59,363 bases of DNA from positions 1 to 59,363 of IMG/VR virus record IMGVR_UViG_3300028048_000083; one strand, written 5' to 3'. The notes below the pieces were generated by a model that saw only the letters and a list, made by a program, of their open reading frames with translations, did not search any database and was not told where the DNA came from. This document shows, piece after piece, positions 1 through 59,363 of the stretch. The position numbers and the translations under genes were made by a program. This DNA is from a virus (taxonomy: Duplodnaviria > Heunggongvirae > Uroviricota > Caudoviricetes). Each line of letters opens with the position of its first letter. Within the stretch, counting starts at the first letter, position 1.

Positions 1-51
1 CAGGGTTGGACGTGTTATTTTTAATATGTTTAATACTTCTTTTGATTTCAT
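1..51 (-). mobile_element. 5' end of IS607-family TnpA (serine recombinase) gene, truncated by window edge
   Basis: Minus strand reads MKSKEVLNILKITRPTL, resembling the MerR-like HTH N-terminus of IS607 TnpA. Only 17 aa visible. Confidence 0.55.
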
Positions 52-103
52 ACATATATAAATAGTATGTAATATTAAAAAATACTAATTTTTTAAAATA
101 TTT

Positions 104-238
104 TTAATAATTTTCCACATTATATGTTATTTTTCTTGCCTTGGCTGTTATTGTGTGCTTGTACACATGTTTGTACGCACCCCTGGGTTGCTTTTTGACC
201 CCGTTTCTGGCATCGTTGTTTGACTTGCATCCACACAT
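104..238 (-). CDS. small basic protein (44 aa, MCGCKS...)
   Basis: Open frame with a TATTTAT late-type motif upstream; below the ORF-track cutoff. Confidence 0.4.
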   Translation of the reverse strand: MCGCKSNNDARNGVKKQPRGAYKHVYKHTITAKARKITYNVENY

Positions 239-354
239 ATAGTCTCATTTGTTTTAATTACAAATAAATAGTTACATAATCAAAAAATTTTGAAAGAAAA
301 TAATTTTTGTCGAATTAAGGAAAAAATATGTATATTTTGGTTATATGTGTGATT

Positions 355-513
355 ATGGACAAAGAATTAAGAGAATACATATTAAAGGAATTGCGATTTA
401 CCACACATCCAAAGTATTACAAATACCTTGATGAGTTCATCAACAGTATAGATGATTACCACCTGCAGTATTGGAAAGCTTGGAGTGAGGGGAAAATGAG
501 TATTTATTCGTAA
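355..513 (+). CDS. hypothetical protein
   Basis: ORF; ATG at 355 preferred over 328. Confidence 0.6.
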   Translation: MDKELREYILKELRFTTHPKYYKYLDEFINSIDDYHLQYWKAWSEGKMSIYS

Positions 514-531
514 AAAAATATAGCATAATAA

Positions 532-789
532 ATGGAAAACCAAGTTAATCACAACAGCATCGCCATTTATGACCAAAATGGCGAATTCATTGGTATCGAC
601 AATGGACGTGTCCGCAATATCATCGATAGGGCTGTAGAGTATGGTGTCATGAAGCAGGGTGGAATCAAGAATGCTTTGGCTATTGAATTGGGGGCCATCT
701 GGCTTGAGGGCTGGATGATTGGGGCTGAAATGAAGCCAGTTGAACAGGTCGGCAAATTCTTCAACTCTTATATGTCAATTTTCAATTAA
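532..789 (+). CDS. hypothetical protein
   Basis: ORF in tightly packed plus-strand run. Confidence 0.7.
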   Translation: MENQVNHNSIAIYDQNGEFIGIDNGRVRNIIDRAVEYGVMKQGGIKNALAIELGAIWLEGWMIGAEMKPVEQVGKFFNSYMSIFN

Positions 790-800
790 AAAAAAAAACT

Positions 801-1070
801 ATGCGAAACAACAAACCAATAACAGACGCCTACGTTGGCATGAAAGTGAAGGTTGCACTGCCAACCAACTGGTGTCAAGTGAAATCTGATTCTCCCATAC
901 AGTGGCTTAAGGGAAAGGTTATCGAAATACCGATTGACAGAAGAACAGGTGAGCCATGTGACTTTAGTATAATTGTGTCTGTGTGGTCGAAGAAAGTAGG
1001 ACGTATAAGCAGATTGCAGTGTTTTAAAGACGAGGACGGCGTATACTACAAAATAATCAAACAACTGTGA
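801..1070 (+). CDS. hypothetical protein
   Basis: ORF in operon-like run. Confidence 0.7.
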   Translation: MRNNKPITDAYVGMKVKVALPTNWCQVKSDSPIQWLKGKVIEIPIDRRTGEPCDFSIIVSVWSKKVGRISRLQCFKDEDGVYYKIIKQL

Positions 1071-1074
1071 ACAT

Positions 1075-1437
1075 ATGGTACAGGAGATAGATAAAGAATT
1101 AACTGGGAAACTTACTGATGAATGGTGTGACAAAAAAGGCAAATTGTTAGCCATACAAAAAGAGATGAAGGGAATTGAAAGGGAGATGATAGCCCAGTTT
1201 GGTGAATATAAAGTCGGTGATGTTGTTCGGGATACAACTGATGGGAAAAGATATGTAATCAGCAGTGCCAGTGTTAGTTCACATATGCTTGAGATGTACA
1301 ACCAGGTCATGGTTGTATATGAGACCAGAAGGTTTAAAACGGACGGTACATTGTCAAGAAACCATTACAGCATACCTTACGGTCATAAAATCGAGCCTAC
1401 TGGAGAATACTATGAATTGCGAGCAAAACCAGTTTAA
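1075..1437 (+). CDS. hypothetical protein
   Basis: ORF in operon-like run. Confidence 0.75.
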   Translation: MVQEIDKELTGKLTDEWCDKKGKLLAIQKEMKGIEREMIAQFGEYKVGDVVRDTTDGKRYVISSASVSSHMLEMYNQVMVVYETRRFKTDGTLSRNHYSIPYGHKIEPTGEYYELRAKPV

Positions 1438-1458
1438 TTAATGGTGTATTTGTTGATG

Positions 1459-1538
1459 TGACATTTGTCAGTTTTTACCAGTTATGTCATAAATAATCTG
1501 CCAAATTGTCAGTAAATATGGTTTGGTATGGTTTATGC
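1459..1538 (+). promoter_or_regulatory. putative heat-shock operator/promoter of dnaK
   Basis: Inverted repeat TGACATTTGTCA (1459-1470), related CTGCCAAATTGTCAG (1498-1512) and TTGGTATGGTTTATGC. These resemble motifs I recall upstream of Bacteroidota chaperone genes. Confidence 0.45.
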
Positions 1539-1587
1539 ATAATATAATGTCGGAAATAATATTAATTAAATAAACATTAAATAAATC

Positions 1588-1605
1588 ATGAGTAAAGTAA
1601 TGTAA
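1588..1605 (+). pseudogene. duplicated dnaK start (MSKVM*)
   Basis: ATGAGTAAAGTAAT at 1588-1601 is identical to the dnaK start at 2694-2707. Confidence 0.75.
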
Positions 1606-1680
1606 AAGATAATAAAAAGTAGTGTTTGTACCTAATTTTTTAGTTCTTGGTACTATTTATAGTAAAAGGATTAAATTATT

Positions 1681-2691
1681 ATGAGTACAAAGAAAAAAAC
1701 TACAGAACAATTTATTAACGAAGCAAAACAAATTCATGGTGATAAGTATGACTATTCAAAAGTAGAATACGTAAACAATCTTACTAAAGTTTGTATAATA
1801 TGTCCAGAACATGGTGAATTCTGGCAGGTACCGAAACAACATTTAAGAGGCCAAGGATGTCCAAAATGCGGGTTATATAAAAATAAGAAACATGATGAGT
1901 TTAACGTTAGACCTAGGGGTAAAAAATATACACAAGAAGAGTTCATTAATAAATTAAAAGAAATATATGGCGACCAATATGATTATTCGAAAGTTGAATA
2001 CGTTAACATACATAGTAAAATAACTTTAATATGTAAAAAACACGGAGAGTTTGTAAAAACTGCTACTGATTTATTAAGCGCAAAAACAGGATGCTCCAAA
2101 TGTAATCTTGAAAGAAATGCGAATAAATGTAGGTTAGGTAAAGAGAAATTTATACAAAAGGCAAACGAAATTTTCCATGATTTGTATGATTATGATAGAG
2201 TAGAATATATAAATAATGCAACAAAAGTAGAGATTGGATGTAGAAAACATGGGTATTTTTTATGTACGCCGCAAAATCATTTGCACGGAAGAGGGTGCCC
2301 AATCTGTAAATCAGAGAATTTTGTATATGAAGATAGATTGTATAACTTTTTAAAGACAATATTTCATGAAGAAGATATAATAAGACAATATAGAAGTGAA
2401 TGGCTCACTAACAACAAATCATTAGATTTTTTAATACCAAAATATAATTTGTGTATAGAACATCAAGGAAGTCAGCACTATTATTTAACAAGATATGAGA
2501 ATGATAATACAAACAAACTTAAAAAAAGAATACAAAATGACGTAGATAAATATAATGAGTGCATTTCTAATGGTATAAGAATTCTATATTTTACATATGA
2601 ATTAAAGAAAATACCACACAATTGTTTTCATGAACTAATTTTAGACGAAAAAATATTAAAAGAAAAAATAATAAATTTAATACATAACTAA
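1681..2691 (+). CDS. free-standing homing-type endonuclease (repeated Zn-ribbon/DUF723-like units + C-terminal PD-(D/E)XK/Vsr-like domain)
   Basis: Three YDYSKVEY...CxxHG...GCxxC repeats; C-terminal LDFLIP...IEHQGSQHY; AT-rich; late motif upstream. Confidence 0.8.
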
Positions 2692-2693
2692 TT

Positions 2694-3278
2694 ATGAGTA
2701 AAGTAATTGGAATAGACCTTGGCACTACGTTTTCGTGCGTAGCGGTAATTGAGGGTAATGAACCCATTGTTGTAACCAATAGTGAAGGACGCAGAACCAC
2801 CCCGTCGGTTGTGGGTTTTACAGCCGATGGTGAGAGAAAGGTCGGCGACCCTGCGAAACGCCAGCAGGTGACCAATCCACAGAACACGGTATACAGCATC
2901 AAGCGTTTTATAGGTGAAACCTATGACAAGGTTGCGAATGATGTCAAGAACATGTCTTATAAGGTTGTTAAAGGCGCCAACAATTCGCCTTGCGTGGATA
3001 TCAACGGTCGCCAGTACCTGCCCCAGGAAATTTCGGCAATCGTTCTTCAGAAAATGAAGAAAACGGCTGAAGACTATCTTGGTGAGGAGGTAAAGGATGC
3101 TGTTATCACGGTTCCTGCCTACTTCAACGACAGCCAGCGTCAGGCAACCAAGGAGGCTGGTGAGATTGCGGGTCTCAACGTGCTGCGTGTTGTCAATGAG
3201 CCAACTGCTGCGGCTTTGGCTTACGGACTGGATAAGGAGAGCAAGGATATGAATGTTGCTGTATTTGACCTCGGTGGT
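2694..3278 (+). CDS. dnaK: DnaK exon 1
   Basis: [12 protein letters not shown]...[12 protein letters not shown]...FDLGG; 585 nt, in frame. Confidence 0.97.
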
Positions 3279-4727
3279 AAACAATGTACTGCCTCCGCGC
3301 TTGCTGCTTAAGTAAGTGAAAAATTAAAATCGGGTTAATTGCGGAAAAATCCACGGTGATAATCCGAAAAGAGAGTCTTAGGTACCGCACATAATGGTGA
3401 CATATATGGTAGCACGTAGCTTAATTACTACGGGATGGTAAAAAGCCTAAGAATTGGATAACCGAAATAAGCGCAGCCAAGCGTCTTAGAAATAAGATGA
3501 AGGTTCAACGACTAGAGAAAGTATTCTGACCGATAAAGACGAAGAAAAAATCTCCACGAATGCCCGATAAGTGGTGCAACTTTTGATGTTTTGTGATATT
3601 TATTTATATAAATAATATCACAAAATGTTGGAAGGATTAGAAAAAAGAGTTCTTAGAATTATTGATGAAAATGGTAACAATATTCAATATGAATGTTGTG
3701 AAATAAAACCATACAAACACAAATATTCATCAGCCGATAAAGAGAATCCAACTTTATTTGTAGATGGTGTTCCAATAACAGGAAAGAGGAAAACAAGTAA
3801 ATATAAAGTTGAATTTATTTGTGAATGTGGAAATACGAGTACAACTGTTTTATACAAGTTTTTGAATAAAACAAAAATGACTTGTATCCACTGTCGAGAG
3901 AATGAAGAAAAAACTGAATGGCATAAAGAGTTATTTAGACTTAAACGACTTGGAATTGTTAGGGGTAATAAAGAAAAGCCAAAACAAGTGAAAATTTTTG
4001 AAAATGAAAGTCCTGAGTTTAAAGAAAACTATTTTAGAAGAAACCTAACGTTAGAAGAATTTAATAAAGTAAAAAAACACATATATTCTATTGACGGGGT
4101 TTTGCTAAAAGATAAAAATGTTGAACTAATTGTGGCAGACAGTTGTAATAATGGAAAACGATATTCACAATCAGTAATAATCGATGGTGTAAAACATAAG
4201 TTGACAGATGTTTGTTTAAAATGTCCATTGTGTGGTCAAATATTTCATATAACTAGACAATTAAAAGAAAGAGTTATTTCAAATAATTTTGATTGTAAAG
4301 AATGTTATTTAGTAAATAACACATTTAAGATGTGCAAATATTCAGATTCACTAACATATCAAAGTAAACTCGAACTAACCTTCATTGAAATGTGCAAAGC
4401 TAATGGGATTGAGATTACAAATGGAGATAAAATAGAATATGTGTTTGATGGTAAAAAACATAAATATTCAATAGATTTTTATCTACCACAAAAACGTATG
4501 CAAGTCGAAATAAAAGGTGACCATGTTTGGCATAAAAACCAAATTAAAAGTGGTAAATGGAAAGCTAAAGAAACAGCGGCGATTGAATATTGCAAATCAA
4601 AAAGCCAAAAGTTTGTATTACTGTTTTCAAATAATTTTAATGAATTTTTTAACCACGAAAGAGATAGCCTGGCCATTGGTGAGAACCAATGAAGTTAAGA
4701 TAAAGAGCTTAACGATAACAACGAATG
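3279..4727 (+). mobile_element. group I intron in dnaK (1449 nt)
   Basis: Removal restores DLGG|GTFD. Exon ends in U, intron ends in G. P1 (CGGUGGU with GCCUCCG 3291-3297) has the U.G wobble; 8-bp P10 (3283-3290 with exon 2). P/Q/R/S-like cores: AATTGCGGAAAA, AAGCGCAGCC, GTTCAACGACTA, GAGATAGCCT. Confidence 0.93.
3625..4692 (+). CDS. intron-encoded endonuclease (Zn-ribbons + C-terminal PD-(D/E)XK-type domain)
   Basis: Lies between R and S; CxxC motifs; YQSKLE...IDFYLP...VEIKG; 3' end overlaps the S element. Confidence 0.8.
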   Translation: MLEGLEKRVLRIIDENGNNIQYECCEIKPYKHKYSSADKENPTLFVDGVPITGKRKTSKYKVEFICECGNTSTTVLYKFLNKTKMTCIHCRENEEKTEWHKELFRLKRLGIVRGNKEKPKQVKIFENESPEFKENYFRRNLTLEEFNKVKKHIYSIDGVLLKDKNVELIVADSCNNGKRYSQSVIIDGVKHKLTDVCLKCPLCGQIFHITRQLKERVISNNFDCKECYLVNNTFKMCKYSDSLTYQSKLELTFIEMCKANGIEITNGDKIEYVFDGKKHKYSIDFYLPQKRMQVEIKGDHVWHKNQIKSGKWKAKETAAIEYCKSKSQKFVLLFSNNFNEFFNHERDSLAIGENQ

Positions 4728-6020
4728 GGTACATTCGACATTTCAATCCTTAACCTTGGTGACGGTGTGTTTGAGGTTAAGAGCACAAACGGTAACACGC
4801 ACCTGGGTGGTGATGACTTTGACCAGAAGATTATCGACTGGCTGGCTGAGGAATTCAAGAGTGAAAAATCAATAGACCTTCGAAAAGACCCTATTGCATT
4901 GCAGCGTTTGAAAGAGGCGGCTGAAAAGGCTAAATGTGAGTTGTCCTCTTCAACTCAGACTGAGATTAATTTGCCGTATATTACGATTTCGGATGGCGTT
5001 CCTCAGCATTTGGTGAAAACTTTAACCCGCGCCAAATTCGAGCAGCTTTGCGACAGCCTTATTCAGGCAACCCTTGAACCATGCCGTCAGGCAATGAAGG
5101 ATGCTGGCATGACCAACAGTGACATTGACGAAGTCATACTTGTGGGCGGTTCGACTCGTATACCTGCTGTTCAGGCTGCTGTTGAGAATTTCTTCGGAAA
5201 GAAACCGTCAAAGAACGTGAATCCTGACGAAGTGGTGGCTGTAGGTGCTGCTATCCAGGGTGGTGTCTTGAGTGGTGATGTAAAAGATGTACTGTTGCTT
5301 GATGTCACTCCGTTGAATCTTGGCATGGAGACGCTTGGTGGTGTGATGACAACAATGATTGAAGCCAATACCACAATACCTTTCAAGTTTACCCAGACAT
5401 TTACCACGGCAACCGATAACCAGACGGCGGTGACAATCCACGTACTGCAGGGATGCCGTCCAATGGCAAGGGACAACAAGACAATCGGTGTTTTCAACCT
5501 TGAAGGCATTATGCCAGCGAAGAAGGGTGTGCCACAGATAGATGTAACATTTGATATTGACGCCAACGGTATCCTTTCGGTGTCAGCCAAAGACAAAGCC
5601 ACAAATAAGGAACAGAATATCCGAATCGAAGCCAGTACCAAACTTTCCGACGAGGAAATCGCCAGAATGAAGGCTGAAGCTGATGCCCATGCCGATGAAG
5701 ACAAAAAGGCAAAGGAGGAACTTGAGAAAGCAAACAAATGCGAAAGCTTGATTTACAGTATTGAGCAGATGGTTGAAAACCTTAAGGACAATCCAAATTT
5801 AACTGAAGAGGATAAGACATTTTTCAATGAGAAACTTGAGAAACTCAACTCAATGAAAGATGCCAAGAATTTCGATGAGTTCGACACAATCGAAAAGGAC
5901 GTTCAGGTGCGTATGTTCGCTATCAGCGCAAAGGCTTATGGACAGGGTCAGCCTGGTTCGGCTAGCAATCCTTTCGGATTTGACATGAACAATATGGGCG
6001 GTTTTACCCAGGAACAGTAA
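4728..6020 (+). CDS. dnaK: DnaK exon 2
   Basis: GTFDISIL...[11 protein letters not shown]...[14 protein letters not shown]...substrate-binding domain. Confidence 0.97.
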
Positions 6021-6027
6021 TATTGAG

Positions 6028-6058
6028 GTGTGCCCACATTCAAGTGGGCACATTTTTT
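6028..6058 (+). terminator. intrinsic terminator
   Basis: GTGTGCCCAC/GTGGGCACAT hairpin followed by T-run. Confidence 0.8.
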
Positions 6059-6125
6059 CTGTTTTTGATGAAAAAACGGGCATTTTCGGTTATAATCTGT
6101 GGAAATGAATAAAGAATAAGACATA

Positions 6126-7253
6126 ATGACAAATAAAAATTTATACTCAGTTTTGGGTTTACAGTCTGGTGCTTCAATTGATGAAGTGAAACGGGCCTTC
6201 AAGAAATTGGCTATATTATACCATCCAGATAAACAACGAAATAAATCTGAAGCTGAAAAAAAGGAAGCAGAAGAAAAATTCAAGGAGATTAACGAGGCAT
6301 ATTCCGTTTTGTCCGACCCCAAGAAAAAGCAGGATTATGACGCGTTTGGCTCAGTTGGTGGCGGTGGAATGAATATGGGTGATAATTTTGCTGATATGGC
6401 TGATTTTATCCGTAATATGCATTCAGCTGGTGGGTTCGCCAGTTCGTTTGGTGGTGGGTTTAACCCGTTCGGTGGCGGTTTTGACGATGATTTTGATGTT
6501 CGTCCGTCCCAGGTCAACGGTGCAGACGTTAAAATTAAACTGGATTGCACTTTAGAGGACATATATAACCAAATATCCAAGACAATACAGTATACACGTA
6601 AGGTAAAATGTCCTGATTGTAACGGTAGTGGGAGTAAAAGCGGTGAAAAGGTGGCATGCCCGTACTGCAATGGCACTGGCACACAAGTCACCACCCAACA
6701 TATGTTGAATGGTTTCATACAGAGTCGGCAGGTTTGTACACATTGCCATGGAACTGGTGTATCAGTGAAAGACCCGTGCCGTAAATGCCATGGAACTGGA
6801 TTGGTGGAGGATAAAGACACACTAAAATTTACCATACCAATTGATGCGCGTATCGGCACGACAATGATTATACCTGGTATGGGACATATGGCACCAAACA
6901 ATATGGGTGAGCCTGGCAATATGCATGTACATTTTAATGTATTACCGCACTCGGTATATACTTTGGCTGAAAACAATATTGACCTTGAATGCCATGTTAA
7001 GGTTGGTGTTCTCGATTGTATCACTGGATGTAATGTGACTGTTAGAACTATTAAGGGTACCGATGTAAAGGTTGAGATACCTGTTGGAACCAAGGATAAA
7101 CAGAAACTTGTTGTAAGTGGTTATGGTATGCCTGTGGGAAATGGTCGTTTCGGAAACATGGTTGTCATTATTGACCAGGTAATGCCACGTAAACTTAACA
7201 GCGATGAAACTGAGAAACTTAATGAATTGAAACATTCCAAAAACTTCAAATAA
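6126..7253 (+). CDS. dnaJ: chaperone DnaJ
   Basis: J-domain with HPD, G/F-rich region, four CxxCxGxG repeats, C-terminal domain. Confidence 0.97.
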   Translation: MTNKNLYSVLGLQSGASIDEVKRAFKKLAILYHPDKQRNKSEAEKKEAEEKFKEINEAYSVLSDPKKKQDYDAFGSVGGGGMNMGDNFADMADFIRNMHSAGGFASSFGGGFNPFGGGFDDDFDVRPSQVNGADVKIKLDCTLEDIYNQISKTIQYTRKVKCPDCNGSGSKSGEKVACPYCNGTGTQVTTQHMLNGFIQSRQVCTHCHGTGVSVKDPCRKCHGTGLVEDKDTLKFTIPIDARIGTTMIIPGMGHMAPNNMGEPGNMHVHFNVLPHSVYTLAENNIDLECHVKVGVLDCITGCNVTVRTIKGTDVKVEIPVGTKDKQKLVVSGYGMPVGNGRFGNMVVIIDQVMPRKLNSDETEKLNELKHSKNFK

Positions 7254-7537
7254 TGGCAAATAAAATAAAAAAGATTAAAGAGGAACTGCTTGGTCAGTAT
7301 TTGGAAACCACCTGGGTTAAGAATACACGTGAATATACTTCCGTGTGTCTTAAAGATTATGACCGAATGTCCATCAATGCTAGTATGACCAAAGCTTTCG
7401 AGCGTGGTTTTGGGAATTGTGAAGCTGTTTATGAGGAAGCCATTAGAAAATGGGCAAAGAAAAACAATCTGAATGCTGCGACTACATTGTTTCAAATTAA
7501 ACAGGAATTTAATGACGAAAAACTTAAATTGAAATAA
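7253..7537 (+). CDS. hypothetical protein
   Basis: TAATG stop/start overlap with dnaJ. Confidence 0.75.
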   Translation: MANKIKKIKEELLGQYLETTWVKNTREYTSVCLKDYDRMSINASMTKAFERGFGNCEAVYEEAIRKWAKKNNLNAATTLFQIKQEFNDEKLKLK

Positions 7538-7538
7538 T

Positions 7539-8009
7539 ATGGCAACATCTTGTGGAATTATACCATTTAGAATAAATGATAATGGTCAATATGAGTTTTT
7601 TGTAGGTCATCCTGGCGGCTACTACAATGCTAATAAAGACTATTGGGCATTATTGAAAGGCGGTTGTGAAAATGAGGATGATTCGTTGGAAGAAACGGCT
7701 ATTCGGGAGTTTCAGGAGGAATCATCGTATATGTTGACCGATGAGGATAAGAAACATCTTGTGTATGTCGGTTCAGTGAAACAAAATCCACGTAAGACGG
7801 TTCACGCGTTTGCATTGCCTATTGACAATATAGATTGTGAAAAGTGTCATTCGAATCTTTGTCCTGACGGGGTTACGCCAGAAATTGACAAATACCGTTG
7901 GATGACTTGGGATGAGCTGTTGAAAAAGACACACCGCACACATCGTCTTTTTTACGACAAAATTATACAGGCTGGAAATAGTTTAAGTGTTGATATTTAT
8001 AGTTTATGA
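7539..8009 (+). CDS. Nudix hydrolase
   Basis: Nudix box KGG-E...ETAIREFQEES. Confidence 0.88.
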   Translation: MATSCGIIPFRINDNGQYEFFVGHPGGYYNANKDYWALLKGGCENEDDSLEETAIREFQEESSYMLTDEDKKHLVYVGSVKQNPRKTVHAFALPIDNIDCEKCHSNLCPDGVTPEIDKYRWMTWDELLKKTHRTHRLFYDKIIQAGNSLSVDIYSL

Positions 8010-8200
8010 CAAAAGAAGATATAGAACAAATGCGCAAAGTGGCTCCAGACGTGGTTGAAAGGTTGGAACGCGGAGAGACCATCAAAGCGTCAAATTGTCT
8101 AAAATTTTTCCATCAGTTTCAACAGTTGAGTAAAGACGACCAGTTAAAGCTGGCTAATATGATTGCAGATTATTTAGAAAAACAGCATTATGAACAATAA
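8006..8200 (+). CDS. hypothetical protein
   Basis: Overlapping ORF in operon. Confidence 0.65.
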   Translation: MTKEDIEQMRKVAPDVVERLERGETIKASNCLKFFHQFQQLSKDDQLKLANMIADYLEKQHYEQ

Positions 8201-8654
8201 GCCTAAAGCATATTTGATGGTTGGCATCCCAGGTTCAGGAAAGTCGACTTGGATTAAGAACAATTTGCCTTCCGATATTCCAATTATATCTCGTGATATC
8301 ATACGTCACAAACTGGGCTTTACCGATAGTGTGGAACATAAAGCCGTTTTATCCAAGGATAAAGAAGATACCGTTACTGAATACGAAAACGGGTTGATTC
8401 ATAGGTATCTTTCCATGGGGCTTGATATAGTGATTGACGATATCAATACTGGCAAATACCGTAAAAAGATGATACAGTTTCTCCGTGACAACGGTGCCGA
8501 GGTTATCGGTGTCAGAATGAATACAGTACTGGAAACGTGTATCAAAAGGCGTGAAGGTCAGATTTCATCTGAAGTTATGTCAAACATCAGCAGTAAACTA
8601 ATCCCGCTTGCCGATGATGAGGTTGATAGTGTTATAGATGCAGTTGGTGAATGA
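8190..8654 (+). CDS. P-loop kinase (AAA_33/polynucleotide-kinase-like)
   Basis: MVGIPGSGKST Walker A; ISRDIIR; VIDDIN; CIKRR lid. Confidence 0.85.
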   Translation: MNNKPKAYLMVGIPGSGKSTWIKNNLPSDIPIISRDIIRHKLGFTDSVEHKAVLSKDKEDTVTEYENGLIHRYLSMGLDIVIDDINTGKYRKKMIQFLRDNGAEVIGVRMNTVLETCIKRREGQISSEVMSNISSKLIPLADDEVDSVIDAVGE

Positions 8655-8655
8655 T

Positions 8656-9231
8656 ATGAATATTGTTAGCGGAACAGACTTGATATGGGATACCGACAAA
8701 TTTGATGTGATACTTGTCGGTACCAGTATCTATAACCTGTTGACACAGGGGTTTCAATCCAAGATGAGTTTAAAATACCCCTACATAGTGGAACCAAACA
8801 ATTCAACCCCTTATGCCGACAAACGCAAATACGGCAAACGTTTGACGATAGAAGGTACACCTGTCATCAGTCTGATGTATATTTGCGGCTATCCGCATTC
8901 GAAACGCGATTATCTGAACTATGAGGCGTTGGAACATTGCTTGGCTACAGCCAATTCAGAATTCAAGGGTAAGAAAGTGGCGACGACGGTTCTCGGCAGT
9001 TCGCTGTTTGACGGTAACGGCGATAAACAAAAATGCCTGGATATTATAGAGTCGACAACCAAAGACCTTGATTTGACTGTATATGATTTTCCCCAATATA
9101 ATAGGAGAAAAGAGATTGCGATGGTGTGCAGTAAATGGAACGAATACGCAAAGAGAGGCGAGTGGAAAAAATGGAGGGAACTAAAAAACCATAAAGATGA
9201 AATTATTGCTAAATTATATTTAAAACACTGA
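8656..9231 (+). CDS. macrodomain-like protein
   Basis: GTDLI..., VGTSIYNLLTQGF, G-x-LFDG loops resemble a Poa1p/DarG-type macro fold. Confidence 0.55.
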   Translation: MNIVSGTDLIWDTDKFDVILVGTSIYNLLTQGFQSKMSLKYPYIVEPNNSTPYADKRKYGKRLTIEGTPVISLMYICGYPHSKRDYLNYEALEHCLATANSEFKGKKVATTVLGSSLFDGNGDKQKCLDIIESTTKDLDLTVYDFPQYNRRKEIAMVCSKWNEYAKRGEWKKWRELKNHKDEIIAKLYLKH

Positions 9232-9968
9232 TGTTAGAGCTTAATAGAATATACAATGAAGACTGCCTAAGCGGTATGAAGAAAATCGACAGCAAATCGG
9301 TCGATTGCATCATTTGTGATTTACCGTATGGCTGCACCAACAATTCATCCGATGTCATAATACCGTTTGAACCGTTATGGGAACAGTATGAAAGGGTTAT
9401 AAAGGACAATGGTGCAATCATACTTTTCGCTCAAGGCATGTTCACAGCCAAACTTATGTTCTCCAACCCTAAGTTGTGGCGTTACAACCTTATATGGAAA
9501 AAGGGTGACAGGACAAGCGGTTTTCTGAACGCGAAAAGGATGCCATTGCGCAACCATGAGGACATATGCGTCTTTTACAAAAAACAGCCAACATATAACC
9601 CGCAAATGCGCCAAGGAAAACCGTTGCATTCAAAAGGCAAAGGTGTGCATAAGTTCACGAACCGAAATTACGGCAATTTCAATGAGACTGATGATTCAAG
9701 GGCGGGATGTACTGAAAAATATCCTATTTCAATTCTGAATTTCGATAGACCGCATCCGCCGCTTCATCCGACACAGAAGCCAGTTGACCTGGTGAAATGG
9801 TTGGTCAAGACCTACACGAATGAAGGCGAGTTGGTTTTGGACAACTGCATAGGTGTTGGCACGACGGCAATTGCCTGCAAATTGACGGGCAGAAACTATA
9901 TAGGGTTTGAAATTAACCAGGAATATATAGATTTGGCGAATAACAGATTAAACAAATGTAATGGGTAA
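9231..9968 (+). CDS. DNA methyltransferase (N6A/N4C, beta class)
   Basis: DLPY catalytic motif, HPTQKP, LVLDNCIGVGTT, IGFEI. Confidence 0.93.
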   Translation: MLELNRIYNEDCLSGMKKIDSKSVDCIICDLPYGCTNNSSDVIIPFEPLWEQYERVIKDNGAIILFAQGMFTAKLMFSNPKLWRYNLIWKKGDRTSGFLNAKRMPLRNHEDICVFYKKQPTYNPQMRQGKPLHSKGKGVHKFTNRNYGNFNETDDSRAGCTEKYPISILNFDRPHPPLHPTQKPVDLVKWLVKTYTNEGELVLDNCIGVGTTAIACKLTGRNYIGFEINQEYIDLANNRLNKCNG

Positions 9969-10530
9969 CAAATTCAAATCAAAAAAGGACGAATTTCCGC
10001 AACCAAGAATTAATGGTGAACTTCGGGGTAACTACAATGTCAGAGTTGTATATCCTAAGGATTGTGGTGAAAACAATGTGTATAGTGAGAGGGAATATGA
10101 GAATAAGGTGATGAGTTTGGTGGAAGCAAAACGTTTATCCGACCAACTTAATCTGGATTTAATTGAAATAAACCCGAACCAGAATCCACCTATATTGAGG
10201 ATAGACGATTATGGCAAATGGCTTTACAATGAAAAGAAAAAACGTAAAGAAAATAAACAAACCAAAACCGAACTGAAAGAGATACAGTTATCAACCAATA
10301 TAGGCAAGCATGACCTTGAAATCAAGGTGAACAAAGCCAGGGAGTTTATACTTGGCGGTGATAAGGTAAAGGTTGTGCTGACAATGAGGAACAGGGAACT
10401 TAGTAGGCGTGAAGAATCAAAGAAATGCCTGTATGAATTTATTGTCATGATGGAAGACGTTGCAACGCCTGAGAGTATGCCTAAAGATGAAGGTACCAAG
10501 GCTATTGTGATACTTAAAAAGAAAAAGTGA
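9961..10530 (+). CDS. infC: translation initiation factor IF-3
   Basis: RINGEL, LDLIEI...PPILRIDDYGKWLY, KEIQL...HDLEIK, DKVKV. Confidence 0.92.
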   Translation: MGNKFKSKKDEFPQPRINGELRGNYNVRVVYPKDCGENNVYSEREYENKVMSLVEAKRLSDQLNLDLIEINPNQNPPILRIDDYGKWLYNEKKKRKENKQTKTELKEIQLSTNIGKHDLEIKVNKAREFILGGDKVKVVLTMRNRELSRREESKKCLYEFIVMMEDVATPESMPKDEGTKAIVILKKKK

Positions 10531-10531
10531 T

Positions 10532-10654
10532 ATGACGAAAGAAGAAATAGAAAAAGAAATTTCTGATTTAGAATATGATATTGCAATGGAGGCTGATATG
10601 TTTCTTGTAGGTTGCATGGAACGTAGACTTGCAGAATTAAAAGAACTATTGTAA
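10532..10654 (+). CDS. small hypothetical protein (40 aa)
   Basis: MTKEEIEKEIS... fills the gap after infC. Confidence 0.55.
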   Translation: MTKEEIEKEISDLEYDIAMEADMFLVGCMERRLAELKELL

Positions 10655-10671
10655 CATAACAAACAAAGAAT

Positions 10672-10917
10672 ATGGCGTATATCATAAAACGTTCTAAAAA
10701 CACAAATACATACACAACAGAATCTACTGGTGTATACAATTCTGTACGTGAAAATGATAGCAATACCATATCAACTATGGGAGAATATGAGTATTATGTC
10801 AATATTCCGAGAAGATGTAGTAGATGTAGAATGTATAATTGGGAACCAGGAACCTGCAAAAAGAAAAAAGACTGGAGAACCTGTAAGAAAAACTATAGCA
10901 TTAAAAAGAAAAAATAG
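10672..10917 (+). CDS. hypothetical Cys-rich protein
   Basis: ORF. Confidence 0.55.
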   Translation: MAYIIKRSKNTNTYTTESTGVYNSVRENDSNTISTMGEYEYYVNIPRRCSRCRMYNWEPGTCKKKKDWRTCKKNYSIKKKK

Positions 10918-11234
10918 TGGGTTATAATAATAGTACAGGGCATTGTGATGAAGTCTGTAGTAATTGTTTTTATACACAATGCGTAGAACATCCAGAACAC
11001 AATAAGTCAAATGGACATGAACTGAAAACTGATGTTGTTTGTAAAGTATGCGGTGGGGTGTTTGACCAAGACGAGCCGCGTCAGACAATATGTTTGTCCG
11101 AATGCCAAGCAATATGGGACATACAACAAGAAGATAGAATATCGGCACTCACTTGGATTAAACGTAGAGGCTACAAAAACAAAACAGAGTTTATCAAAGA
11201 ATGGGGTGAAGAAACCTGGAATGCAATACAGTAA
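10917..11234 (+). CDS. hypothetical Zn-finger protein
   Basis: Several CxxC pairs; GTG start overlaps upstream stop. Confidence 0.65.
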   Translation: MGYNNSTGHCDEVCSNCFYTQCVEHPEHNKSNGHELKTDVVCKVCGGVFDQDEPRQTICLSECQAIWDIQQEDRISALTWIKRRGYKNKTEFIKEWGEETWNAIQ

Positions 11235-11294
11235 TCATGTAATAAATAAATTAAGGCACTTTTAGAAAACTATACAATAAACTTCAAACAATCT

Positions 11295-12197
11295 ATGCAA
11301 AAAAAGAGACATAAACTTGATTATCGTTTAATGAACATCAATAACCTGAAAAAAAACAGGTTTGTTGACAACGATGACGAAAATTTGCTCAGGTATTTTC
11401 ATGACATGCACAACTACAAGCTATTGTCACAGGATGAGGAACAGGAAATTATCAGATGCATTAAAAACGGCGACAAGAATTCAGATGACCTTAAATCGAG
11501 ACTAATCGGCAGTCATCAACCGTTTGTCGTTACATTTGCCAAACGGCATTGCCCGCGGGAAAGCGGACAGTTGCTTGATTTGATACAGGAAGGCAACTAC
11601 GGTATGCTTATGGCGTTGGAGAATTTTGACATAACCGCCAACGTGAAGTTTATCACATATGCCAACGCCTGGATTGTCAAGTATATGTACAAGTTTTTGG
11701 AAAACAATGAACTTATACAGAAAAACAACAGGTCCAAAACTTTCGGTGTAGATATTAGGGTTCGTGAAAAGTTCATCAAGGATTATGGGTATGAGCCGTC
11801 TTCCGATGAAATGTGGGAAATATTCAACGAAATGGGTATCAGTATCAAATACAAGGAAGACCTTGACAAGGTAACCATAATGTCGTTGAACAACCCCCCA
11901 GTTGTGAAACAGGAAGGTGTTGATGAAGATGATGACCTGGTTGTTGAATTTGGTGAGGATAACACATTAAATGAGGATATTGACAGGCAGTTGGATGCTA
12001 TCAAAATACGCAGACTGTTGGATAAGCTGACTGATGTTGAATCTTGTGTAATAAAGAAGAAATACGGGATTGACGACGGGATTGAGGAAGATGTTTCAAC
12101 TATTGCATATGAATTGGGCACAAGTGTGTACAAGATTAACCAGATTATAAGCAGCACAATTTCCAAACTAAAACGTTACGGGTTTTTGTTTGAATGA
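11295..12197 (+). CDS. sigma70-family RNA polymerase sigma factor
   Basis: LLRYFHDM...LLSQDEEQE (region 1.2), DLIQEGNYGML..A..NFD...FITYANAWI (region 2), KYGI...IAYELG (region 4). Confidence 0.92.
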   Translation: MQKKRHKLDYRLMNINNLKKNRFVDNDDENLLRYFHDMHNYKLLSQDEEQEIIRCIKNGDKNSDDLKSRLIGSHQPFVVTFAKRHCPRESGQLLDLIQEGNYGMLMALENFDITANVKFITYANAWIVKYMYKFLENNELIQKNNRSKTFGVDIRVREKFIKDYGYEPSSDEMWEIFNEMGISIKYKEDLDKVTIMSLNNPPVVKQEGVDEDDDLVVEFGEDNTLNEDIDRQLDAIKIRRLLDKLTDVESCVIKKKYGIDDGIEEDVSTIAYELGTSVYKINQIISSTISKLKRYGFLFE

Positions 12198-12238
12198 ATT
12201 AATTTTGTATATTATTATATGAAAAAACAACATATATC

Positions 12239-12817
12239 ATGAAAATCAAACTTAAATTTACAGAAGAGCACATCGCATTGATTAAAGCCCTCAATTTTGC
12301 AAAGCTGGATATCCGCGAAATAATGAATTACTACAACTTCATTGACAAAAACATCACTTTGGTTGAAGATTTTGAAGGAAGGAAAGTAAAAAACAGTATG
12401 ACAGTCGGTGAATTTATGGACAAATACCATATCACGATAGAAGGTTTAAGTGGATTTGACACATTCAATCTTTGGGGTGGCACGTTTGTGTGGGAACAGA
12501 TGGCTTACATCCTAGGTTACCAAGATGCCATAATCCCATCAACAAAGGAAGACCCGTCTGGACCGAGGTTCTATGACAACGTGTATACAATGATTGGTGA
12601 AGACGGCAGGCGTGTTGTCAGCCTAGAGGAACGTGACGGCTTTGAAAAGGTCGACGTTATCGAACATTTCAAGGATTTGGATACATTTATGATAACAAAT
12701 CTTGAAAACATAATGGATTTGCTTCTTCAGTTTTGCACGGAGGGTATACAGCCTGGTGTCACATATTGGGCGTATGACTACCAGCGTATATGGCATAAGG
12801 AGGAATGTGGCGAATGA
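12239..12817 (+). CDS. hypothetical protein
   Basis: ORF after TTGTATATT promoter motif. Confidence 0.8.
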   Translation: MKIKLKFTEEHIALIKALNFAKLDIREIMNYYNFIDKNITLVEDFEGRKVKNSMTVGEFMDKYHITIEGLSGFDTFNLWGGTFVWEQMAYILGYQDAIIPSTKEDPSGPRFYDNVYTMIGEDGRRVVSLEERDGFEKVDVIEHFKDLDTFMITNLENIMDLLLQFCTEGIQPGVTYWAYDYQRIWHKEECGE

Positions 12818-12847
12818 TAAAAAAAGGCTCTGATTCCAGAGCCTTTG
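12818..12847. terminator. bidirectional terminator
   Basis: A-run, AAGGCTCTG/CAGAGCCTT hairpin, between convergent genes. Confidence 0.7.
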
Positions 12848-12880
12848 AATTTATGTGTTATGTGGCGACAGGGGGAGAAA

Positions 12881-13363
12881 TTATTCGGATATGACGTTGT
12901 TAAGCATGTTGTAGATTGATGAAATTTCCTCATCTGTGAATGATTCGCCGCTTTTTCCTTCAACTTTTTTGGAAAACCATGAACGGGCAGCGTCTTCAGA
13001 CATGTCTGGCCATAGCTTATAAGCGATAGGTGCATAGTCAATCTTTTTGTCTTTAAGACGTTGGGTTACGGTTCGGCGTTTGGCACCGTTTGACATGTTG
13101 TCAAGGGAAGAGTATTTTTTACCGTTCAGCTTTTCAGACCAGCCGTTGAAATCATCTTCATTGTTGAGATAGTCCTTCGCTATCTTTTTAAACTCTGGAT
13201 TGCTCATCAGTTTCTTGACCAATGCGCTGACCTTGATTTTCTTACCCTTCTCTTCCATCACAGCTTCCGCTACCATTGGACGAATCGCGTTTCTGAATCT
13301 ATCTTCTCTTATTTCTTCGATACTTTCGTTTACAATTCTTGTAATATATGATTTAATATTCAT
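12881..13363 (-). CDS. hypothetical late protein (possible head-packaged protein)
   Basis: TATTTAT motif upstream on the minus strand; N-terminal IVNES-type segment. Confidence 0.75.
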   Translation of the reverse strand: MNIKSYITRIVNESIEEIREDRFRNAIRPMVAEAVMEEKGKKIKVSALVKKLMSNPEFKKIAKDYLNNEDDFNGWSEKLNGKKYSSLDNMSNGAKRRTVTQRLKDKKIDYAPIAYKLWPDMSEDAARSWFSKKVEGKSGESFTDEEISSIYNMLNNVISE

Positions 13364-13458
13364 AACTATTGGGGTTTATATATAATAAATATATCCGTTT
13401 TTTTTTTATTGTAAACAAATTTTTTCTGTATATTACTATTGATAATAAAATATGATAA

Positions 13459-13965
13459 ATGGAAAATTGTAATATTTCTTTTTTAGACGAATATGGCAAC
13501 GAGGTGCCAGTGGAGAATGCACGTATCACTTTCATTCAAATGTTGTTACCCAGGGAAAATGCTGATAAAGACAATTTGTCATACAAAAACTGCGATTCTT
13601 TCGAAATAATGTTTGACAAAAGACAGCCTCAAGTGCTGTTTTATCTGGGTGATTATATGAAAAACGACAGTGAAGTCAAAAATGAAGGGCTCAAGCACAT
13701 GAACTATATCAAATTTAACGGTATTACTGCAGGCAGTGGTAATGGTTTAATGGAATCATACAACACTTGCGCTGCAATCAAGGATTGGTGCGAAAAGACA
13801 ATGTATCTGATTGGGGAGGAATGTGTCAAAGAGGTTGATGAGTATTGTGAAGAGTCCAGAAAAAATTTATTGGATGAACTTTATCGGTTAGGTAAAGAGG
13901 AATATGAAAAAAGAAAAACACCAGATTCAATATACAATAAACCACAAGATAATGAGAATAATTGA
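13459..13965 (+). CDS. hypothetical protein
   Basis: ORF after promoter motif. Confidence 0.8.
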   Translation: MENCNISFLDEYGNEVPVENARITFIQMLLPRENADKDNLSYKNCDSFEIMFDKRQPQVLFYLGDYMKNDSEVKNEGLKHMNYIKFNGITAGSGNGLMESYNTCAAIKDWCEKTMYLIGEECVKEVDEYCEESRKNLLDELYRLGKEEYEKRKTPDSIYNKPQDNENN

Positions 13966-14281
13966 AAATCCGAACCCAACACCAACATTTGTTTTTACGT
14001 GTGATAAATGTTCATGCAAATTTGAGTGTACCGACAATGAAATTAAACATGATAGCTGGAATGACGCTATGGGAAGAATAGGTGGTATGCACCACTGGAG
14101 TACAACGACATACATTAATTGTCCTAACTGTGGAGAAAAAATCGTGATTAGCAGAAAGTCTGGTTATGGCAGTTCCATGATTGACGATTACCATATAACA
14201 GAAGATTATCATATTGCACAGGGTAATCCAGATGACCCACAAATGTTAGATGAAATAAAAAATATTATTAATGCAAAATAA
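13952..14281 (+). CDS. Zn-ribbon protein
   Basis: CDKC...CPNC. Confidence 0.7.
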   Translation: MRIIENPNPTPTFVFTCDKCSCKFECTDNEIKHDSWNDAMGRIGGMHHWSTTTYINCPNCGEKIVISRKSGYGSSMIDDYHITEDYHIAQGNPDDPQMLDEIKNIINAK

Positions 14282-14288
14282 AATTAAT

Positions 14289-14941
14289 ATGGAAAATCAC
14301 ACACGTGGTATTAAGACCGAAAGAGAATTTTTTAAACGTAATGAAAACATTACGCTTGGCGTTGTAGGTGGTGAACCTTATGAACTTATCGCTATTACTG
14401 AATCTAATGATTATGTGATGCGTAATCTTATAAGCGGTGCTGTAAATGTTTATCGTGTATGGGATGTGAAGAATGGTTTTACACCAATTACTCAAGGTGA
14501 GGTTTTTGATTGCATCGACAACAATGACGATGAACAACATGCTAAGATGATGAAAGCTCTGGGTATTGGCTACATTTGCCCGTTCTGTGGCGGATATTTG
14601 CGCTGGGAAAGTGATTTTATGGCGTCAGAGGTGCATGGTACGTATGAGACGTATGTCAAAGTCGAGGGAGACGATAACATTGAGACAATTGAAAAATGTT
14701 TCAGTGAATATTGTTCACGTGGTATTGCAGGCGAAACTGACGACATTGAAAAGGAAAAGAGAAGGTCGATACCACTGGATATTACGATTACATGTATCTT
14801 CGTGAAACAAAAACAGTTGATGGTGAAACTGTAGTCACTTACTACGAGATAGATGATTCGGTGATTGGTATTTATTCGTGTATGCAGTGCGGTAAACACT
14901 ATGAAATACAAGACCCGTTGCCAAGCGAAATAAATAATTGA
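14289..14941 (+). pseudogene. Zn-ribbon protein with apparent -1 frameshift near 14755-14765
   Basis: The N-terminal CPFC part continues coherently in the -1 frame (VDTTGYYDY...YSCMQCGK, stop 14939-14941). Confidence 0.55.
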
Positions 14942-15085
14942 TATTTTTACTGAAAATTGTAATGGTTTTCGGTTATGTGTATGAATAATAACCGAAAACT
15001 TTATTGTATATGGGCTATTTCACGTGGGCAAACCGAATCATGATAGCAAAGGGACAACAAACGTTTAATATACTTAATTAAGAAT

Positions 15086-15544
15086 ATGGGAGAAACATTT
15101 GAAGACAGAAGATGGCGCAAATACAATGCCATGACTCATGACGAGTTGGTTGAAGAAATGATAAAGCGCGACAACACCCAAGATAAAACAACGCTTTACA
15201 ATACAGCCAAAGAAGTTTCAAGGGAAGAGTTGGTCAAAACATTGCAAGAAACTATAATCGAGAGAATGAAGGACCCGAAGTTAGTGGATGATGTGTTAAT
15301 ATACCACACTAATTATGGTACTAATGAACTTCGTGATTGGGTTTCTGATGTGTTTAAAACATCATTTAGCCATGATTTAATAAAAGAGTTTGAACAAGAT
15401 TTGGCTAAATACCTTAAGGAACACTATAAAGATATTTGTGAACGGACGATATATAATATTTTTCTGAATGGTCTGACCAATAACGATGTATTCAGGAATT
15501 CCGTAAGTGAAATAGTATGGAATATTGACAGAGACAGAGACTAG
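15086..15544 (+). CDS. hypothetical protein
   Basis: ORF. Confidence 0.8.
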   Translation: MGETFEDRRWRKYNAMTHDELVEEMIKRDNTQDKTTLYNTAKEVSREELVKTLQETIIERMKDPKLVDDVLIYHTNYGTNELRDWVSDVFKTSFSHDLIKEFEQDLAKYLKEHYKDICERTIYNIFLNGLTNNDVFRNSVSEIVWNIDRDRD

Positions 15545-15555
15545 TTTTACAATTT

Positions 15556-15855
15556 ATGGTTGAAACAACAATTAACATAACTGGCAAACACATATGCGCC
15601 GAATGCACCAAATGGAAGTGTGGCGACTATTGGGGAAGTGGTAGTGGAAAGCATGGTGTTTTGGTTGAGTCTAAAGGCTGGTGTCTGTTGAAAAAAAACA
15701 AGCGTAAACGCTGGAACTATCATAAAGCGTGTAATTGTCTGGATTTACGTGAACAAGACTCGTTTATAGTACATGGTTGCGGATTGCCGACACAAGAGGA
15801 TGTCGATTACATAAGCAAATGTGTTGAAACATTTATCAAAAACAGAAACAAATGA
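15556..15855 (+). CDS. hypothetical Cys-rich protein
   Basis: ORF. Confidence 0.7.
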   Translation: MVETTINITGKHICAECTKWKCGDYWGSGSGKHGVLVESKGWCLLKKNKRKRWNYHKACNCLDLREQDSFIVHGCGLPTQEDVDYISKCVETFIKNRNK

Positions 15856-16301
15856 AACACAAATACAGACCAAATTCCCAAAAAGCACTAATTGAAATGG
15901 CGCCATTCGAATCATACCAAATTGTTGAAATTATGAAAAAAGACATGTTCAATAAACATGAATTTTCAAATAGTTTTATGGTTTGGTACCTGATTTGTTC
16001 GGCATATGCAAGGTGTTGGGGGTATGAAAAATGCGGAAGGAAAAAGAAATGGTATGTAAAACAGATTATCAAATATTGGCAGCAAGGCGATTTGTTTTGG
16101 GGTGAGCTATATAAAGATGAATATCATTGGTATTGTGGCTCCAAACAGTGTGATTTTTTGAGAATCCCCAACCATCCCAATATGCGAATTCAGGATTTTA
16201 TCAAAATATACAACAAGTTTTCGAAGAAAAAGATTGAACTGAAAGATAAGTATCCAGGAATCACTTATTTAGGTAGAGAGTATGTTAACACAATCAAATA
16301 G
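15852..16301 (+). CDS. hypothetical protein
   Basis: ATGA overlap with upstream ORF. Confidence 0.75.
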   Translation: MKHKYRPNSQKALIEMAPFESYQIVEIMKKDMFNKHEFSNSFMVWYLICSAYARCWGYEKCGRKKKWYVKQIIKYWQQGDLFWGELYKDEYHWYCGSKQCDFLRIPNHPNMRIQDFIKIYNKFSKKKIELKDKYPGITYLGREYVNTIK

Positions 16302-16303
16302 AT

Positions 16304-16513
16304 ATGGAAAAATTTCTGGAATATACAATAAGCGACGCATATAATAGAGACTGTGCGACAAAAGCAGTCAACGATTATTTGGCTGAAGGCTGGACTGTCA
16401 AACATTTGACAGCGTTGGCTGGTGATAGCAGTGTTTATGGCAGCATATTCCTGGTTATTGAAAAAAAAGATGATATTAAAGATATAACAACACAGCAATG
16501 GGAAGAAAATTGA
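16304..16513 (+). CDS. hypothetical protein
   Basis: ORF. Confidence 0.7.
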   Translation: MEKFLEYTISDAYNRDCATKAVNDYLAEGWTVKHLTALAGDSSVYGSIFLVIEKKDDIKDITTQQWEEN

Positions 16514-17262
16514 AAAGAGTGCCAATGGATTTTGATTGGCCAATGAAAAAAGTATGGAAGGGGTATATCAATCCTTATAGAGGTATTGAATGTCCTTGGT
16601 GCTACGATGAAGATAGAGATTTTAGTAACGGCTATACCAAGGAGGCTAATGCTTACCGAAATACATTTTATGGTTTTATGAACGATTGGCCGTACGTTCC
16701 ACATCCATATAAACCGCGCCAGCAATATTGCCCCCAATCAAAGCCATATAACCTTGAAAGATGGGAGTATGACTTCCTTGTCAGCGACAATGAATGCCAA
16801 ACTAGAAAAAGGCTTTTCGGTGATGGTGAAGTACCTGCTTATGAGGATATTAAAGAATATTTCCTTAAACATGGAACTATGGATTTTGAGGGTGTAATAC
16901 AGTATGCTTTAACAGAAGAGTATTGCCGTCGTAATGGATATGAAGTTACTTGTCCCCATTGCAAAGGCAGTGGGACAATCTATATTAACGATGAAATTGA
17001 AAGATTGAATAACGAATGGGAACCTGTTGACCCTCCTGAGGGTGATGGTTACCAGCTATGGGAAACCACCTCTGAAGGAAGCCCATTAAGCCCAGTTTTT
17101 GGCACGCTAGAGGAACTTTGTGAATGGTGTGCTGATAATGCAACCACGTTTGCCAGTGAAAGAGCGACAAAAGACGAGTGGATGGCAATGTTGGGCGAAA
17201 ACTTTGTCTATCACAAAGATGATAATTTTAACAATTATAAAAGTAATAAGAAAAAGGAATAA
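16498..17262 (+). CDS. conserved phage hypothetical protein
   Basis: MGRKLKRVPMDFDWP...YQLWETTSEGSP.SPVF, a pattern recognised from phage hypotheticals. Confidence 0.8.
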   Translation: MGRKLKRVPMDFDWPMKKVWKGYINPYRGIECPWCYDEDRDFSNGYTKEANAYRNTFYGFMNDWPYVPHPYKPRQQYCPQSKPYNLERWEYDFLVSDNECQTRKRLFGDGEVPAYEDIKEYFLKHGTMDFEGVIQYALTEEYCRRNGYEVTCPHCKGSGTIYINDEIERLNNEWEPVDPPEGDGYQLWETTSEGSPLSPVFGTLEELCEWCADNATTFASERATKDEWMAMLGENFVYHKDDNFNNYKSNKKKE

Positions 17263-17264
17263 GT

Positions 17265-17672
17265 ATGCAATATTATACAACAATAGAACAGTCAAAGAAA
17301 CTTTTAGAATTAGGACTGAATCCTGATAGCGCTGATATGTTCTATAATGAAGAACCAGATGAATGTTATCCTAAAGATATTGTTGATACAAAATATCCAA
17401 TGGTGATAAGAGAAGGACAGAAACATTATCTTAAAGAATATGGCGTTCCTTGTTGGTCTCTTGGTGCATTATGGGAGGCTATGCCTAAAGAAGGTGTGAA
17501 ACCTTTTACAGACTCAAATCCTTTCGTTGGATATGGTAATGGACTATATAGATGTGTTTATCTTAACGCAGATTGGGAGTCTTCTCATCAAACAATAGGA
17601 TATACTCCTGTTGAAGCAGCCTATAATATGGTTTGCTGGCTTCTTAAGAATGGGTATTTAACGAAAGAATAA
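17265..17672 (+). CDS. hypothetical protein, distant member of the 19.3-20.8 kb paralog family
   Basis: TTIEQSKKLLELG...PCWSL...TPVEAAY. Confidence 0.75.
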   Translation: MQYYTTIEQSKKLLELGLNPDSADMFYNEEPDECYPKDIVDTKYPMVIREGQKHYLKEYGVPCWSLGALWEAMPKEGVKPFTDSNPFVGYGNGLYRCVYLNADWESSHQTIGYTPVEAAYNMVCWLLKNGYLTKE

Positions 17673-17673
17673 T

Positions 17674-18111
17674 ATGAAACAAAAAGAAAAGCAATTGTTA
17701 TTGATTGACCTTTGTGCAAGGCTGTCTTATGGCGTTTTATTTATGGTTCCTGACATAAATGAACCTGTAGAATTGTTATCTATTAATCCAAAACGTGATA
17801 AACCACTTGAAATAGATGATGGTCATGATGAAAATTCATCAACTTATTGGAATCTTGAAGATGTTACACCATATCTTCGTCCGATGGCAAGCATGACCGA
17901 GGAAGAGAAAGAAGATATATTTCAAGCATTAAATATTCATGGCGATATTGACACTGAAGGAAATCTTTTACTTGGTGTTGAATGTAATATTTTAACTTTA
18001 AAGGTGTGTAAAAAATATCTTGGAGAGTTAAATAAGCGAATGTTTGATGTATGCCACTTGATAGAAAAAGGATTAGCCTTAGAAGCACCAGAAGGAATGT
18101 ATAGCATATAA
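17674..18111 (+). CDS. Bacteroidota-phage hypothetical protein
   Basis: LLLIDLCARLSYGV...PYLRPMASMTEEE...GLALEAPEGMY. Confidence 0.8.
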   Translation: MKQKEKQLLLIDLCARLSYGVLFMVPDINEPVELLSINPKRDKPLEIDDGHDENSSTYWNLEDVTPYLRPMASMTEEEKEDIFQALNIHGDIDTEGNLLLGVECNILTLKVCKKYLGELNKRMFDVCHLIEKGLALEAPEGMYSI

Positions 18112-18121
18112 TTAAAAAAAA

Positions 18122-18304
18122 ATGAAACGTATTGTTAAATATGTTGCTATTGACCCGTTTTATAGCGATTTTGAGGAAACATATATCGGAACAACGTTAT
18201 ATGAAATCGATATGCAACAAGGAGAACTTGAAGAATATCTTGGTCATAATCATGAGAATGGTATTCAATCTATATATCGTCCAGAATTGGTTTTTGAAGG
18301 TTAA
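18122..18304 (+). CDS. hypothetical protein
   Basis: ORF. Confidence 0.6.
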   Translation: MKRIVKYVAIDPFYSDFEETYIGTTLYEIDMQQGELEEYLGHNHENGIQSIYRPELVFEG

Positions 18305-18319
18305 AAAACAATAAAGAAT

Positions 18320-19054
18320 ATGAAACTTGAACATGTTACATTTACAGGTCTCGATGAACACACTGATTTGAATAGGCTTGAAGACATTCAGGAAAAATAT
18401 CCATATGCTGAATTTGGTGTGCTGATGTCATATAACTGGAGTAAAAACGGGAACCGATACCCAAAACTAGACTCGTTCCTTTATAAACTTTATGCCAGAG
18501 GTCTGAATTTATCAGCCCATATTTGTGGACAAATGGCAAGGGATGTTGCCGCAGGAAAAATGGATAAAATATATAAAGAAATGTGTCACATGTCGCCATT
18601 ATTTAATCGATGCCAACTTAACATAAAAGTACCTGACAATATATTTAATCTACGCTCAATGAGACCGTTTACTATACAACTTAAAGAGGTTATATTACAG
18701 ATGAAGAGCCTTAATGAGTTGAAATGGTGGGAAACGGAAATATTGGGTGGTGGCAATATGCCAGGAATCTCATATCTAATTGACGGTTCTGGCGGAAAGG
18801 GGGTTGACACCAGTCTTGAAATATACCCGTATTCAGACATTACCGTTGGTTATGCTGGCGGTTTCAATCCTTCCAACGTGGAGGAAAAACTGAGAAAAAT
18901 ATATGATTCTGGGAACACAGGCAAATTCTGGATTGACATGGAAAGCGGCGTGCGTACAGATGATGACTGGCTTGACTTGGATAAGGTTGAGGAAGTGCTT
19001 AAAATCTGTGACCCTATTATTAAAGAATATGAACAAGATGAAAGCACCAGATAA
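18320..19054 (+). CDS. TrpF-like TIM-barrel protein
   Basis: TFTGLD, EFGVL, SAHICG, LIDGSGGKG, GYAGGF, WIDMESGVR. Confidence 0.7.
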   Translation: MKLEHVTFTGLDEHTDLNRLEDIQEKYPYAEFGVLMSYNWSKNGNRYPKLDSFLYKLYARGLNLSAHICGQMARDVAAGKMDKIYKEMCHMSPLFNRCQLNIKVPDNIFNLRSMRPFTIQLKEVILQMKSLNELKWWETEILGGGNMPGISYLIDGSGGKGVDTSLEIYPYSDITVGYAGGFNPSNVEEKLRKIYDSGNTGKFWIDMESGVRTDDDWLDLDKVEEVLKICDPIIKEYEQDESTR

Positions 19055-19268
19055 AGTTTATATTGATGACTTGGCAGTTGTCAACGATTGTGTTACGAAA
19101 ATATCATTAAAACAACTTCCAAACTTTTCCAAATACATTCGCAAGGACGCGCTGCTGGAGTGGGCGAAAGAATTAAAAGAAAGATGGGAGGAGCCGCCGA
19201 TGTCCAGACATTCTCCAGGTTGTGTGTATATGTTAGAGCAACTGATTAACAAACTAAACTCAATGTAA
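19038..19268 (+). CDS. hypothetical protein
   Basis: MKAPDKVYI...YIRKDALLEW. Confidence 0.7.
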   Translation: MKAPDKVYIDDLAVVNDCVTKISLKQLPNFSKYIRKDALLEWAKELKERWEEPPMSRHSPGCVYMLEQLINKLNSM

Positions 19269-19269
19269 T

Positions 19270-19668
19270 ATGGAAAAAGAAGAAGCATTAAAGATACTGC
19301 GCGAAGATTACGTTAGTTTTGAAACAGCAAAGCTATTAAAAGAAAAGGGGTTTGATGAACCTTGTTATGCTTATTGGAATGAAGATGAAAATAGGCTTAT
19401 AGTTAGCCAAAGTATGTATGCAATTCGGAATATTACTAATCCTTGTTTCTTTGGGCCAGCGGTTCCAACTCTTCAAATGGCAATGAAGTGGTTAAGGGAA
19501 ATACATAATTTCCATATTTGGGTTGAACCGAATCACGATAAAGAGGGTTTATATAATGCTCATGTGAAAGTTGGTTGGTGGTCAAACAATTGGGCTGGTA
19601 TTGGTTATAATACTCATGAAAAAGCTTGTGAAGCAGCCATAAAGTATTGTCTTGAAAATTTAATCTAA
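19270..19668 (+). CDS. paralog family member 1 (EDYVSFETAKLLKEKGF)
   Basis: Shares three conserved blocks with 20018 and 20382. Confidence 0.85.
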   Translation: MEKEEALKILREDYVSFETAKLLKEKGFDEPCYAYWNEDENRLIVSQSMYAIRNITNPCFFGPAVPTLQMAMKWLREIHNFHIWVEPNHDKEGLYNAHVKVGWWSNNWAGIGYNTHEKACEAAIKYCLENLI

Positions 19669-19682
19669 ATAAGTTTACGAAT

Positions 19683-20021
19683 ATGAATAAAATACTTAAT
19701 TTGGGTAAGATTAAACTTACTATGCACGATAATGGTTTTCCGAGAGGCTTTATACTCAAAAGAGAATTGACCGTTAAAGAGGCTCGTTATTTGATGTACG
19801 AACTTCTTGGGATAGACATAGGTGAAAGAGAAGATTACGAGTCTCAAGAGGAGTATAAAGAATACAATGATAGACTTTGTTGGGATGTCAACGCCTGGCT
19901 GCGTGGTGATGCTGACGAGTCGGTTATTGCGGAATATGCCTATGATTGTTCGGATGAGCAGCTTGGTATGCACAATATGCTTATCATCGCCCAATACCTT
20001 ATAAAGAAAGGAATAATATGA
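19683..20021 (+). CDS. hypothetical protein
   Basis: ORF. Confidence 0.75.
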   Translation: MNKILNLGKIKLTMHDNGFPRGFILKRELTVKEARYLMYELLGIDIGEREDYESQEEYKEYNDRLCWDVNAWLRGDADESVIAEYAYDCSDEQLGMHNMLIIAQYLIKKGII

Positions 20022-20380
20022 TTACAGAAGATTACGTTAGTTTTGAGACAGCAAAACTTTTAAAAGAAAAAGGGTTTGATGAACCGACTACAAAAAGTTA
20101 CTATACTGAAGGTTTTGAGATTCCTATGTTATTTTCACATGATTTGTTGCCACGTATTCGAACCGATGAATTTCTTTGCCCGACTCTTCAAATGGTAATG
20201 AAGTGGCTGCGAGAAGTTCATAAATATTTTATTGGTATTGGTTTTAAAAAAGGTAGTTATCTTTTTATAATAAAAGATATTAAAAAAAATTTAGAAATTG
20301 GTATATCTGATAAAGAATTTATAACTTACGAAGAAGCTTGTGAAGAAGCCATAAAGTATTGTTTGGAAAATCTTATTTGA
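20018..20380 (+). CDS. paralog family member 2
   Basis: As above. Confidence 0.85.
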   Translation: MITEDYVSFETAKLLKEKGFDEPTTKSYYTEGFEIPMLFSHDLLPRIRTDEFLCPTLQMVMKWLREVHKYFIGIGFKKGSYLFIIKDIKKNLEIGISDKEFITYEEACEEAIKYCLENLI

Positions 20381-20381
20381 T

Positions 20382-20798
20382 ATGATTACAGAAGATTATG
20401 TATCTTTTGAAGTTGCAAAACTTCTCAAAGAAAAGGGGTTTGATGGAAAATGTCATTCCCATTATTACCCTTGCCATTATCCAGATGGTAGTATTCAATA
20501 TCATAAATATGAATCGTCTGTTAAAGGAGATAAATGTTGGTATGATGTTTATTCATTGAAAACACTACCAGTAGACCATTATCTCGCCCCAACACTTCAG
20601 ATAGCAATGAAATGGTTGAGAGAAGTTCATTGTTTGACAATTGATATTTTCCACTATAGAGATTGGAAAGTGACTATTAAGACAATTCCTAATGATTACC
20701 TAAAAGCGGATTATAGTAATGATGAACTAAAGCCATCTGAAACTTATGAACAAGCCTGCGAAGCAGCCATAAAGTATTGTCTTGAAAATTTGGTTTAA
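20382..20798 (+). CDS. paralog family member 3
   Basis: As above. Confidence 0.85.
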   Translation: MITEDYVSFEVAKLLKEKGFDGKCHSHYYPCHYPDGSIQYHKYESSVKGDKCWYDVYSLKTLPVDHYLAPTLQIAMKWLREVHCLTIDIFHYRDWKVTIKTIPNDYLKADYSNDELKPSETYEQACEAAIKYCLENLV

Positions 20799-20800
20799 AC

Positions 20801-21187
20801 ATGGGTAAAATTATACGATACTGCAAATTGACAGAAGACCATGTCGGCGATAACGTGTTTGATGTATCACGTGCAGGGATTTTAGGTAATCCGTACACAC
20901 ACATCAAAGACCGCAACACCAAGGCTTTGATTAAAGTCAAGACCAGGGAACAGGCGATTGAACTTTACAAGGCTTATTTCAAGAAAATGATGAGTTCGAA
21001 AGATAAGGAGGCAATGCCGTTCCAGAGGGAATTCAGGCGAATTGTCGATGCGTACAAAAATTATGATACGGTGTATGTCGGGTGCTATTGCCACTTAAAC
21101 GAAGAATGTCACGGTGATTTCATAATAGACCAGGTTATAAAAACCGCTGTCAGGGAATGTATTTTGGAAAAAGCTAAACAACAATAA
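20801..21187 (+). CDS. DUF4326-family protein
   Basis: VSRAGILGNPY...AIELY...GCYC...CHGDFI. Confidence 0.8.
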   Translation: MGKIIRYCKLTEDHVGDNVFDVSRAGILGNPYTHIKDRNTKALIKVKTREQAIELYKAYFKKMMSSKDKEAMPFQREFRRIVDAYKNYDTVYVGCYCHLNEECHGDFIIDQVIKTAVRECILEKAKQQ

Positions 21188-21333
21188 AATGGATTTTAAT
21201 ACTTTGGAATGCAACAAATGTTTTGCCGACGACCCAGAAAGGGCACGGCTTTGTAATGAATGCAAGGCTGACACAATGTGTACAGCGTTCAGGGTTTGGT
21301 ATTATCGACTGAACAAACAGGACAAGAAATAGC

Positions 21334-21666
21334 CTATTTCAGGTTTTTCACAAAAAACGGGTTTTCTTTCAGCACTTCGATAATCTGTTCAGTCTTTTGG
21401 CAGACATGTGAGAAATGTATCACGTCATAGTCAGGCAAGGCAAACCATTCGCCGTGCGTTTTGTACTGGCTGTATTTTGAATGGAGCATTTTTTCCAGTC
21501 TGAAGGGATATTCAGTCTCGTAAAGGCAAGTGACATGGAGCTCGGTCGAGTTGCCTGTTTGGAGTTTAAGCAGCCTTTTGTCGACTTTGTCTTTGGTGAC
21601 ACCTATTTTGTAATGCTCGTTTAGCGGGTCACATATTAAATAAACAAAACCTTTATTTTTTTCCAT
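21334..21666 (-). CDS. GIY-YIG/T5orf172-domain protein
   Basis: VYLI...YKIGVT...RLLKLQTGN...LEKMLH...GEWF. Confidence 0.85.
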   Translation of the reverse strand: MEKNKGFVYLICDPLNEHYKIGVTKDKVDKRLLKLQTGNSTELHVTCLYETEYPFRLEKMLHSKYSQYKTHGEWFALPDYDVIHFSHVCQKTEQIIEVLKENPFFVKNLK

Positions 21667-21745
21667 AAAAATAATTAGGTTTGATTTGCGGAAAAATGCT
21701 GTAGTTTTCGGTTATATTGTTGAAATTTTTATAAAAACCAATTTT

Positions 21746-23149
21746 ATGACTCAAGAGAAATTCAAACAAATCATTTCATTTATAGGTAATTGCATTAAGG
21801 GAAGCGATTTTGAAAACCATGTATTTGCCGTCGGAGGATGTGTACGTGATAGCTACATGGGCAATGAAATCAAGGATATTGACTTATGTATTGATTTGCC
21901 AGATGGTGGCATAAAACTGGCTGAATTTCTTCATACAAAAAAGTTTCTCACCCGTCCCCCTGTAGTCTACCCTACTTATGGAACCGCAATGTTCAAGTTC
22001 AAGAAATTCAACCAGGATGAAATCGAGTGTGTCCATACTCGTGGAGAACAGTATCACGACAAGAACAGCCGTAATCCTGAGACTTGCTTTGCCACCATCC
22101 AGGATGACTGCGTCCGTCGTGACCTTACAATCAACGCTCTTTACATGAACGTCACCAGTGGTGAAGTTCTTGACCTGACTGGCAAAGGGCTTGACGATAT
22201 TAAAAATCACGTTTGCCGTGTAACCAACGAAAATCCTGATATTGTATTCAATGATGACCCTCTTCGTATACTTCGCGTTATTCGTTTCGCGTGCCGATAC
22301 AACTTTGACATCGAGGAAAACACTTGTGCTTCGATGATGAAGAATGTTGACCGATTGGAAATCATCACTCAGGAACGAATTACCGATGAGTTCAACAAAA
22401 TGCTTATGACAGATGAGCCAGCTCGTGCAATGGCTCTTATAAGACATATAAAAGCCATGAAGTATATCATTCCTGAGCTTATCGAAACATATGATATGGA
22501 GCAAAATGCATATCATTGTGCCAGTGTCTGGGACCATACAATGAGTCTTATGTGTAGTGAAGAATCGAACTATCAACCATATCTTCCCACAAGACTTGCC
22601 TGTGTTCTGCATGACATTGGTAAAATTAGAACCAAAACCGTTGGTGCTGATGGACGCATTCATTTCTACGACCATGAAACCGTTGGCGCTGATATGGTTC
22701 GCGATATTATGCATAGAATGCGTTATTCTAACGACATTACCGAGGAGGTGTGTTTCTATATCAGAAACCATATGATTACCAAGGGTTGGGGTGATGACCT
22801 TAGCCATATGAAAATGAAGTCTCTTCGTAAACTCATGTACAAGGCTAAGACTGAGGAGCGTTTCAACCACCTTATTGAAGTGATTAATTGCGATAACTGT
22901 AGCCACAAAAAGGAGCATTGTATGTGGAACCAGGGTGAAAATATCCTAAAAGTCGCTGCCAACGAAAAGAGAATGTTTGGTTATCAGCTTCCTATTAACG
23001 GAAATGAGGTTATGGAAGTACTTGGTATTGAGCCAGGTCCTAAGGTTAAGAAGTATCTTGACCATTGCATGAAACTTGCTTTCAATAATCCAGACATCAC
23101 CAAAGAAGATTGTATTAAGGAAATTAAACATTTTAAGATTAACGAATAA
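21746..23149 (+). CDS. cca: CCA-adding tRNA nucleotidyltransferase with HD domain
   Basis: AVGGCVRD...DIDL, RRDLTINAL, DDPLRILRVIRFA, LHDIGK, HETVGA; ATG at 21746. Confidence 0.92.
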   Translation: MTQEKFKQIISFIGNCIKGSDFENHVFAVGGCVRDSYMGNEIKDIDLCIDLPDGGIKLAEFLHTKKFLTRPPVVYPTYGTAMFKFKKFNQDEIECVHTRGEQYHDKNSRNPETCFATIQDDCVRRDLTINALYMNVTSGEVLDLTGKGLDDIKNHVCRVTNENPDIVFNDDPLRILRVIRFACRYNFDIEENTCASMMKNVDRLEIITQERITDEFNKMLMTDEPARAMALIRHIKAMKYIIPELIETYDMEQNAYHCASVWDHTMSLMCSEESNYQPYLPTRLACVLHDIGKIRTKTVGADGRIHFYDHETVGADMVRDIMHRMRYSNDITEEVCFYIRNHMITKGWGDDLSHMKMKSLRKLMYKAKTEERFNHLIEVINCDNCSHKKEHCMWNQGENILKVAANEKRMFGYQLPINGNEVMEVLGIEPGPKVKKYLDHCMKLAFNNPDITKEDCIKEIKHFKINE

Positions 23150-23167
23150 CATGATAAATAGGCGAAG

Positions 23168-23353
23168 ATGAGTAAGAAATCATGGCTTGAAAGCCCGACA
23201 CCAGAGGAAATGCATGAACCCACTATCAAGCATTTCTCACAAGGCAATATGCCCGAACCAGAATATGACACAAGTTTTATGCATCATAGCGATGACGATG
23301 AATACCCTTCAATGGAGGATTTGTATGAACCTATGAGGCATTTTCAGGATTAA
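23168..23353 (+). CDS. small acidic hypothetical protein
   Basis: ORF. Confidence 0.5.
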   Translation: MSKKSWLESPTPEEMHEPTIKHFSQGNMPEPEYDTSFMHHSDDDEYPSMEDLYEPMRHFQD

Positions 23354-23368
23354 TTAAAATTGAACAAT

Positions 23369-23815
23369 ATGCTTAGAGAGAAACTTAACAATTTAATCAA
23401 AAGCGCAATGCTTAACCATGAGACTGAGCGGTTGAATGTGATACGCTCAATCAAGACCGTGTTTACCAATTTCGAGAAAGAGGGCAAACAATTGACAGAT
23501 GGCGACGAGGTGAAACTGCTTCTTAAGATGGTCAGCCAGCGGGAGGATTCGATTGAACAATACAAAAACGGCGGACGCCAGGATTTGGTTGACAAGGAAA
23601 CCGTCGAGCTCAATATTTTGAAAGAATTCGTGCCGAAACAGCCGAGCGACGATGAAATTGCCGCTTATACAAAGGAGGTCATAATGCGTTTCGAGACAAC
23701 CAACAACAGAAGTGTTGAGATGAGGGACATGAAAAGCATACTGTCTACGGTACAGGAAAGATATCCGACCGCTAACGGCAAGATAGTCTCCACTGTCGTT
23801 AAATCGTCAATGTAA
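23369..23815 (+). CDS. GatB/YqeY domain protein
   Basis: KSAM...IRSIK...KMVSQREDSIEQYKNGGRQDLVDKE. Confidence 0.92.
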   Translation: MLREKLNNLIKSAMLNHETERLNVIRSIKTVFTNFEKEGKQLTDGDEVKLLLKMVSQREDSIEQYKNGGRQDLVDKETVELNILKEFVPKQPSDDEIAAYTKEVIMRFETTNNRSVEMRDMKSILSTVQERYPTANGKIVSTVVKSSM

Positions 23816-23883
23816 ATATAGTTTTTCTTTTACAATAAAATTTGTATATTATTATTGAATAATAATAAATAATACAAAGTAAT

Positions 23884-24105
23884 ATGGAATATCCTTATTT
23901 GGGATTTATAAACGAAGACAACACACACACAGTCAACCCGCACAGTATAATCGTTTTTTTCATAAGCGAGAACAAAGGCGTTGTGGTTCATAACATTAAC
24001 GAAAACAATCAGAACAGTAGTTTTGCTTTTGGTAAATACGGCGATTTCATTGAAGACGACTTTGATTTTTATCCAGAAGAGAACACAGTGATTCTGCAGA
24101 ACTAA
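23884..24105 (+). CDS. hypothetical protein
   Basis: ORF after promoter motif. Confidence 0.7.
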   Translation: MEYPYLGFINEDNTHTVNPHSIIVFFISENKGVVVHNINENNQNSSFAFGKYGDFIEDDFDFYPEENTVILQN

Positions 24106-24111
24106 ACATGT

Positions 24112-24621
24112 ATGGAAGTAAGTATTGACAGATTATCTTCAGATGATTTTCTTTTAAGTGAAGTTGCCAGATTGTCAAACCGTGGCATCAGCATTGCGGT
24201 TGATTTTGACAGCACATTGTGTTTAACCGACGGTTTTCCGCATATTGTGGCTCAAAACGGGAGATGTTTTGATATATTGCACAAATGGCAAGATGCTGGA
24301 TGCAAAATCATACTGTATACAATGCGCCACGACGACGACTTGGACGATGCAGTTGAATGGTGCAAGGAATGCGGGTTTGTGTTTGACGGTATAAACAAAA
24401 ACCAGGAAAACGATGAACGAGACCCTGAATGTGACAAACTGTATGCGGTTTTCTATATAGACGACAAGGCTTTTGGCGTGCCTCTCTTGCATGATACGGA
24501 AGGGAAAGTCAGAGACCATGTCGACTGGGATAAAATCGATTCAGTATTTACTCCATTGATATCCGAAATAAACGAAAAAATTAAAACTGAAAAATGGTTA
24601 GGAAAAGATTTGTATTTGTAA
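24112..24621 (+). CDS. HAD-superfamily phosphatase (BT0820-like)
   Basis: IAVDFDSTL, IILYTMR, YIDDKA. Confidence 0.85.
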   Translation: MEVSIDRLSSDDFLLSEVARLSNRGISIAVDFDSTLCLTDGFPHIVAQNGRCFDILHKWQDAGCKIILYTMRHDDDLDDAVEWCKECGFVFDGINKNQENDERDPECDKLYAVFYIDDKAFGVPLLHDTEGKVRDHVDWDKIDSVFTPLISEINEKIKTEKWLGKDLYL

Positions 24622-24827
24622 AAGATTTTTCAAATGTCGCTGGCGGCATTATCAATGCTGGTACAACCATTGACATTGTTGGACAAAACATATTCATGGA
24701 AAGCAACACTTTTGGTGGACAGGTGATAGACCCGTATATGTATGAGTCGCTACACAAGTTCATTGAGCAGGAATATGCAAGACCGAACTATCTCAGAGAA
24801 GTTCCAGTACCTTATAACAAAGCATAA
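24594..24827 (+). CDS. hypothetical protein
   Basis: ORF. Confidence 0.7.
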   Translation: MVRKRFVFVKDFSNVAGGIINAGTTIDIVGQNIFMESNTFGGQVIDPYMYESLHKFIEQEYARPNYLREVPVPYNKA

Positions 24828-24839
24828 AAGATTATCATT

Positions 24840-25415
24840 ATGAGTACATATTGCCATAGAATTGTCGAATTTTACGATAAAAACGAGCAATGGGTCAGAT
24901 GTGGTGAATTTGTCGACAATTTTCACGGATTTGACCAGTGGAAAAACGAAGATTATTATAACAGGGGTTTTCCAGAAAACACAACAGTCAAACAAGAGGA
25001 AATAACTAATAGCGAAGACGGACGAGAGTATGTGTGGGGCAAGTCTTACGTGACAATGACCGAACTCAACGCGTGGATTGACAAGGAAAAAGAAGAATCC
25101 ATGTCATACCTTTTCAACACAATAAAGGATGGTATGTTTTATCGGATGATAAACAAAATCAATGATATACATACTGTTGTTGTAGACCACGCCGAACCGT
25201 CGAAACAGGATAACAGCGAATCTGATGACGATATTAGGTATGACCCGTTGTCGAATTATGATTATTTCAAAGACAATGTCAATGAAATATTCGAACAATA
25301 TGAATCGTTGTGTGGTGAGTCGATTGCAGCCTGGAGTGTTGTTGAAACAATGAAGGCTGAGGATGAATACTGGATTGAGCCAGAAAGAGTGAGAATTGTC
25401 TTTTATTTTGATTGA
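24840..25415 (+). CDS. hypothetical protein
   Basis: ORF. Confidence 0.8.
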   Translation: MSTYCHRIVEFYDKNEQWVRCGEFVDNFHGFDQWKNEDYYNRGFPENTTVKQEEITNSEDGREYVWGKSYVTMTELNAWIDKEKEESMSYLFNTIKDGMFYRMINKINDIHTVVVDHAEPSKQDNSESDDDIRYDPLSNYDYFKDNVNEIFEQYESLCGESIAAWSVVETMKAEDEYWIEPERVRIVFYFD

Positions 25416-25416
25416 T

Positions 25417-25737
25417 ATGGCAATTGATGAAATGAAATCCGAATCCCCCGCTGATGAAATTGCTCGACTGGCTGATGAATACCATGACAATTTCATACCA
25501 GAAAACAGTTCTGGTTTGTCACCTGTCTTGAATGACATTACGGACATATGCAGCGATTTGTATGGCAAACTGCAGGATTTTGTCAATATCCATAACAGTT
25601 TGAAGGATTATGAGCCAAATGCGGACACTATTTGTGATGCAAGTTATGGCTTTCATAAAATATCATACATGTTGTCCGAGTGTGTAAAATATGTCAGTGA
25701 AAATATAGACACTAGTTGGTACAATAGTAATAAATAA
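25417..25737 (+). CDS. hypothetical protein
   Basis: ORF; ATG at 25417. Confidence 0.7.
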   Translation: MAIDEMKSESPADEIARLADEYHDNFIPENSSGLSPVLNDITDICSDLYGKLQDFVNIHNSLKDYEPNADTICDASYGFHKISYMLSECVKYVSENIDTSWYNSNK

Positions 25738-25743
25738 ATCAAT

Positions 25744-26448
25744 ATGACATCAAAAAACATTGAAAATAGTCCGATTGTGAAGAAAATGCCTCAGGTGTTC
25801 TTCACATCGGACCTTTAACTCCATTTTGGGCATAAAAACATTTTGAAATATTGCCCTGGCCGTATACTTAAAATACGCGAGTATTGTGAATCTAAAGGAT
25901 ACGTATTGACCGAGGACAATGTTGTTGAAATGATGGATAAATGGTTGGTTGACTTGTGGAATTCACAAGTCACCAAAAAGGACACTGTATATATCCTTGG
26001 TGACTTTTCGTTCCATACGGCTGAGGAAAACAAACAGTTGCTTGGCAAACTGAACGGCAACAAGTTCCTTATTTTAGGCAACCACGACGGGAATTCCGAC
26101 AGTCTGGTTAATTATTTCAGACAGATAACACAAATAAAGGAAGTCAAGTATAAGGATGAAAGCGGTGAAACATTCTTTTTTGAGTTATGCCATTATGCCA
26201 TGGTAACATGGAACCGCAAGGAACACGGTACTATCCAGTTGCATGGTCATTCCCATGGGAATCTCGACGGGTTTAACGAAGAAAACCCTGACCTTAGGGT
26301 TGATGTGGGGCTTGACGGGAAATTGGCTGATTATAGTTTCCTGACGCCTGACGACATACTCTTTTATTTTTATGAAAAGGCTGCGACAAGGGATTTCGAA
26401 AAATATGTTCAAGCCTTGCGCACCAGGGAAAACAGTGAAAATCAATAA
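25744..26448 (+). pseudogene. calcineurin-like phosphoesterase with a 6-nt in-frame insertion containing TAA in motif I
   Basis: Reads FTSDL*LHFGHKNI instead of FTSDLHFGH; LGDF, GNHD and LHGHSH intact. Confidence 0.8.
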
Positions 26449-26471
26449 GTATTACAAGAAAACAATTGAAT

Positions 26472-27251
26472 ATGGCAGGAGGTGGATTTAGAACTTTGCT
26501 GGTGATTGGTGAAAACCATCTTGAAATTGCACAGAAATACAGCCTTGACACTAAGGTTGACCCTTATATACGATATCGTTTTGACGATGCTGAACAATTG
26601 CATATCAAATATCTGAAAGTACTTGAGGGTTTAATCAAGAAGACCCAGAACAATAACAAGAAACTGGCTGACAAGTACAAGGAGATGTATGACGAGTATC
26701 GTGAAATGGACGATTTCGAGTATTACCAGCAGTTGACATACGGATGCAAATATGACGACAACGGTGATGCCTGGTCGGATGAAAACCCGAATGCGCATTA
26801 CCAATATGAGAAATGCTACGACAAACGGATAAAGCAAGACCAGTCGAACGAGTCAAGTTTCAGTAACCCGTTGATACTAAAAAGCGGTAAAAAGGCATAT
26901 TCTGCATTGATGAGTGAAATTGATTGGTCCAAAAACCATATGTACAATACCGAAATATACAAATCCGCATGGGATATCTGCGTCAACGGCAGGGAACCAG
27001 TTACCAAAGAAGAAAAACTCATCAAACAAAACTTTGGAAGACGTAACGACTACTTTGCCAATTTCAAGAACGCCGACGAATATATCAAACACAATTGTTC
27101 ATTCTGGTGCTATGGTGTGGCAACCAATGACGATTATACCTGCGCTGACACCTCAGACCCGATAAAATGGACGGGAGATTTTTTTGACAGGTTCATTAAA
27201 GGATTGCCTGATAATGAACGTTTGTCCATATATGAAATCAAACTATTGTAA
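26472..27251 (+). CDS. hypothetical protein
   Basis: Long ORF. Confidence 0.8.
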   Translation: MAGGGFRTLLVIGENHLEIAQKYSLDTKVDPYIRYRFDDAEQLHIKYLKVLEGLIKKTQNNNKKLADKYKEMYDEYREMDDFEYYQQLTYGCKYDDNGDAWSDENPNAHYQYEKCYDKRIKQDQSNESSFSNPLILKSGKKAYSALMSEIDWSKNHMYNTEIYKSAWDICVNGREPVTKEEKLIKQNFGRRNDYFANFKNADEYIKHNCSFWCYGVATNDDYTCADTSDPIKWTGDFFDRFIKGLPDNERLSIYEIKLL

Positions 27252-27334
27252 ATGTTAAAAAACGTTAAATTTGTTTAGTTTAAATTGCGCAAAATGTATA
27301 TTGTGTTTATAATAACCAAACAAATTTTAGACAA

Positions 27335-27556
27335 ATGGTAGTTTTTGAAATTGAAGGCAATGCCAATGACTTACATGCAATTGAGCATAACGGAAAAATG
27401 GAATCGATAAGCCTGGTGAAACTGAACGGTGACACAGAACCAGATATCGAAATGACAATCTCGTCTTTTAACATTGGATGTGAGGATTTTGAACACAAAC
27501 TGATAAAAGGATTACTGGGTCATAAGATACGTTTTACTGTTGAAACATTAGACTGA
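27335..27556 (+). CDS. hypothetical protein
   Basis: ORF. Confidence 0.7.
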   Translation: MVVFEIEGNANDLHAIEHNGKMESISLVKLNGDTEPDIEMTISSFNIGCEDFEHKLIKGLLGHKIRFTVETLD

Positions 27557-28374
27557 TGAACAATATTGAGATACAAACAAACGCCACATATGCAGTAGGG
27601 GACATACACGGTAATTTCAATTCACTCATATCAATGATTAAACGGTATGGCATAACCGATTCCTGCATTATAGTATGCGGCGATTGCGGCTTAGGGTTTA
27701 ACAAGTGGTCAGCCACGAAAAAGCTTGTTTCAAAACTGGATAAGTTGTGTGTGAAGAACAATATAACCGTCGTTATGGTTCGCGGAAATCACGACGACCC
27801 CGACTTTTTCATTCAAGGCAATCTTACTCCCAGAATTGTGCCTGTACCCGATTACACGGTCATAAACGGTAGTATTCTGTGTATTGGTGGTGCCATTTCA
27901 ATTGACCGTAAATACAGAATGTCGGTCAAAGACAAATACTACCTGGATTATATCAAATACCATCCAGGAGCCAGTCTTGAAACAGCCATCAGTAACACGC
28001 CTAATCTCTACTGGAGCAACGAACCGCCAGTTTATGACGAGGAAAAGTTGGATGAAATCAAGGAGGCTGGGTTAAATATAACGACAGTTTGTACCCATAC
28101 CTGTCCAGGCTTTTGTGACCCAGTGACCAAAGACGGTATTGGGTCATGGCTAAAGGCTGACCCTGAATTAGAGACCGACATTAATGCGGAACGCAAGGTA
28201 ATGGACTTGGTTTATGAAAAACTTATATCGGACGGGCATACGGTGAAAGACTGGATTTATGGTCATTATCACCGCCACAGCATGATGGTTGTTGACAATA
28301 CGCGTTTTTTGATGTTAGGTGCGGTTGTCTGTGAGAACGACAATGTGGATTGGGTTGAAATATTAAGAACTTAA
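27556..28374 (+). CDS. calcineurin-like metallophosphoesterase
   Basis: GDIHG, CGDCG, RGNHD, THTCP, YGHYH. Confidence 0.92.
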   Translation: MNNIEIQTNATYAVGDIHGNFNSLISMIKRYGITDSCIIVCGDCGLGFNKWSATKKLVSKLDKLCVKNNITVVMVRGNHDDPDFFIQGNLTPRIVPVPDYTVINGSILCIGGAISIDRKYRMSVKDKYYLDYIKYHPGASLETAISNTPNLYWSNEPPVYDEEKLDEIKEAGLNITTVCTHTCPGFCDPVTKDGIGSWLKADPELETDINAERKVMDLVYEKLISDGHTVKDWIYGHYHRHSMMVVDNTRFLMLGAVVCENDNVDWVEILRT

Positions 28375-28378
28375 TTTT

Positions 28379-29047
28379 ATGGAAAAAATACATATTATGT
28401 CATACACAGAATTTATTAAACAAGGTAAGATTACCAATGCAAGAGATTTTATGAAATTGTGTTTGCGCAATTTCGGTATTATGCAAGAACATTATCAAGA
28501 CCCACTTTCTCTTGAATCTGTTTTGGATAAAAATTTTGATGTTGAGACTAACAGTGATTATCAACGTTATGTAAAGTATCTCGATGATGAGTATCAGAGG
28601 CTCAAAGAACTTATTCACCAAAAAGAGGATGAGACGAGTTACGATATAGCTTTTACGGAATTTGTCGCGGACATTGAAAAGTCCATTGTTGATTATAAAA
28701 AGGCTATGGCCGAGCGAATCAAGGAGAATGAGATGTATAAAAAATATATTGAGAAAATCCAGAAATGGAATTGTTCACCTCAATATGAAAACATCAAGAA
28801 ATTTGCTATTGAACAGTGTACTAATGCATTGAATGATGTAAGCTTTTATGAAGGAGAGATAAAGAGATATGAAGAGCTGTTGGTTAACCCAAAGTCTAGT
28901 TTTGACGATTATTTGAAAACCATGATAGATGTTACAAGACATACTATTGACATGTATAGTAAATCAATTAATATGTGTGTACACTCACTGAAAGAAAGAA
29001 AAGAATTTTTTGACGGATTTATGAATGAATTGAATAAAATAAATTAA
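28379..29047 (+). CDS. coiled-coil hypothetical protein
   Basis: ORF. Confidence 0.8.
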   Translation: MEKIHIMSYTEFIKQGKITNARDFMKLCLRNFGIMQEHYQDPLSLESVLDKNFDVETNSDYQRYVKYLDDEYQRLKELIHQKEDETSYDIAFTEFVADIEKSIVDYKKAMAERIKENEMYKKYIEKIQKWNCSPQYENIKKFAIEQCTNALNDVSFYEGEIKRYEELLVNPKSSFDDYLKTMIDVTRHTIDMYSKSINMCVHSLKERKEFFDGFMNELNKIN

Positions 29048-29048
29048 A

Positions 29049-29240
29049 ATGAGTGACAGTAAAAAAATTACAGTAAGTGTTGGTGGTTTGCCAACGTTGC
29101 TTCTAGTGGCTTTTATTGTATTGAAGCTATGTAAAGTGATAACCTGGTCTTGGATATGGGTGCTAAGCCCGTTATGGATACCACTTGTGTTATCAACAAT
29201 TGTTGGCATTGTTTTACTACTATTATTCTTGAAAATTTAA
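29049..29240 (+). CDS. small membrane protein
   Basis: LLLVAFIVLKLCKVITWSWIWVLSPLWIP. Confidence 0.8.
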   Translation: MSDSKKITVSVGGLPTLLLVAFIVLKLCKVITWSWIWVLSPLWIPLVLSTIVGIVLLLLFLKI

Positions 29241-29306
29241 TTTCAAGTGGCGGAGAGACTCTAAATAGAATTAAATTAAAAGAATAATAATTAAATAAAA
29301 TTAAAC

Positions 29307-30866
29307 ATGTTTACTAAAAGCGAAAATTTTAAAGAGGAGTATTGTGCCCAAATTGTGAAAATCGGTCCACTGGAGCCTATCGAGAATTCAGATTTCCTTG
29401 CACGTACCACAATTAACGGTTTTAATGTTGTTGTGGGTAAGAATGACGTGAAAGAGGGCGACATTATGGTATACGCTAAACTTGAAACTGAGGTTAATAC
29501 TGATTTTCTTTCAGTTAACAATCAGTTTGAGATTGGTGAGCGTCACTTGAATAAGAATTACAATGAGGTTCAGGCCCTTATTGATGAGGGTAAGGATGAT
29601 GAGGCTAAGAAACTTGTTGGTTATTTCAATAAGTATGGCCGTGTCCGCATTGTGAAACTTCGTAAATGTCCGTCAGAGGGTTGTTTGTTCACTGTTGATT
29701 CCCTTGTCAAATGGAAACCAGAGTTGGCAAATTATGACTTTAATCAGTGTTTTATTCCAAATGCTGACGGCGTGGTTGAGCCATTCTGTTTCGATACCAT
29801 CGGTAAAGACCTTTTTGTCAAGGCTTATGTTCCAAGAATTTCAAACCGTGAGCAAACTAGGACTAACAAAGATGCCAAACGTAACCGTCGTTTGAAGAGG
29901 TTTGACCGTATGATTGAGGGTCAGTTCTCATTCCATTACACAACAAACCAACTCCAGGATAATATGTGGCGTATTAATCCAACTACACCAATTTTTGTCT
30001 CAGTTAAGGAACATGGAACAAGTGTGTGTATTGGAAGACTTTTAATTAAAAAGCCGCTTCCCGCTTCACTTCCTCGTAAGATAGAGAATAAGAGGAAAGC
30101 CCGTCAGTTGAGATACCTTTACAAGGCCGAGCGCCGTTTCTACTGGCAGAAGCTCGTTGTGAAAAACAAAATCAATTCAATCAAGAATTATCTCAACAGC
30201 CAGTACACCGTGGATTATGGTAATGTTACATCGTCACGTACTGTAATTAAAAATCGGTATATCAATAATGGGGTGCAACAGCATTTCTACGGTACTGATA
30301 TATGGTCAAAGTATGGTGATTTGATTTATCCGTATTTACTTGATGGTATGACTCTGTATGGTGAAATTTGTGGATATGTTGACGGTTCGCAATCAATGAT
30401 TCAGAAGGGTTATGACTACGGTTGTAAGCCAGGTACCAGTTATTTGATGCCTTATCGTATAACGTTTACTGACCACGAAGGAAATCACACTGAGTGGGAA
30501 CTTAATGAAGTGTTTGGGTGGACTAAGAAATTAATCGAGGAACACCCAGAACTGGCTGATAAAGTACACCCAATAAACATTCTTTATCACGGAACCCTTG
30601 GTGATTTGTATCCTGATATTGACCCGTCTGAGCACTGGAATGAAAACGTTCTTAAGGCTATGGCAGCTGACCATGAGCACTTTGGTATGGAAGAAAACGA
30701 ACCGTTGTGTAAAAACAAGTGTTACAGAGAAGGGATTGTAGTTAGGATTGAAAATGATAAAAATTTTGAGGCATTTAAATTAAAATGTAAAAACTTTTTA
30801 TTTGCGGAGTCAAAACTAATAGATTCTGGAAATATTGATATTGAAATGGAAAATACGTATCAATAA
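29307..30866 (+). CDS. ATP-dependent RNA ligase (DRB0094/Rnl2-like family)
   Basis: N-terminal OB-like module (PIENSD...VVVGK...EGD..VY); nucleotidyltransferase motifs KEHGTS, LYGEI, EGIVVR, AFKLK. Confidence 0.82.
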   Translation: MFTKSENFKEEYCAQIVKIGPLEPIENSDFLARTTINGFNVVVGKNDVKEGDIMVYAKLETEVNTDFLSVNNQFEIGERHLNKNYNEVQALIDEGKDDEAKKLVGYFNKYGRVRIVKLRKCPSEGCLFTVDSLVKWKPELANYDFNQCFIPNADGVVEPFCFDTIGKDLFVKAYVPRISNREQTRTNKDAKRNRRLKRFDRMIEGQFSFHYTTNQLQDNMWRINPTTPIFVSVKEHGTSVCIGRLLIKKPLPASLPRKIENKRKARQLRYLYKAERRFYWQKLVVKNKINSIKNYLNSQYTVDYGNVTSSRTVIKNRYINNGVQQHFYGTDIWSKYGDLIYPYLLDGMTLYGEICGYVDGSQSMIQKGYDYGCKPGTSYLMPYRITFTDHEGNHTEWELNEVFGWTKKLIEEHPELADKVHPINILYHGTLGDLYPDIDPSEHWNENVLKAMAADHEHFGMEENEPLCKNKCYREGIVVRIENDKNFEAFKLKCKNFLFAESKLIDSGNIDIEMENTYQ

Positions 30867-30963
30867 TGTAACATTTATTTTGAATAAAACTATATATAAA
30901 TGGAGTAAAAACTAAATACTACACTATTTATATATAGTTTTTTATTAGAATAGATTTAAAATT

Positions 30964-31971
30964 ATGAGAAATGGATTATCAAAAGATGATGTTTTAACAA
31001 TTATTGACTATGCATGTAAGAATAATGTTTCGGAATCTGTGGCTTGTTGTGAACTTGGGTTTCCAAAATTTACGAACATGTCAAGATACAAGAAAAAATA
31101 TTGTATTGAAATTAAAAACACACAAAACTCAACAGGCTACAAAAAAAGAAAATATGATGTCAATGATTGTTTTTTTTCAAAACCAAACGTAATAAATTCA
31201 TATTATGCTGGGTTTATTGCTGCTGATGGGTATATTTGTGGTCGAAAATCAGAACAGAGAACATTAAAAATAGAATTATCAACAAAAGATAAAGAATGGC
31301 TATACAAATTTAAGGAAAATGTTAATTCCGAAAGTCCGATAAAAGAAAGAGTACAAAAAAATAAATTTAGTTTTTGCGGGATAACGATAACATCAAAACA
31401 AATAATAGATGATTTGAAAACAAATTTTAATATAACTAATAAAAAATCATTGATATTAACACCGCCAAATATAAATGACGAAATGCTAAGATATGCATAT
31501 ATTTTAGGCTATATTGATGGTGATGGCAGTTTATTCATAAGTAGCAGAAAAGAACTCATATTATCAATATTAGGTACGAAAGAAATTTGTGAATGGGTTA
31601 AATTCGTGTTTTCTAATATAACGAATAATTGTGGTTCAATAAAACAAAAGCCAAATACAAAAATTTATAGGTTAGATTATTCTAGTAGAGCCGCAAGAGA
31701 AATAGTGAAAAAACTTTCAAAAATTGATGTACCAAAGTTAAATAGAAAAATGACTAATGAAATTATTGAATATTCAAAGTCATATACAAAACGCCACAAT
31801 CATACATTTAAAAAAGTTTTTGTCTATAGAAATGGTAATCTTATAAAAAAATGTGACTCGTTAAAAGAAGCGAGTAACTTTACGGGTGTTTCTTATAGTA
31901 TTGTTTCTCGTATTTTGCACAAAAAAGTGAAACAAAGCAATGGGTTCACTTTTTATTTTGAAAACATATAA
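30964..31971 (+). CDS. free-standing LAGLIDADG endonuclease with C-terminal NUMOD1-like HTH
   Basis: YAGFIAADG and ILGYIDGDG; C-terminal DSLKEAS.F.G. Confidence 0.88.
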   Translation: MRNGLSKDDVLTIIDYACKNNVSESVACCELGFPKFTNMSRYKKKYCIEIKNTQNSTGYKKRKYDVNDCFFSKPNVINSYYAGFIAADGYICGRKSEQRTLKIELSTKDKEWLYKFKENVNSESPIKERVQKNKFSFCGITITSKQIIDDLKTNFNITNKKSLILTPPNINDEMLRYAYILGYIDGDGSLFISSRKELILSILGTKEICEWVKFVFSNITNNCGSIKQKPNTKIYRLDYSSRAAREIVKKLSKIDVPKLNRKMTNEIIEYSKSYTKRHNHTFKKVFVYRNGNLIKKCDSLKEASNFTGVSYSIVSRILHKKVKQSNGFTFYFENI

Positions 31972-32044
31972 TTTTTTATTAAATCTAAAATATTTTGTAT
32001 ATTATTGTTGAAGGAAAAATATAATATTAATTAATAAACCTTTT

Positions 32045-33199
32045 ATGAAAAATAAATTTGAATTGTTACCAAGCCGTTCGAACAAACTTGTTGACGAAAA
32101 CGGCAAAACTTATGAAAGCCTTAGAGAGTTGGAGAGGGAAATCGGTGTACAGCACAGTGTCATTGGCGTAAAACTTAAAAAAGACGGATATTTTAAGTTT
32201 AATGGTGTTACCTATTATGCTGTGAATACAAAACCCGTTGTTAATGACAAAGACAATAAGGAAAATGAATCCCCGATTTCAGCTGAGGATAAGGCTGATT
32301 TCGAAGATTTCAAAAAGATGAAGGACATTAAAAACCTTGGATTTACCACTTATAATTTTAATTATACGCGTAAACCAAGTGGTTCGCGTTATGCAGTTGC
32401 ACTGTTTTCAGATGCACACATTGAGGAAACAGTACTTCCGTCGTCTGTTCTTGGTATGAATGAATATAACATCCATATAGCCGAAAAGCGAATCCAGGCT
32501 TATTTCCAAAACCTTTGTGAGTGCCTTAAAGAGGATAAGGTAGATGATTTGATTTTTGCGTCGTTAGGCGACACAATTTCAGGCTATATACATGAAGAAT
32601 TAGCTCAATCCAACGGTTTGTCTCCACTTGAAGCCACCTATAAAGCCCAGAGCCTTATTTATGGCGGTTTGAAGTATCTCTGTGAGGAAACCAAACTTAA
32701 TTCAATCAAATTTATCGGTATTGTCGGTAACCATGGACGTACAACCAAAAAAATCCAGCATGCAAACGGTTTCAAAATGAGTTATGAATGGTTAATGTAC
32801 CAAAATATCAAGAAATTCTGTGAAATGGATAACCTGCCGATTGAATTTTGTATACCAGAGGCTGAAGTTGCAATAGTCAACACGCCAGACGGTCAGAAAT
32901 TCATTTTTGCACATGGTTTCCAAATCAAAGGCAGCGGAACTGGCACGGTATGCGGTATTTATCCAGCCCTGAATCGTTTGGCACTCAAATGGGGCAAGGT
33001 GTTCGGTCAGGACAAAATTTATATCGGTCACTTCCATCAGTGTGTGTCAATCGCCAATGCGGTTGTAAACGGTTCAATCATTGGTTTCAACACGTTTGCT
33101 TTGTCAAACGGTATGGCGGCTGAGGAACCAGCACAAATGTATGAGGTGTATGATACGGTTATCGGTCAACTTTTAACCAGGAAAATTTATTGTAAATAA
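32045..33199 (+). CDS. metallophosphoesterase with N-terminal HTH
   Basis: SDAH, LGD, VGNHG, FAHG, GHFH. Confidence 0.85.
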   Translation: MKNKFELLPSRSNKLVDENGKTYESLRELEREIGVQHSVIGVKLKKDGYFKFNGVTYYAVNTKPVVNDKDNKENESPISAEDKADFEDFKKMKDIKNLGFTTYNFNYTRKPSGSRYAVALFSDAHIEETVLPSSVLGMNEYNIHIAEKRIQAYFQNLCECLKEDKVDDLIFASLGDTISGYIHEELAQSNGLSPLEATYKAQSLIYGGLKYLCEETKLNSIKFIGIVGNHGRTTKKIQHANGFKMSYEWLMYQNIKKFCEMDNLPIEFCIPEAEVAIVNTPDGQKFIFAHGFQIKGSGTGTVCGIYPALNRLALKWGKVFGQDKIYIGHFHQCVSIANAVVNGSIIGFNTFALSNGMAAEEPAQMYEVYDTVIGQLLTRKIYCK

Positions 33200-33229
33200 T
33201 AACTTAAATTAAAATAACTAATCAAAAAA

Positions 33230-34348
33230 ATGAAGAAACTAACTATTTTACTTGCATTTATTGCAATGGCATTCAGTATGAACGCCCAAAATTTTGAAAA
33301 CGATTATACCTACGGCTTTTGGAGCAACTGGTCGGCTGGACTGGGAATCCAATATAGCAAGAATTTCACTGATAACTGGGGTTTTGGCGAAGGCTCAAAC
33401 CTTGGTTTTGAACTCCGTGGTCAAAAGCAGCTTGGCAGACATTGGGACATGAGGATTATCGCAAACGTGCCTGGTGTTTTTACCAGTGACACCAACCAGT
33501 TCGACCGTTATGCAATGGGTCTTGTGGGATTCAGCTGGACTCCTTGGAACCATTTCTATCTGTTTGCCGACGGTGGAATTGGCGTGAAACGCGATTCATT
33601 CAATTGGCTAGCTTTGGCTGCCGATGCTGGTATTGGCGTTAAATTTGATGTATGCAAGGCTTCAACCATTTACGGTGAACTTGGACTTGACTGTATTGCC
33701 GATATCACTGAGGATATGACATATAACAACGTTTTTGTGAAGGTTGGCTGGATGCACCGTTTCGGTTTGACCAAGGTGGACGAGGAAATTCTTGCCCAGC
33801 GCAAGATGCTGGCTGTGGAAAAAGCTGTGGCTAACACAACAAATTGCGATTCACTGGTAAACCAGCTTGCAAAATACAACAATCGTGAACTTGAACTGGT
33901 TAACAGAATTAATGTACTTGAAGAACACGATGTTGAGTTAACCAAACGTATTGAAGGTTTGACAAAAGAGAACGACAGTTTGTCCAGCATTATCGAATCA
34001 CTGCATAATGACCAGACCAACTTTTTCGCATTACCGTTTAGTGTAATTTTCGATAACAACAGTTATACTGTAAATGCAAGCGAATACGACAAAATCAAGG
34101 CTGTTGCCTCTATCATGAAAGACGACACTACAATCCATTATTCAGTAGTCGGTTTTTGTGACAAAACTGGTTCACAGGAATATAACCAGAAACTGTCCGA
34201 GAAACGTGCCGAAGCAGTGAAAAAGCTTCTTGTCAAATATGGTGTGAAGGAAGAACAGATTACCACTAGTGGAAATGGTTATGAAAAGCCTTTCAGCAAC
34301 GGTAAACTGGCTGTAAACCGCAGGGTTTCTTTTTATAAAAATTTCTAA
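33230..34348 (+). CDS. OmpA-family outer-membrane protein
   Basis: Signal peptide, beta-barrel, coiled coil, C-terminal OmpA domain (GFCD..G..YNQKLSEKRA...NRRV). Confidence 0.92.
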   Translation: MKKLTILLAFIAMAFSMNAQNFENDYTYGFWSNWSAGLGIQYSKNFTDNWGFGEGSNLGFELRGQKQLGRHWDMRIIANVPGVFTSDTNQFDRYAMGLVGFSWTPWNHFYLFADGGIGVKRDSFNWLALAADAGIGVKFDVCKASTIYGELGLDCIADITEDMTYNNVFVKVGWMHRFGLTKVDEEILAQRKMLAVEKAVANTTNCDSLVNQLAKYNNRELELVNRINVLEEHDVELTKRIEGLTKENDSLSSIIESLHNDQTNFFALPFSVIFDNNSYTVNASEYDKIKAVASIMKDDTTIHYSVVGFCDKTGSQEYNQKLSEKRAEAVKKLLVKYGVKEEQITTSGNGYEKPFSNGKLAVNRRVSFYKNF

Positions 34349-34361
34349 AGCTAATTTATTT

Positions 34362-34802
34362 ATGGATACAACAAACGGTAACTTAAGTTATAACGCAACA
34401 GAAGGAAAGAGTGATTTTGAGCAAAGGGTTGAAAAATATCTCAGACTGTCACATCAGACTTTAGCTGAAATACTGGCTATGCGTGATGAAGAATTCAACA
34501 GGAATAACCAAACACCAAACCAGCCAAATTACCCTTACTCTCCATTGGAGCCAAACACACCGTGGAGTATACCATGGCAGGTTAAATGGTGTCCATTTGG
34601 TATTGGTACTGTTTGCACAAACCAATTCGGGGATTGTATCAACTGTCCATATCATAATTCGGGGGTATATTACACAACCACAACATGTTCAACTGACAAT
34701 TCCGACAGTTCAACAAATAAAGACGCTAACGTTGGTAAACAGTTTTTTGACAAGTTTGGCGAACCGAGAAACCAAAACAAAAAGAAAAGCGACTTAAATT
34801 AA
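34362..34802 (+). CDS. hypothetical protein
   Basis: ORF followed by a terminator hairpin (AAAGCG...CGCTTT and T-run). Confidence 0.7.
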   Translation: MDTTNGNLSYNATEGKSDFEQRVEKYLRLSHQTLAEILAMRDEEFNRNNQTPNQPNYPYSPLEPNTPWSIPWQVKWCPFGIGTVCTNQFGDCINCPYHNSGVYYTTTTCSTDNSDSSTNKDANVGKQFFDKFGEPRNQNKKKSDLN

Positions 34803-34898
34803 GCCGCTTTTTTTGTTTTTCAATGTTCCAAAAGTATTTTAATGACATTTTTATTTATTAATTTATTATTATATTTATATAATATAAAAGTTTTGAAC

Positions 34899-36572
34899 AT
34901 GAAATTATTTGAATCAATATTGAATAGCTTGTTGAACGAGTCCTTGGGTGAAGTAATTGTTAACCCAAATGACACATCAAAAAACGTTTTTGATTATAAA
35001 TGCAGGGATAATAATTTGCATATTTTTGCAAATGTCGATAGTGATGATTTGAAAAAAATATCAGAAATTGACCAATCTTTGATTAAAGGTAAATGGGCTA
35101 GAATTATAATACCACTTAAAGATTTACAATCTACCGATTCGGAAGGATATCGAAAATTAAGTAGTTTCTGTGAGATTATAAACAATCTTGGCAAATATGG
35201 TACGTTTACTCCTGAACAATTGATTGATGATGCTGGTCAGTATATAAAGGATAGAGTAAGACCAGAAACAGCAAAAGAGATTACCCAGTCCGAAGACGAA
35301 TTATTTAATGAGCTGATAAATAAGTTCGGCGAACCAAGGATTAAGGAATTACTTCAGTCGTTAAAAAAACACACCAACATACCAGTAAAAGGACTTGACA
35401 ACAATATGAGTGTAAAAAATATAATGCGTATATTATCTCAGGATAGTAAACGCATTGCCGCTGGAAAACCAGCAGCTACATATGTAGCAAAACCAGATGA
35501 TTGGCGTGTATTCAATAGGCAAATCAATAGAGATGCAATGCCGATTTATTTGTGGTATAAGGTGGCTGCAAGTAATCCGTCTGATAAGGCAATTGACCAA
35601 GGAGCAACCAATATTTACGGGTCGGAAAAAGGCAATATACTGAAAGGCAGGACAGCAACACAAACACTTAACGATTTTATGAAAGGCGGGTCAAAAACCC
35701 TTGGCCCAGCAAGAGGATTAAAGTATGCAGCCCAAAAAGTGTGGAATACCAATAATAGATTTGAAATTGGTCCGTATTACGATATAAGCGACACTTCTGT
35801 CATACCAGGTCTCGAAGATAAATTTAACGACCCTGAAAGAATCGGATTCGTCAACAACATAAAGATGGTGCCAACACAAGCATCGCTTAATAAAGTTGTC
35901 AATGATAAAGGACAATCGGTGGAAGATTTGCTAAGGGATGAATTAGGCGGTACTGATGACAAATGCACGATAGATGTATACAATGCGCTTAGAAGGATTT
36001 TCAGGAAACAGGACTCAATACCTGTCGGTCAGGATGGCAAACCTGATATGGACGGTATCAGAAAAAGTGTATATGACACAATTGTCGATTATTTGGCAAA
36101 TAACAATAAAGAAATGGTAAGTTTGTATGCAAAGCCAGAAACCAGGACAGCAATTGCCCAAGTAATCGCTTGCCTTTATATGAGTATTCACCGTATTGCC
36201 CCCGAAATACTCATTAAAACACTTTACGATGGAGTGAATCAGAATGACTTACAACAAGAGGCTGAAAAGGCTAGGTTCACTACCAGAAATGTATATAATT
36301 CATTGGCTAATATGATAGAAGCCGAAGTTTTACGTGGTAATTCCGACGCAACCCAGGTACAGCAAAACAACCAAAGTAATAAGAAAATTATGGAAGAATC
36401 GACGAATAATATGATTGACCCGTTAGATGCAATTAAACGTGCGTGGGGGATAGAAGACAACACCCTGAACAATGCACCAGATGACGGCATTAATTTGACA
36501 AATGAAGAACGTAAGTTGACTGAAGCTAAATTTTACAGCGTGTTAAATAAAATGAATAATACAAAGTTCTAA
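34899..36572 (+). CDS. large late protein with ArdC-N-like ssDNA-binding segment
   Basis: NIMRILSQD...ATYVA...W...R.I...PIYLW and YYDISDT resemble ArdC-N motifs. Confidence 0.5.
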   Translation: MKLFESILNSLLNESLGEVIVNPNDTSKNVFDYKCRDNNLHIFANVDSDDLKKISEIDQSLIKGKWARIIIPLKDLQSTDSEGYRKLSSFCEIINNLGKYGTFTPEQLIDDAGQYIKDRVRPETAKEITQSEDELFNELINKFGEPRIKELLQSLKKHTNIPVKGLDNNMSVKNIMRILSQDSKRIAAGKPAATYVAKPDDWRVFNRQINRDAMPIYLWYKVAASNPSDKAIDQGATNIYGSEKGNILKGRTATQTLNDFMKGGSKTLGPARGLKYAAQKVWNTNNRFEIGPYYDISDTSVIPGLEDKFNDPERIGFVNNIKMVPTQASLNKVVNDKGQSVEDLLRDELGGTDDKCTIDVYNALRRIFRKQDSIPVGQDGKPDMDGIRKSVYDTIVDYLANNNKEMVSLYAKPETRTAIAQVIACLYMSIHRIAPEILIKTLYDGVNQNDLQQEAEKARFTTRNVYNSLANMIEAEVLRGNSDATQVQQNNQSNKKIMEESTNNMIDPLDAIKRAWGIEDNTLNNAPDDGINLTNEERKLTEAKFYSVLNKMNNTKF

Positions 36573-36577
36573 CTTAC

Positions 36578-38659
36578 ATGAAACTACTTTCTGAAGACAT
36601 AAGTGAATATGTTGACGGTATCAACAGTCTCGATGATTTATATAATCGTTCTGGTAGCCAATATCTTTATCATAGAACGCCTGGTGACCTTAATAACATA
36701 CGTGATACAGGATTATCAAGAGAATTTAAAAATGTACAGTCTTATGGATATGGATTATATACTTCATTAAGACTGGAGGATTGTATCAATAATAGGGCAT
36801 ATGGTCCTAAAATTATTAAAGTATGGGTTCCTGGATTTGGCAGATGTATTATTGATAGAGGATGCCGTGTTTATGGACATGATTTGGCTGAAATGATACA
36901 TGGACGCAATGCTTCAGTAGGAGACCAGATTAGAAAATTGTTTAAGCCAGAATACGCAGCTAAATTAAGTCACATTAATTCTGTTAGAGGTTCAGTTTTG
37001 ACCAGTCGAGATATTGAACCAATACTTCAAGAGAATGACATTGACGGTGTTATCTACGATTGGGGTGGCGGACACTGGGTATGTGTGTGGAAAGACTATA
37101 AAAAGGCTTTCCCTATGGAAGTAAGTTTGGATGACGGCAGACATTTCAAACCACTAGGTAATGAAACAACCATTAAAAATGTTTTGAACACTTGGGAACC
37201 TAACAGAATTCTTGGTACCGATATCAACAACTACCAAAACAGCGAGATGGCAAGAGTTCAAAACGGTTATATGGCTTTATCCCGCAAAAGCGACGGAAGA
37301 TACAATTATTTTAATCCAGAAACAGGCAAAAAACCATTATCTTCCGTTTGGTTTGATATTGCCAGCCCAGCTGACGAAAACGGCGTAGGTGTGGTTAAAT
37401 TTAACGGTCAGAATTTCTGGTATTACATACCAGAAGACGAAATATATGAAATAACTGGTGACGATACCGAGGAAGCCCTGATGATGGACGACCCAATCGG
37501 ACATTCTGCGGATTTGCCAAAATTGGTTATGGAAGATGTTAAACCAGTTTTTGGTGATTTATTAACTGAGGCATTGGATGAATATGTACCTAATGTTAGC
37601 CGAGATAGTTTGGATAACAGAAATGGTGATTTGACATATTTTTATAGATTAAGCTTACCAAAACAAATAGAAAGCATTGCCGCAAACGGTTTCAGTAAGG
37701 AATTCAGAGGAAGCGGTAATGATAACAGTGACTTTTTGGGTTCTGGTACTTATGGTGTTGTATTCCCATCAAATGGTGTACACCCTAATTACGGAAATAT
37801 ATTGTGGAAATATGCTACGCCAACGGAATTGGTTAGAAATACATATATTTCACCAGACCCATATCTGGCAAAGAAATTTGGTATTAAAGGTAGTTTTGCG
37901 GAACAATTGAAAAGATTTTTCCCAGACTTATATCCAAAATGGGAATCAAGTGGCATGTTAAGAAGGATTTTGGCACCAACATATTCGGGAAGTGCTATGA
38001 TTAGACAACTTAATGATATAGCTTTTAACGGTACAGGCGGTAAATCAGATTATGCCTATCATTCACACGGAATCAATGGTATTATATATAACGGTAAAAT
38101 TGACCATAACGCCGTTATAACATTTGATGACAGTACGCTTATCCCAGTTTCCTGGAAGGATAATGCCAAGCCACATGATAACTGGCATCCAGTTGAAATT
38201 ACAGATACATTATGGAATAGAACTTTCAACGGATACGACCCATTGCCATTTTTGAAAGGCACATATAAAGATTACACCGATAACCCTAATGAGATATCCC
38301 AAAAATATAGGGTAATTAACGGTTATATGCTTGTTTGCAGAAAAAAAGACCATAAATACAACTACATAAAAGCACCTGAAGGCGGTAGAAACTTTGCGTC
38401 GTCTGTTTGGTTTGATTTAGCTAGCCCTATTGATGAAAATGGTATGGGTACAGTTAAAATTAATGGTCAGAAATTTTGGTATTATGCCCCAGAAGATGAA
38501 ATCTACGAAATAGACGGCAGTGATACCGAGGAAGCGCTGATGATGAACGACCCGATAGGGCATTCAAAAGACCTTCTGATGCTGACATCCAGACCAGCAA
38601 TGGAAGAAAGCAAGCCAGTTTTTGGCGCACTACTTGAAGATATTTTGAAAAAACAATGA
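36578..38659 (+). CDS. internally duplicated protein: 2 x [ADP-ribosyltransferase-like domain + beta-repeat domain]
   Basis: YLYHRT...GYGLYTS...YG and YFYRLS...GSGTYG...YG; near-identical SVWFD.ASP.DENG.G.VK.NGQ.FWYY...DTEEALMM.DPIGHS tails. Confidence 0.55.
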   Translation: MKLLSEDISEYVDGINSLDDLYNRSGSQYLYHRTPGDLNNIRDTGLSREFKNVQSYGYGLYTSLRLEDCINNRAYGPKIIKVWVPGFGRCIIDRGCRVYGHDLAEMIHGRNASVGDQIRKLFKPEYAAKLSHINSVRGSVLTSRDIEPILQENDIDGVIYDWGGGHWVCVWKDYKKAFPMEVSLDDGRHFKPLGNETTIKNVLNTWEPNRILGTDINNYQNSEMARVQNGYMALSRKSDGRYNYFNPETGKKPLSSVWFDIASPADENGVGVVKFNGQNFWYYIPEDEIYEITGDDTEEALMMDDPIGHSADLPKLVMEDVKPVFGDLLTEALDEYVPNVSRDSLDNRNGDLTYFYRLSLPKQIESIAANGFSKEFRGSGNDNSDFLGSGTYGVVFPSNGVHPNYGNILWKYATPTELVRNTYISPDPYLAKKFGIKGSFAEQLKRFFPDLYPKWESSGMLRRILAPTYSGSAMIRQLNDIAFNGTGGKSDYAYHSHGINGIIYNGKIDHNAVITFDDSTLIPVSWKDNAKPHDNWHPVEITDTLWNRTFNGYDPLPFLKGTYKDYTDNPNEISQKYRVINGYMLVCRKKDHKYNYIKAPEGGRNFASSVWFDLASPIDENGMGTVKINGQKFWYYAPEDEIYEIDGSDTEEALMMNDPIGHSKDLLMLTSRPAMEESKPVFGALLEDILKKQ

Positions 38660-38914
38660 CTTTTTACATAAAATTCGGTCACTTTTGAAATTTGCACACT
38701 ATTTATAAATTGCTATGACGAAAAATTACAATACATTGGAACATGAGAATCTACAATCACTCATTGATACAAAGAGCGATTGCGGATTTGCGTATTCACC
38801 AAAATGGATTGGATGCAACGTTAAGCATAAAGAGAAATAGAACAACAATTTACCTCAACATATATTCCCCCGCTGGCTTGACGTTCGACATAAAGAAAGT
38901 TAAGCCTATTTTTT

Positions 38915-39200
38915 TGTAATTCGGAAAAAGTTGTATATTTGAAAACAGAGAGTACATTGAAATAAAAAAAAACAGAAACTTTGCGGAAAATCCGTGGCAC
39001 TTTCGGTTATACATTTGTCTTTTGAAAACAGACAAGGTTTTGGAAAAAAATCGAAAAAAAATATAGCCGTTCACGGAAAAAACAAAAAAGTTTCGGTTAT
39101 ATAAAAGTCTGAACAAAGAGAGAACATTGAAAATTGAGACTTTTGGAAAAATTTTGAAAAATGTTTTTCGTTTTTGGAAAAAAGTTGTATATTTGAAATG
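38915..39200 (+). promoter_or_regulatory. tandem promoter array driving the RNA-gene cluster
   Basis: At least four copies of (C)GGAAAA...(GTTGTATATTTG or TTTCGGTTATA). The same motifs precede many early-type ORFs. Confidence 0.7.
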
Positions 39201-39202
39201 TC

Positions 39203-39263
39203 GGTTCTTTAAAAAGACACGAAGGTTCTTTGACATATTGATGATTGGATACAAATAGGAGAA
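39203..39263 (+). promoter_or_regulatory. boxA-like antitermination leader
   Basis: GTTCTTTAAAA and GTTCTTTGACAT; 35-nt block repeated at 42851-42885 (32/35 identical). Confidence 0.65.
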
Positions 39264-39304
39264 ACAAGACAGGATGACAAGAAATTGCCGCCTGTCTTCA
39301 ATAT

Positions 39305-39377
39305 GCGGACATAGCTCAATGGGTAGAGCGGGAGTTTTCCAAACTTCAGGTTGTGGGTTCGAGCCCCGTTGTCCGCT
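39305..39377 (+). tRNA. tRNA-Gly(TCC)
   Basis: Full cloverleaf; loop TTTCCAA; U73. Confidence 0.92.
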
Positions 39378-39455
39378 CAAGGCGGTTGCCATTGTTTTAG
39401 ACTTCGTAATGGGGGAACACATAAACCCAAAGGATTTTTCTTGGCAGCCAAAATG

Positions 39456-39537
39456 AAACCCGTACAGCAATTGAATTCATTCTTATTCCAAAAAATTGTT
39501 TAACGGAAGAGCGAGACGTAAAACAGCCTGGGTTTTG
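39456..39537 (+). ncRNA. ACAGCAA-stem RNA element E1
   Basis: AAACCC...GGGTTT-TG closing stem; ACAGCAA at 39464. Confidence 0.6.
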
Positions 39538-39542
39538 TATAT

Positions 39543-39629
39543 GGAGGGGTGGCAGAGCGGTTGATTGCAACGGCCTTGAAAACCGTCGACCTCGCAAGGG
39601 GTCCGAGGGTTCGAATCCCTCCCCCTCCG
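39543..39629 (+). tRNA. tRNA-Ser(TGA)
   Basis: Cloverleaf with long variable arm; G73. Confidence 0.92.
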
Positions 39630-39729
39630 CTAAATTTCCTGAACCCACAGTCGTTAAGCGGGCAACGGTCGTCCTTGATGTTGAACCTTCGGTTGGTAAC
39701 GACAGCCGATGCGGAATGCTGATAGGATA

Positions 39730-39807
39730 AGTACGGTCGTCTAGTGGTCTAGGACAGCCCCCTTATCGGGGGGCAGACGTGGTGTTCGAATCCCGTCCGT
39801 AGTTCCA
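39730..39807 (+). tRNA. degenerate tRNA-like gene (8-nt anticodon loop CTTATCGG)
   Basis: D-arm and GC anticodon stem present; T stem imperfect; encoded CCA. Confidence 0.55.
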
Positions 39808-39815
39808 AATCAAAG

Positions 39816-39880
39816 GAAGTCATACAGCAAGCAAAATTAACTCTGAACCATTTCTTTCGGAAAAGTAAATTGACTTCTGA
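39816..39880 (+). ncRNA. ACAGCAA-stem RNA element E2
   Basis: GAAGTCA...TGACTTC-TGA; near copy of E4. Confidence 0.7.
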
Positions 39881-39883
39881 AAT

Positions 39884-39965
39884 GGGTAGGTATACCGTAA
39901 TTGGTAGCGGGCCTGACTGTAAATCAGGTGCTTCGGCTCTGGGGGTTCAAGTCCCTCCCTGCCCA
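39884..39965 (+). tRNA. tRNA-Tyr(GTA)
   Basis: Cloverleaf; CTGTAAA loop. Confidence 0.92.
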
Positions 39966-39970
39966 CAAAA

Positions 39971-40064
39971 CACATCATCATAGTTTAATGTTAGGTACCT
40001 TAGAAAATTTAGAACGCCAGAATGGTAATCTGGAGGTTGCGGTTGGATTCCGTAGTTGATGTGA
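39971..40064 (+). tRNA. tRNA-Thr(GGT)-like gene with ~16-nt D-loop insertion
   Basis: CACATCA/TGATGTG; CCAGA-ATGGTAA-TCTGG; T loop TTGGATT. Confidence 0.55.
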
Positions 40065-40367
40065 CTGATAGAACCTTTTCCTGATAAATCATCAGGTGGC
40101 ATACAAATAAGGCGAAGTCAGTTTTCCTTAACACTTGTTGCACTGATAAAGCCTGATGAATGCTTGGGTGAAAGAATGGGTTAGATTCCCAACTTCTCAA
40201 TCAGCGTATAATGATTGTAGAGACAGTAGTAAGTTAGGTAGTATGACCAACAAGTATTTTTTTTTTAGTTAATAATTAAGTTTTGGTGGTAAACAAAAAA
40301 TAAACCCAAACAGTTAGTCTGTTAGCCAAAGTTGTGGGTTGGACAGCACATCGATAGAAAGATATAG

Positions 40368-40445
40368 TGCGGGGTGGACTGGAGTTGGTTCCAGCTTGGT
40401 CTCATAAGCCAAATCACGGAGGTTCGAATCCTCCCCCCGCTACCA
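40368..40445 (+). tRNA. tRNA-Met(CAT), possibly initiator-type
   Basis: CTCATAA loop, 1:72 mismatch, encoded CCA; lacks the three consecutive G-C anticodon-stem pairs. Confidence 0.85.
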
Positions 40446-40562
40446 AATCTTTTGACAATTTCAATATTCGCGATAAACAATTGTCGAAAGCACACGTATT
40501 TTAACAAGAATATCCCAGAATGGGAAGGTCTAGGTAATCAATCCTTGCGTGTGTAAAAAATT

Positions 40563-40790
40563 AAAGAAAACAGTAGGTGGGCTTGGAAGTAGCCATCCTT
40601 TAAAGAGTGACAGACTGTAACGGAGGACAAAAATCCTGGTGCAATACAAGCTTTAAAAGCCAGGATTCCTTATCGGCAGCAAGTAAACGTGAAACGTGAC
40701 GTGAAACCTATGATTACTACATTGTAAAATGATAATGCTTACCCATAACTAGTAGGCGGTCTTTGGTGTAACAACACACTGGTTTTCTTT
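40563..40790 (+). ncRNA. 23S rRNA H43-H44 (L11/GTPase-associated centre) mimic with internal insertion
   Basis: GGCTTGGAAGTAGCCATCCTTTAAAGAGTG...GTAACAACACACTGG closed by AAAGAAAAC/GTTTTCTTT. Confidence 0.8.
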
Positions 40791-40796
40791 TTTAAT

Positions 40797-40941
40797 GTAT
40801 CTGTGACGGGGAATTGGTATACCCGCGCTTTAAAAGTAGAGACTTCCGTGAAAGACGGATACACATCGTAAAAATTACGGTGAGGTCGAACGGTCATGTA
40901 AATGATGCCAGTTAATGATGGTTCAAATCCATCCAGGTACG
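40797..40941 (+). tRNA. Leu-type tRNA-like gene with greatly expanded anticodon/variable region
   Basis: GTATCTG/CAGGTAC acceptor, GGAATTGGTATA D loop, canonical T arm; anticodon not assignable. Confidence 0.55.
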
Positions 40942-41012
40942 CCCAAAGGCTGTACTGTTAAGCGATTTAGGTGCCAAAGACAATAAGTGTACTGAAACGG
41001 AGCAAAACAGGG

Positions 41013-41235
41013 TTGTAAACAGTTCGTCTAAAGTCTAAGAAATAATATGAACGCCGCAATAAATATCCTCAAAGAGGGGGAAAGAATAATAGGGTCCCGT
41101 AGACCCGAATTCACGCTTGTGGAGAACCCAACCGTGGACGACCGTCAGGCAGAGCCTGACCTAAGAAGCGGTGGTTCGTTGAAACAAGAAGCGGAAACTT
41201 GGGAATCATAAGATTTCATAGGTTTTTGTGTACGG
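41013..41235 (+). mobile_element. minimal non-autonomous IS607-like element retaining the tnpB 3' end / omegaRNA scaffold
   Basis: 41047-41211 encodes NAAINILKEGERIIGSRRPEFTLVENPTVDDR...LRSGGSLKQE, a typical TnpB C-terminal tail. GG at both inferred junctions. Confidence 0.7.
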
Positions 41236-41359
41236 TTTGTCATGTATTGACCATATAAATCATGACCCTATCATCGGTGGAAACGGTGGTCAAAACCAAG
41301 ATGGAGTACTACATCAGCAAGTGAGGGTTTCGAGTTAACGTTAGTAGCTTGCAAATTTT

Positions 41360-41432
41360 GGGAGCATAGCTCAGCTGGTAGAGCGTCGGACTGTTAATCC
41401 GCAGGTCGTAGGTTCGAACCCTACTGCTCCCG
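41360..41432 (+). tRNA. tRNA-Asn(GTT)
   Basis: Canonical cloverleaf. Confidence 0.95.
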
Positions 41433-41440
41433 CAAATTAT

Positions 41441-41507
41441 GGAACCCGTACAGCAAACAATATTTTAGGACCGAACTTTTAATTCGATATTCTACTTTGG
41501 GTTCTGA
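41441..41507 (+). ncRNA. ACAGCAA-stem RNA element E3 with Lys-like anticodon hairpin
   Basis: GGAACCC...GGGTTCT-GA; internal CGAA-CTTTTAA-TTCG. Confidence 0.7.
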
Positions 41508-41536
41508 CGAGAAATTTACCTCGACTTGGCAAGATG

Positions 41537-41601
41537 GAAGTCGTACAGCAAACAAAATTAATTCTGAACCATTTATATCGGAAATGTAAATCGACTTCTG
41601 A
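41537..41601 (+). ncRNA. ACAGCAA-stem RNA element E4
   Basis: GAAGTCG...CGACTTC-TGA; compensatory A-T to G-C change relative to E2. Confidence 0.72.
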
Positions 41602-41678
41602 AAAAAATTAAAAATATTTAAGTTCACAAGCATTATTTTCCACAAATAAGATATTTATATTAAACAATAGTTATAAAT

Positions 41679-42578
41679 ATGCTTAATATAGATATTTCAA
41701 CGGAAGAGAAGCGTAAAGAAACTTTTGAACTTTTTGATAAAATGTTATCAAAAGGAGATATTTTTAAATATTATGGAGTTTCGGATAACACAAAAAATAC
41801 AAATGAATTAAATAGAATTGGTGATATAATAGGTTTTGATTTTTCAATTTATAATAGAAGAAAACATCCAGATAGATTTTGTAAATTATGCGGTAAAAAA
41901 CTTAATTATGGCCAAGATTTATTTTGTTCTAAAAGCTGCTCAGCAAAATATAATAATAAACATCACGTTAGAACCGAAGAAAGTAAACGTAAAACATCTA
42001 AAAGTTTGATTAATTATCACAAAAATAATATAGAAAATAGTGATAAAATATTAATTATAACTGAAGATGGTGATGAAAAGATTTTACATGAACACGTTTG
42101 TGAATGTTGTGGTAAGATTTTCCATAGTAAGAAAAAAAACCGAAAATTCTGTTCTAGAAAATGCTCAGTTAAAAATAGAAGTGATAGATATCGAAACAAT
42201 ATAGATGAATACAAAATATATCATATAGCTTGTGATTTTAAATTTTCGCTAAATGATTATCCTAATGAATTCAATTTTCAGTTGATTGAGGAATATGGGT
42301 GGTATAAAGCAAAAAATCATGGCAACAATTTAAATGGAATAAGTAGAGACCATATATTGTCAGTTCGTGATGGGTTTGAGAATAAAATTGACCCTTATTA
42401 TTTATCTCATCCAGCTAATTGTAATCTTATGATACATAATGATAATATATCAAAACATAAACATTCAGATATTACTTTCGAAGAACTTTTAGAGAGAATA
42501 AAAGAATGGGAAAATAAATATGGCATATATGAAAATAAAATTTCATATGTTGGTATAGAAAGTTTTCAAACAAAATAA
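41679..42578 (+). CDS. His-Me (HNH-like) endonuclease with Zn-finger repeats
   Basis: IDISTEEK N-terminal module; CxxC...FCSxxC repeats; SRDH...HPANC..M.HNDN. Confidence 0.75.
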   Translation: MLNIDISTEEKRKETFELFDKMLSKGDIFKYYGVSDNTKNTNELNRIGDIIGFDFSIYNRRKHPDRFCKLCGKKLNYGQDLFCSKSCSAKYNNKHHVRTEESKRKTSKSLINYHKNNIENSDKILIITEDGDEKILHEHVCECCGKIFHSKKKNRKFCSRKCSVKNRSDRYRNNIDEYKIYHIACDFKFSLNDYPNEFNFQLIEEYGWYKAKNHGNNLNGISRDHILSVRDGFENKIDPYYLSHPANCNLMIHNDNISKHKHSDITFEELLERIKEWENKYGIYENKISYVGIESFQTK

Positions 42579-42583
42579 AATAT

Positions 42584-42655
42584 GGGGTCTTCATATAACG
42601 GCTATTATGAGTGGTTTGCAACCACTTCATGTGGGTTCGATTCCCACAGACTCCA
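42584..42655 (+). tRNA. tRNA-Ala(TGC)
   Basis: Loop TTTGCAA; G3.U70; A73. Confidence 0.85.
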
Positions 42656-42701
42656 CAAATTTAGTTACTTATGACATGGATTAACTAGGTGACAGATAAT
42701 T

Positions 42702-42776
42702 GGTCCATTGGTCTAGTGGTTAGGATACGTGACTGTCTATCACGGGGCGAGGGTTCGATTCCCTCATGGACCGCCA
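42702..42776 (+). tRNA. tRNA-Asp(GTC)
   Basis: Canonical; G73; encoded CCA. Confidence 0.95.
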
Positions 42777-42890
42777 AAAAAAAATTAAAATTTTTGTGGA
42801 AAAAACATGAAGATTTTGGTTATGTATGTGTCTTTGATAGACAAGAGGTATTTGACATGTTGAAGATTGGATACAAATAAGAGAATAAGT

Positions 42891-43023
42891 GTTTTTGTAT
42901 GCAAGAGGCTGAAGCAGGAGGTTGTTAAGGATGCGTCCCTAAAACCGCCAGAGTTTTTCCGAGACACGTTCATTCGGAATTAAAAAAGTTACTCTCACGT
43001 TGGTTCAAATCCAACCAAAAGCA
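42891..43023 (+). tRNA. expanded tRNA-like gene ending its anticodon loop in CTAAA (possible second amber suppressor)
   Basis: GTTTTTG/CAAAAGC acceptor, D arm and T arm present; 21-nt anticodon loop; ~50-nt variable arm. Confidence 0.45.
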
Positions 43024-43356
43024 CAAAAAGGCATATGGTGGCGTTATGCGACGTACCCAAAGCTAATAGATGGTGATACTAGTGAAAAGTCGTGTTGGAT
43101 ATGGGTATGAGGAATTCCAACTTAGGATAGGTCACCCGCAACGTGCCTTTTATTTTTCAAGTTATTGGCAGTCAGAAAGAAGTTGCAAATTCTTTTAAAG
43201 CCGAAGTAGAATGTCCCTTATGTTCTGACACATAAGGTTCGGGGATAGGGATGATGTTCTTCGGTAATGTTAAAGAAGTCGTAATCCAGTAACGGACGTG
43301 ATATAAGTGTACACATATCACGGAAGGCTACGTCGGTAACGTTACAACCATAAATT

Positions 43357-43428
43357 CGAGGATGTAGTGTAATTGGCAACACACGTCATTTGGGATGACG
43401 AGTTGGCGTTCGAGTCGCACATCCTCGA
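43357..43428 (+). tRNA. tRNA-Pro(TGG)
   Basis: CGTCA-TTTGGGA-TGACG; T stem imperfect. Confidence 0.8.
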
Positions 43429-43485
43429 CAAGTTTTAGTTCGAAATTTGTTTTTCCGACTATTTATAATTAAATTAAGTTTAATT

Positions 43486-44139
43486 ATGGATAGTATAATA
43501 AAAGAACAAATTTTAAATTGTAAAAGTTATGCAGAAGCGATTCGTATATTGTATGGTAAAAATTATACAAATGGAAAATTGCAAGAAAAAGTTAGACAAG
43601 ATTGTTTAAATAATGGTATCGATTTTCAATCTGTTTTAGAAAAAAATAATACAAAACATTGTTTAAATTGTGGGAAAATTCTTGAATTAAAATCGCAATC
43701 CAAATTCTGTTCATCTTCATGCGCAGCTAAAATCAATAATACAAAACGCAAAAAAGAGAAGTATTGTATTAATTGTGGAACACAGATAGATAATAACCAA
43801 AAATTTTGTTCAAATAAATGTCAATGTGAGTTTAAAGCTAAAGAAATTACAAATCAATGGCTAAATAATGAACATAGTGGATGCGATAAAAATGGTGAAT
43901 TAAGTGAATTCGTTAGAAGGTATGTTTTAGAATTACATGAACATAAATGTGATGTGTGTGGTTTTAATGAAAAAAACCCATTTAGTGGTAATGAAATATT
44001 AGAAATACATCATATTGATGGTGATTGTTTTAATAATAACTTATCAAATTTACAAGTTCTTTGTCCAACACATCACGCAATGACATATAATTATGGTCGT
44101 AGAAATTACAATTGCACTAGAAAACGTTATAAAAAATAG
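43486..44139 (+). CDS. HNH endonuclease with Zn-finger repeats
   Basis: LEIHHIDGD..NN..SNLQVLCPTHHA; ATG at 43486. Confidence 0.9.
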   Translation: MDSIIKEQILNCKSYAEAIRILYGKNYTNGKLQEKVRQDCLNNGIDFQSVLEKNNTKHCLNCGKILELKSQSKFCSSSCAAKINNTKRKKEKYCINCGTQIDNNQKFCSNKCQCEFKAKEITNQWLNNEHSGCDKNGELSEFVRRYVLELHEHKCDVCGFNEKNPFSGNEILEIHHIDGDCFNNNLSNLQVLCPTHHAMTYNYGRRNYNCTRKRYKK

Positions 44140-44170
44140 CGGGTCGCGGGTTCAAGTCCCGTCTTCCGCT
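44140..44170 (+). pseudogene. orphan 3' half of a tRNA (Gly-like)
   Basis: GGTC-GCGGG-TTCAAGT-CCCGT-CTTCCGC-T directly after the HNH stop; no matching 5' half found. Confidence 0.75.
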
Positions 44171-44192
44171 CTAACCAAAAAACAAATCTAAA

Positions 44193-44585
44193 ATGAAGTT
44201 AATAAGTGTTATTTTGTTGTTATGGGAATTACCCCAAATTTTGTTGGGCAGGATGTTATCCAGAAAAACTGGCAGGTATGCTCATACGGTCGACGGTGTC
44301 CGTATTTATGTAACTGACAAGTTTGACGGAATGTCATTGGGCGACACAGTGTTTGTTAACCCAAATGCAAGTGAAGGAACGTGGCTAGTCAAACATGAGT
44401 TTGGTCATGTGAAACAAAGCCGATATCTTGGGTGGCTGTATTTGCCGTTGATTTTCGTGCCGTCATATGTTTGGAACAAATTCATTTCGTTTGTTGATGG
44501 TCTGAATGTCATGGAAGACTGGCGTTTAACTTATGTTTATCATCAGTTTTACACGGAATGGTGGGCAAACTGGCTTATAGCTTAG
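44193..44585 (+). CDS. putative Zn-metallopeptidase-like membrane protein
   Basis: HEFGH (HExxH) motif; hydrophobic segments; TEWWAN. Confidence 0.7.
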   Translation: MKLISVILLLWELPQILLGRMLSRKTGRYAHTVDGVRIYVTDKFDGMSLGDTVFVNPNASEGTWLVKHEFGHVKQSRYLGWLYLPLIFVPSYVWNKFISFVDGLNVMEDWRLTYVYHQFYTEWWANWLIA

Positions 44586-44591
44586 TATAAT

Positions 44592-44664
44592 TGTCCCATT
44601 GCATAAGGGTAGTGCGGCGGGTTTTGGTCCCGCGTCTGTCGAGGTTCGAATCCTCGTGGGACAA
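44592..44664 (+). tRNA. tRNA-Gln(TTG)
   Basis: Cloverleaf; TTTTGGT loop; U1-A72. Confidence 0.9.
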
Positions 44665-44787
44665 CAAAATCGCATATGGCAATAAAATCCCCAAAATAAA
44701 ATAGTATCGGCAAGTGCTAGAATAGCCACGGGGATATGCGTTGGACGTTAACTGTATAAAATTGCCGTTTTATATGGGGTCGAAAAA

Positions 44788-44858
44788 AATGCTTTGGTGT
44801 AACGGCAGCACGTCCGTCGTGGAGACGGAAGGTCTGGGTTCGAATCCCAGTAGTGTTC
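44788..44858 (+). tRNA. His-like tRNA with aberrant anticodon loop (CGTGGAG)
   Basis: D and T arms normal; C73; GTG off-register and no U33. Confidence 0.55.
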
Positions 44859-44860
44859 AA

Positions 44861-45125
44861 AGTGACGGTTGTTGATAGTCATTCGAATGTATGTAAGACT
44901 TCGGTTCGAATCCGAACAGGTCCACGATGTTACCGATATTAAAAAGGGGCATGAAGGTCGCGGTCACCTTAAGACCGTATTTGGGCTTGACTTGGTTTTG
45001 ATTGCATATTAGTAGGGTGGAAGTAGACTGTTACTGAAGTTGTTTAAACGGCAACACAAACTATTCTTATCGCATGGCTGCCTAAGTTGGGCACCCACAG
45101 CGGGGCTGGCAACGAGCCAAATCGT
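44861..45125 (+). ncRNA. ssrA: circularly permuted (two-piece) tmRNA
   Basis: Acceptor piece 44861-44924 (T arm + CAGGTCC-A) precedes coding piece from 44983 (GGGCTTG...GGTTTTGA). G3.U70 present. Tag GNTNYSYRMAA* at 45050-45085. Confidence 0.88.
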
Positions 45126-45334
45126 TGCTTTATTTTGAAAACTTGACAGTCCCCCACACATACATTAAAATTGACAGTGCAGGCTCAGACCGTTTGTGTG
45201 TTATACAGACGTGGCTGACCAATGACCATTGCCTTGTATGACCAGGTGGGAACGATGCGCCAGACTATAGTGGTACATCGTTGAAGCGGGCACACCAGCG
45301 TGGAAGCAAGAGCTTTTCTGGTGTTTTCTTTTTT

Positions 45335-45415
45335 GGAGGACTGGTGAAATTGGCAGACACGTGGGGTTTAAGCTCCCATGCCTAGTGCGTCTGGGTTCGA
45401 GTCCCAGGTCCTCTA
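45335..45415 (+). tRNA. tRNA-Leu(TAA)
   Basis: Cloverleaf with variable arm; TTTAAGC loop. Confidence 0.9.
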
Positions 45416-45920
45416 CATTCAAGCATTAAAAATAATTGATTGACAGATAACAAAAAATATAACCTAAATTGAAATTTGTGTAATTGATAGTATAGAGCCA
45501 GTTGTCCCAAACTATCGTTAATACTTGGTGGTGAATCAAGAAGCGCAGGGAAATGCGGGCATCGCAGGAGTAGCGCTATTATGCTTACTTGCAAGAATTT
45601 CGATATAGGTTTTTTTCAAGTTGCTGGGTCGCGCCCAGCCATCGGATTAATTTTCGGAAAAGTTTGGTCTTCCGATGCTAAATGACTACAAACTCCCTTT
45701 GTATTACGATACCAACGTGGATGTAATATGAAGTATAAGCTGGTTATAAGAATACAGTCTTATTCGAAGCCAGATAGCGATACGTTGGTCTTTTGACTCT
45801 GTGGGTATTTGAGAGCATATTCAAACCCAATCAGATAGGACATGCACTGGAAGATACGGATGAAGGAGACTCCGAAGCATTTATAGAGTGTGCGGTAAAC
45901 CGTATTAAGACGCACAAATT

Positions 45921-46005
45921 GGAGGGGTGGCAAAGCGGTTGATTGCGGTGCTTTTGAAAAGCATTGGGTGTTACAGCCCTGTAGGTTCGAATCCTATACC
46001 CTCCG
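45921..46005 (+). tRNA. tRNA-Ser(TGA), second copy
   Basis: Cloverleaf with variable arm; G73. Confidence 0.9.
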
Positions 46006-46085
46006 CGACTGTAACTTTTTTTTTTTACTCGAATCATTATTTTTCCGCAGAAGAGACTATTTATATTATATAGGATTTTAGTAAT

Positions 46086-46931
46086 ATGAATAGGATTGAT
46101 ATTAGCACGGAAGAAAAAAAACAAGAAGTTTATGATTTATTCAAAAATTTCAAGAATAAGTCACAAATACATGTGTATTATGGAATAAGTGACAATTCGC
46201 AAGGTTGTCAGTATATAAAAGAGGTTGCTGATGAGATTGGTTTTGATTTAAGTTCATATAAAAAGAAAGAAACAAGATATTGTTTGGAGTGTGGTGCTGA
46301 GTTAAAAAAAGGCCAAACCAAGTTTTGTTGCAAATCATGTGCGGTTGCTTATAATAATAGACAGCGTGATAAATCGGTATATGAAAAAGTTGCATCAAAA
46401 TTAAGGAAAAACCAAAAACATAATAAGAAAGAGGATAAATATTGTGTTGTTTGTGGTAAACCGTTAATTGGTAGACAACACAAATTTTGTTCTAAAAGCT
46501 GTAGAAATAAATATTATTATTCAAACAATGGATATGAAGTAGTATGTGTTGAATGCGGTAAAATATTTAAAGCCACTGATTCTGAAAGAAGGTTTTGTTC
46601 AAATTCGTGTTGTACGAAGTATAAACAGGAAAAACTTATAGAGGAATGGTTGAAAGGAAATTTAGAAATAAACGGAAACTCTGGATTATGTGATAGTATA
46701 AGAAAATTCCTTTTTGATAAAACAAAATATAAATGTCAAAAGTGTGGTTTTGAAGGATATAATGAAGTAACTGGTAATACAATATTGCAAATTCATCATA
46801 AAGATGGTGATTGTAATAATAACACACCAGAAAATTTAGAAGTTTTATGTCCAAATTGTCATGCTATGACTGAAAACTATATGGGATTAAATCGTGGAAA
46901 GTCAACAAGAATTAAAAGATATTATAAATAG
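46086..46931 (+). CDS. HNH endonuclease with IDISTEEK module and Zn-finger repeats
   Basis: LQIHHKDGD..NN...NLEVLCPNCHA. Confidence 0.9.
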   Translation: MNRIDISTEEKKQEVYDLFKNFKNKSQIHVYYGISDNSQGCQYIKEVADEIGFDLSSYKKKETRYCLECGAELKKGQTKFCCKSCAVAYNNRQRDKSVYEKVASKLRKNQKHNKKEDKYCVVCGKPLIGRQHKFCSKSCRNKYYYSNNGYEVVCVECGKIFKATDSERRFCSNSCCTKYKQEKLIEEWLKGNLEINGNSGLCDSIRKFLFDKTKYKCQKCGFEGYNEVTGNTILQIHHKDGDCNNNTPENLEVLCPNCHAMTENYMGLNRGKSTRIKRYYK

Positions 46932-47017
46932 AGGGTTACCCAAGTTGGTGAAGGGGACAGACTGCTAATTTGTTAGGACGCTTCGGTGTCTCGTGGGTTC
47001 GAATCCCACCCCCTCCG
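46930..47017 (+). tRNA. tRNA-Ser(GCT)
   Basis: CTGCTAA loop; 5' end overlaps the HNH stop codon; A1.C72 mismatch. Confidence 0.85.
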
Positions 47018-47112
47018 CAATGGGGTCGTCTTCCATGTTATCCGACCACAAAATATAAATAAGATGCTTGGTGACATTGGTACCGTTCGAATAAGGTGAA
47101 TGGTACAACTGT

Positions 47113-47249
47113 AGGAGTGTAGTTTAACGGTAGAATGACGGTCTCCGTACAGGGTGGCTCCTGAGAGAGGCTTAAATCAACGAATATTGTTTAGAGATAG
47201 ACAATATTTGACAAAACCGTAGATGTTGGTTCGATTCCAGCCACTCCTG
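47113..47249 (+). tRNA. tRNA-Trp(CCA) with 66-nt insertion in the anticodon
   Basis: ACGGT-CTCC[insert 47147-47212]AAA-ACCGT; G73. Confidence 0.82.
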
Positions 47250-47386
47250 CAAAATGCTAGCAAACGTTGCATAAGGATAAGGTTTCAAGCCCCACTGAAT
47301 CCGTTCAAGTCGGATTGAAATTAACTTGGAGTTGTTTCCAGGGACTGCAACGAGTCTGTATAGTGGGGATAGAGGCAGACAAATAT

Positions 47387-47509
47387 TGGGAAGTCGTCTA
47401 GTGGTAGGACGCGGATAAATGGTGACTTTTGGTTATGAAAGTCGGACAGCAATTGATTCTATACATGCTTTGGGTGCCCGTTACGCTGGTTCGAATCCAG
47501 CCTTCCCAG
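47387..47509 (+). tRNA. tRNA-Pro(TGG) with 52-nt insertion at 29/30
   Basis: CGG[47415-47466]GC-TTTGGGT-GCCCG; removal gives a perfect 5-bp stem. Confidence 0.85.
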
Positions 47510-47710
47510 CAAAAAATGTTATTTTGCAGAGTTGCATAACTGCATAGTTGGCATTAAAATGTACATGAAACACGATGAGAACGCGGGGTGGGTTCCACAC
47601 CAATAAAAAGGGTCTTGTTGCCGTGGTGATAATAAGCAAGAGTTGAGGCTTGTGGAGAACGGAATACATAGTTTATATATTAAAACGGTACATTGTAACA
47701 TTTTTTTAAC

Positions 47711-47915
47711 GGTCCCTTAGCTCAGTTGGTTAGAGCGGCTGACTCGTGAAGGTCGTATAATGGTAGTACGACATCACAGCTAAGATTGTGAAGTAGGTGT
47801 GAGTTCGATTCTCACTCTTTGCACTAATTTTTTATGATTTGTTTCATAATTTTGAGGTATCATAAAGAAATAAACCATAATCAGCGGGTCGGGGGTTCAA
47901 GTCCCTCAGGGACCA
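47711..47915 (+). tRNA. tRNA(CAT) (Met or Ile2) with 131-nt anticodon insertion
   Basis: GCTGA-CTC[47746-47876]ATAA-TCAGC; GGTCCCT/AGGGACC acceptor. Confidence 0.82.
47746..47823 (+). tRNA. nested tRNA-like gene (anticodon AAG?) inside tRNA(CAT)
   Basis: GTGAAGG/TCTTTGC acceptor, GTAT/GTAC D stem, TCACA/TGTGA arm, GTGAG-TTCGATT-CTCAC. Confidence 0.7.
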
Positions 47916-47921
47916 CTTTCT

Positions 47922-48027
47922 GATTCCTTAGCTCAGTGGTTAGAGCGTCGCACGTAAAGGTTAACATGACAGAAGCGTGCGGTAATAGTCGGTTTTAGAG
48001 ACGCTGGTTCGAATCCAGCAGGAATCA
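47922..48027 (+). tRNA. tRNA-like gene with enlarged anticodon loop and variable region, anticodon unassigned
   Basis: Perfect acceptor, D and T arms; TCGCACG/CGTGCGG stem. Confidence 0.6.
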
Positions 48028-48145
48028 CCCAGTTTAATAACGTTCGATTGCTGGAGCTTCGCCTATGGAAGTTTGTGAGCATAGGTAGTTACACACTTAT
48101 AGGTAAAGTGGCGTTGGGTGTCCCCAAACGATATGTGGGGAATGT

Positions 48146-48284
48146 ATCCGTTTAGTTCAGTCAGGTTAGAACAGGCAAGCCCAAGATACATGCCGTAAAA
48201 CGAGAGCAACCAGGAGTGAGTAAAAGCAGATTAAGGACGGCACCGTTGTCACTCTTTACCCAGGTTCGAATCCTGGAACGGGTA
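48146..48284 (+). tRNA. tRNA-like gene with 13-nt anticodon loop and ~70-nt variable arm
   Basis: ATCCGTT/AACGGGT; GTTC/GAAC D stem; CCAGG-TTCGAAT-CCTGG. Confidence 0.6.
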
Positions 48285-48455
48285 CTATTTTTTCATTAAT
48301 CCATTAATATTGTCTGTGCGCTGTTTCTGGCTTTCAGTGTAAATCTGCGCTCTGTGTACAGGTATAAGACCGTAACTTATGAAGCTCTGGGGGATTTATC
48401 CGAAAAACTTTGCAAAGCATCTTCATTCGTCGGAAAACAGGGATATTAATGAATT

Positions 48456-48475
48456 TGCCCTGGTAGCTCAGGGCA
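48456..48475 (+). pseudogene. collapsed tRNA stub (GCCCTGGTAGCTCAGGGCA)
   Basis: tRNA 5' end GCCCTGGTAGCTCAG fused to acceptor 3' strand; matches remnant at 49704. Confidence 0.6.
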
Positions 48476-48482
48476 TTTATTT

Positions 48483-48556
48483 GGGGTGATGGTGTAGTTG
48501 GTTGGTCACGCTGGTCTGAAAAACCAGAGGCGGTATTTTCGATAATCCTCGCCCCA
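48483..48556 (+). tRNA. tRNA-Phe(GAA)
   Basis: CTGGT-CTGAAAA-ACCAG; T arm degenerate. Confidence 0.7.
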
Positions 48557-48636
48557 CAAAAATTTTTGAAAATTTAAGTTCAAAACCACATTTTTCCGCA
48601 GAAGATACTATTTATATTATATAAGGCATTATTAAT

Positions 48637-49704
48637 ATGAATAAGATTGACATTAGTACAGAAGAAAAGAAACAAGAGGTTTACAATTTATTTGCCTCAT
48701 TTAAAAAGAAGGGTGATATTCACAAGTATTTTGGAATAAGTGACAATTCACAAGGATGTAAGCATATCAAGGAGGTTGCTGATGAAATTGGGTTTGACTT
48801 AAATTCATATAAAAAGAAATACTGTCTAGAATGTGGTAAAGAGATTACATCAAAATATGGTAATAAATTTTGTTCATGTTCTTGTTCCATTTCACATCGT
48901 AATAAAAATAGTAAACATAGTGAAATAACTAAGAAGAAAATTAGCGAATCATTAAAAAAATTAAAGATAAACAAACCAACAATAAAAAAAGTGTGTAGAT
49001 GCTGTGGTCAAGAGGTGTGTGAGCATAATGAAATTTGTAAACATAGTCATGCTCTTTTTGAAAATCTAACCTATTTTGGATTTAATATTAATACGTATGG
49101 GACAAAAGATGTATATAATGAATATTATAAAACAAAAGCATTATTAGAAGAAGAATATTATAATAATGGATTAAATTCAAGGGAACTTAAAGAAAAGTAT
49201 GATTATCCCAAAACTTTTGAAAATATTACTCATATTTTAAAACATTTGGGAATAAAGGTAAGAAATGAAAGAGAAAGTCAAATAAACTTGATTATACGAA
49301 ATAAAGTTACGCCCCAAAATGCATTTAATACTTATCCATTTAAACACGGGTGGCATATAACATGGGATAACAATAAGATTTATTATAGAAGCTCATATGA
49401 ATTAGAATATGCTGAAGAATTAGATAAACAAAAAATTCATTATGAGGTAGAAAGTCTTAGAATATTATATTATGATACAGTATTACAGAGTGAAAGAGTG
49501 GCGATACCTGATTTTTATCTCCCCAAATCTAATGAAATTATTGAAGTTAAATCCAGGGTTACTTTTTTAAAACAAAACGTAGTAGATAAGTTTAAAAAAT
49601 ATATTGAATTAGGTTATACACCAAAATTATTATATGAGAATAAATTATATAAGTTAGAAGATATTGAAAGTTTAGAAGAATTTAAATATGTTTTGAACAC
49701 ATAG
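48637..49704 (+). CDS. PD-(D/E)XK (TnsA-like) endonuclease with IDISTEEK module
   Basis: YRSSYELEYA...PDFYLP...IIEVKS. Confidence 0.85.
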   Translation: MNKIDISTEEKKQEVYNLFASFKKKGDIHKYFGISDNSQGCKHIKEVADEIGFDLNSYKKKYCLECGKEITSKYGNKFCSCSCSISHRNKNSKHSEITKKKISESLKKLKINKPTIKKVCRCCGQEVCEHNEICKHSHALFENLTYFGFNINTYGTKDVYNEYYKTKALLEEEYYNNGLNSRELKEKYDYPKTFENITHILKHLGIKVRNERESQINLIIRNKVTPQNAFNTYPFKHGWHITWDNNKIYYRSSYELEYAEELDKQKIHYEVESLRILYYDTVLQSERVAIPDFYLPKSNEIIEVKSRVTFLKQNVVDKFKKYIELGYTPKLLYENKLYKLEDIESLEEFKYVLNT

Positions 49705-49763
49705 CCCTGTCTGGTGATTGGGGCAAGAGCCCCGCGTCGGTGGTTCAATTCCATCCCAGGGCA
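49704..49763 (+). pseudogene. decayed tRNA-Phe-like remnant
   Basis: GCCCTG/CAGGGC acceptor, GGGGC-AAGA-GCCCC (4-nt loop), intact T arm, scrambled D arm. Confidence 0.65.
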
Positions 49764-50063
49764 CGACCGACTTGGCAAAGCGAATTAATTCGCAACTCGT
49801 GATAGGCGGTAGTTGGGAAGACCACCTTGCGAGTATAAAGCAGAACTTCGCGCGTCTGCTGGCTGTTTCCAATAGGAAATGGTGACAACAAGACCCCGCC
49901 TGGTATGCACCTTCACAGAGCGTTAAATATCAGTAAGGCAGTTTGTTTCAGACAATACGGTGAGTCTGGAACAAGAGGTTATGGCATTAATCGCCTCGTT
50001 AATCAATTGAGATGACCACAATCGGTTGGAGTATAACCGTAACCGTTAAAATATACTCTATTT

Positions 50064-50191
50064 GGACAGGTAGCTCAGTTGGTTTAGAGCGACGTAATGA
50101 ATGACTTTTGGCGATTGAAAGTCGTACAGCAATTAATAAAATTCTATGGTCACCAACCCGTAGGTCGGAGGTTCGAATCCTTCCCTGCCCT
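50064..50191 (+). tRNA. tRNA-Gly(ACC) with 53-nt insertion at 29/30
   Basis: ACG[50095-50147]GG-TCACCAA-CCCGT; U73; atypical C33. Confidence 0.75.
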
Positions 50192-50347
50192 CGAAGCTTT
50201 AGCATAAAAACCGTCAAGGAAATCAAACCATATCCTGACACTGGGTAGTGACCATATACAGTGCGGCATGGGTAAAGGTGAGGAACTTGTAAAAATTTGC
50301 GCCTCCAGGGGGAGGAGATGCGGGTTGGTGAACCGACGGCTTTAACA

Positions 50348-50422
50348 CCTGTGGTAGCTCAGTTGGTTTAGAGCAATCGCCTGATACGCGATAGGTCGGT
50401 AGTTCGAGTCTACCCCACAGGA
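50348..50422 (+). tRNA. tRNA-Ile(GAT)
   Basis: Canonical cloverleaf. Confidence 0.93.
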
Positions 50423-50507
50423 CTGATTTTTTATAATAAATTAAAACAGTTTTTATGAACTTGAAATTTAAATGTGGTTTTATGTAATATACAAATTACA
50501 TAAAAAC

Positions 50508-51290
50508 ATGAAGATTAAAAATTTAGAAAAAGCCGAGAACCTTCCAATGAAGGAATCGATGAGGAGAAGTTCAGATTACGACTCCTGGGATTGCTATCAT
50601 GTCTGTGGACATGGCTATTATTCATGGTTAAGAGGTTTTGTCGCTAAAAATGTAGGACAACCTTTTAACGATGTTTATTCAAAATTCAAGAAATCCTTGT
50701 CAAAAAAACATGTTGGCAGTGAGACAAAGTATGAATTGATTCAATATTTTCGTGGTTTAATTGAAACCAGAAGATACAGAAGCTATTGGATTGCCGATTA
50801 TTATGTAGATGAGGATGGTATTCTATGCAAAGAGCCTAGGAAAACCAAATCAAGGGATATTACCATTAGATATGGTGAACCTGTGACTGTCTATAAATTC
50901 AGAAGAGAATACAGTGAAACCGTTTTTGGTTGTATGGCAGTATGTTTTGGCTATAAAAGGGCTAAATCAATGATTGAAAATGGTATATCAGAAAAGGAAT
51001 TCCACACCGAAACCAATGAAGTACGTCGATACAACAATTTGGTACGCCAAAAGTTCTACGATGAGAACAATTTTAATTGCTACAATATGTGTTGGATAAG
51101 TTTGTGGATAGGCTATTCCACATATCCATATAGCGTGACTTTGAAATATAGGTCACGTGAGTATTACAAGTATTGGTATGAAAGACAGGATGCAACAAGA
51201 AAGTATCAACGAAAAAGATACCAGGAACTTATTGACAGGTTCAATCGTTGCGAACTCCAACACAGTGAACATCCTTTTCTGTTTGAATAA
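50508..51290 (+). CDS. hypothetical protein
   Basis: ORF; ATG at 50508. Confidence 0.8.
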   Translation: MKIKNLEKAENLPMKESMRRSSDYDSWDCYHVCGHGYYSWLRGFVAKNVGQPFNDVYSKFKKSLSKKHVGSETKYELIQYFRGLIETRRYRSYWIADYYVDEDGILCKEPRKTKSRDITIRYGEPVTVYKFRREYSETVFGCMAVCFGYKRAKSMIENGISEKEFHTETNEVRRYNNLVRQKFYDENNFNCYNMCWISLWIGYSTYPYSVTLKYRSREYYKYWYERQDATRKYQRKRYQELIDRFNRCELQHSEHPFLFE

Positions 51291-51305
51291 ATACTGTTTA
51301 ATCAT

Positions 51306-51377
51306 GGTGACTATGGTGTAATGGTAACACGCGACATTGTGGATGTTGAATTCTGGGTTCGAGCCCCAGTTGTCACC
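51306..51377 (+). tRNA. tRNA-His(GTG)
   Basis: G-1:C73; TTGTGGA loop. Confidence 0.92.
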
Positions 51378-51397
51378 CAAAATTTTAAGGAAAAAAT

Positions 51398-51619
51398 ATG
51401 CAAAATCTGGTTATATATCAAAAAAAAATAGAAATGGCTAAAATATCAAAAGAGGACATGGAGGAATATCTCCTTGACAGAGAAATGACTAGCATTGAAA
51501 CATTTGAGAATTTCTGCAATGCTTGTGACAACTTCGGCACACTTGAATGCCCATATAATGGAAAGGTTGTGCTTAGTACGGATTGGAGAAACATCGGATG
51601 TTCTAATTTTGAAGATTAA
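51398..51619 (+). CDS. small Cys-rich hypothetical protein
   Basis: ORF; true start may be MAKISK. Confidence 0.6.
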   Translation: MQNLVIYQKKIEMAKISKEDMEEYLLDREMTSIETFENFCNACDNFGTLECPYNGKVVLSTDWRNIGCSNFED

Positions 51620-51631
51620 AAATAAGTTGTT

Positions 51632-52168
51632 ATGGTAGTAGTACACATGGATACACGGTTTGACACTGTAGACTTAGCAAGGGTTTACGATGGGTTGGAT
51701 TGTACGTTGTTTTATACTCCGACACGTGGGGATAGACGTGCCATTATGGATGCTATCCGTAATGATGAAGGTCCTGTGATATTACTCGGTCATGGTACAC
51801 CAAGAGGTTTGCTTGACCCTACTTTCTGTGATTACATAATTGAATCCAGTGATGTTGATTTGTTAAGGCAAAGAACTATTATCGGTATTTGGTGTTATGC
51901 TTCAGAATTTGCCGATAGGTATGGTTTGCATGGTTTTTTCTCTTCAATGTTTGTGTCAAACATTAATGAGGCAGTCGAACTTCAAGTAGACCGTTTAGCC
52001 ACTGAAGAGAATATTGCTGAAGAATTTGAGTTATTCTGCCGTACAATCAATTGTTTTATCCGTGCCGAGTTACCAATGGATGAATGGGTTGAGAATTTAC
52101 AGGGAATGTGTAATCGTGAACTGCCTTTTGTAAGGTATAACTATGAAGCATTATCGTATTTTGAATGA
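51632..52168 (+). CDS. hypothetical protein
   Basis: LLGHGTPRGL...GIWCYASEF. Confidence 0.8.
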   Translation: MVVVHMDTRFDTVDLARVYDGLDCTLFYTPTRGDRRAIMDAIRNDEGPVILLGHGTPRGLLDPTFCDYIIESSDVDLLRQRTIIGIWCYASEFADRYGLHGFFSSMFVSNINEAVELQVDRLATEENIAEEFELFCRTINCFIRAELPMDEWVENLQGMCNRELPFVRYNYEALSYFE

Positions 52169-52381
52169 AAATATTTTTGCTTATATGAGACAAAAATTGT
52201 ATATTACATATAGACAAATATAATAACAAATAAAAATTAAAGTTTATGGGCACAGATTTTATGTAGATGAAATTCACGTAGGTTGATATTAATGCTCCTC
52301 CGTAACATTCTAATTTAATGAAAATGATTGGATGTTAAATAAAACAAAAACAATTAATAATAAATTTAAATTAGAATTAAA

Positions 52382-53116
52382 ATGAATATCTTAAAAATTT
52401 TCAATAGTAAAAACAATGCAGAAAAAAGCACGGAGTTGAACAGCAACATCAATACTGAAAGAATTAACAATAAAGACGGTATCCTTGAATTCAAGGAAGT
52501 AATCAAAAAGGTTGCTAATGAACAAAAGGAAATCAGGAAAACAACAAGAAGTTCACACAATAAAACCGATTGTATTGTATTAGCACAATTTCAAAACAAT
52601 GAAAGGGAGAACAGTAAATGGTTGTTTCAGGCAAATACCGCTTATTACATAGTCAAACATTATTTGTGGCTTGATGAAAACAAGGATAAAAAAGCCGAGT
52701 ATCTGAATAAGGTGGTCGAAGAAGCAAAACGAGTGTTCAAAACCGACCGAACCGATAAGGACAAATGGTTTGTTGAAAAATTCCTTGATGGGGTTGATAA
52801 TTTTGTCAAAGCGTATATCCCGAACGAATAGAGTGAATCAAGACTGTATGTATTGGTTTCAAAAGATTTAGACCCTGTTTACGGGTGCGTGCAGGGAGGT
52901 CATGCTGTGGCACAATGGCTGCTTGAGCATGACACTGGATGGAAAAACAACTATCTGATTTACCTTTACGCCGATGTTGACGAATGGGTAGAAAAACTAA
53001 ATCGAGGCAAAATCGACTATTCGATATTCAGAGAACCCGACCTGGCAAACAAAATAACCGCAATTGCAGTAGAGAATGACGGCGAGTTGTTCAAGAAACT
53101 GCAGTTAGTGAAATGA
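52382..53116 (+). CDS. protein with in-frame TAG (52829-52831) and C-terminal Pth2-like domain
   Basis: Frame continues ...PNE*SESRLYVLVSKDLDPVYGCVQGGHAVAQW...FREPDL.NKITAIAV; no ATG for the second part. Confidence 0.65.
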
Positions 53117-53166
53117 AAATCTCGCAAAAAGGCATGATGCCGACCTTTCCAAAACGGCATCAAATT

Positions 53167-53239
53167 GCGCCCGTGGCTGAGTGACTTAGGCGACCGTCTC
53201 TAAAACGGTACTACACGGGTTTGAATCCTGTCGGGCGCA
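53167..53239 (+). tRNA. amber suppressor tRNA (CTA)
   Basis: ACCGT-CTCTAAA-ACGGT; complete cloverleaf; T loop TTTGAAT. Confidence 0.9.
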
Positions 53240-53462
53240 CAAAGAGGTTGGAGGTTAACATTTACGCCATACCAGCTGTCAGTGCCGTTTGAGCCTAGAG
53301 CAGCGAATTTTTAGGCGAAAATGCAAATGACTTTTGATTAAGCGGTGACGAGCCAAACTGGTCATTAGCCAGATTGCCTCTGGCAAAAGCCAGATGTCCG
53401 TGAAAGTCGGAGGAGAGTCTTCCAGTGTATCGTGTTCTACTCCTTAAACAAGTAACAAGTAC

Positions 53463-53546
53463 GCCCAGGTGGTGGAATTGGTAGACACGCTTGGCTAAGG
53501 ACCAAGTGCCCGAAAGGGCTTGTGGGTTCGAGTCCCACCCTGGGTA
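53463..53546 (+). tRNA. tRNA-Leu(AAG)
   Basis: CTTGG-CTAAGGA-CCAAG; long variable arm; A73. Confidence 0.88.
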
Positions 53547-53639
53547 CAAACAACATTTTACATTGAATATATTTACTTGTATGATGTTCGGGGAGAAGCA
53601 AAAAAGAATATCAAGCCAATGGTAGATGCTCCCCATAAT

Positions 53640-53714
53640 GACCGAGTACCTGAGTGGTTTAAAGGCCAAGTCTGCAAAACTTCGGATTCGGGGGTTCGAA
53701 TCCCTCCTCGGTCA
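53640..53714 (+). tRNA. tRNA-Cys(GCA)
   Basis: CTGCAAA loop. Confidence 0.88.
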
Positions 53715-53722
53715 CTAAATAT

Positions 53723-53756
53723 GCCCAGGTGGTGGAATTGGTAGACACGAGAGTCT
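53723..53756 (+). pseudogene. 5' half of a Leu tRNA, truncated at the anticodon
   Basis: First 27 nt identical to 53463; ends at ...AGAGT-CT just before the HNH promoter. Confidence 0.8.
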
Positions 53757-53845
53757 AAAATAAGTAGACATGTAAAAAAAATATTATGCGTGTCTACTCT
53801 TTTTTTAATTTCTTGATATTTATATATAAGTAAAAATATTGAGAA

Positions 53846-54652
53846 ATGAAGAAAAATGAAAGAACGGAACAGGAATACAGAGATGCTGCTAAAAATTCAT
53901 TTAGTTTTGCTGGAATGTGTCGCTATTTAGGATTGGGCGCTTTTGGGGCTAATTACAGAAGATTACACAAAGCAATCGATGAATACGGAATTGATGTATC
54001 ACATTTTACAGGTCAAGGTTGGAATGTTGGTATGATTTTTAATCCAATGGATAAAAAAAAGAAGTCTCTTGATGAAATTTTAATTGAAAATTCAGATTAT
54101 GACAACACTAACACATTAAAAAATCGTTTATTCAATGAGGGAGTAAAAGAAGAAAGATGTGAAAAATGTGGACTAACTGAATGGAATGGAGAACCAATAC
54201 CATTACAACTACATCATATTAATGGTAATAGAAGAGATAATAGATTGGAAAATTTACAGATATTATGTCCAAACTGTCATGCACAAACTGACAATTTTTG
54301 TGGGAAAAATGTAGATAAACCTAAACGTAGAAATCTAAATAAAATTGAACGTTATGAAAAAGTAAAAGAAGCATATGGTGAAGAATTTGCTATTAAAACT
54401 TTTGGTATAATTGAACAAAAAAAGAATAAGTCAAAACAGAAAAAAATTTGTCCTGTATGTGGGAAAGAACTTAAAAAAAGTGAATATACGTACTGTTCAC
54501 TTGAATGTTCACATAAGTCAACAAAAAAATTACCTGAAGATAGCATAATTATTAATCACATTAAAAATGGTTTAACCAATCAGGAAATTGGTGACATATA
54601 TGGCGTAACAGAAGCTTGTGTTAGAAAATGGAAGAAAAAACATAATATATGA
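53846..54652 (+). CDS. HNH endonuclease with C-terminal HTH
   Basis: LQLHHINGNRRDNRLENLQILCPNCHA. Confidence 0.92.
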   Translation: MKKNERTEQEYRDAAKNSFSFAGMCRYLGLGAFGANYRRLHKAIDEYGIDVSHFTGQGWNVGMIFNPMDKKKKSLDEILIENSDYDNTNTLKNRLFNEGVKEERCEKCGLTEWNGEPIPLQLHHINGNRRDNRLENLQILCPNCHAQTDNFCGKNVDKPKRRNLNKIERYEKVKEAYGEEFAIKTFGIIEQKKNKSKQKKICPVCGKELKKSEYTYCSLECSHKSTKKLPEDSIIINHIKNGLTNQEIGDIYGVTEACVRKWKKKHNI

Positions 54653-54657
54653 TTAAT

Positions 54658-54732
54658 GGCTCAGTAGGAGAACTGGAATATCCGCTTCACTCAAAATGAA
54701 GAGTTCTGTGGGTTCGAATCCCACCTGAGCTA
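54658..54732 (+). tRNA. tRNA-Leu(CAA), short variable region
   Basis: CTTCA-CTCAAAA-TGAAG. Confidence 0.85.
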
Positions 54733-54897
54733 CAAAGCAAATATCAATCGTTAGACAATAAGAACCGTGAGCGACGGAGTGGTTAAACGGTAAATGCGTT
54801 TGGGTGGAATTCCCTTGGATAAGATGCCTCTGCTTGAGACCACATTCAAGATTAAAACGTTAAATCAGCGCGGTGTCATAAGGTATTTGTTTTTTAT

Positions 54898-54969
54898 TGA
54901 CCCATAGTGTAGTGGCTAGCACGTCAGATTCTGGCTCTGATAACGGAGGTTCGAATCCTCCTGGGTCAA
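54898..54969 (+). tRNA. tRNA-Gln(CTG)
   Basis: TCAGA-TTCTGGC-TCTGA; U1-A72. Confidence 0.92.
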
Positions 54970-55061
54970 CAAATAAATAAGCATAATTTAATAAAAAATA
55001 TTTCAAAACGTATATACTTTTTGAAAGTTTATGATATTTATTGATATAAAGATTAAATATT

Positions 55062-55820
55062 ATGAACGAAAAAAGGGAATATATAAGAGAAAATTTGGGT
55101 ATTATAAACAAAATGATAGAAAATAAACGACCTAAATTTGAAATTGCTAGAGTTTTAGGTGTTAAATATGAAACATTAAATAAGTATTTAAAAGAGTTTG
55201 GAATTAAATATGAGGGAAACCCTAACAGAAAAGGTATTCCACATTTAGAAGGTAGAACCTTTATGGAGGAATATTTTAATGGGAATATAAATGTATCAGC
55301 ATCTACGTTACGAAGAAAATTAATAAAAAACGGGTTTAAAGATGAAAGATGTGAGTGTTGCGGATTAACAGAATGGATGGGTAAAAAAATACCATTAGAA
55401 CTGCATCATATTAATGGTAACCATAATGATAACAGATTAGAAAATTTACAAATATTATGTTCTAATTGTCATTCACTGGCACATGAATATAGTAATAGTA
55501 ACAATAAATCAAAAAATGTGGTTAATACAACCCTTTTAGAAAAGTGTTTATCTGGTGACAATAATACCGAAAGGCAAAAGAAAGAAAAAGAAAAAAATAT
55601 ACGATATTGTAAACACTGTGGGAAAAAATTAAAAAGTAACCAAAAAAATTACTGTTCACAAAATTGTGCTCATGCTCATGTTGCTAAAATACCATCCAAA
55701 AATGAATTAGTTAATAAATTAAATGAGTTTAATTGGAATAAAACGAAAACTGGTAAATATTTTGATGTTAGCGGTAACACTGTTAATAAATGGATTAAAA
55801 AATACGATATAATAAAATAA
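55062..55820 (+). CDS. HNH endonuclease with HTH domains
   Basis: LELHHINGNHNDNRLENLQILCSNCHS; paralog of 53846. Confidence 0.92.
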   Translation: MNEKREYIRENLGIINKMIENKRPKFEIARVLGVKYETLNKYLKEFGIKYEGNPNRKGIPHLEGRTFMEEYFNGNINVSASTLRRKLIKNGFKDERCECCGLTEWMGKKIPLELHHINGNHNDNRLENLQILCSNCHSLAHEYSNSNNKSKNVVNTTLLEKCLSGDNNTERQKKEKEKNIRYCKHCGKKLKSNQKNYCSQNCAHAHVAKIPSKNELVNKLNEFNWNKTKTGKYFDVSGNTVNKWIKKYDIIK

Positions 55821-55821
55821 T

Positions 55822-55898
55822 GCCACTGTGGGCAAAGTGGGAAAGTCGGCTATTTTAGGGGTAGCGTCATGTTGTCGGTTCGATTCCGACCAGTGGCA
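55822..55898 (+). tRNA. tRNA-Leu(TAG)
   Basis: GCTAT-TTTAGGG-GTAGC; perfect acceptor stem. Confidence 0.85.
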
Positions 55899-55990
55899 CA
55901 AAAACAATTTTCTGCAATTCACTGAAAAATTACTCAATTTACGGTTATTGTTTTGTAATTTGTATTTTTAAACCAATCATCAATTTGTTT

Positions 55991-56494
55991 ATGAAGAAAT
56001 TAATTATCATTCTTTTATGTTTAGTTTTTGCCAGTTGCCATGCGACGTATGATGTGACAATGCAGGATGATTTCACCAAAGCCAAGAACAATATGCTGTC
56101 GGTTTCCAGCGGATATGGTTACAGCTGGGTGAATGCGAACGCGCTTGACACAACCCTTTACGTATCTGAAGACCAATATACGCCAATTGGATATTTCACA
56201 CATGAACAACATGTTTTCTCGTCAGGAAAGGATACTGTTTTGCTTGATTTGCGGTATCGCCACAGGGCAATTACGGAAGTGAGGACAATCCCTTATGTGG
56301 AACAGATAACGGTCGGTTGTTCTGGAAACGCGGAACTGTGTGATACTTTATGTAATCTGTTCACAAACCCGCCAAAAACCAAAACCAGGGTGGTTACGGA
56401 AGAATCGCTTGTTGGTACATTGATTGGAGCCATGATACTGCCGATAATTTCCTTTCTAACCTTTACGGTGGTCAACGACGGACATTCTTTTTAA
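55991..56494 (+). CDS. putative lipoprotein with C-terminal TM segment
   Basis: MKKLIIILLCLVFASC lipobox. Confidence 0.75.
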   Translation: MKKLIIILLCLVFASCHATYDVTMQDDFTKAKNNMLSVSSGYGYSWVNANALDTTLYVSEDQYTPIGYFTHEQHVFSSGKDTVLLDLRYRHRAITEVRTIPYVEQITVGCSGNAELCDTLCNLFTNPPKTKTRVVTEESLVGTLIGAMILPIISFLTFTVVNDGHSF

Positions 56495-56571
56495 TTTTTG
56501 AAAAAAAATTTGTATATTAGAAATTAGAATATTTAATTAAATAATAACTAATAAAATTTAAATAAACTTTT

Positions 56572-57198
56572 ATGAAGAAAATTCTAATTCTGTTTATGGG
56601 TGTTGCTATGATGGGCATGATGTCATGCAACTCCTGCGGTCACAAGAAAGCCGTGTTCAACGGTTATGATGCCAATACCGTTATGGCAGCCGACAAAGCT
56701 GTTGCGGTCAGCATGTACGGTGACAGTGTGAGACACTATGAATGTCAAGTGAACTACAACAACACTTTCGACAGTGTTGATGGTGACAACATGATTGTCA
56801 AGGTCATGAACGTGTTCCAGTACAGCGATACGTCGCTTATGATTTACCATTTTGCTGATACTAGCGAAATCGGAAAACTGGTTGAATACGCAAACTCCAT
56901 TGAGAGCTATCACACCTATACAATCGACACCAACAAGACTGACTACACGTTTACTCTTATTGTAAACGACATTTGGTTGGAAGACCAGAATATGGGTATT
57001 GACAGTATCAATTTCACACTCGCCGACGCTTACGATATCTACATGAACTCAGACTATGTCAAGCCACATTCCAACTTTGTGGTTATCCGCCAGCCATTGT
57101 TCCCACCATTCCCAACAGCACCTTATTACATTTTTGGCAACATGTATGAATGTGCTGCAATCGACAGCAAAACTGGCGAATTTGTAGAGAATTTCTAA
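56572..57198 (+). CDS. putative lipoprotein
   Basis: MKKILILFMGVAMMGMMSC lipobox. Confidence 0.8.
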   Translation: MKKILILFMGVAMMGMMSCNSCGHKKAVFNGYDANTVMAADKAVAVSMYGDSVRHYECQVNYNNTFDSVDGDNMIVKVMNVFQYSDTSLMIYHFADTSEIGKLVEYANSIESYHTYTIDTNKTDYTFTLIVNDIWLEDQNMGIDSINFTLADAYDIYMNSDYVKPHSNFVVIRQPLFPPFPTAPYYIFGNMYECAAIDSKTGEFVENF

Positions 57199-57243
57199 AC
57201 AAACATAATATCCCATTCTGAAATATGGATGGGATTAAATTTT

Positions 57244-57314
57244 GCCCTCATCGTTCAACGGAAGGACATGGCCCTTCTAAAGCTAGAATTGGGGTTCGAA
57301 TCCCTATGGGGGTA
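57244..57314 (+). tRNA. tRNA-Arg(TCT)
   Basis: CTTCTAA loop; cloverleaf. Confidence 0.82.
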
Positions 57315-57340
57315 CAAAAATTCAAAATAAAAGTTGACCT

Positions 57341-57381
57341 CCTATTAGTTTTTATTGTCGTGTTCCTATTAGTTTTTATTG
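57341..57381 (+). repeat. 17-bp direct repeat (CCTATTAGTTTTTATTG x2)
   Basis: Copies at 57341 and 57365. Confidence 0.8.
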
Positions 57382-57514
57382 CTAAAAATATATAAATAAG
57401 AATAATTATCAGTAAATTATGACAATATTTGATGAAGAATTTTGGAAAGATAACGGTTATATATTAAATTGATAGTGTTGTTTATGAGCTAATAATTAAC
57501 TAAACATATAAATC

Positions 57515-57937
57515 ATGATTACAATTGAAATGTTGACTGCTGCGGTTTACAGTTTTATGGGACTGGCTGCTTTGGTTGTGGCTTTAACCCAGATTTTCAA
57601 AAACTGGTCAGCTGACAAGAAATGGTACAAGATTCCCGTATCCGAAAACAAGAAATGGCCAGGACACCTGCTTTCATTCATTGCCTCGTTCATTTGCAAT
57701 GCATGTGTTTTGGGTATTGGTCTCTACTATAACGTCGGAATATTCACCGCGTTCTGCTTGACCTGCCTGTCAAGTTGGTTGCTGTTTGTGGGCAGTTTTG
57801 TGTGCTGTGCACTGGTGGCTAACGGAACCTGGTCATATGAGTTTATGCAGAAAATACTGGAATGGATTAGGTTGCTCCCAACACCGACAAAAGCCAAGTC
57901 TCTTATTGTTGAGGACAAAGAGAAAGAACAACAATAA
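57515..57937 (+). CDS. holin-like multi-TM membrane protein
   Basis: 3-4 hydrophobic segments, charged C-terminal tail, near a cell-wall hydrolase; terminator follows. Confidence 0.55.
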   Translation: MITIEMLTAAVYSFMGLAALVVALTQIFKNWSADKKWYKIPVSENKKWPGHLLSFIASFICNACVLGIGLYYNVGIFTAFCLTCLSSWLLFVGSFVCCALVANGTWSYEFMQKILEWIRLLPTPTKAKSLIVEDKEKEQQ

Positions 57938-58031
57938 TATCCAATCATCAACACGAAAAGCCGCTCGTAATCGGGCGGCTTTTTTATTTTCCATTGTAAT
58001 GATATTTATTATATATATAACAACAATATCT

Positions 58032-58211
58032 ATGACATGGGTTGTCTTAATCGCATTAATAACAACAACGGTATCACTATCGTTGATGGTTAAGTACCGC
58101 AGGGAAGCCAGGAAACTGACTCATGCACTGACAAAACTGCGGGCAGACTATGCGAACATGGTTTACGACTGTTGCGTTCTGCAGGAAAAGGTCAACAGTA
58201 TGGAACAATAA
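58032..58211 (+). CDS. small membrane/coiled-coil protein
   Basis: MTWVVLIALITTTV...; late motif upstream. Confidence 0.6.
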   Translation: MTWVVLIALITTTVSLSLMVKYRREARKLTHALTKLRADYANMVYDCCVLQEKVNSMEQ

Positions 58212-58462
58212 AAGCGACCGCACCTACTTTACCTGCAACAACACTGACTGAACATTGTTATCATGATATGTTCTATTATTGCTCTAACCTTAACTACATT
58301 AAATGTCTGGCAACTGATAAATCAGCATCAGATTGTACCCTTGCCTGGGTTAGTGGCGTTGCCTCGACAGGTACATTTGTTAAAGCAGCATCTATGACAG
58401 ATTGGACTACTGGTGCAAGTGGCATACCTTCAGGATGGACAACTCAAAACGCAACGGTATAA
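58212..58462 (+). pseudogene. orphan 3' fragment of a BspA/LRR-like surface or fibre protein
   Basis: APTLPATTLTEHCYHDMF...IKCLAT...GTFVK...GIPSGWT; no credible start codon. Confidence 0.7.
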
Positions 58463-58636
58463 CACTCAAACTACCATCTTCACGTCACAGTAGTCAAACA
58501 TACTGGATATATGGATTAAGCGGACAATATTGTCCGCTTTTTTTCATTTTTTCAATTAACAAATTTTTTGTATATTAATACAGAAAAAATGGATTGAATT
58601 CGGTTATTCCTATGTAAATTTCAAAAATATCAGATT

Positions 58637-59363
58637 ATGGAAGACATAGAAATGAAAGAAGTTTTCTCTTTATGGAAATCGGCGATTGTATCCACGGCAA
58701 AGCTCATATGGAAACACACCGTGGTATTCAGCAAATGGTTTGCTGGGGAAGTCAAGGCTTTTGTGAAAGGTGCAACTTGGATTACATGTTTTTTCGTGTT
58801 ACTTGCAATATCGTTGTTGTGCATTAGTTTTTCCAACGCAACAAGGTATACCAAATTAGTCGGAAAATATGAAGACAAGATAGATTCATTGGGCAACTGC
58901 ATTGACTCGCTGGACTACATAAACAAAAACGAGATTTTGGCTGTCAAGGCTGGGGAGTATCACATGACACCGCACAATTCGACCGAGAAAATCACCAAGG
59001 ACAGTGTCGCATCGCTGTTGAACTCCCTTCAGGCTTGGTACCCCGACATAATAATGGCACAAATTCAGACTGAAAGCTGTTTCGGCACTTCTGACGTGGC
59101 TAAGAATGCAAACAACCTTGTTGGCATGAAAAAGACAAACAAGCGCAGGACAACACAAATCAAAAACCAGGATTACAAAGGGTATGGGATGTACAACAAC
59201 TGGGAGTCGTGCGTCATTGACCGAGTGATGTGGGACTATGCCTGTTTCGGGAAGAAGAAACCGTCGAGAAAGGCTTATGTTGAGCATTTGAATTCATGCT
59301 ATGCCAAAAGCCGACAATACGGCACAACGATGGACGAATACAGCAAATCATACAAAAAGTATC
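58637..59363 (+). CDS. membrane-anchored glucosaminidase/FlgJ-like cell-wall hydrolase (3'-truncated by window)
   Basis: Open to the window end (absent from ORF track); TM segment, then IMAQIQTESCFG...NNLVGMK...YNNWESCVID. Confidence 0.8.
   Translation, partial: MEDIEMKEVFSLWKSAIVSTAKLIWKHTVVFSKWFAGEVKAFVKGATWITCFFVLLAISLLCISFSNATRYTKLVGKYEDKIDSLGNCIDSLDYINKNEILAVKAGEYHMTPHNSTEKITKDSVASLLNSLQAWYPDIIMAQIQTESCFGTSDVAKNANNLVGMKKTNKRRTTQIKNQDYKGYGMYNNWESCVIDRVMWDYACFGKKKPSRKAYVEHLNSCYAKSRQYGTTMDEYSKSYKKY

What the first reader, a model, noticed from the sequence alone, without database searches (positions are those of the whole stretch)
47415..50147. Candidate new tRNA-intron family: two unrelated tRNAs carry the same insertion architecture at position 29/30
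Seen: tRNA-Pro(TGG) (insert 47415-47466, 52 nt) and tRNA-Gly(ACC) (insert 50095-50147, 53 nt) are both interrupted after the third base of the anticodon stem. Removing either insert gives a perfect 5-bp stem (CGGGC/GCCCG; ACGGG/CCCGT). Both inserts read A/T linker, TGACTTT-TG-loop-GAAAGTC hairpin, G(G/T)ACAGCAATT, A/T linker containing ATTCTAT. Established: bacterial tRNA introns are normally self-splicing group I/II introns of >200 nt; short 29/30 introns are an archaeal, endonuclease-spliced phenomenon. These inserts are too short for group I/II and I could not see a clear bulge-helix-bulge. Inference: a protein-dependent or self-processing micro-intron, possibly sealed by the phage RNA ligase (29307) with kinase/phosphoesterase healing, or a switch keeping the tRNA silent or shielded until processed.
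Basis: partly seen in the sequence, partly recalled or inferred. Interest (0 to 1): 0.9.

Follow-up and report, generated by a model that had tools for sequence, protein, structure and literature searches.

The report
Ro60-docking hairpin grafted into phage tRNAs
Two tRNA genes of a giant rumen/gut phage really carry the same conserved 52-53-base insert in the anticodon stem, but it looks less like a new intron than like the docking module of the phage's Ro60-like protein, which would make these RNAs tRNA-shaped "Y RNAs".

Summary
tRNA-Pro(UGG) (47387-47510) and a second tRNA (50064-50192) each carry a 52/53-nt insert after position 29, and removing it restores a 5-bp anticodon stem.

The insert belongs to a real RNA family: a 6-7-bp helix followed by ACAGCAA. 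I found 11 insert-type copies in five phages. The site ranges from 28/29 to inside the loop, so it is not always 29/30. I also found 48 free-standing copies in circularly permuted order. Two of these enclose a permuted tRNA and match Rfam YrlA below threshold.

The helix covaries. Orthologous tRNAs in two related phages keep the insert and show compensatory exon changes, so these are not decaying pseudogenes.

I found no BHB motif, EndA, RtcB, group I/II or known ribozyme signal. RNA-library contigs span both inserts unspliced.

The phage encodes a Ro60-fold protein (DUF2828/DUF7788). In six related phages the ACAGCAA element sits directly beside that gene, three times overlapping its start codon.

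Best reading (about 0.5): a Ro60-like docking module grafted onto tRNAs, a new Y-RNA topology. The rival (about 0.3) is a true protein-spliced intron. This scan has noted similar inserts on other phage DNA. The free-standing copies also resemble Dictyostelium Class I RNAs below threshold.

The parts
47387..47414 (+). 5' part of the tRNA-Pro(UGG)-like gene (positions 1-29, ends CGG)
   Evidence: Rfam tRNA alignment; ARAGORN -i; junction enumeration
47415..47466 (+). 52-nt insert. Linker 47415-47422; helix strand UGACUUU 47423-47429; loop 47430-47437; helix strand AAAGUCG 47438-47444; ACAGCAA 47446-47452; A/U linker 47453-47466
   Evidence: Sequence; motif search; alignment A2; hairpin in the MFE fold
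47467..47510 (+). 3' part of the tRNA-Pro(UGG)-like gene (GC + loop UUUGGGU + GCCCG, variable loop, T arm, acceptor)
   Evidence: Compensatory acceptor-stem changes against the G001 and L185 orthologues
50064..50094 (+). 5' part of the second tRNA-like gene (ends ACG); identical in relative G001
50095..50147 (+). 53-nt insert. Linker 50095-50101; UGACUUU 50102-50108; loop 50109-50117; AAAGUCG 50118-50124; ACAGCAA 50126-50132; A/U linker 50133-50147
50148..50192 (+). 3' part of the second tRNA-like gene (GG + loop UCACCAA + CCCGU, T arm, acceptor with A3.C70 mismatch)
   Evidence: One RNA contig reads T at 50188, which restores the pair
39455..39537 (+). Free-standing ACAGCAA element E1 (closing stem AAACCCG/UGGGUUU + UG)
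39816..39879 (+). Free-standing ACAGCAA element E2 (GAAGUCA/UGACUUC + UG)
41442..41506 (+). Free-standing ACAGCAA element E3 (GAACCCG/UGGGUUC + UG; interior hairpin with Lys-like loop CUUUUAA)
41537..41600 (+). Free-standing ACAGCAA element E4 (GAAGUCG/CGACUUC + UG; interior hairpin with 7-nt loop AUAUCGG)
29307..30866 (+). Phage RNA ligase (context; candidate sealing enzyme under the intron rival)
   Evidence: PF09414 21 bits + PHA02142 OB domain; phrog_968 RNA ligase, E 1.5e-35
27556..28374 (+). Calcineurin-like metallophosphoesterase (context; end-healing candidate)
   Evidence: PF00149, E 4.9e-10
21686..23149 (+). CCA-adding / poly(A) polymerase family enzyme with HD domain (context)
   Evidence: PF01743, PF12627, PF01966

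Best explanation
The 52/53-nt insert is the docking module for the phage's own Ro60-like ring protein, grafted as a side branch onto the 5' strand of the anticodon stem of otherwise complete tRNAs. The module is a 6-7-bp helix whose strand is followed by single-stranded (G/U)ACAGCAA and an A/U-rich linker. The protein is the DUF2828/DUF7788 protein at G000:63530-64978, just outside the window.

Under this reading the RNAs are tRNA-shaped Y RNAs, a new topology of the YrlA kind. They would be transcribed with the tRNA array and trimmed like tRNAs. The branch at 29/30, where the ribosomal P site reads the stem, would keep them out of translation. They would serve to bring a real anticodon stem-loop and tRNA body to the Ro60-like protein. 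There they could act as bait or tether for tRNA-binding enzymes such as host anticodon nucleases, or for the phage's RNA-repair ligase, phosphoesterase and CCA enzyme.

Shown here:
- The family, its three topologies and its covariation.
- The Ro60 fold of the protein.
- The gene-RNA adjacency in related phages.
- Unspliced RNA contigs spanning both inserts.

Inferred:
- That the protein binds the module.
- That the insert is retained in the working RNA.
- The bait/tether role.
For: 1. The module is one family in three topologies. There are 11 insert-type copies in five phages and 48 unique free-standing copies, GAAGNNN-UACAGCAA...NNNCUUC-UG. Two free-standing copies (L185 2612, L196 3851) have a circularly permuted tRNA as their interior. 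ARAGORN calls a tRNA after in-silico permutation, and both match Rfam YrlA RF02553 over the full model at 33 bits, E about 7e-4.

2. The helix covaries. Free-standing middle pairs include UC/GA, GC/GC, AC/GU, CC/GG, UG/CA and AG/CU. Insert hairpins include GACUUU/AAAGUC, GGCUUC/GAAGCU, GGUUUUC/GAAUACC and GACUC/GAGUC.

3. G000 encodes a 482-aa protein with DUF2828 + DUF7788. Its AlphaFold model has pLDDT 86. The top 13 PDB matches are all Ro60/Rsr/TROVE structures, including a Thermus phage Ro60 (E 2e-8, probability 1.00). Swiss-Prot models give the same answer.

4. Homologues of that protein (48-55% identity) lie directly beside ACAGCAA elements:
- G002: the element ends 4 nt before the ATG.
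- G004, G005 and L222: the closing strand contains the ATG, which looks like an operator.
- G005 and L222: an element sits just after the stop codon.
- G003 and L217: three tandem elements lie downstream.

5. RNA-library contigs bridge both inserts unspliced: X2 47200-47474, X3 47332-47500, and X1 49766-50327 at depth 35. The neighbouring ORF has about zero depth, so the signal is RNA, not DNA.

6. The insert site varies from 28/29 to inside the loop. The 'second tRNA' orthologues keep their body but change the anticodon loop: AUUGUAA, CUUUUAA, UCACCAA. The interrupted Pro(UGG) is a third copy beside two intact Pro(UGG) genes in both the window and G001.

7. Free-standing copies have no tRNA body to restore, yet often carry anticodon-like hairpins. 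18 of 48 do, against 6.2 +/- 2 in shuffles, with loops such as CUUUUAA and CUUGUAA.

8. The literature places TROVE/Ro60 proteins with tRNA-like partner RNAs in RNA-repair systems of bacteria and some jumbo phages (PMC4201824; PMC7824862).
Against: - No binding data exist.
- In the window's own genome the Ro60-like gene is 13-16 kb from the two inserts and has no adjacent element.
- Six of the twelve other contexts of the protein family that I examined, besides G000, lack an adjacent element.
- The conserved sequence (N-ACAGCAA) is not the published Ro60 motif GNCGAAN0-1G / GGUCCGA (PMC4201824).
- No Pfam TROVE hit was found.
- The YrlA matches are far below the gathering score (33 vs 69 bits).
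- Removing the insert restores perfect 5-bp stems and mostly canonical 7-nt loops (U33, R37) in four different tRNA types, which is what one expects of exons.
- In G001 the interrupted tRNA is the only Thr tRNA in the array.
- Another interrupted tRNA in this window (CAU, 47711-47916) has an uninterrupted orthologue in G001 with conserved exons. Some cut-and-rejoin pathway may therefore exist in these phages.
Confidence: 0.5

Rival explanations
1. True tRNA intron. The helix-ACAGCAA module marks the RNA for a protein-dependent cut on both sides. The exon ends, held together as a nicked anticodon stem, are then sealed by the phage RNA ligase, with healing by the phosphoesterase or HD enzyme. 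The Ro60-like protein might serve as the platform. Permuted copies would be matured through a circular intermediate, as in Cyanidioschyzon merolae.
For: - Exact restoration of 5-bp stems and canonical loops in Pro(UGG), Thr(UGU), Lys(UUU), Gln(CUG), Gly(UCC) and Gly(CCC) contexts.
- An uninterrupted tRNA in an unrelated phage has the same arm, GAGCGACGGG-loop-CCCGU, contiguous.
- Compensatory changes in the exons.
- Narrow insert length, mostly 48-53 nt.
- The same module occurs in intron-like and permuted arrangements, which parallels the BHB motif in archaea and red algae.
- RNA ligase, metallophosphoesterase and CCA/HD enzyme are in the window.
- One RNA contig ends exactly at 47414, the last exon base (a weak hint that could also be a strain branch point).
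- Seven consecutive tRNAs (47113-50192) are interrupted. The CAU tRNA has an intact orthologue in G001.
Against: - No endonuclease candidate: no EndA in five phage records.
- No BHB: 0 of 8 have the 4-bp central helix.
- There is no fixed distance between the module and either junction (linkers of 6-12 and 8-15 nt) and no fixed site.
- Free-standing copies and the copies on the Ro60-like gene's start codon have nothing to splice.
- The anticodon loop is not conserved among orthologues of the second tRNA.
Confidence: 0.3
2. Self-processing micro-ribozyme. The module itself catalyses cleavage, or cleavage plus ligation, at the junctions.
For: The invariant single-stranded ACAGCAA sits next to a conserved helix. 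Small ribozymes (theta/HDV-like) are known beside tRNAs of recoded gut phages (PMC10879173).
Against: - No Rfam ribozyme family matches, even at E<=5.
- Only about 8-10 nt are conserved.
- The junction positions are variable relative to the module.
- Unspliced, uncut contigs are present in RNA libraries.
Confidence: 0.05
3. Dead tRNA genes disrupted by a small mobile DNA element (MITE-like or a homing-endonuclease by-product).
For: The array is full of HNH homing endonuclease genes. The element is multi-copy, and intact Pro(UGG) paralogues exist.
Against: - The same two tRNAs carry the insert at the same site in three diverged phages (neighbouring protein 81% identical). Exons are conserved, acceptor pairs show two compensatory changes, and the hairpin covaries.
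- There are no terminal inverted repeats or target-site duplications.
- All copies share one strand orientation.
Confidence: 0.07

Closest known systems
YrlA-type bacterial/phage Y RNAs with Ro60/Rsr (Rfam RF02553; Chen et al. 2014, PMC4201824; Wang et al. 2018, bioRxiv 10.1101/312249)
   Same: - Small RNAs tied to a Ro60-fold protein gene.
- A terminal helix with a conserved sequence next to its 5' strand.
- A tRNA-mimicking domain.
- Permuted family members here hit the YrlA model over its full length.
- An RNA-repair gene neighbourhood.
   Different: - The window copies are complete, non-permuted tRNAs with free acceptor ends and a real anticodon loop. The docking helix is a capped side branch at 29/30 rather than the 5'/3' end stem.
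- The conserved sequence is ACAGCAA, not GNCGAAN0-1G.
- The protein is DUF2828/DUF7788, not Pfam TROVE.
- Scores are below the Rfam gathering threshold.
'Enigmatic' tRNA introns of Lak megaphages (Devoto et al. 2019, PMC6784885)
   Same: - Huge gut Bacteroidota phages with alternative coding and tRNA arrays.
- Short inserts that no known intron class explains, including a tRNA nested inside a tRNA, as at 47711-47916 here.
- The ORF at 48637-49704 matches Lak phages at 68-70%.
   Different: That paper gives no structure, family or protein partner. I did not compare its Table S6 sequences. The window has about 37% GC against about 26% in Lak.
BHB-dependent non-canonical, split and permuted tRNA genes of Archaea and Cyanidioschyzon merolae
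   Same: One RNA module marks intron-like and permuted arrangements. Position 29/30 is a known archaeal intron site.
   Different: There is no bulge-helix-bulge, no EndA and no phage RtcB. The host is bacterial: the array carries a tmRNA, and the window encodes OmpA and DnaK homologues.
Dictyostelium Class I RNAs (Rfam RF01414; Kjellin et al. 2021, PMC7919456)
   Same: The free-standing copies share a 5' G, a 6-7-bp closing stem, UACAGCAA directly after the 5' strand, an A/U-rich variable interior, a length of about 55-90 nt (most 55-65, Class I-like; some to 127), and CUG after the 3' strand. All four window copies hit the model (22.6-30.3 bits).
   Different: - Scores are below the gathering threshold of 41.5 bits, and the model also gives weak hits in 7 of 14 control genomes.
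- Only 8 of the 11 motif positions match.
- These are phage RNAs with no DUSE promoter.
- Homology is unproven.
T4-type tRNA 'healing and sealing' (Pnkp + Rnl1/Rnl2) and the jumbo-phage RNA-repair gene sets (Iyer et al. 2021, PMC7824862)
   Same: The same genome carries an RNA ligase, phosphoesterase, CCA enzyme, RlaP and a Ro60-like protein.
   Different: Those systems repair nuclease damage. No programmed insert is known for them.

Membership tests
Archaeal/eukaryal endonuclease-spliced tRNA intron | Bulge-helix-bulge (two 3-nt bulges around a 4-bp helix) at the two junctions | tested here: not met
   0 of 8 insert-bearing pre-tRNAs have 4/4 central pairs; the best is 3/4 even with +/-1 shifts
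Archaeal/eukaryal endonuclease-spliced tRNA intron | EndA/Sen-family splicing endonuclease available | tested here: not met
   PF01974 is absent from G000, G001, G002, G004 and G005, while 4 archaeal controls are positive. The phage records are incomplete and the host genome is unknown
Archaeal/eukaryal endonuclease-spliced tRNA intron | Spliced product exists | tested here: inconclusive
   Only assembled contigs of four metatranscriptomes could be laid. They show unspliced forms, and contigs cannot show absence
Group I / group II intron | Catalytic core detectable, length over 200 nt | tested here: not met
   The inserts are 52/53 nt, and no Rfam intron family matches at E<=5
Known small self-cleaving ribozymes (hammerhead, HDV/theta, twister, pistol, hatchet, hairpin) | Match to the family covariance model | tested here: not met
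   No such hit at E<=5 in 46900-50450 or at E<=10 in 39200-41700
Y RNA / YrlA | Ro60-family protein encoded in the same genome | tested here: met
   L215:4531-5979(-) has DUF2828 + DUF7788. Its model (pLDDT 86) has Ro60/Rsr/TROVE structures as the top 13 PDB matches. Pfam TROVE itself is not detected
Y RNA / YrlA | RNA gene adjacent to the Ro60 gene | tested here: inconclusive
   Met for family members in G002, G003, G004, G005, L217 and L222. Not met in G000, L216, L218, L219-L221 or L223. The two window inserts lie 13-16 kb from the gene
Y RNA / YrlA | tRNA-like domain | tested here: met
   The window copies are full tRNAs by Rfam at 41-43 bits. The permuted relatives contain T and D arms
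Y RNA / YrlA | Ro60-binding motif GNCGAAN0-1G / GGUCCGA near the 5' end (PMC4201824) | tested here: not met
   The conserved sequence is (G/C)NC(G/A)-(U/G)-ACAGCAA
Y RNA / YrlA | Reaches the Rfam RF02553 gathering score | tested here: not met
   The permuted relatives score 33 bits against 69. The window inserts give no YrlA hit
Y RNA / YrlA | Physical association with Ro60 | not testable with these tools
   Needs RIP or EMSA
Dictyostelium Class I RNA (RF01414) | 5' G, short closing stem, 11-nt motif CCUUACAGCAA after the 5' strand, about 60 nt, CUGU 3' end | tested here: inconclusive
   The stem, 5' G, UACAGCAA (8 of 11), length and CUG are present in the free-standing copies, but the scores of 22.6-30.3 bits are below the 41.5 gathering score. 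The window inserts are the permuted form and are not hit
Lak megaphage tRNA introns | Sequence relatedness to the published Lak intron set | not tested
   Table S6 of PMC6784885 was not read. The exact-motif scans of IMG/VR returned no Lak record, but they were too narrow to exclude Lak copies

The most novel reading that the evidence does not exclude
The helix-ACAGCAA module is the recognition element of a previously unknown, Ro60-like-guided cut-and-rejoin pathway for tRNA in bacterial viruses. It would be a functional analogue of the archaeal BHB system, removing the module from interrupted tRNAs and circularising permuted ones, with sealing by the phage RNA ligase.

A second untested possibility follows from the near-identical architecture of the free-standing copies. 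Dictyostelium Class I RNAs may be the same RNA class, serving DUF2828-type Ro60 paralogues.
Probability: 0.2. Interest if true: 0.9.

Novelty: new variant of a known kind. Interest (0 to 1): 0.7.

Why it matters
- It offers a concrete, testable explanation for at least one class of the 'enigmatic' tRNA introns reported in gut megaphages.
- It assigns a candidate RNA partner to an uncharacterised but very large protein family. DUF2828/DUF7788 has more than 1,400 relatives in the metagenome database and also occurs in plants and other eukaryotes.
- It extends Y RNAs from permuted tRNA mimics to full tRNAs that carry the docking hairpin as a branch.
- If the insert is instead spliced, it would be the first non-ribozyme tRNA splicing route in the bacterial world.
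- Standard tRNA finders miss these genes, so phage tRNA inventories and codon-reassignment inferences are affected either way.

Tried and rejected
- **Exact-motif scans of IMG/VR.** GAAAGTCGKACAGCAAW returned only coding-sequence coincidences. GACTTYT-N-RAAGTCNNACAGCAA returned coincidences plus the already known G001/G002 copies. About 110 of 120 hits to GGAAGTCRTACAGCAA were an unrelated phage gene.
- **Spliced joints in RNA contigs.** No joint 47414>47467 or 50094>50148 was among the joints listed from four metatranscriptome contig sets. Several stretches had no cover. Contigs drop rare forms and mature tRNAs are rarely assembled, so this is not evidence against splicing.
- **Intron-less orthologues.** The spliced Pro junction GGACGCGGGCTTTGGGTGCCCG has 0 hits in IMG/VR. 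The second tRNA's spliced arm hit only an unrelated tRNA-Asn. BLAST of the spliced sequences against all held loci found only insert-bearing orthologues.
- **Splicing machinery and known RNA classes.** BHB, EndA, phage RtcB, Pfam TROVE and Rfam ribozymes and introns were all negative.
- **Promoter/terminator or split-tRNA reading of the insert.** I dropped this because the helix covaries as RNA and the element occurs on an mRNA start codon.
- **Structure and sequence searches for the protein.** The single-sequence AlphaFold model of the Ro60-like protein was useless (pLDDT 37), and a sequence search of the PDB found nothing. The alignment-based model was needed.
- **Co-occurrence of array ORFs with the element across relatives.** The held fragments were too partial to judge.
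- **Array ORFs without function.** PHROGs and Pfam gave no function for 50472, 51632, 52382 or 44193.
- **Literature.** Searches for phage tRNA introns, ACAGCAA and DUF2828 gave nothing relevant.


Full report
**Setting.** The window is the first 59 kb of a 123-kb IMG/VR fragment of a huge phage, estimated 32% complete. Its GC content is about 37%. It carries an 18-kb, single-strand tRNA array (39.3-57.3 kb) with a permuted tmRNA, an amber-suppressor tRNA(CUA) and many HNH endonuclease genes. One array ORF matches Prevotella Lak megaphages at 68-70% nucleotide identity. With ARAGORN's intron mode, seven consecutive tRNA genes (47113-50192) are interrupted. The finding concerns two of them.

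**Observation.** The Rfam tRNA model spans 47387-47509 and 50064-50191, with 63/64-nt gaps in the anticodon arm. Enumerating every deletion that yields a 5-bp stem plus a 7-nt loop in the right register leaves one canonical solution per gene:
- Insert 47415-47466, giving CGG|GC UUUGGGU GCCCG.
- Insert 50095-50147, giving ACG|GG UCACCAA CCCGU.

The two inserts are 75% identical. They share the layout A/U linker, UGACUUU, UGG-loop, AAAGUCG, K, ACAGCAA, A/U linker. The motif is far above chance and strictly strand- and array-specific. One caveat applies: 'Gly(ACC)' is a positional reading of an odd loop (C33).

**The insert is a member of a family.**
- A relative, G001 (neighbouring 693-aa protein 81% identical), has the orthologous Pro(UGG) and the orthologous second tRNA, each with a 50-nt insert at the same junction. 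A third phage (L185) has both as well.
- In the Pro orthologues the hairpin sequence is replaced (UGACUUU/AAAGUCG, GGCUGC/GGAGCC, GGCUUC/GAAGCU), while ACAGCAA (ACCGCAA in L185) and the A/U linkers stay. The acceptor stems differ by two compensatory double changes. These loci are under selection and are not decaying.
- Further insert-type copies occur in G002 (two) and G004 (three), in Gly, Gln-like and other tRNAs.
- Across these 11 copies the junction is 29/30 (six), 28/29 (two), 31/32-32/33 (two) or inside the loop (one). The '29/30 rule' therefore holds only for the two orthologue sets.
- The three orthologues of the second tRNA have nearly identical bodies but loops AUUGUAA, CUUUUAA and UCACCAA.

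**Free-standing and permuted forms.**
- The same helix and motif occur four times in the window (39455, 39816, 41442, 41537) in circularly permuted order: 5' strand, UACAGCAA, A/U-rich interior, 3' strand, UG. Another note of this scan had pointed this out.
- Pattern scans of IMG/VR and JGI metagenomes gave 48 unique such elements, mostly from rumen-type samples.
- When elements are chosen only by GAAG...ACAGCAA and a downstream CUUCUG, the three unconstrained middle pairs are complementary in 39 of 63, with at least six different pair combinations.
- Interiors often contain anticodon-like or T-loop-like hairpins: 18 of 48 against 6.2 +/- 2 in shuffles, with loops such as CUUUUAA, CUUGUAA and CUCGUAA.
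- In two elements (L185 2612, L196 3851) the interior is a T arm, then an acceptor helix closed by a loop, then a D arm. That is a circularly permuted tRNA. ARAGORN calls a tRNA after in-silico permutation, and Rfam's YrlA model matches both end to end at 33 bits.

**What it is not.**
- No group I/II or ribozyme family matches, even at E<=5.
- None of eight pre-tRNAs can form the BHB central helix.
- EndA and RtcB are absent from five phage records, although a Bacteroides control genome has RtcB and TROVE.
- The distances from the module to either junction vary (6-12 and 8-15 nt), so the module cannot act as a simple ruler.

**The protein link.** Notes from earlier agents of this scan on other phages suggested a Ro60 connection, and I tested it.
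- G000 has no Pfam TROVE hit. It does have a 482-aa DUF2828/DUF7788 protein at 63530-64978 and an RlaP RNA-repair nucleotidyltransferase nearby.
- With a 44-sequence alignment, its AlphaFold model (pLDDT 86, pTM 0.87) has Ro60 structures as the top 13 PDB hits over its full length. These include Xenopus, human, Deinococcus Rsr and a Thermus phage Ro60. Swiss-Prot models agree.
- Homologues at 48-55% identity exist in G002, G003, G004 and G005. In all four an ACAGCAA element touches the gene:
  - G002: the element ends 4 nt before the ATG.
  - G004: the closing strand AUGAGUA is the start codon, and the RBS lies inside the element.
  - G005: one element covers the ATG and two follow the stop codon.
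  - G003: three tandem elements follow the gene.
- Among further contexts, L222 again has the helix over the ATG plus an element after the stop codon, and L217 has three elements downstream. L216, L218, L219-L221 and L223 have none.
- Adjacency to the Ro60 gene is the criterion by which bacterial and phage Y RNAs were defined (PMC4201824). A ligand-like structure over a protein's own start codon is the classical signature of autoregulation by an RNA-binding protein (my own knowledge).

**RNA evidence.** Logan contigs of four gut/rumen metatranscriptomes cover the region unevenly. The homing-endonuclease-like ORF has about zero depth while the tRNA spacers reach depths of 30-130, so the signal is RNA. 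Contigs bridge both inserts unspliced (X2 47200-47474, X3 47332-47500, X1 49766-50327). One contig ends exactly at 47414, which could be a processing site or merely a strain branch point.

**Interpretation.** The best-supported reading is that the helix-ACAGCAA module docks the phage Ro60-like protein. The two window genes would then be tRNA-shaped Y RNAs: the YrlA idea in a new topology, with the docking helix capped and branching from the anticodon stem of a complete tRNA.

This reading accounts for:
- the three topologies;
- the operator-like copies;
- the variable insertion site;
- the non-conserved anticodon loop of one orthologue set;
- the redundancy of the interrupted Pro(UGG) with two intact copies;
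- the lack of any splicing signal;
- the unspliced RNA.

The role (bait or tether that presents a real anticodon arm to nucleases or to the phage's repair enzymes) is inference, by analogy with Ro60-Y RNA-PNPase and the rsr-yrlBA-rtcBA operon (PMC4201824, PMC7790460, PMC7824862).

**The intron rival stays alive (about 0.3).**
- Excision would restore flawless, mostly canonical anticodon arms in several tRNA types.
- G001's only Thr tRNA is the interrupted one.
- The phage has ligase and end-healing enzymes.
- The neighbouring CAU tRNA, split by a 131-nt insert containing a whole tRNA, has an uninterrupted orthologue in G001 with conserved exons. That orthologue also fixes its anticodon as CAU, not CGU.

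The two readings could merge if the Ro60-like protein is the platform of a cut-and-rejoin pathway.

**Comparison with the known.** The published 'enigmatic' Lak introns (PMC6784885) are the same phenomenon at the descriptive level. YrlA is the closest mechanistic relative, but a defining motif and the Rfam threshold are not met, so I do not file these RNAs as YrlA members.

All four free-standing window copies hit the Dictyostelium Class I RNA model (22.6-30.3 bits). They share every conserved Class I feature listed in PMC7919456 except three motif positions and the promoter. The scores are sub-threshold and the model also rings weakly in control genomes, so this is a lead only.

I found no paper describing this module, the DUF2828 partner or the branched topology. 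This scan has noted comparable inserts on other phage genomes.

**Verdict.** This is a real, conserved and probably functional RNA family. It is most likely a new variant of Y RNA/tRNA mimicry rather than a new intron chemistry. Direct RNA and binding experiments are needed to decide.

Noticed in passing
window 47113-50192: Seven consecutive tRNA genes are interrupted near the anticodon, by at least four unrelated kinds of insert (66 nt, 52 nt, 131 nt with a nested tRNA, about 18-25 nt, about 60 nt, 1.2 kb, 53 nt). In relative G001 several of the syntenic genes are uninterrupted.
   Followed up: partly
window 47113-47250; also L076 1604-1744, L197 174-318, L176, L147: A second short-intron family of 66-70 nt begins (A/G)UAC(A/U)GGGU(A/G)G(U/C)UCC..GAGAG. 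It is inserted inside the anticodon of Trp(CCA) here and of Asn(GUU) tRNAs in other phages. No Rfam match.
   Followed up: partly
window 47711-47916: A tRNA is split by a 131-nt insert that starts with a whole second tRNA-like gene (47746-47823, 8-nt anticodon loop). The uninterrupted G001 orthologue shows that the host anticodon loop is CUCAUAA (CAU: Met/Ile2), not Thr(CGU) as ARAGORN calls it. Acceptor pair 3-70 changed in a compensatory way.
   Followed up: partly
window 48457-49764: A tRNA-like gene is split by a 1.2-kb insert containing a complete tRNA-Phe(GAA) (48483-48556) and a 355-aa ORF (48637-49704). The ORF has no Pfam hit but matches Lak megaphages at 68-70% nucleotide identity. 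No group I intron signal.
   Followed up: no
window 39455-39537, 39816-39879, 41442-41506, 41537-41600: All four free-standing ACAGCAA elements hit the Dictyostelium Class I RNA model RF01414 below threshold. They share the 5' G, closing stem, UACAGCAA, A/U-rich interior and 3' CUG.
   Followed up: partly
G004:137568-137642, L222 about 1135-1201, G005 about 150775-150840 (relatives): The closing helix of an ACAGCAA element contains the start codon (and encloses the RBS) of the Ro60-like DUF2828/DUF7788 gene. This looks like an autoregulatory operator.
   Followed up: partly
window 50148-50160 vs G001 and L185 orthologues: The anticodon loop of one conserved tRNA body differs between three related phages (UCACCAA, AUUGUAA, CUUUUAA), while the stem and the rest are nearly identical.
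   Followed up: partly
window 45446-45930 and 49766-50060: Gene-free spacers in the array are the most deeply covered stretches in four metatranscriptomes (contig depths 18-130). They are probably abundant structured RNAs of unknown kind.
   Followed up: no
window 47921-48031 and 40368-40445; G001arr 9109-9186: tRNA-like genes with non-canonical anticodon regions: a 25-nt region containing GACAGAAG, a loop CGUAAAA with G33, and a 6-nt loop.
   Followed up: no
window 53167-53240 and 44867-45085: An amber-suppressor tRNA(CUA) implies that TAG is recoded in part of the genome. A circularly permuted two-piece tmRNA (RF04321, 63.7 bits) lies in the same array.
   Followed up: no
G001arr 6613-7468; L101 9954-10849; L104 1192-1723: tRNA-Leu(UAA) genes in related phages carry 445-811-nt inserts at the classical group I position in the anticodon loop.
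   Followed up: no
G000:69570-70997 (L215 10570-11997, minus strand): An RlaP-family 'RNA repair pathway' nucleotidyltransferase (PF10127, E 1.4e-20) lies about 5 kb from the Ro60-like gene. TelA and SSB are nearby.
   Followed up: no

Follow-up and report, generated by a model that had tools for sequence, protein, structure and literature searches.

A mobile insert with a tRNA-like structure and a clamp helix at the C34|A35 junction of a phage tRNA-Ile2-type gene

A split tRNA gene in a phage tRNA array

The DNA analysed here (the window, 59,363 nt) comes from a large gut/rumen phage and lies on a 123-kb contig that is estimated to represent 32% of the phage genome. An 18-kb tRNA array occupies its plus strand from 39.3 to 57.3 kb, with about 28 matches to tRNA models, a permuted tmRNA, a suppressor tRNA (CTA) and HNH endonuclease genes scattered among them; several of the tRNA matches hold inserts of 25-70 nt. 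Within this array a tRNA(CAU) gene is split in its anticodon by an insert that contains a tRNA-like structure (TLS), a hairpin and the end of a former HNH homing-endonuclease gene (Table 1).

Table 1. Features of the split tRNA gene, and two further genes of the same array (window coordinates).
Feature	Position	Strand	Basis
5′ exon, outer tRNA-Ile2-type tRNA(CAU), positions 1-34, last base C34	47711..47745	+	Cloverleaf, L003, E. coli match
TLS	47746..47823	+	RF00005, 36.8 bits; compensatory changes in 8 alleles
TLS acceptor stem	47746-52/47816-22
TLS D arm	47755-69
TLS long non-decoding arm	47771-94
TLS T arm	47799-815
TLS discriminator A	47823
Linker CUAA, 4 nt, TLS discriminator to clamp	47824..47827	+	3-5 nt in 10/10 alleles
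Clamp 5′ strand (UUUUUUAUGAU)	47828..47838	+	RNAduplex, cross-allele and sliding-window controls; minimum-energy fold
Clamp loop: rest of pre-ORF spacer (to 47853) and first bases of retained ORF tail	47839..47858	+	Alignment with L012 and L024
HNH homing-endonuclease ORF relic: last 6 codons (..GIIKK) and stop TAA (47871-47873)	47854..47873	+	20/20 nt equal to end of L012 ORF
Clamp 3′ strand (AUCAUAAAGAA), within last codons of former HNH gene	47859..47869	+	Duplex tests, allele alignment
Linker AUAAACC, 7 nt, single-stranded, clamp to 3′ junction	47870..47876	+	6-8 nt in 10/10 alleles
3′ exon, outer tRNA, positions 35-73 (A35 to discriminator A)	47877..47915	+	Cloverleaf, L003
Permuted tmRNA, same array	44867-45085		RF04321, 63.7 bits
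tRNA with anticodon CTA (amber suppressor), same array	53167-53240

Neither a megablast search with 46900-50500 nor a blastn search with the insert yielded anything meaningful from 50,697 phage records, and exact-pattern scans of IMG/VR with words from the TLS or the junctions returned zero or spurious matches only. An exact-word scan for the 3′ half of the outer tRNA did find an uninterrupted gene, L003, on another phage contig. A metagenome scan found the alleles L011 and L010, and the ORF fragment of L011 was then used as a query. The full-length protein, P0001 (182 aa, PF01844 HNH), has at least 246 relatives, the contigs of which gave nine more interrupted tRNA(CAU) genes.

Insertion between C34 and A35 of a tRNA-Ile2-type gene

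The original prediction, made from the letters of the window, was that of a tRNA(CAT) gene split in the anticodon by a 131-nt insert. Joining the two exons indeed yields a canonical cloverleaf in which all stem pairs are standard. An empty allele, which the prediction had proposed to look for in related phages, is provided by L003: this gene equals the joined exons except for one D-loop base (T at 47727 in the window), and hence establishes both the anticodon CAT and the insert length of 131 nt. The prediction had further assumed that C34 stays on the 5′ exon and that the insert starts at 47746. In the window alone the junction is ambiguous by 1 nt, with a C on both sides. However, A35 is preceded by T or A instead of C in four of the ten sibling alleles (L018, L025, L027 and L022), so that C34 belongs to the 5′ exon and the insert spans 47746-47876, as had been assumed.

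ARAGORN deals poorly with such genes. By default it called neither the split gene of the window nor its inner cloverleaf. With introns allowed it did report a 131-nt intron, but placed it at 37/38 and called the gene Thr(CGT), a reading that is ruled out by the empty allele. Run in this way it misread most of the split genes, as Thr(CGT) in five of ten alleles and otherwise as Lys(CTT), Arg(CCG) or Leu(AAG).

The closest E. coli genes to the outer tRNA are annotated as tRNA-Ile and carry CTCATAA (81-82% identity over the full length). The outer tRNA also has C4-G69 and C5-G68, which we take to be TilS determinants. Judged by its sequence, then, the outer gene is of the tRNA-Ile2 type (CAU, lysidine type), with a body nearer to tRNA-Ile2 than to tRNA-Met. 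AUA accounts for 153 of 474 Ile codons (32%) in 17 long ORFs of the window, so the phage has a use for a tRNA of this type.

The insertion site is C34|A35 in all ten interrupted alleles, among which there are eight different exon sequences. The exons of every allele fold as canonical cloverleaves, and their differences are compensatory in the acceptor, anticodon and T stems; half of the alleles have a single non-standard pair, at 27:43 (L018, L022) or 12:23 (L025-27). Decayed exons were found in none of the ten.

The insert begins with a tRNA mimic

A second cloverleaf had been proposed to start on the first nucleotide of the insert. Our results confirm its presence: a 78-nt element at this place scores 36.8 bits with RF00005, above the cut-off of 29 (the E-value is 2.4e-5 when 3.6 kb are searched and 3.9e-4 for the window as a whole), and sibling TLSs score 35.7, 33.8 and 28.1 bits. 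The element has a 7-bp acceptor stem with three G.U pairs, G1-C72, a 4-bp D stem, GG in the D loop and the T loop TTCGATT, and its acceptor and T stems form a 12-bp stack. The 'anticodon' arm was misjudged in the original prediction, which gave it a 7-nt loop with CT-AAG-AT; the loop is in fact 8 nt long (GCUAAGAU) and stands on an 8-bp stem with an A.A mismatch.

Eight of the interrupted alleles (class A) carry a TLS of this kind, and fall into three diverged sequence subfamilies (GUGAAGG.., CGUUUGG.. and GUGGAGG..). In all eight, position +1 of the TLS directly follows C34, and the acceptor, D and T stems stay paired through compensatory change; the pair 50:64, for instance, is U-A, U.G or C-G depending on the subfamily. 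The top half is constant across the class (12-bp acceptor/T stack, GG in the D loop, T loop), the T loop being UCCGAUU in subfamilies A2 and A3. The fourth arm, on the other hand, varies freely, with 4-8 bp, loops of 3, 5, 6, 8 or 11 nt and no anticodon shared among alleles. A functional decoder would have a 5-bp anticodon stem, a 7-nt loop and a conserved anticodon, a combination that the TLS lacks. Hence the element is not the second tRNA that it had been taken for; going by these alleles it is a conserved, non-decoding tRNA mimic under structural selection. Its D arm is identical to that of the tRNA-Gly(UCC) genes of related arrays, which suggests that it originated as a tRNA-Gly gene.

The two other alleles, L016 and L022 (class B), have the insertion site, the clamp and the endonuclease gene in common with class A. 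In them the first 7 nt of the insert can pair with the anticodon-stem strand of the 5′ exon; a hairpin follows, and an acceptor/T-arm minihelix of 7-8 bp, with a G-C to A-U compensatory change between both alleles, begins 28-30 nt inside the insert. A cloverleaf drawn from the first intron base of class B pairs poorly, and the internal minihelix fits better.

A covarying clamp encloses the endonuclease gene

The AT-rich hairpin that had been noticed after the inner cloverleaf is real, and its 11 bp are present in the minimum-energy fold. Comparison of alleles gives it a wider meaning. In each of them, pairing is found between a segment that begins 3-5 nt downstream of the TLS discriminator and the final ~30 nt of the intron, where the ORF ends. 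The 5′ strand overlaps the left half of a conserved TTATGA..TCATAA palindrome, and the linker on the 3′ side is always 2-3 nt longer than the opposite one (10 alleles). Cognate duplexes average -12.2 kcal/mol, against -6.3 ± 2.1 for duplexes between subfamilies, and in six of nine gene-carrying alleles the last 30 nt of the intron are the best partner of the post-TLS segment within the entire intron (0 of >500 windows equal). Shuffling gives z-scores of -1.3 to -6.5 across alleles; the clamp of subfamily A1, which includes that of the window, is made of A and U only and stands weakly above background (z -1.3 to -2.5). On these comparisons the hairpin is a covarying clamp helix that, in gene-bearing alleles, holds the endonuclease gene in its loop. 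It was absent from the free-standing TLS+HNH cassette L013, from the L035-type cassettes and from L037 (see below).

Two other readings of the hairpin were considered and rejected. An accidental deletion scar, made of an operator half-site and the ORF tail, is ruled out by the cognate, cross-allele and sliding-window duplex tests. A role as stabiliser of the endonuclease mRNA is ruled out by the free-standing and differently inserted cassettes, which do without the clamp.

The insert descends from a mobile element

The allele L011, 99.2% identical to the window, represents the parent of the window allele: it matches the window up to 47853 and then runs into an ORF. The homologous ORF of L012 encodes 182 aa with an HNH domain (PF01844). 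Alignment with L012 and L024 shows what the insert of the window retains: the TLS, then 30 nt from the start of the spacer and 20 nt from the end of the ORF. A deletion of ~556 nt within 47839..47858 has taken a promoter-like motif and the HNH gene. An ORF-less allele identical to that of the window was found in a second metagenome (L010). The original prediction, which had described a cloverleaf and a hairpin alone, thus missed both the relic of a homing endonuclease and the conserved clamp.

In full-length copies the order is TLS, a linker of 3-5 nt, clamp 5′ strand, promoter-like motif, HNH gene, clamp 3′ strand, a linker of 6-8 nt and the 3′ exon. The gene encodes 181-187 aa and contains the clamp 3′ strand in its last codons; its stop codon varies in place, from ~3 nt before the 3′ junction to ~12 nt within the 3′ exon. 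A motif (G)TACTATTTAT precedes its start codon by 6-32 nt and is also found before other ORFs of the window. More generally, (G/T/C)ACTATTTAT stands 15-32 nt before start codons in the window (1651, 13434, 30922, 46055, 48606 and others), with 20 occurrences at ≤1 mismatch against 10.2 expected, and is a candidate phage promoter element. The endonuclease gene probably has its own promoter downstream of the TLS, in which case the TLS would not be needed in the endonuclease mRNA.

The distribution of alleles is that of an intron mobilized by a homing endonuclease. The HNH ORF is present in L011, L012, L018 and L024 and absent from the window and L010, while L003 is empty; moreover, the intron is more conserved than its flanks. 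The TLSs of L011 and L012 are about 99% identical to that of the window, and in the case of L012 the flanks are only ~84% identical where the TLS agrees in 77 of 78 nt, a contrast that fits recent homing. Divergence of intron and exons is indeed uncoupled: the window and L012 differ by one nucleotide in the TLS and by many in the exons, whereas the window and L024 have 17 TLS differences and identical exons. We read the window insert as a copy, now devoid of its ORF, of a mobile and structured intervening sequence directed at C34|A35 of phage tRNA-Ile2(CAU) genes.

Other insertions in tRNA genes

A different insertion was observed in the same tRNA(CAU) gene of another phage. In L004 (IMGVR_UViG_3300032030_000038, 10952-11485, minus strand of the locus), ~534 nt are inserted after U36; the 5′ exon has U as its last base and the insert has G, and RF00028 matches with 35.6 bits (cut-off 50, E 2e-7). 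By these features it is probably a group I intron, which would make the anticodon loop of tRNA(CAU) a hot spot for different mobile introns.

Within the window, a tRNA-Trp(CCA) gene (47113-47249) contains a 66-nt insert at 34|35 according to ARAGORN. It has no tRNA-like part; a 5′ GUACAGG..CCUG hairpin resembles the 5′ hairpins of Lak phage introns, and an 8-bp AT hairpin lies 3-4 nt before the junction.

Related HNH cassettes of another make were seen in L035, L036, L039, L044, L041 and L013. Their tRNA-like element has no D arm and carries a long arm, with a 7-nt loop and the anticodon UAU. In L035, L036, L039 and L044 (the L035 type) the cassette sits at 29|30 of the tRNA(CAU) gene, and L041 looks similar. 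The anticodon-stem strands of the L044 exons cannot pair, and from their sequences the L035-type cassettes look non-spliceable. The UAU-loop element may be a replacement AUA decoder, delivered by the very element that breaks the resident one. In L037 and L038, an HNH gene with a TGA in frame comes after a normal tRNA-Ile(UAU) gene, and beyond it lies the 3′ half alone of a tRNA(CAU).

A possible route of excision

The alleles show how the element is built, that it is mobile, that TLS and clamp covary and that the TLS abuts exactly on C34; beyond this we infer a series of enzymatic steps that would restore the tRNA. The array transcript would fold into the outer cloverleaf, with a rod of TLS and clamp sticking out of its anticodon loop. 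The RNase P of the host would take the TLS for a pre-tRNA and cut between C34 and G+1 (47745|47746), leaving the 5′ exon with a 3′-OH, and RNase Z would probably cleave after the TLS discriminator. The clamp would keep the 3′ junction next to the end of the TLS, where a second endonuclease would free A35; a candidate is an enzyme of the RNase E/G type, 5′-monophosphate-dependent, acting on the AU-rich linker. Finally, a phage RNA ligase would reseal the anticodon loop. We give a probability of about 0.5 to this main reading, in which the insert is a structured mobile intron cut at its 5′ end by RNase P and resealed by the ligase of the phage.

Recognition by RNase P depends on G1-C72, on the stacked acceptor and T stems, on a canonical T loop and on the GG of the D loop. 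The TLS has all of these, its stack being 12 bp long, and cleavage should occur at 47745|47746. The two folds had been suggested to be mutually exclusive products; this is not the case, for the outer and inner folds share no paired nucleotides and are compatible, but the nested-cloverleaf model, with standard pairs only, lies 9-16 kcal/mol above the computed minimum free energy. As for the ligase that the prediction had invoked, an RNA ligase gene (PF09414, 54.6 bits; contig 111960-112607, minus strand) is carried by the same contig. Neither RtcB (PF01139) nor EndA (PF01974) was found on the contig, which is 32% complete.

The central claim of the prediction, that RNase P cleavage at the inner 5′ end would cut the outer tRNA exactly at 34/35, stands in part. 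It agrees with the abutment of the TLS on C34 throughout class A. It does not extend to class B, where the minihelix lies 28-30 nt inside the insert and RNase P therefore cannot set the 5′ junction, nor does it account for the other end of the insert: a determinant for a precise cut before A35 was looked for, and only the A-rich end of the ORF lies upstream. RNase P, RNase Z and RNase III were each rejected for the 3′ cut, since none suits a position 4 nt ahead of the anticodon stem and 6-8 nt beyond the clamp. The insert without a TLS at 34|35 of tRNA-Trp hints at a TLS-independent route. A bulge-helix-bulge intron was also rejected, as inspection found the junction regions not to be complementary and PF01974 was not found on the contig (32% complete).

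Alternative explanations

The excision model has to be weighed above all against a reading in which the tRNA is dead. Here, a 'tRNA + HNH' homing cassette would have destroyed the anticodon of tRNA-Ile2, the halves would never be joined, the host would decode AUA, and the copy in the window would be a decaying relic; the inner cloverleaf would be a degenerate, hitch-hiking ex-tRNA-Gly, retained as a punctuation mark for RNase P and RNase Z. We consider this reading doubtful but serious. It takes support from the missing determinant of the 3′ cut and from the habits of the HNH family, whose genes often lie just downstream of ordinary tRNAs (a tRNA ≤260 nt upstream in 20 of 80 IMG/VR loci of the P0001 family). 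Every HNH ORF of the array likewise comes after a tRNA, starting 18-131 nt beyond the tRNA gene (43447, 46086, 53846 and 55062). A free-standing TLS+HNH cassette is known (L013), and related cassettes are inserted at 29|30 between exons that cannot pair (L044) or adjoin the relic of a 3′ half only (L037). Uncoupled divergence of exons and intron is what active homing into intact genes produces, so recent homing alone may account for the intact exons; those of the window in particular say little, its deletion being recent, as the near-identity to L011 indicates. What a dead tRNA fails to explain is a clamp that covaries across subfamilies and occurs in 34|35 inserts only, together with the compensatory upkeep of a non-decoding TLS upstream of the gene's own promoter and the lack of any decayed exon among ten interrupted alleles. 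Selection on the structure of TLS and clamp, specific to the 34|35 inserts, together with their apparent dispensability for expression of the endonuclease, fits an RNA meant for removal.

Other readings fare less well. The TLS itself could be the useful product, with the outer halves serving to carry and release it, for instance as a decoy against host defences that target tRNAs or as the partner RNA of the phage's own Ro60-like system. Conservation of its top half would be accounted for, RNase P and RNase Z would free it cleanly, and the loop of subfamily A1 retains CACAGCUAAG, which resembles the ACAGCAA tag of other small RNAs in the array. This motif is missing from subfamilies A2 and A3, however. 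ACAGCWA has 20 matches in the window where 12.5 are expected, which is a mild enrichment only, and neither the clamp nor the fixed insertion site is accounted for. We regard the proposal as improbable. A small self-splicing ribozyme akin to group I introns is very improbable indeed, despite the probable group I intron after U36 of the same tRNA in L004: the insert has only 131 nt, both the 5′ exon and the intron end in C, and a permissive Rfam search found neither ribozymes nor introns in 46900-50500 at E-values up to 1. As little credit can be given to a genuine decoding tRNA, such as Leu(AAG) or a quadruplet reader, nested for co-expression. The Rfam score above the cut-off and the AAG in the loop speak for it; the 8-bp stem and 8-nt loop, the sibling arms without a shared anticodon and the UCCGAUU T loop of A2 and A3 speak against it.

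Comparison with known systems

Group I introns with homing endonucleases occur in the anticodon loops of tRNAs, as in cyanobacterial and plastid tRNA-Leu(UAA) and in tRNA-fMet with I-Ssp6803I. The insert described here is, like them, mobile in an anticodon loop, with an endonuclease ORF looped out and alleles that have the ORF, lack it or are empty. Unlike them, it lacks a ribozyme core, has neither a U at the 5′ junction nor a terminal G and matches no intron model of Rfam, and a tRNA mimic takes the place of the core. The protein-spliced tRNA introns of archaea and eukaryotes are marked by a bulge-helix-bulge motif, an EndA/Sen endonuclease and the ligases RtcB or Trl1. Removal by proteins followed by ligation, as we propose for the insert, would be a feature in common, but no bulge-helix-bulge can be drawn at its junctions, and RNase P would leave 3′-OH/5′-P ends rather than a cyclic phosphate.

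Signals of tRNA-like shape for RNase P and RNase Z are known from the tRNA punctuation of mitochondria and from MALAT1 mascRNA. There, as in our model, a non-decoding mimic within a longer RNA directs the cuts; those cuts separate RNAs, whereas the flanks of the insert would need to be rejoined. In T4, the break made by PrrC in an anticodon loop is repaired by Pnkp and Rnl1, and SegB is a free-standing homing endonuclease in the tRNA cluster. The parallels are a phage ligase that seals a break beside the wobble base and homing endonucleases that target tRNA gene regions. The differences are that T4 mends damage and removes no insert, and that SegB lies outside the tRNA.

The closest counterparts are the 'enigmatic' introns that Devoto et al. 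(2019, Nat Microbiol, PMC6784885, Fig. 4) described in the tRNAs of Lak megaphages. One of these, they wrote, 'itself may encode a tRNA', and a 2026 survey (PMC13037316) makes the remark again. These are also anticodon-loop inserts in tRNAs of a large phage, tRNA-like, near-identical across samples, present or absent depending on the allele (PMC6784885), too small for a ribozyme and built of one hairpin and one tRNA-like part. The window insert shares the general traits of the type (an anticodon-loop insert with a tRNA-like fold, conservation across samples and an empty allele) and differs in its order. A Lak intron consists of a short hairpin, a linker and a tRNA-like part that ends at the 3′ junction (PMC6784885, Table S6), with an RNase Z-type end; the insert of the window is the mirror image, its TLS starting at the 5′ junction with an RNase P-type end, followed by the hairpin and a 7-nt linker. 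In addition, the hairpin of the window family is a clamp around an HNH gene in the siblings, and an HNH gene is not reported for Lak introns. The element is thus a new architecture of a published kind: TLS first, then the clamp, with a homing endonuclease in the clamp loop. Our literature search found no paper proposing a mechanism for such introns.

We tentatively suggest, at somewhat less than even odds, that bacterial viruses have in these inserts a third kind of mobile intron, one that needs neither self-splicing nor a dedicated splicing endonuclease and uses a TLS and a clamp as its splice signal. With similar reserve, host RNase P, together with RNase Z or an RNase E/G-type enzyme, would excise them and the phage RNA ligase would join the exons, the endonuclease gene being housed in the clamp loop; the form with a 5′ TLS and the mirrored Lak form would then be alternative realizations of a single principle. 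Removal by the ordinary enzymes of tRNA trimming is what the design suggests.

To our knowledge, self-splicing is the only route accepted so far for the removal of tRNA introns in bacteria and their viruses. If the excision model is true, a tRNA-mimic intron cut by RNase P and RNase Z and sealed by a ligase would be a new splicing route, phage RNA ligases would have a new role, and the 'enigmatic' introns of megaphages would be accounted for. The locus offers a compact substrate of 205 nt, with natural variants that have the endonuclease gene, lack the gene or lack the insert. And if other annotation runs misread such genes as ARAGORN does, the AUA-decoding capacity of phages is under-counted.

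Further variable elements of the array

Additional variation was observed around the split gene. The segment 45931-46987 of the window, with an HNH ORF (46086-46931) between two tRNA-Ser genes, is missing from L011, so the content in homing endonucleases differs between near-identical phages. Likewise, 48472-49724 is missing from L010, a contig otherwise 99.4% identical; it holds a match to a tRNA model (48483-48556) and a 355-aa ORF with no Pfam match, and looks like another mobile 'tRNA + ORF' unit. Two further tRNA-model matches have odd inserts, at 47922-48027 (50.3 bits; a 25-nt insert containing GACAGAAG, and a long extra arm) and at 48146-48284 (35.6 bits). Lastly, an element of ~220 nt is repeated within the genome, at 41008-41236 of the window and at genome position 123201-123353, and a copy with 80-82% identity adjoins the interrupted tRNA of an unrelated contig (L024, 998-1218).
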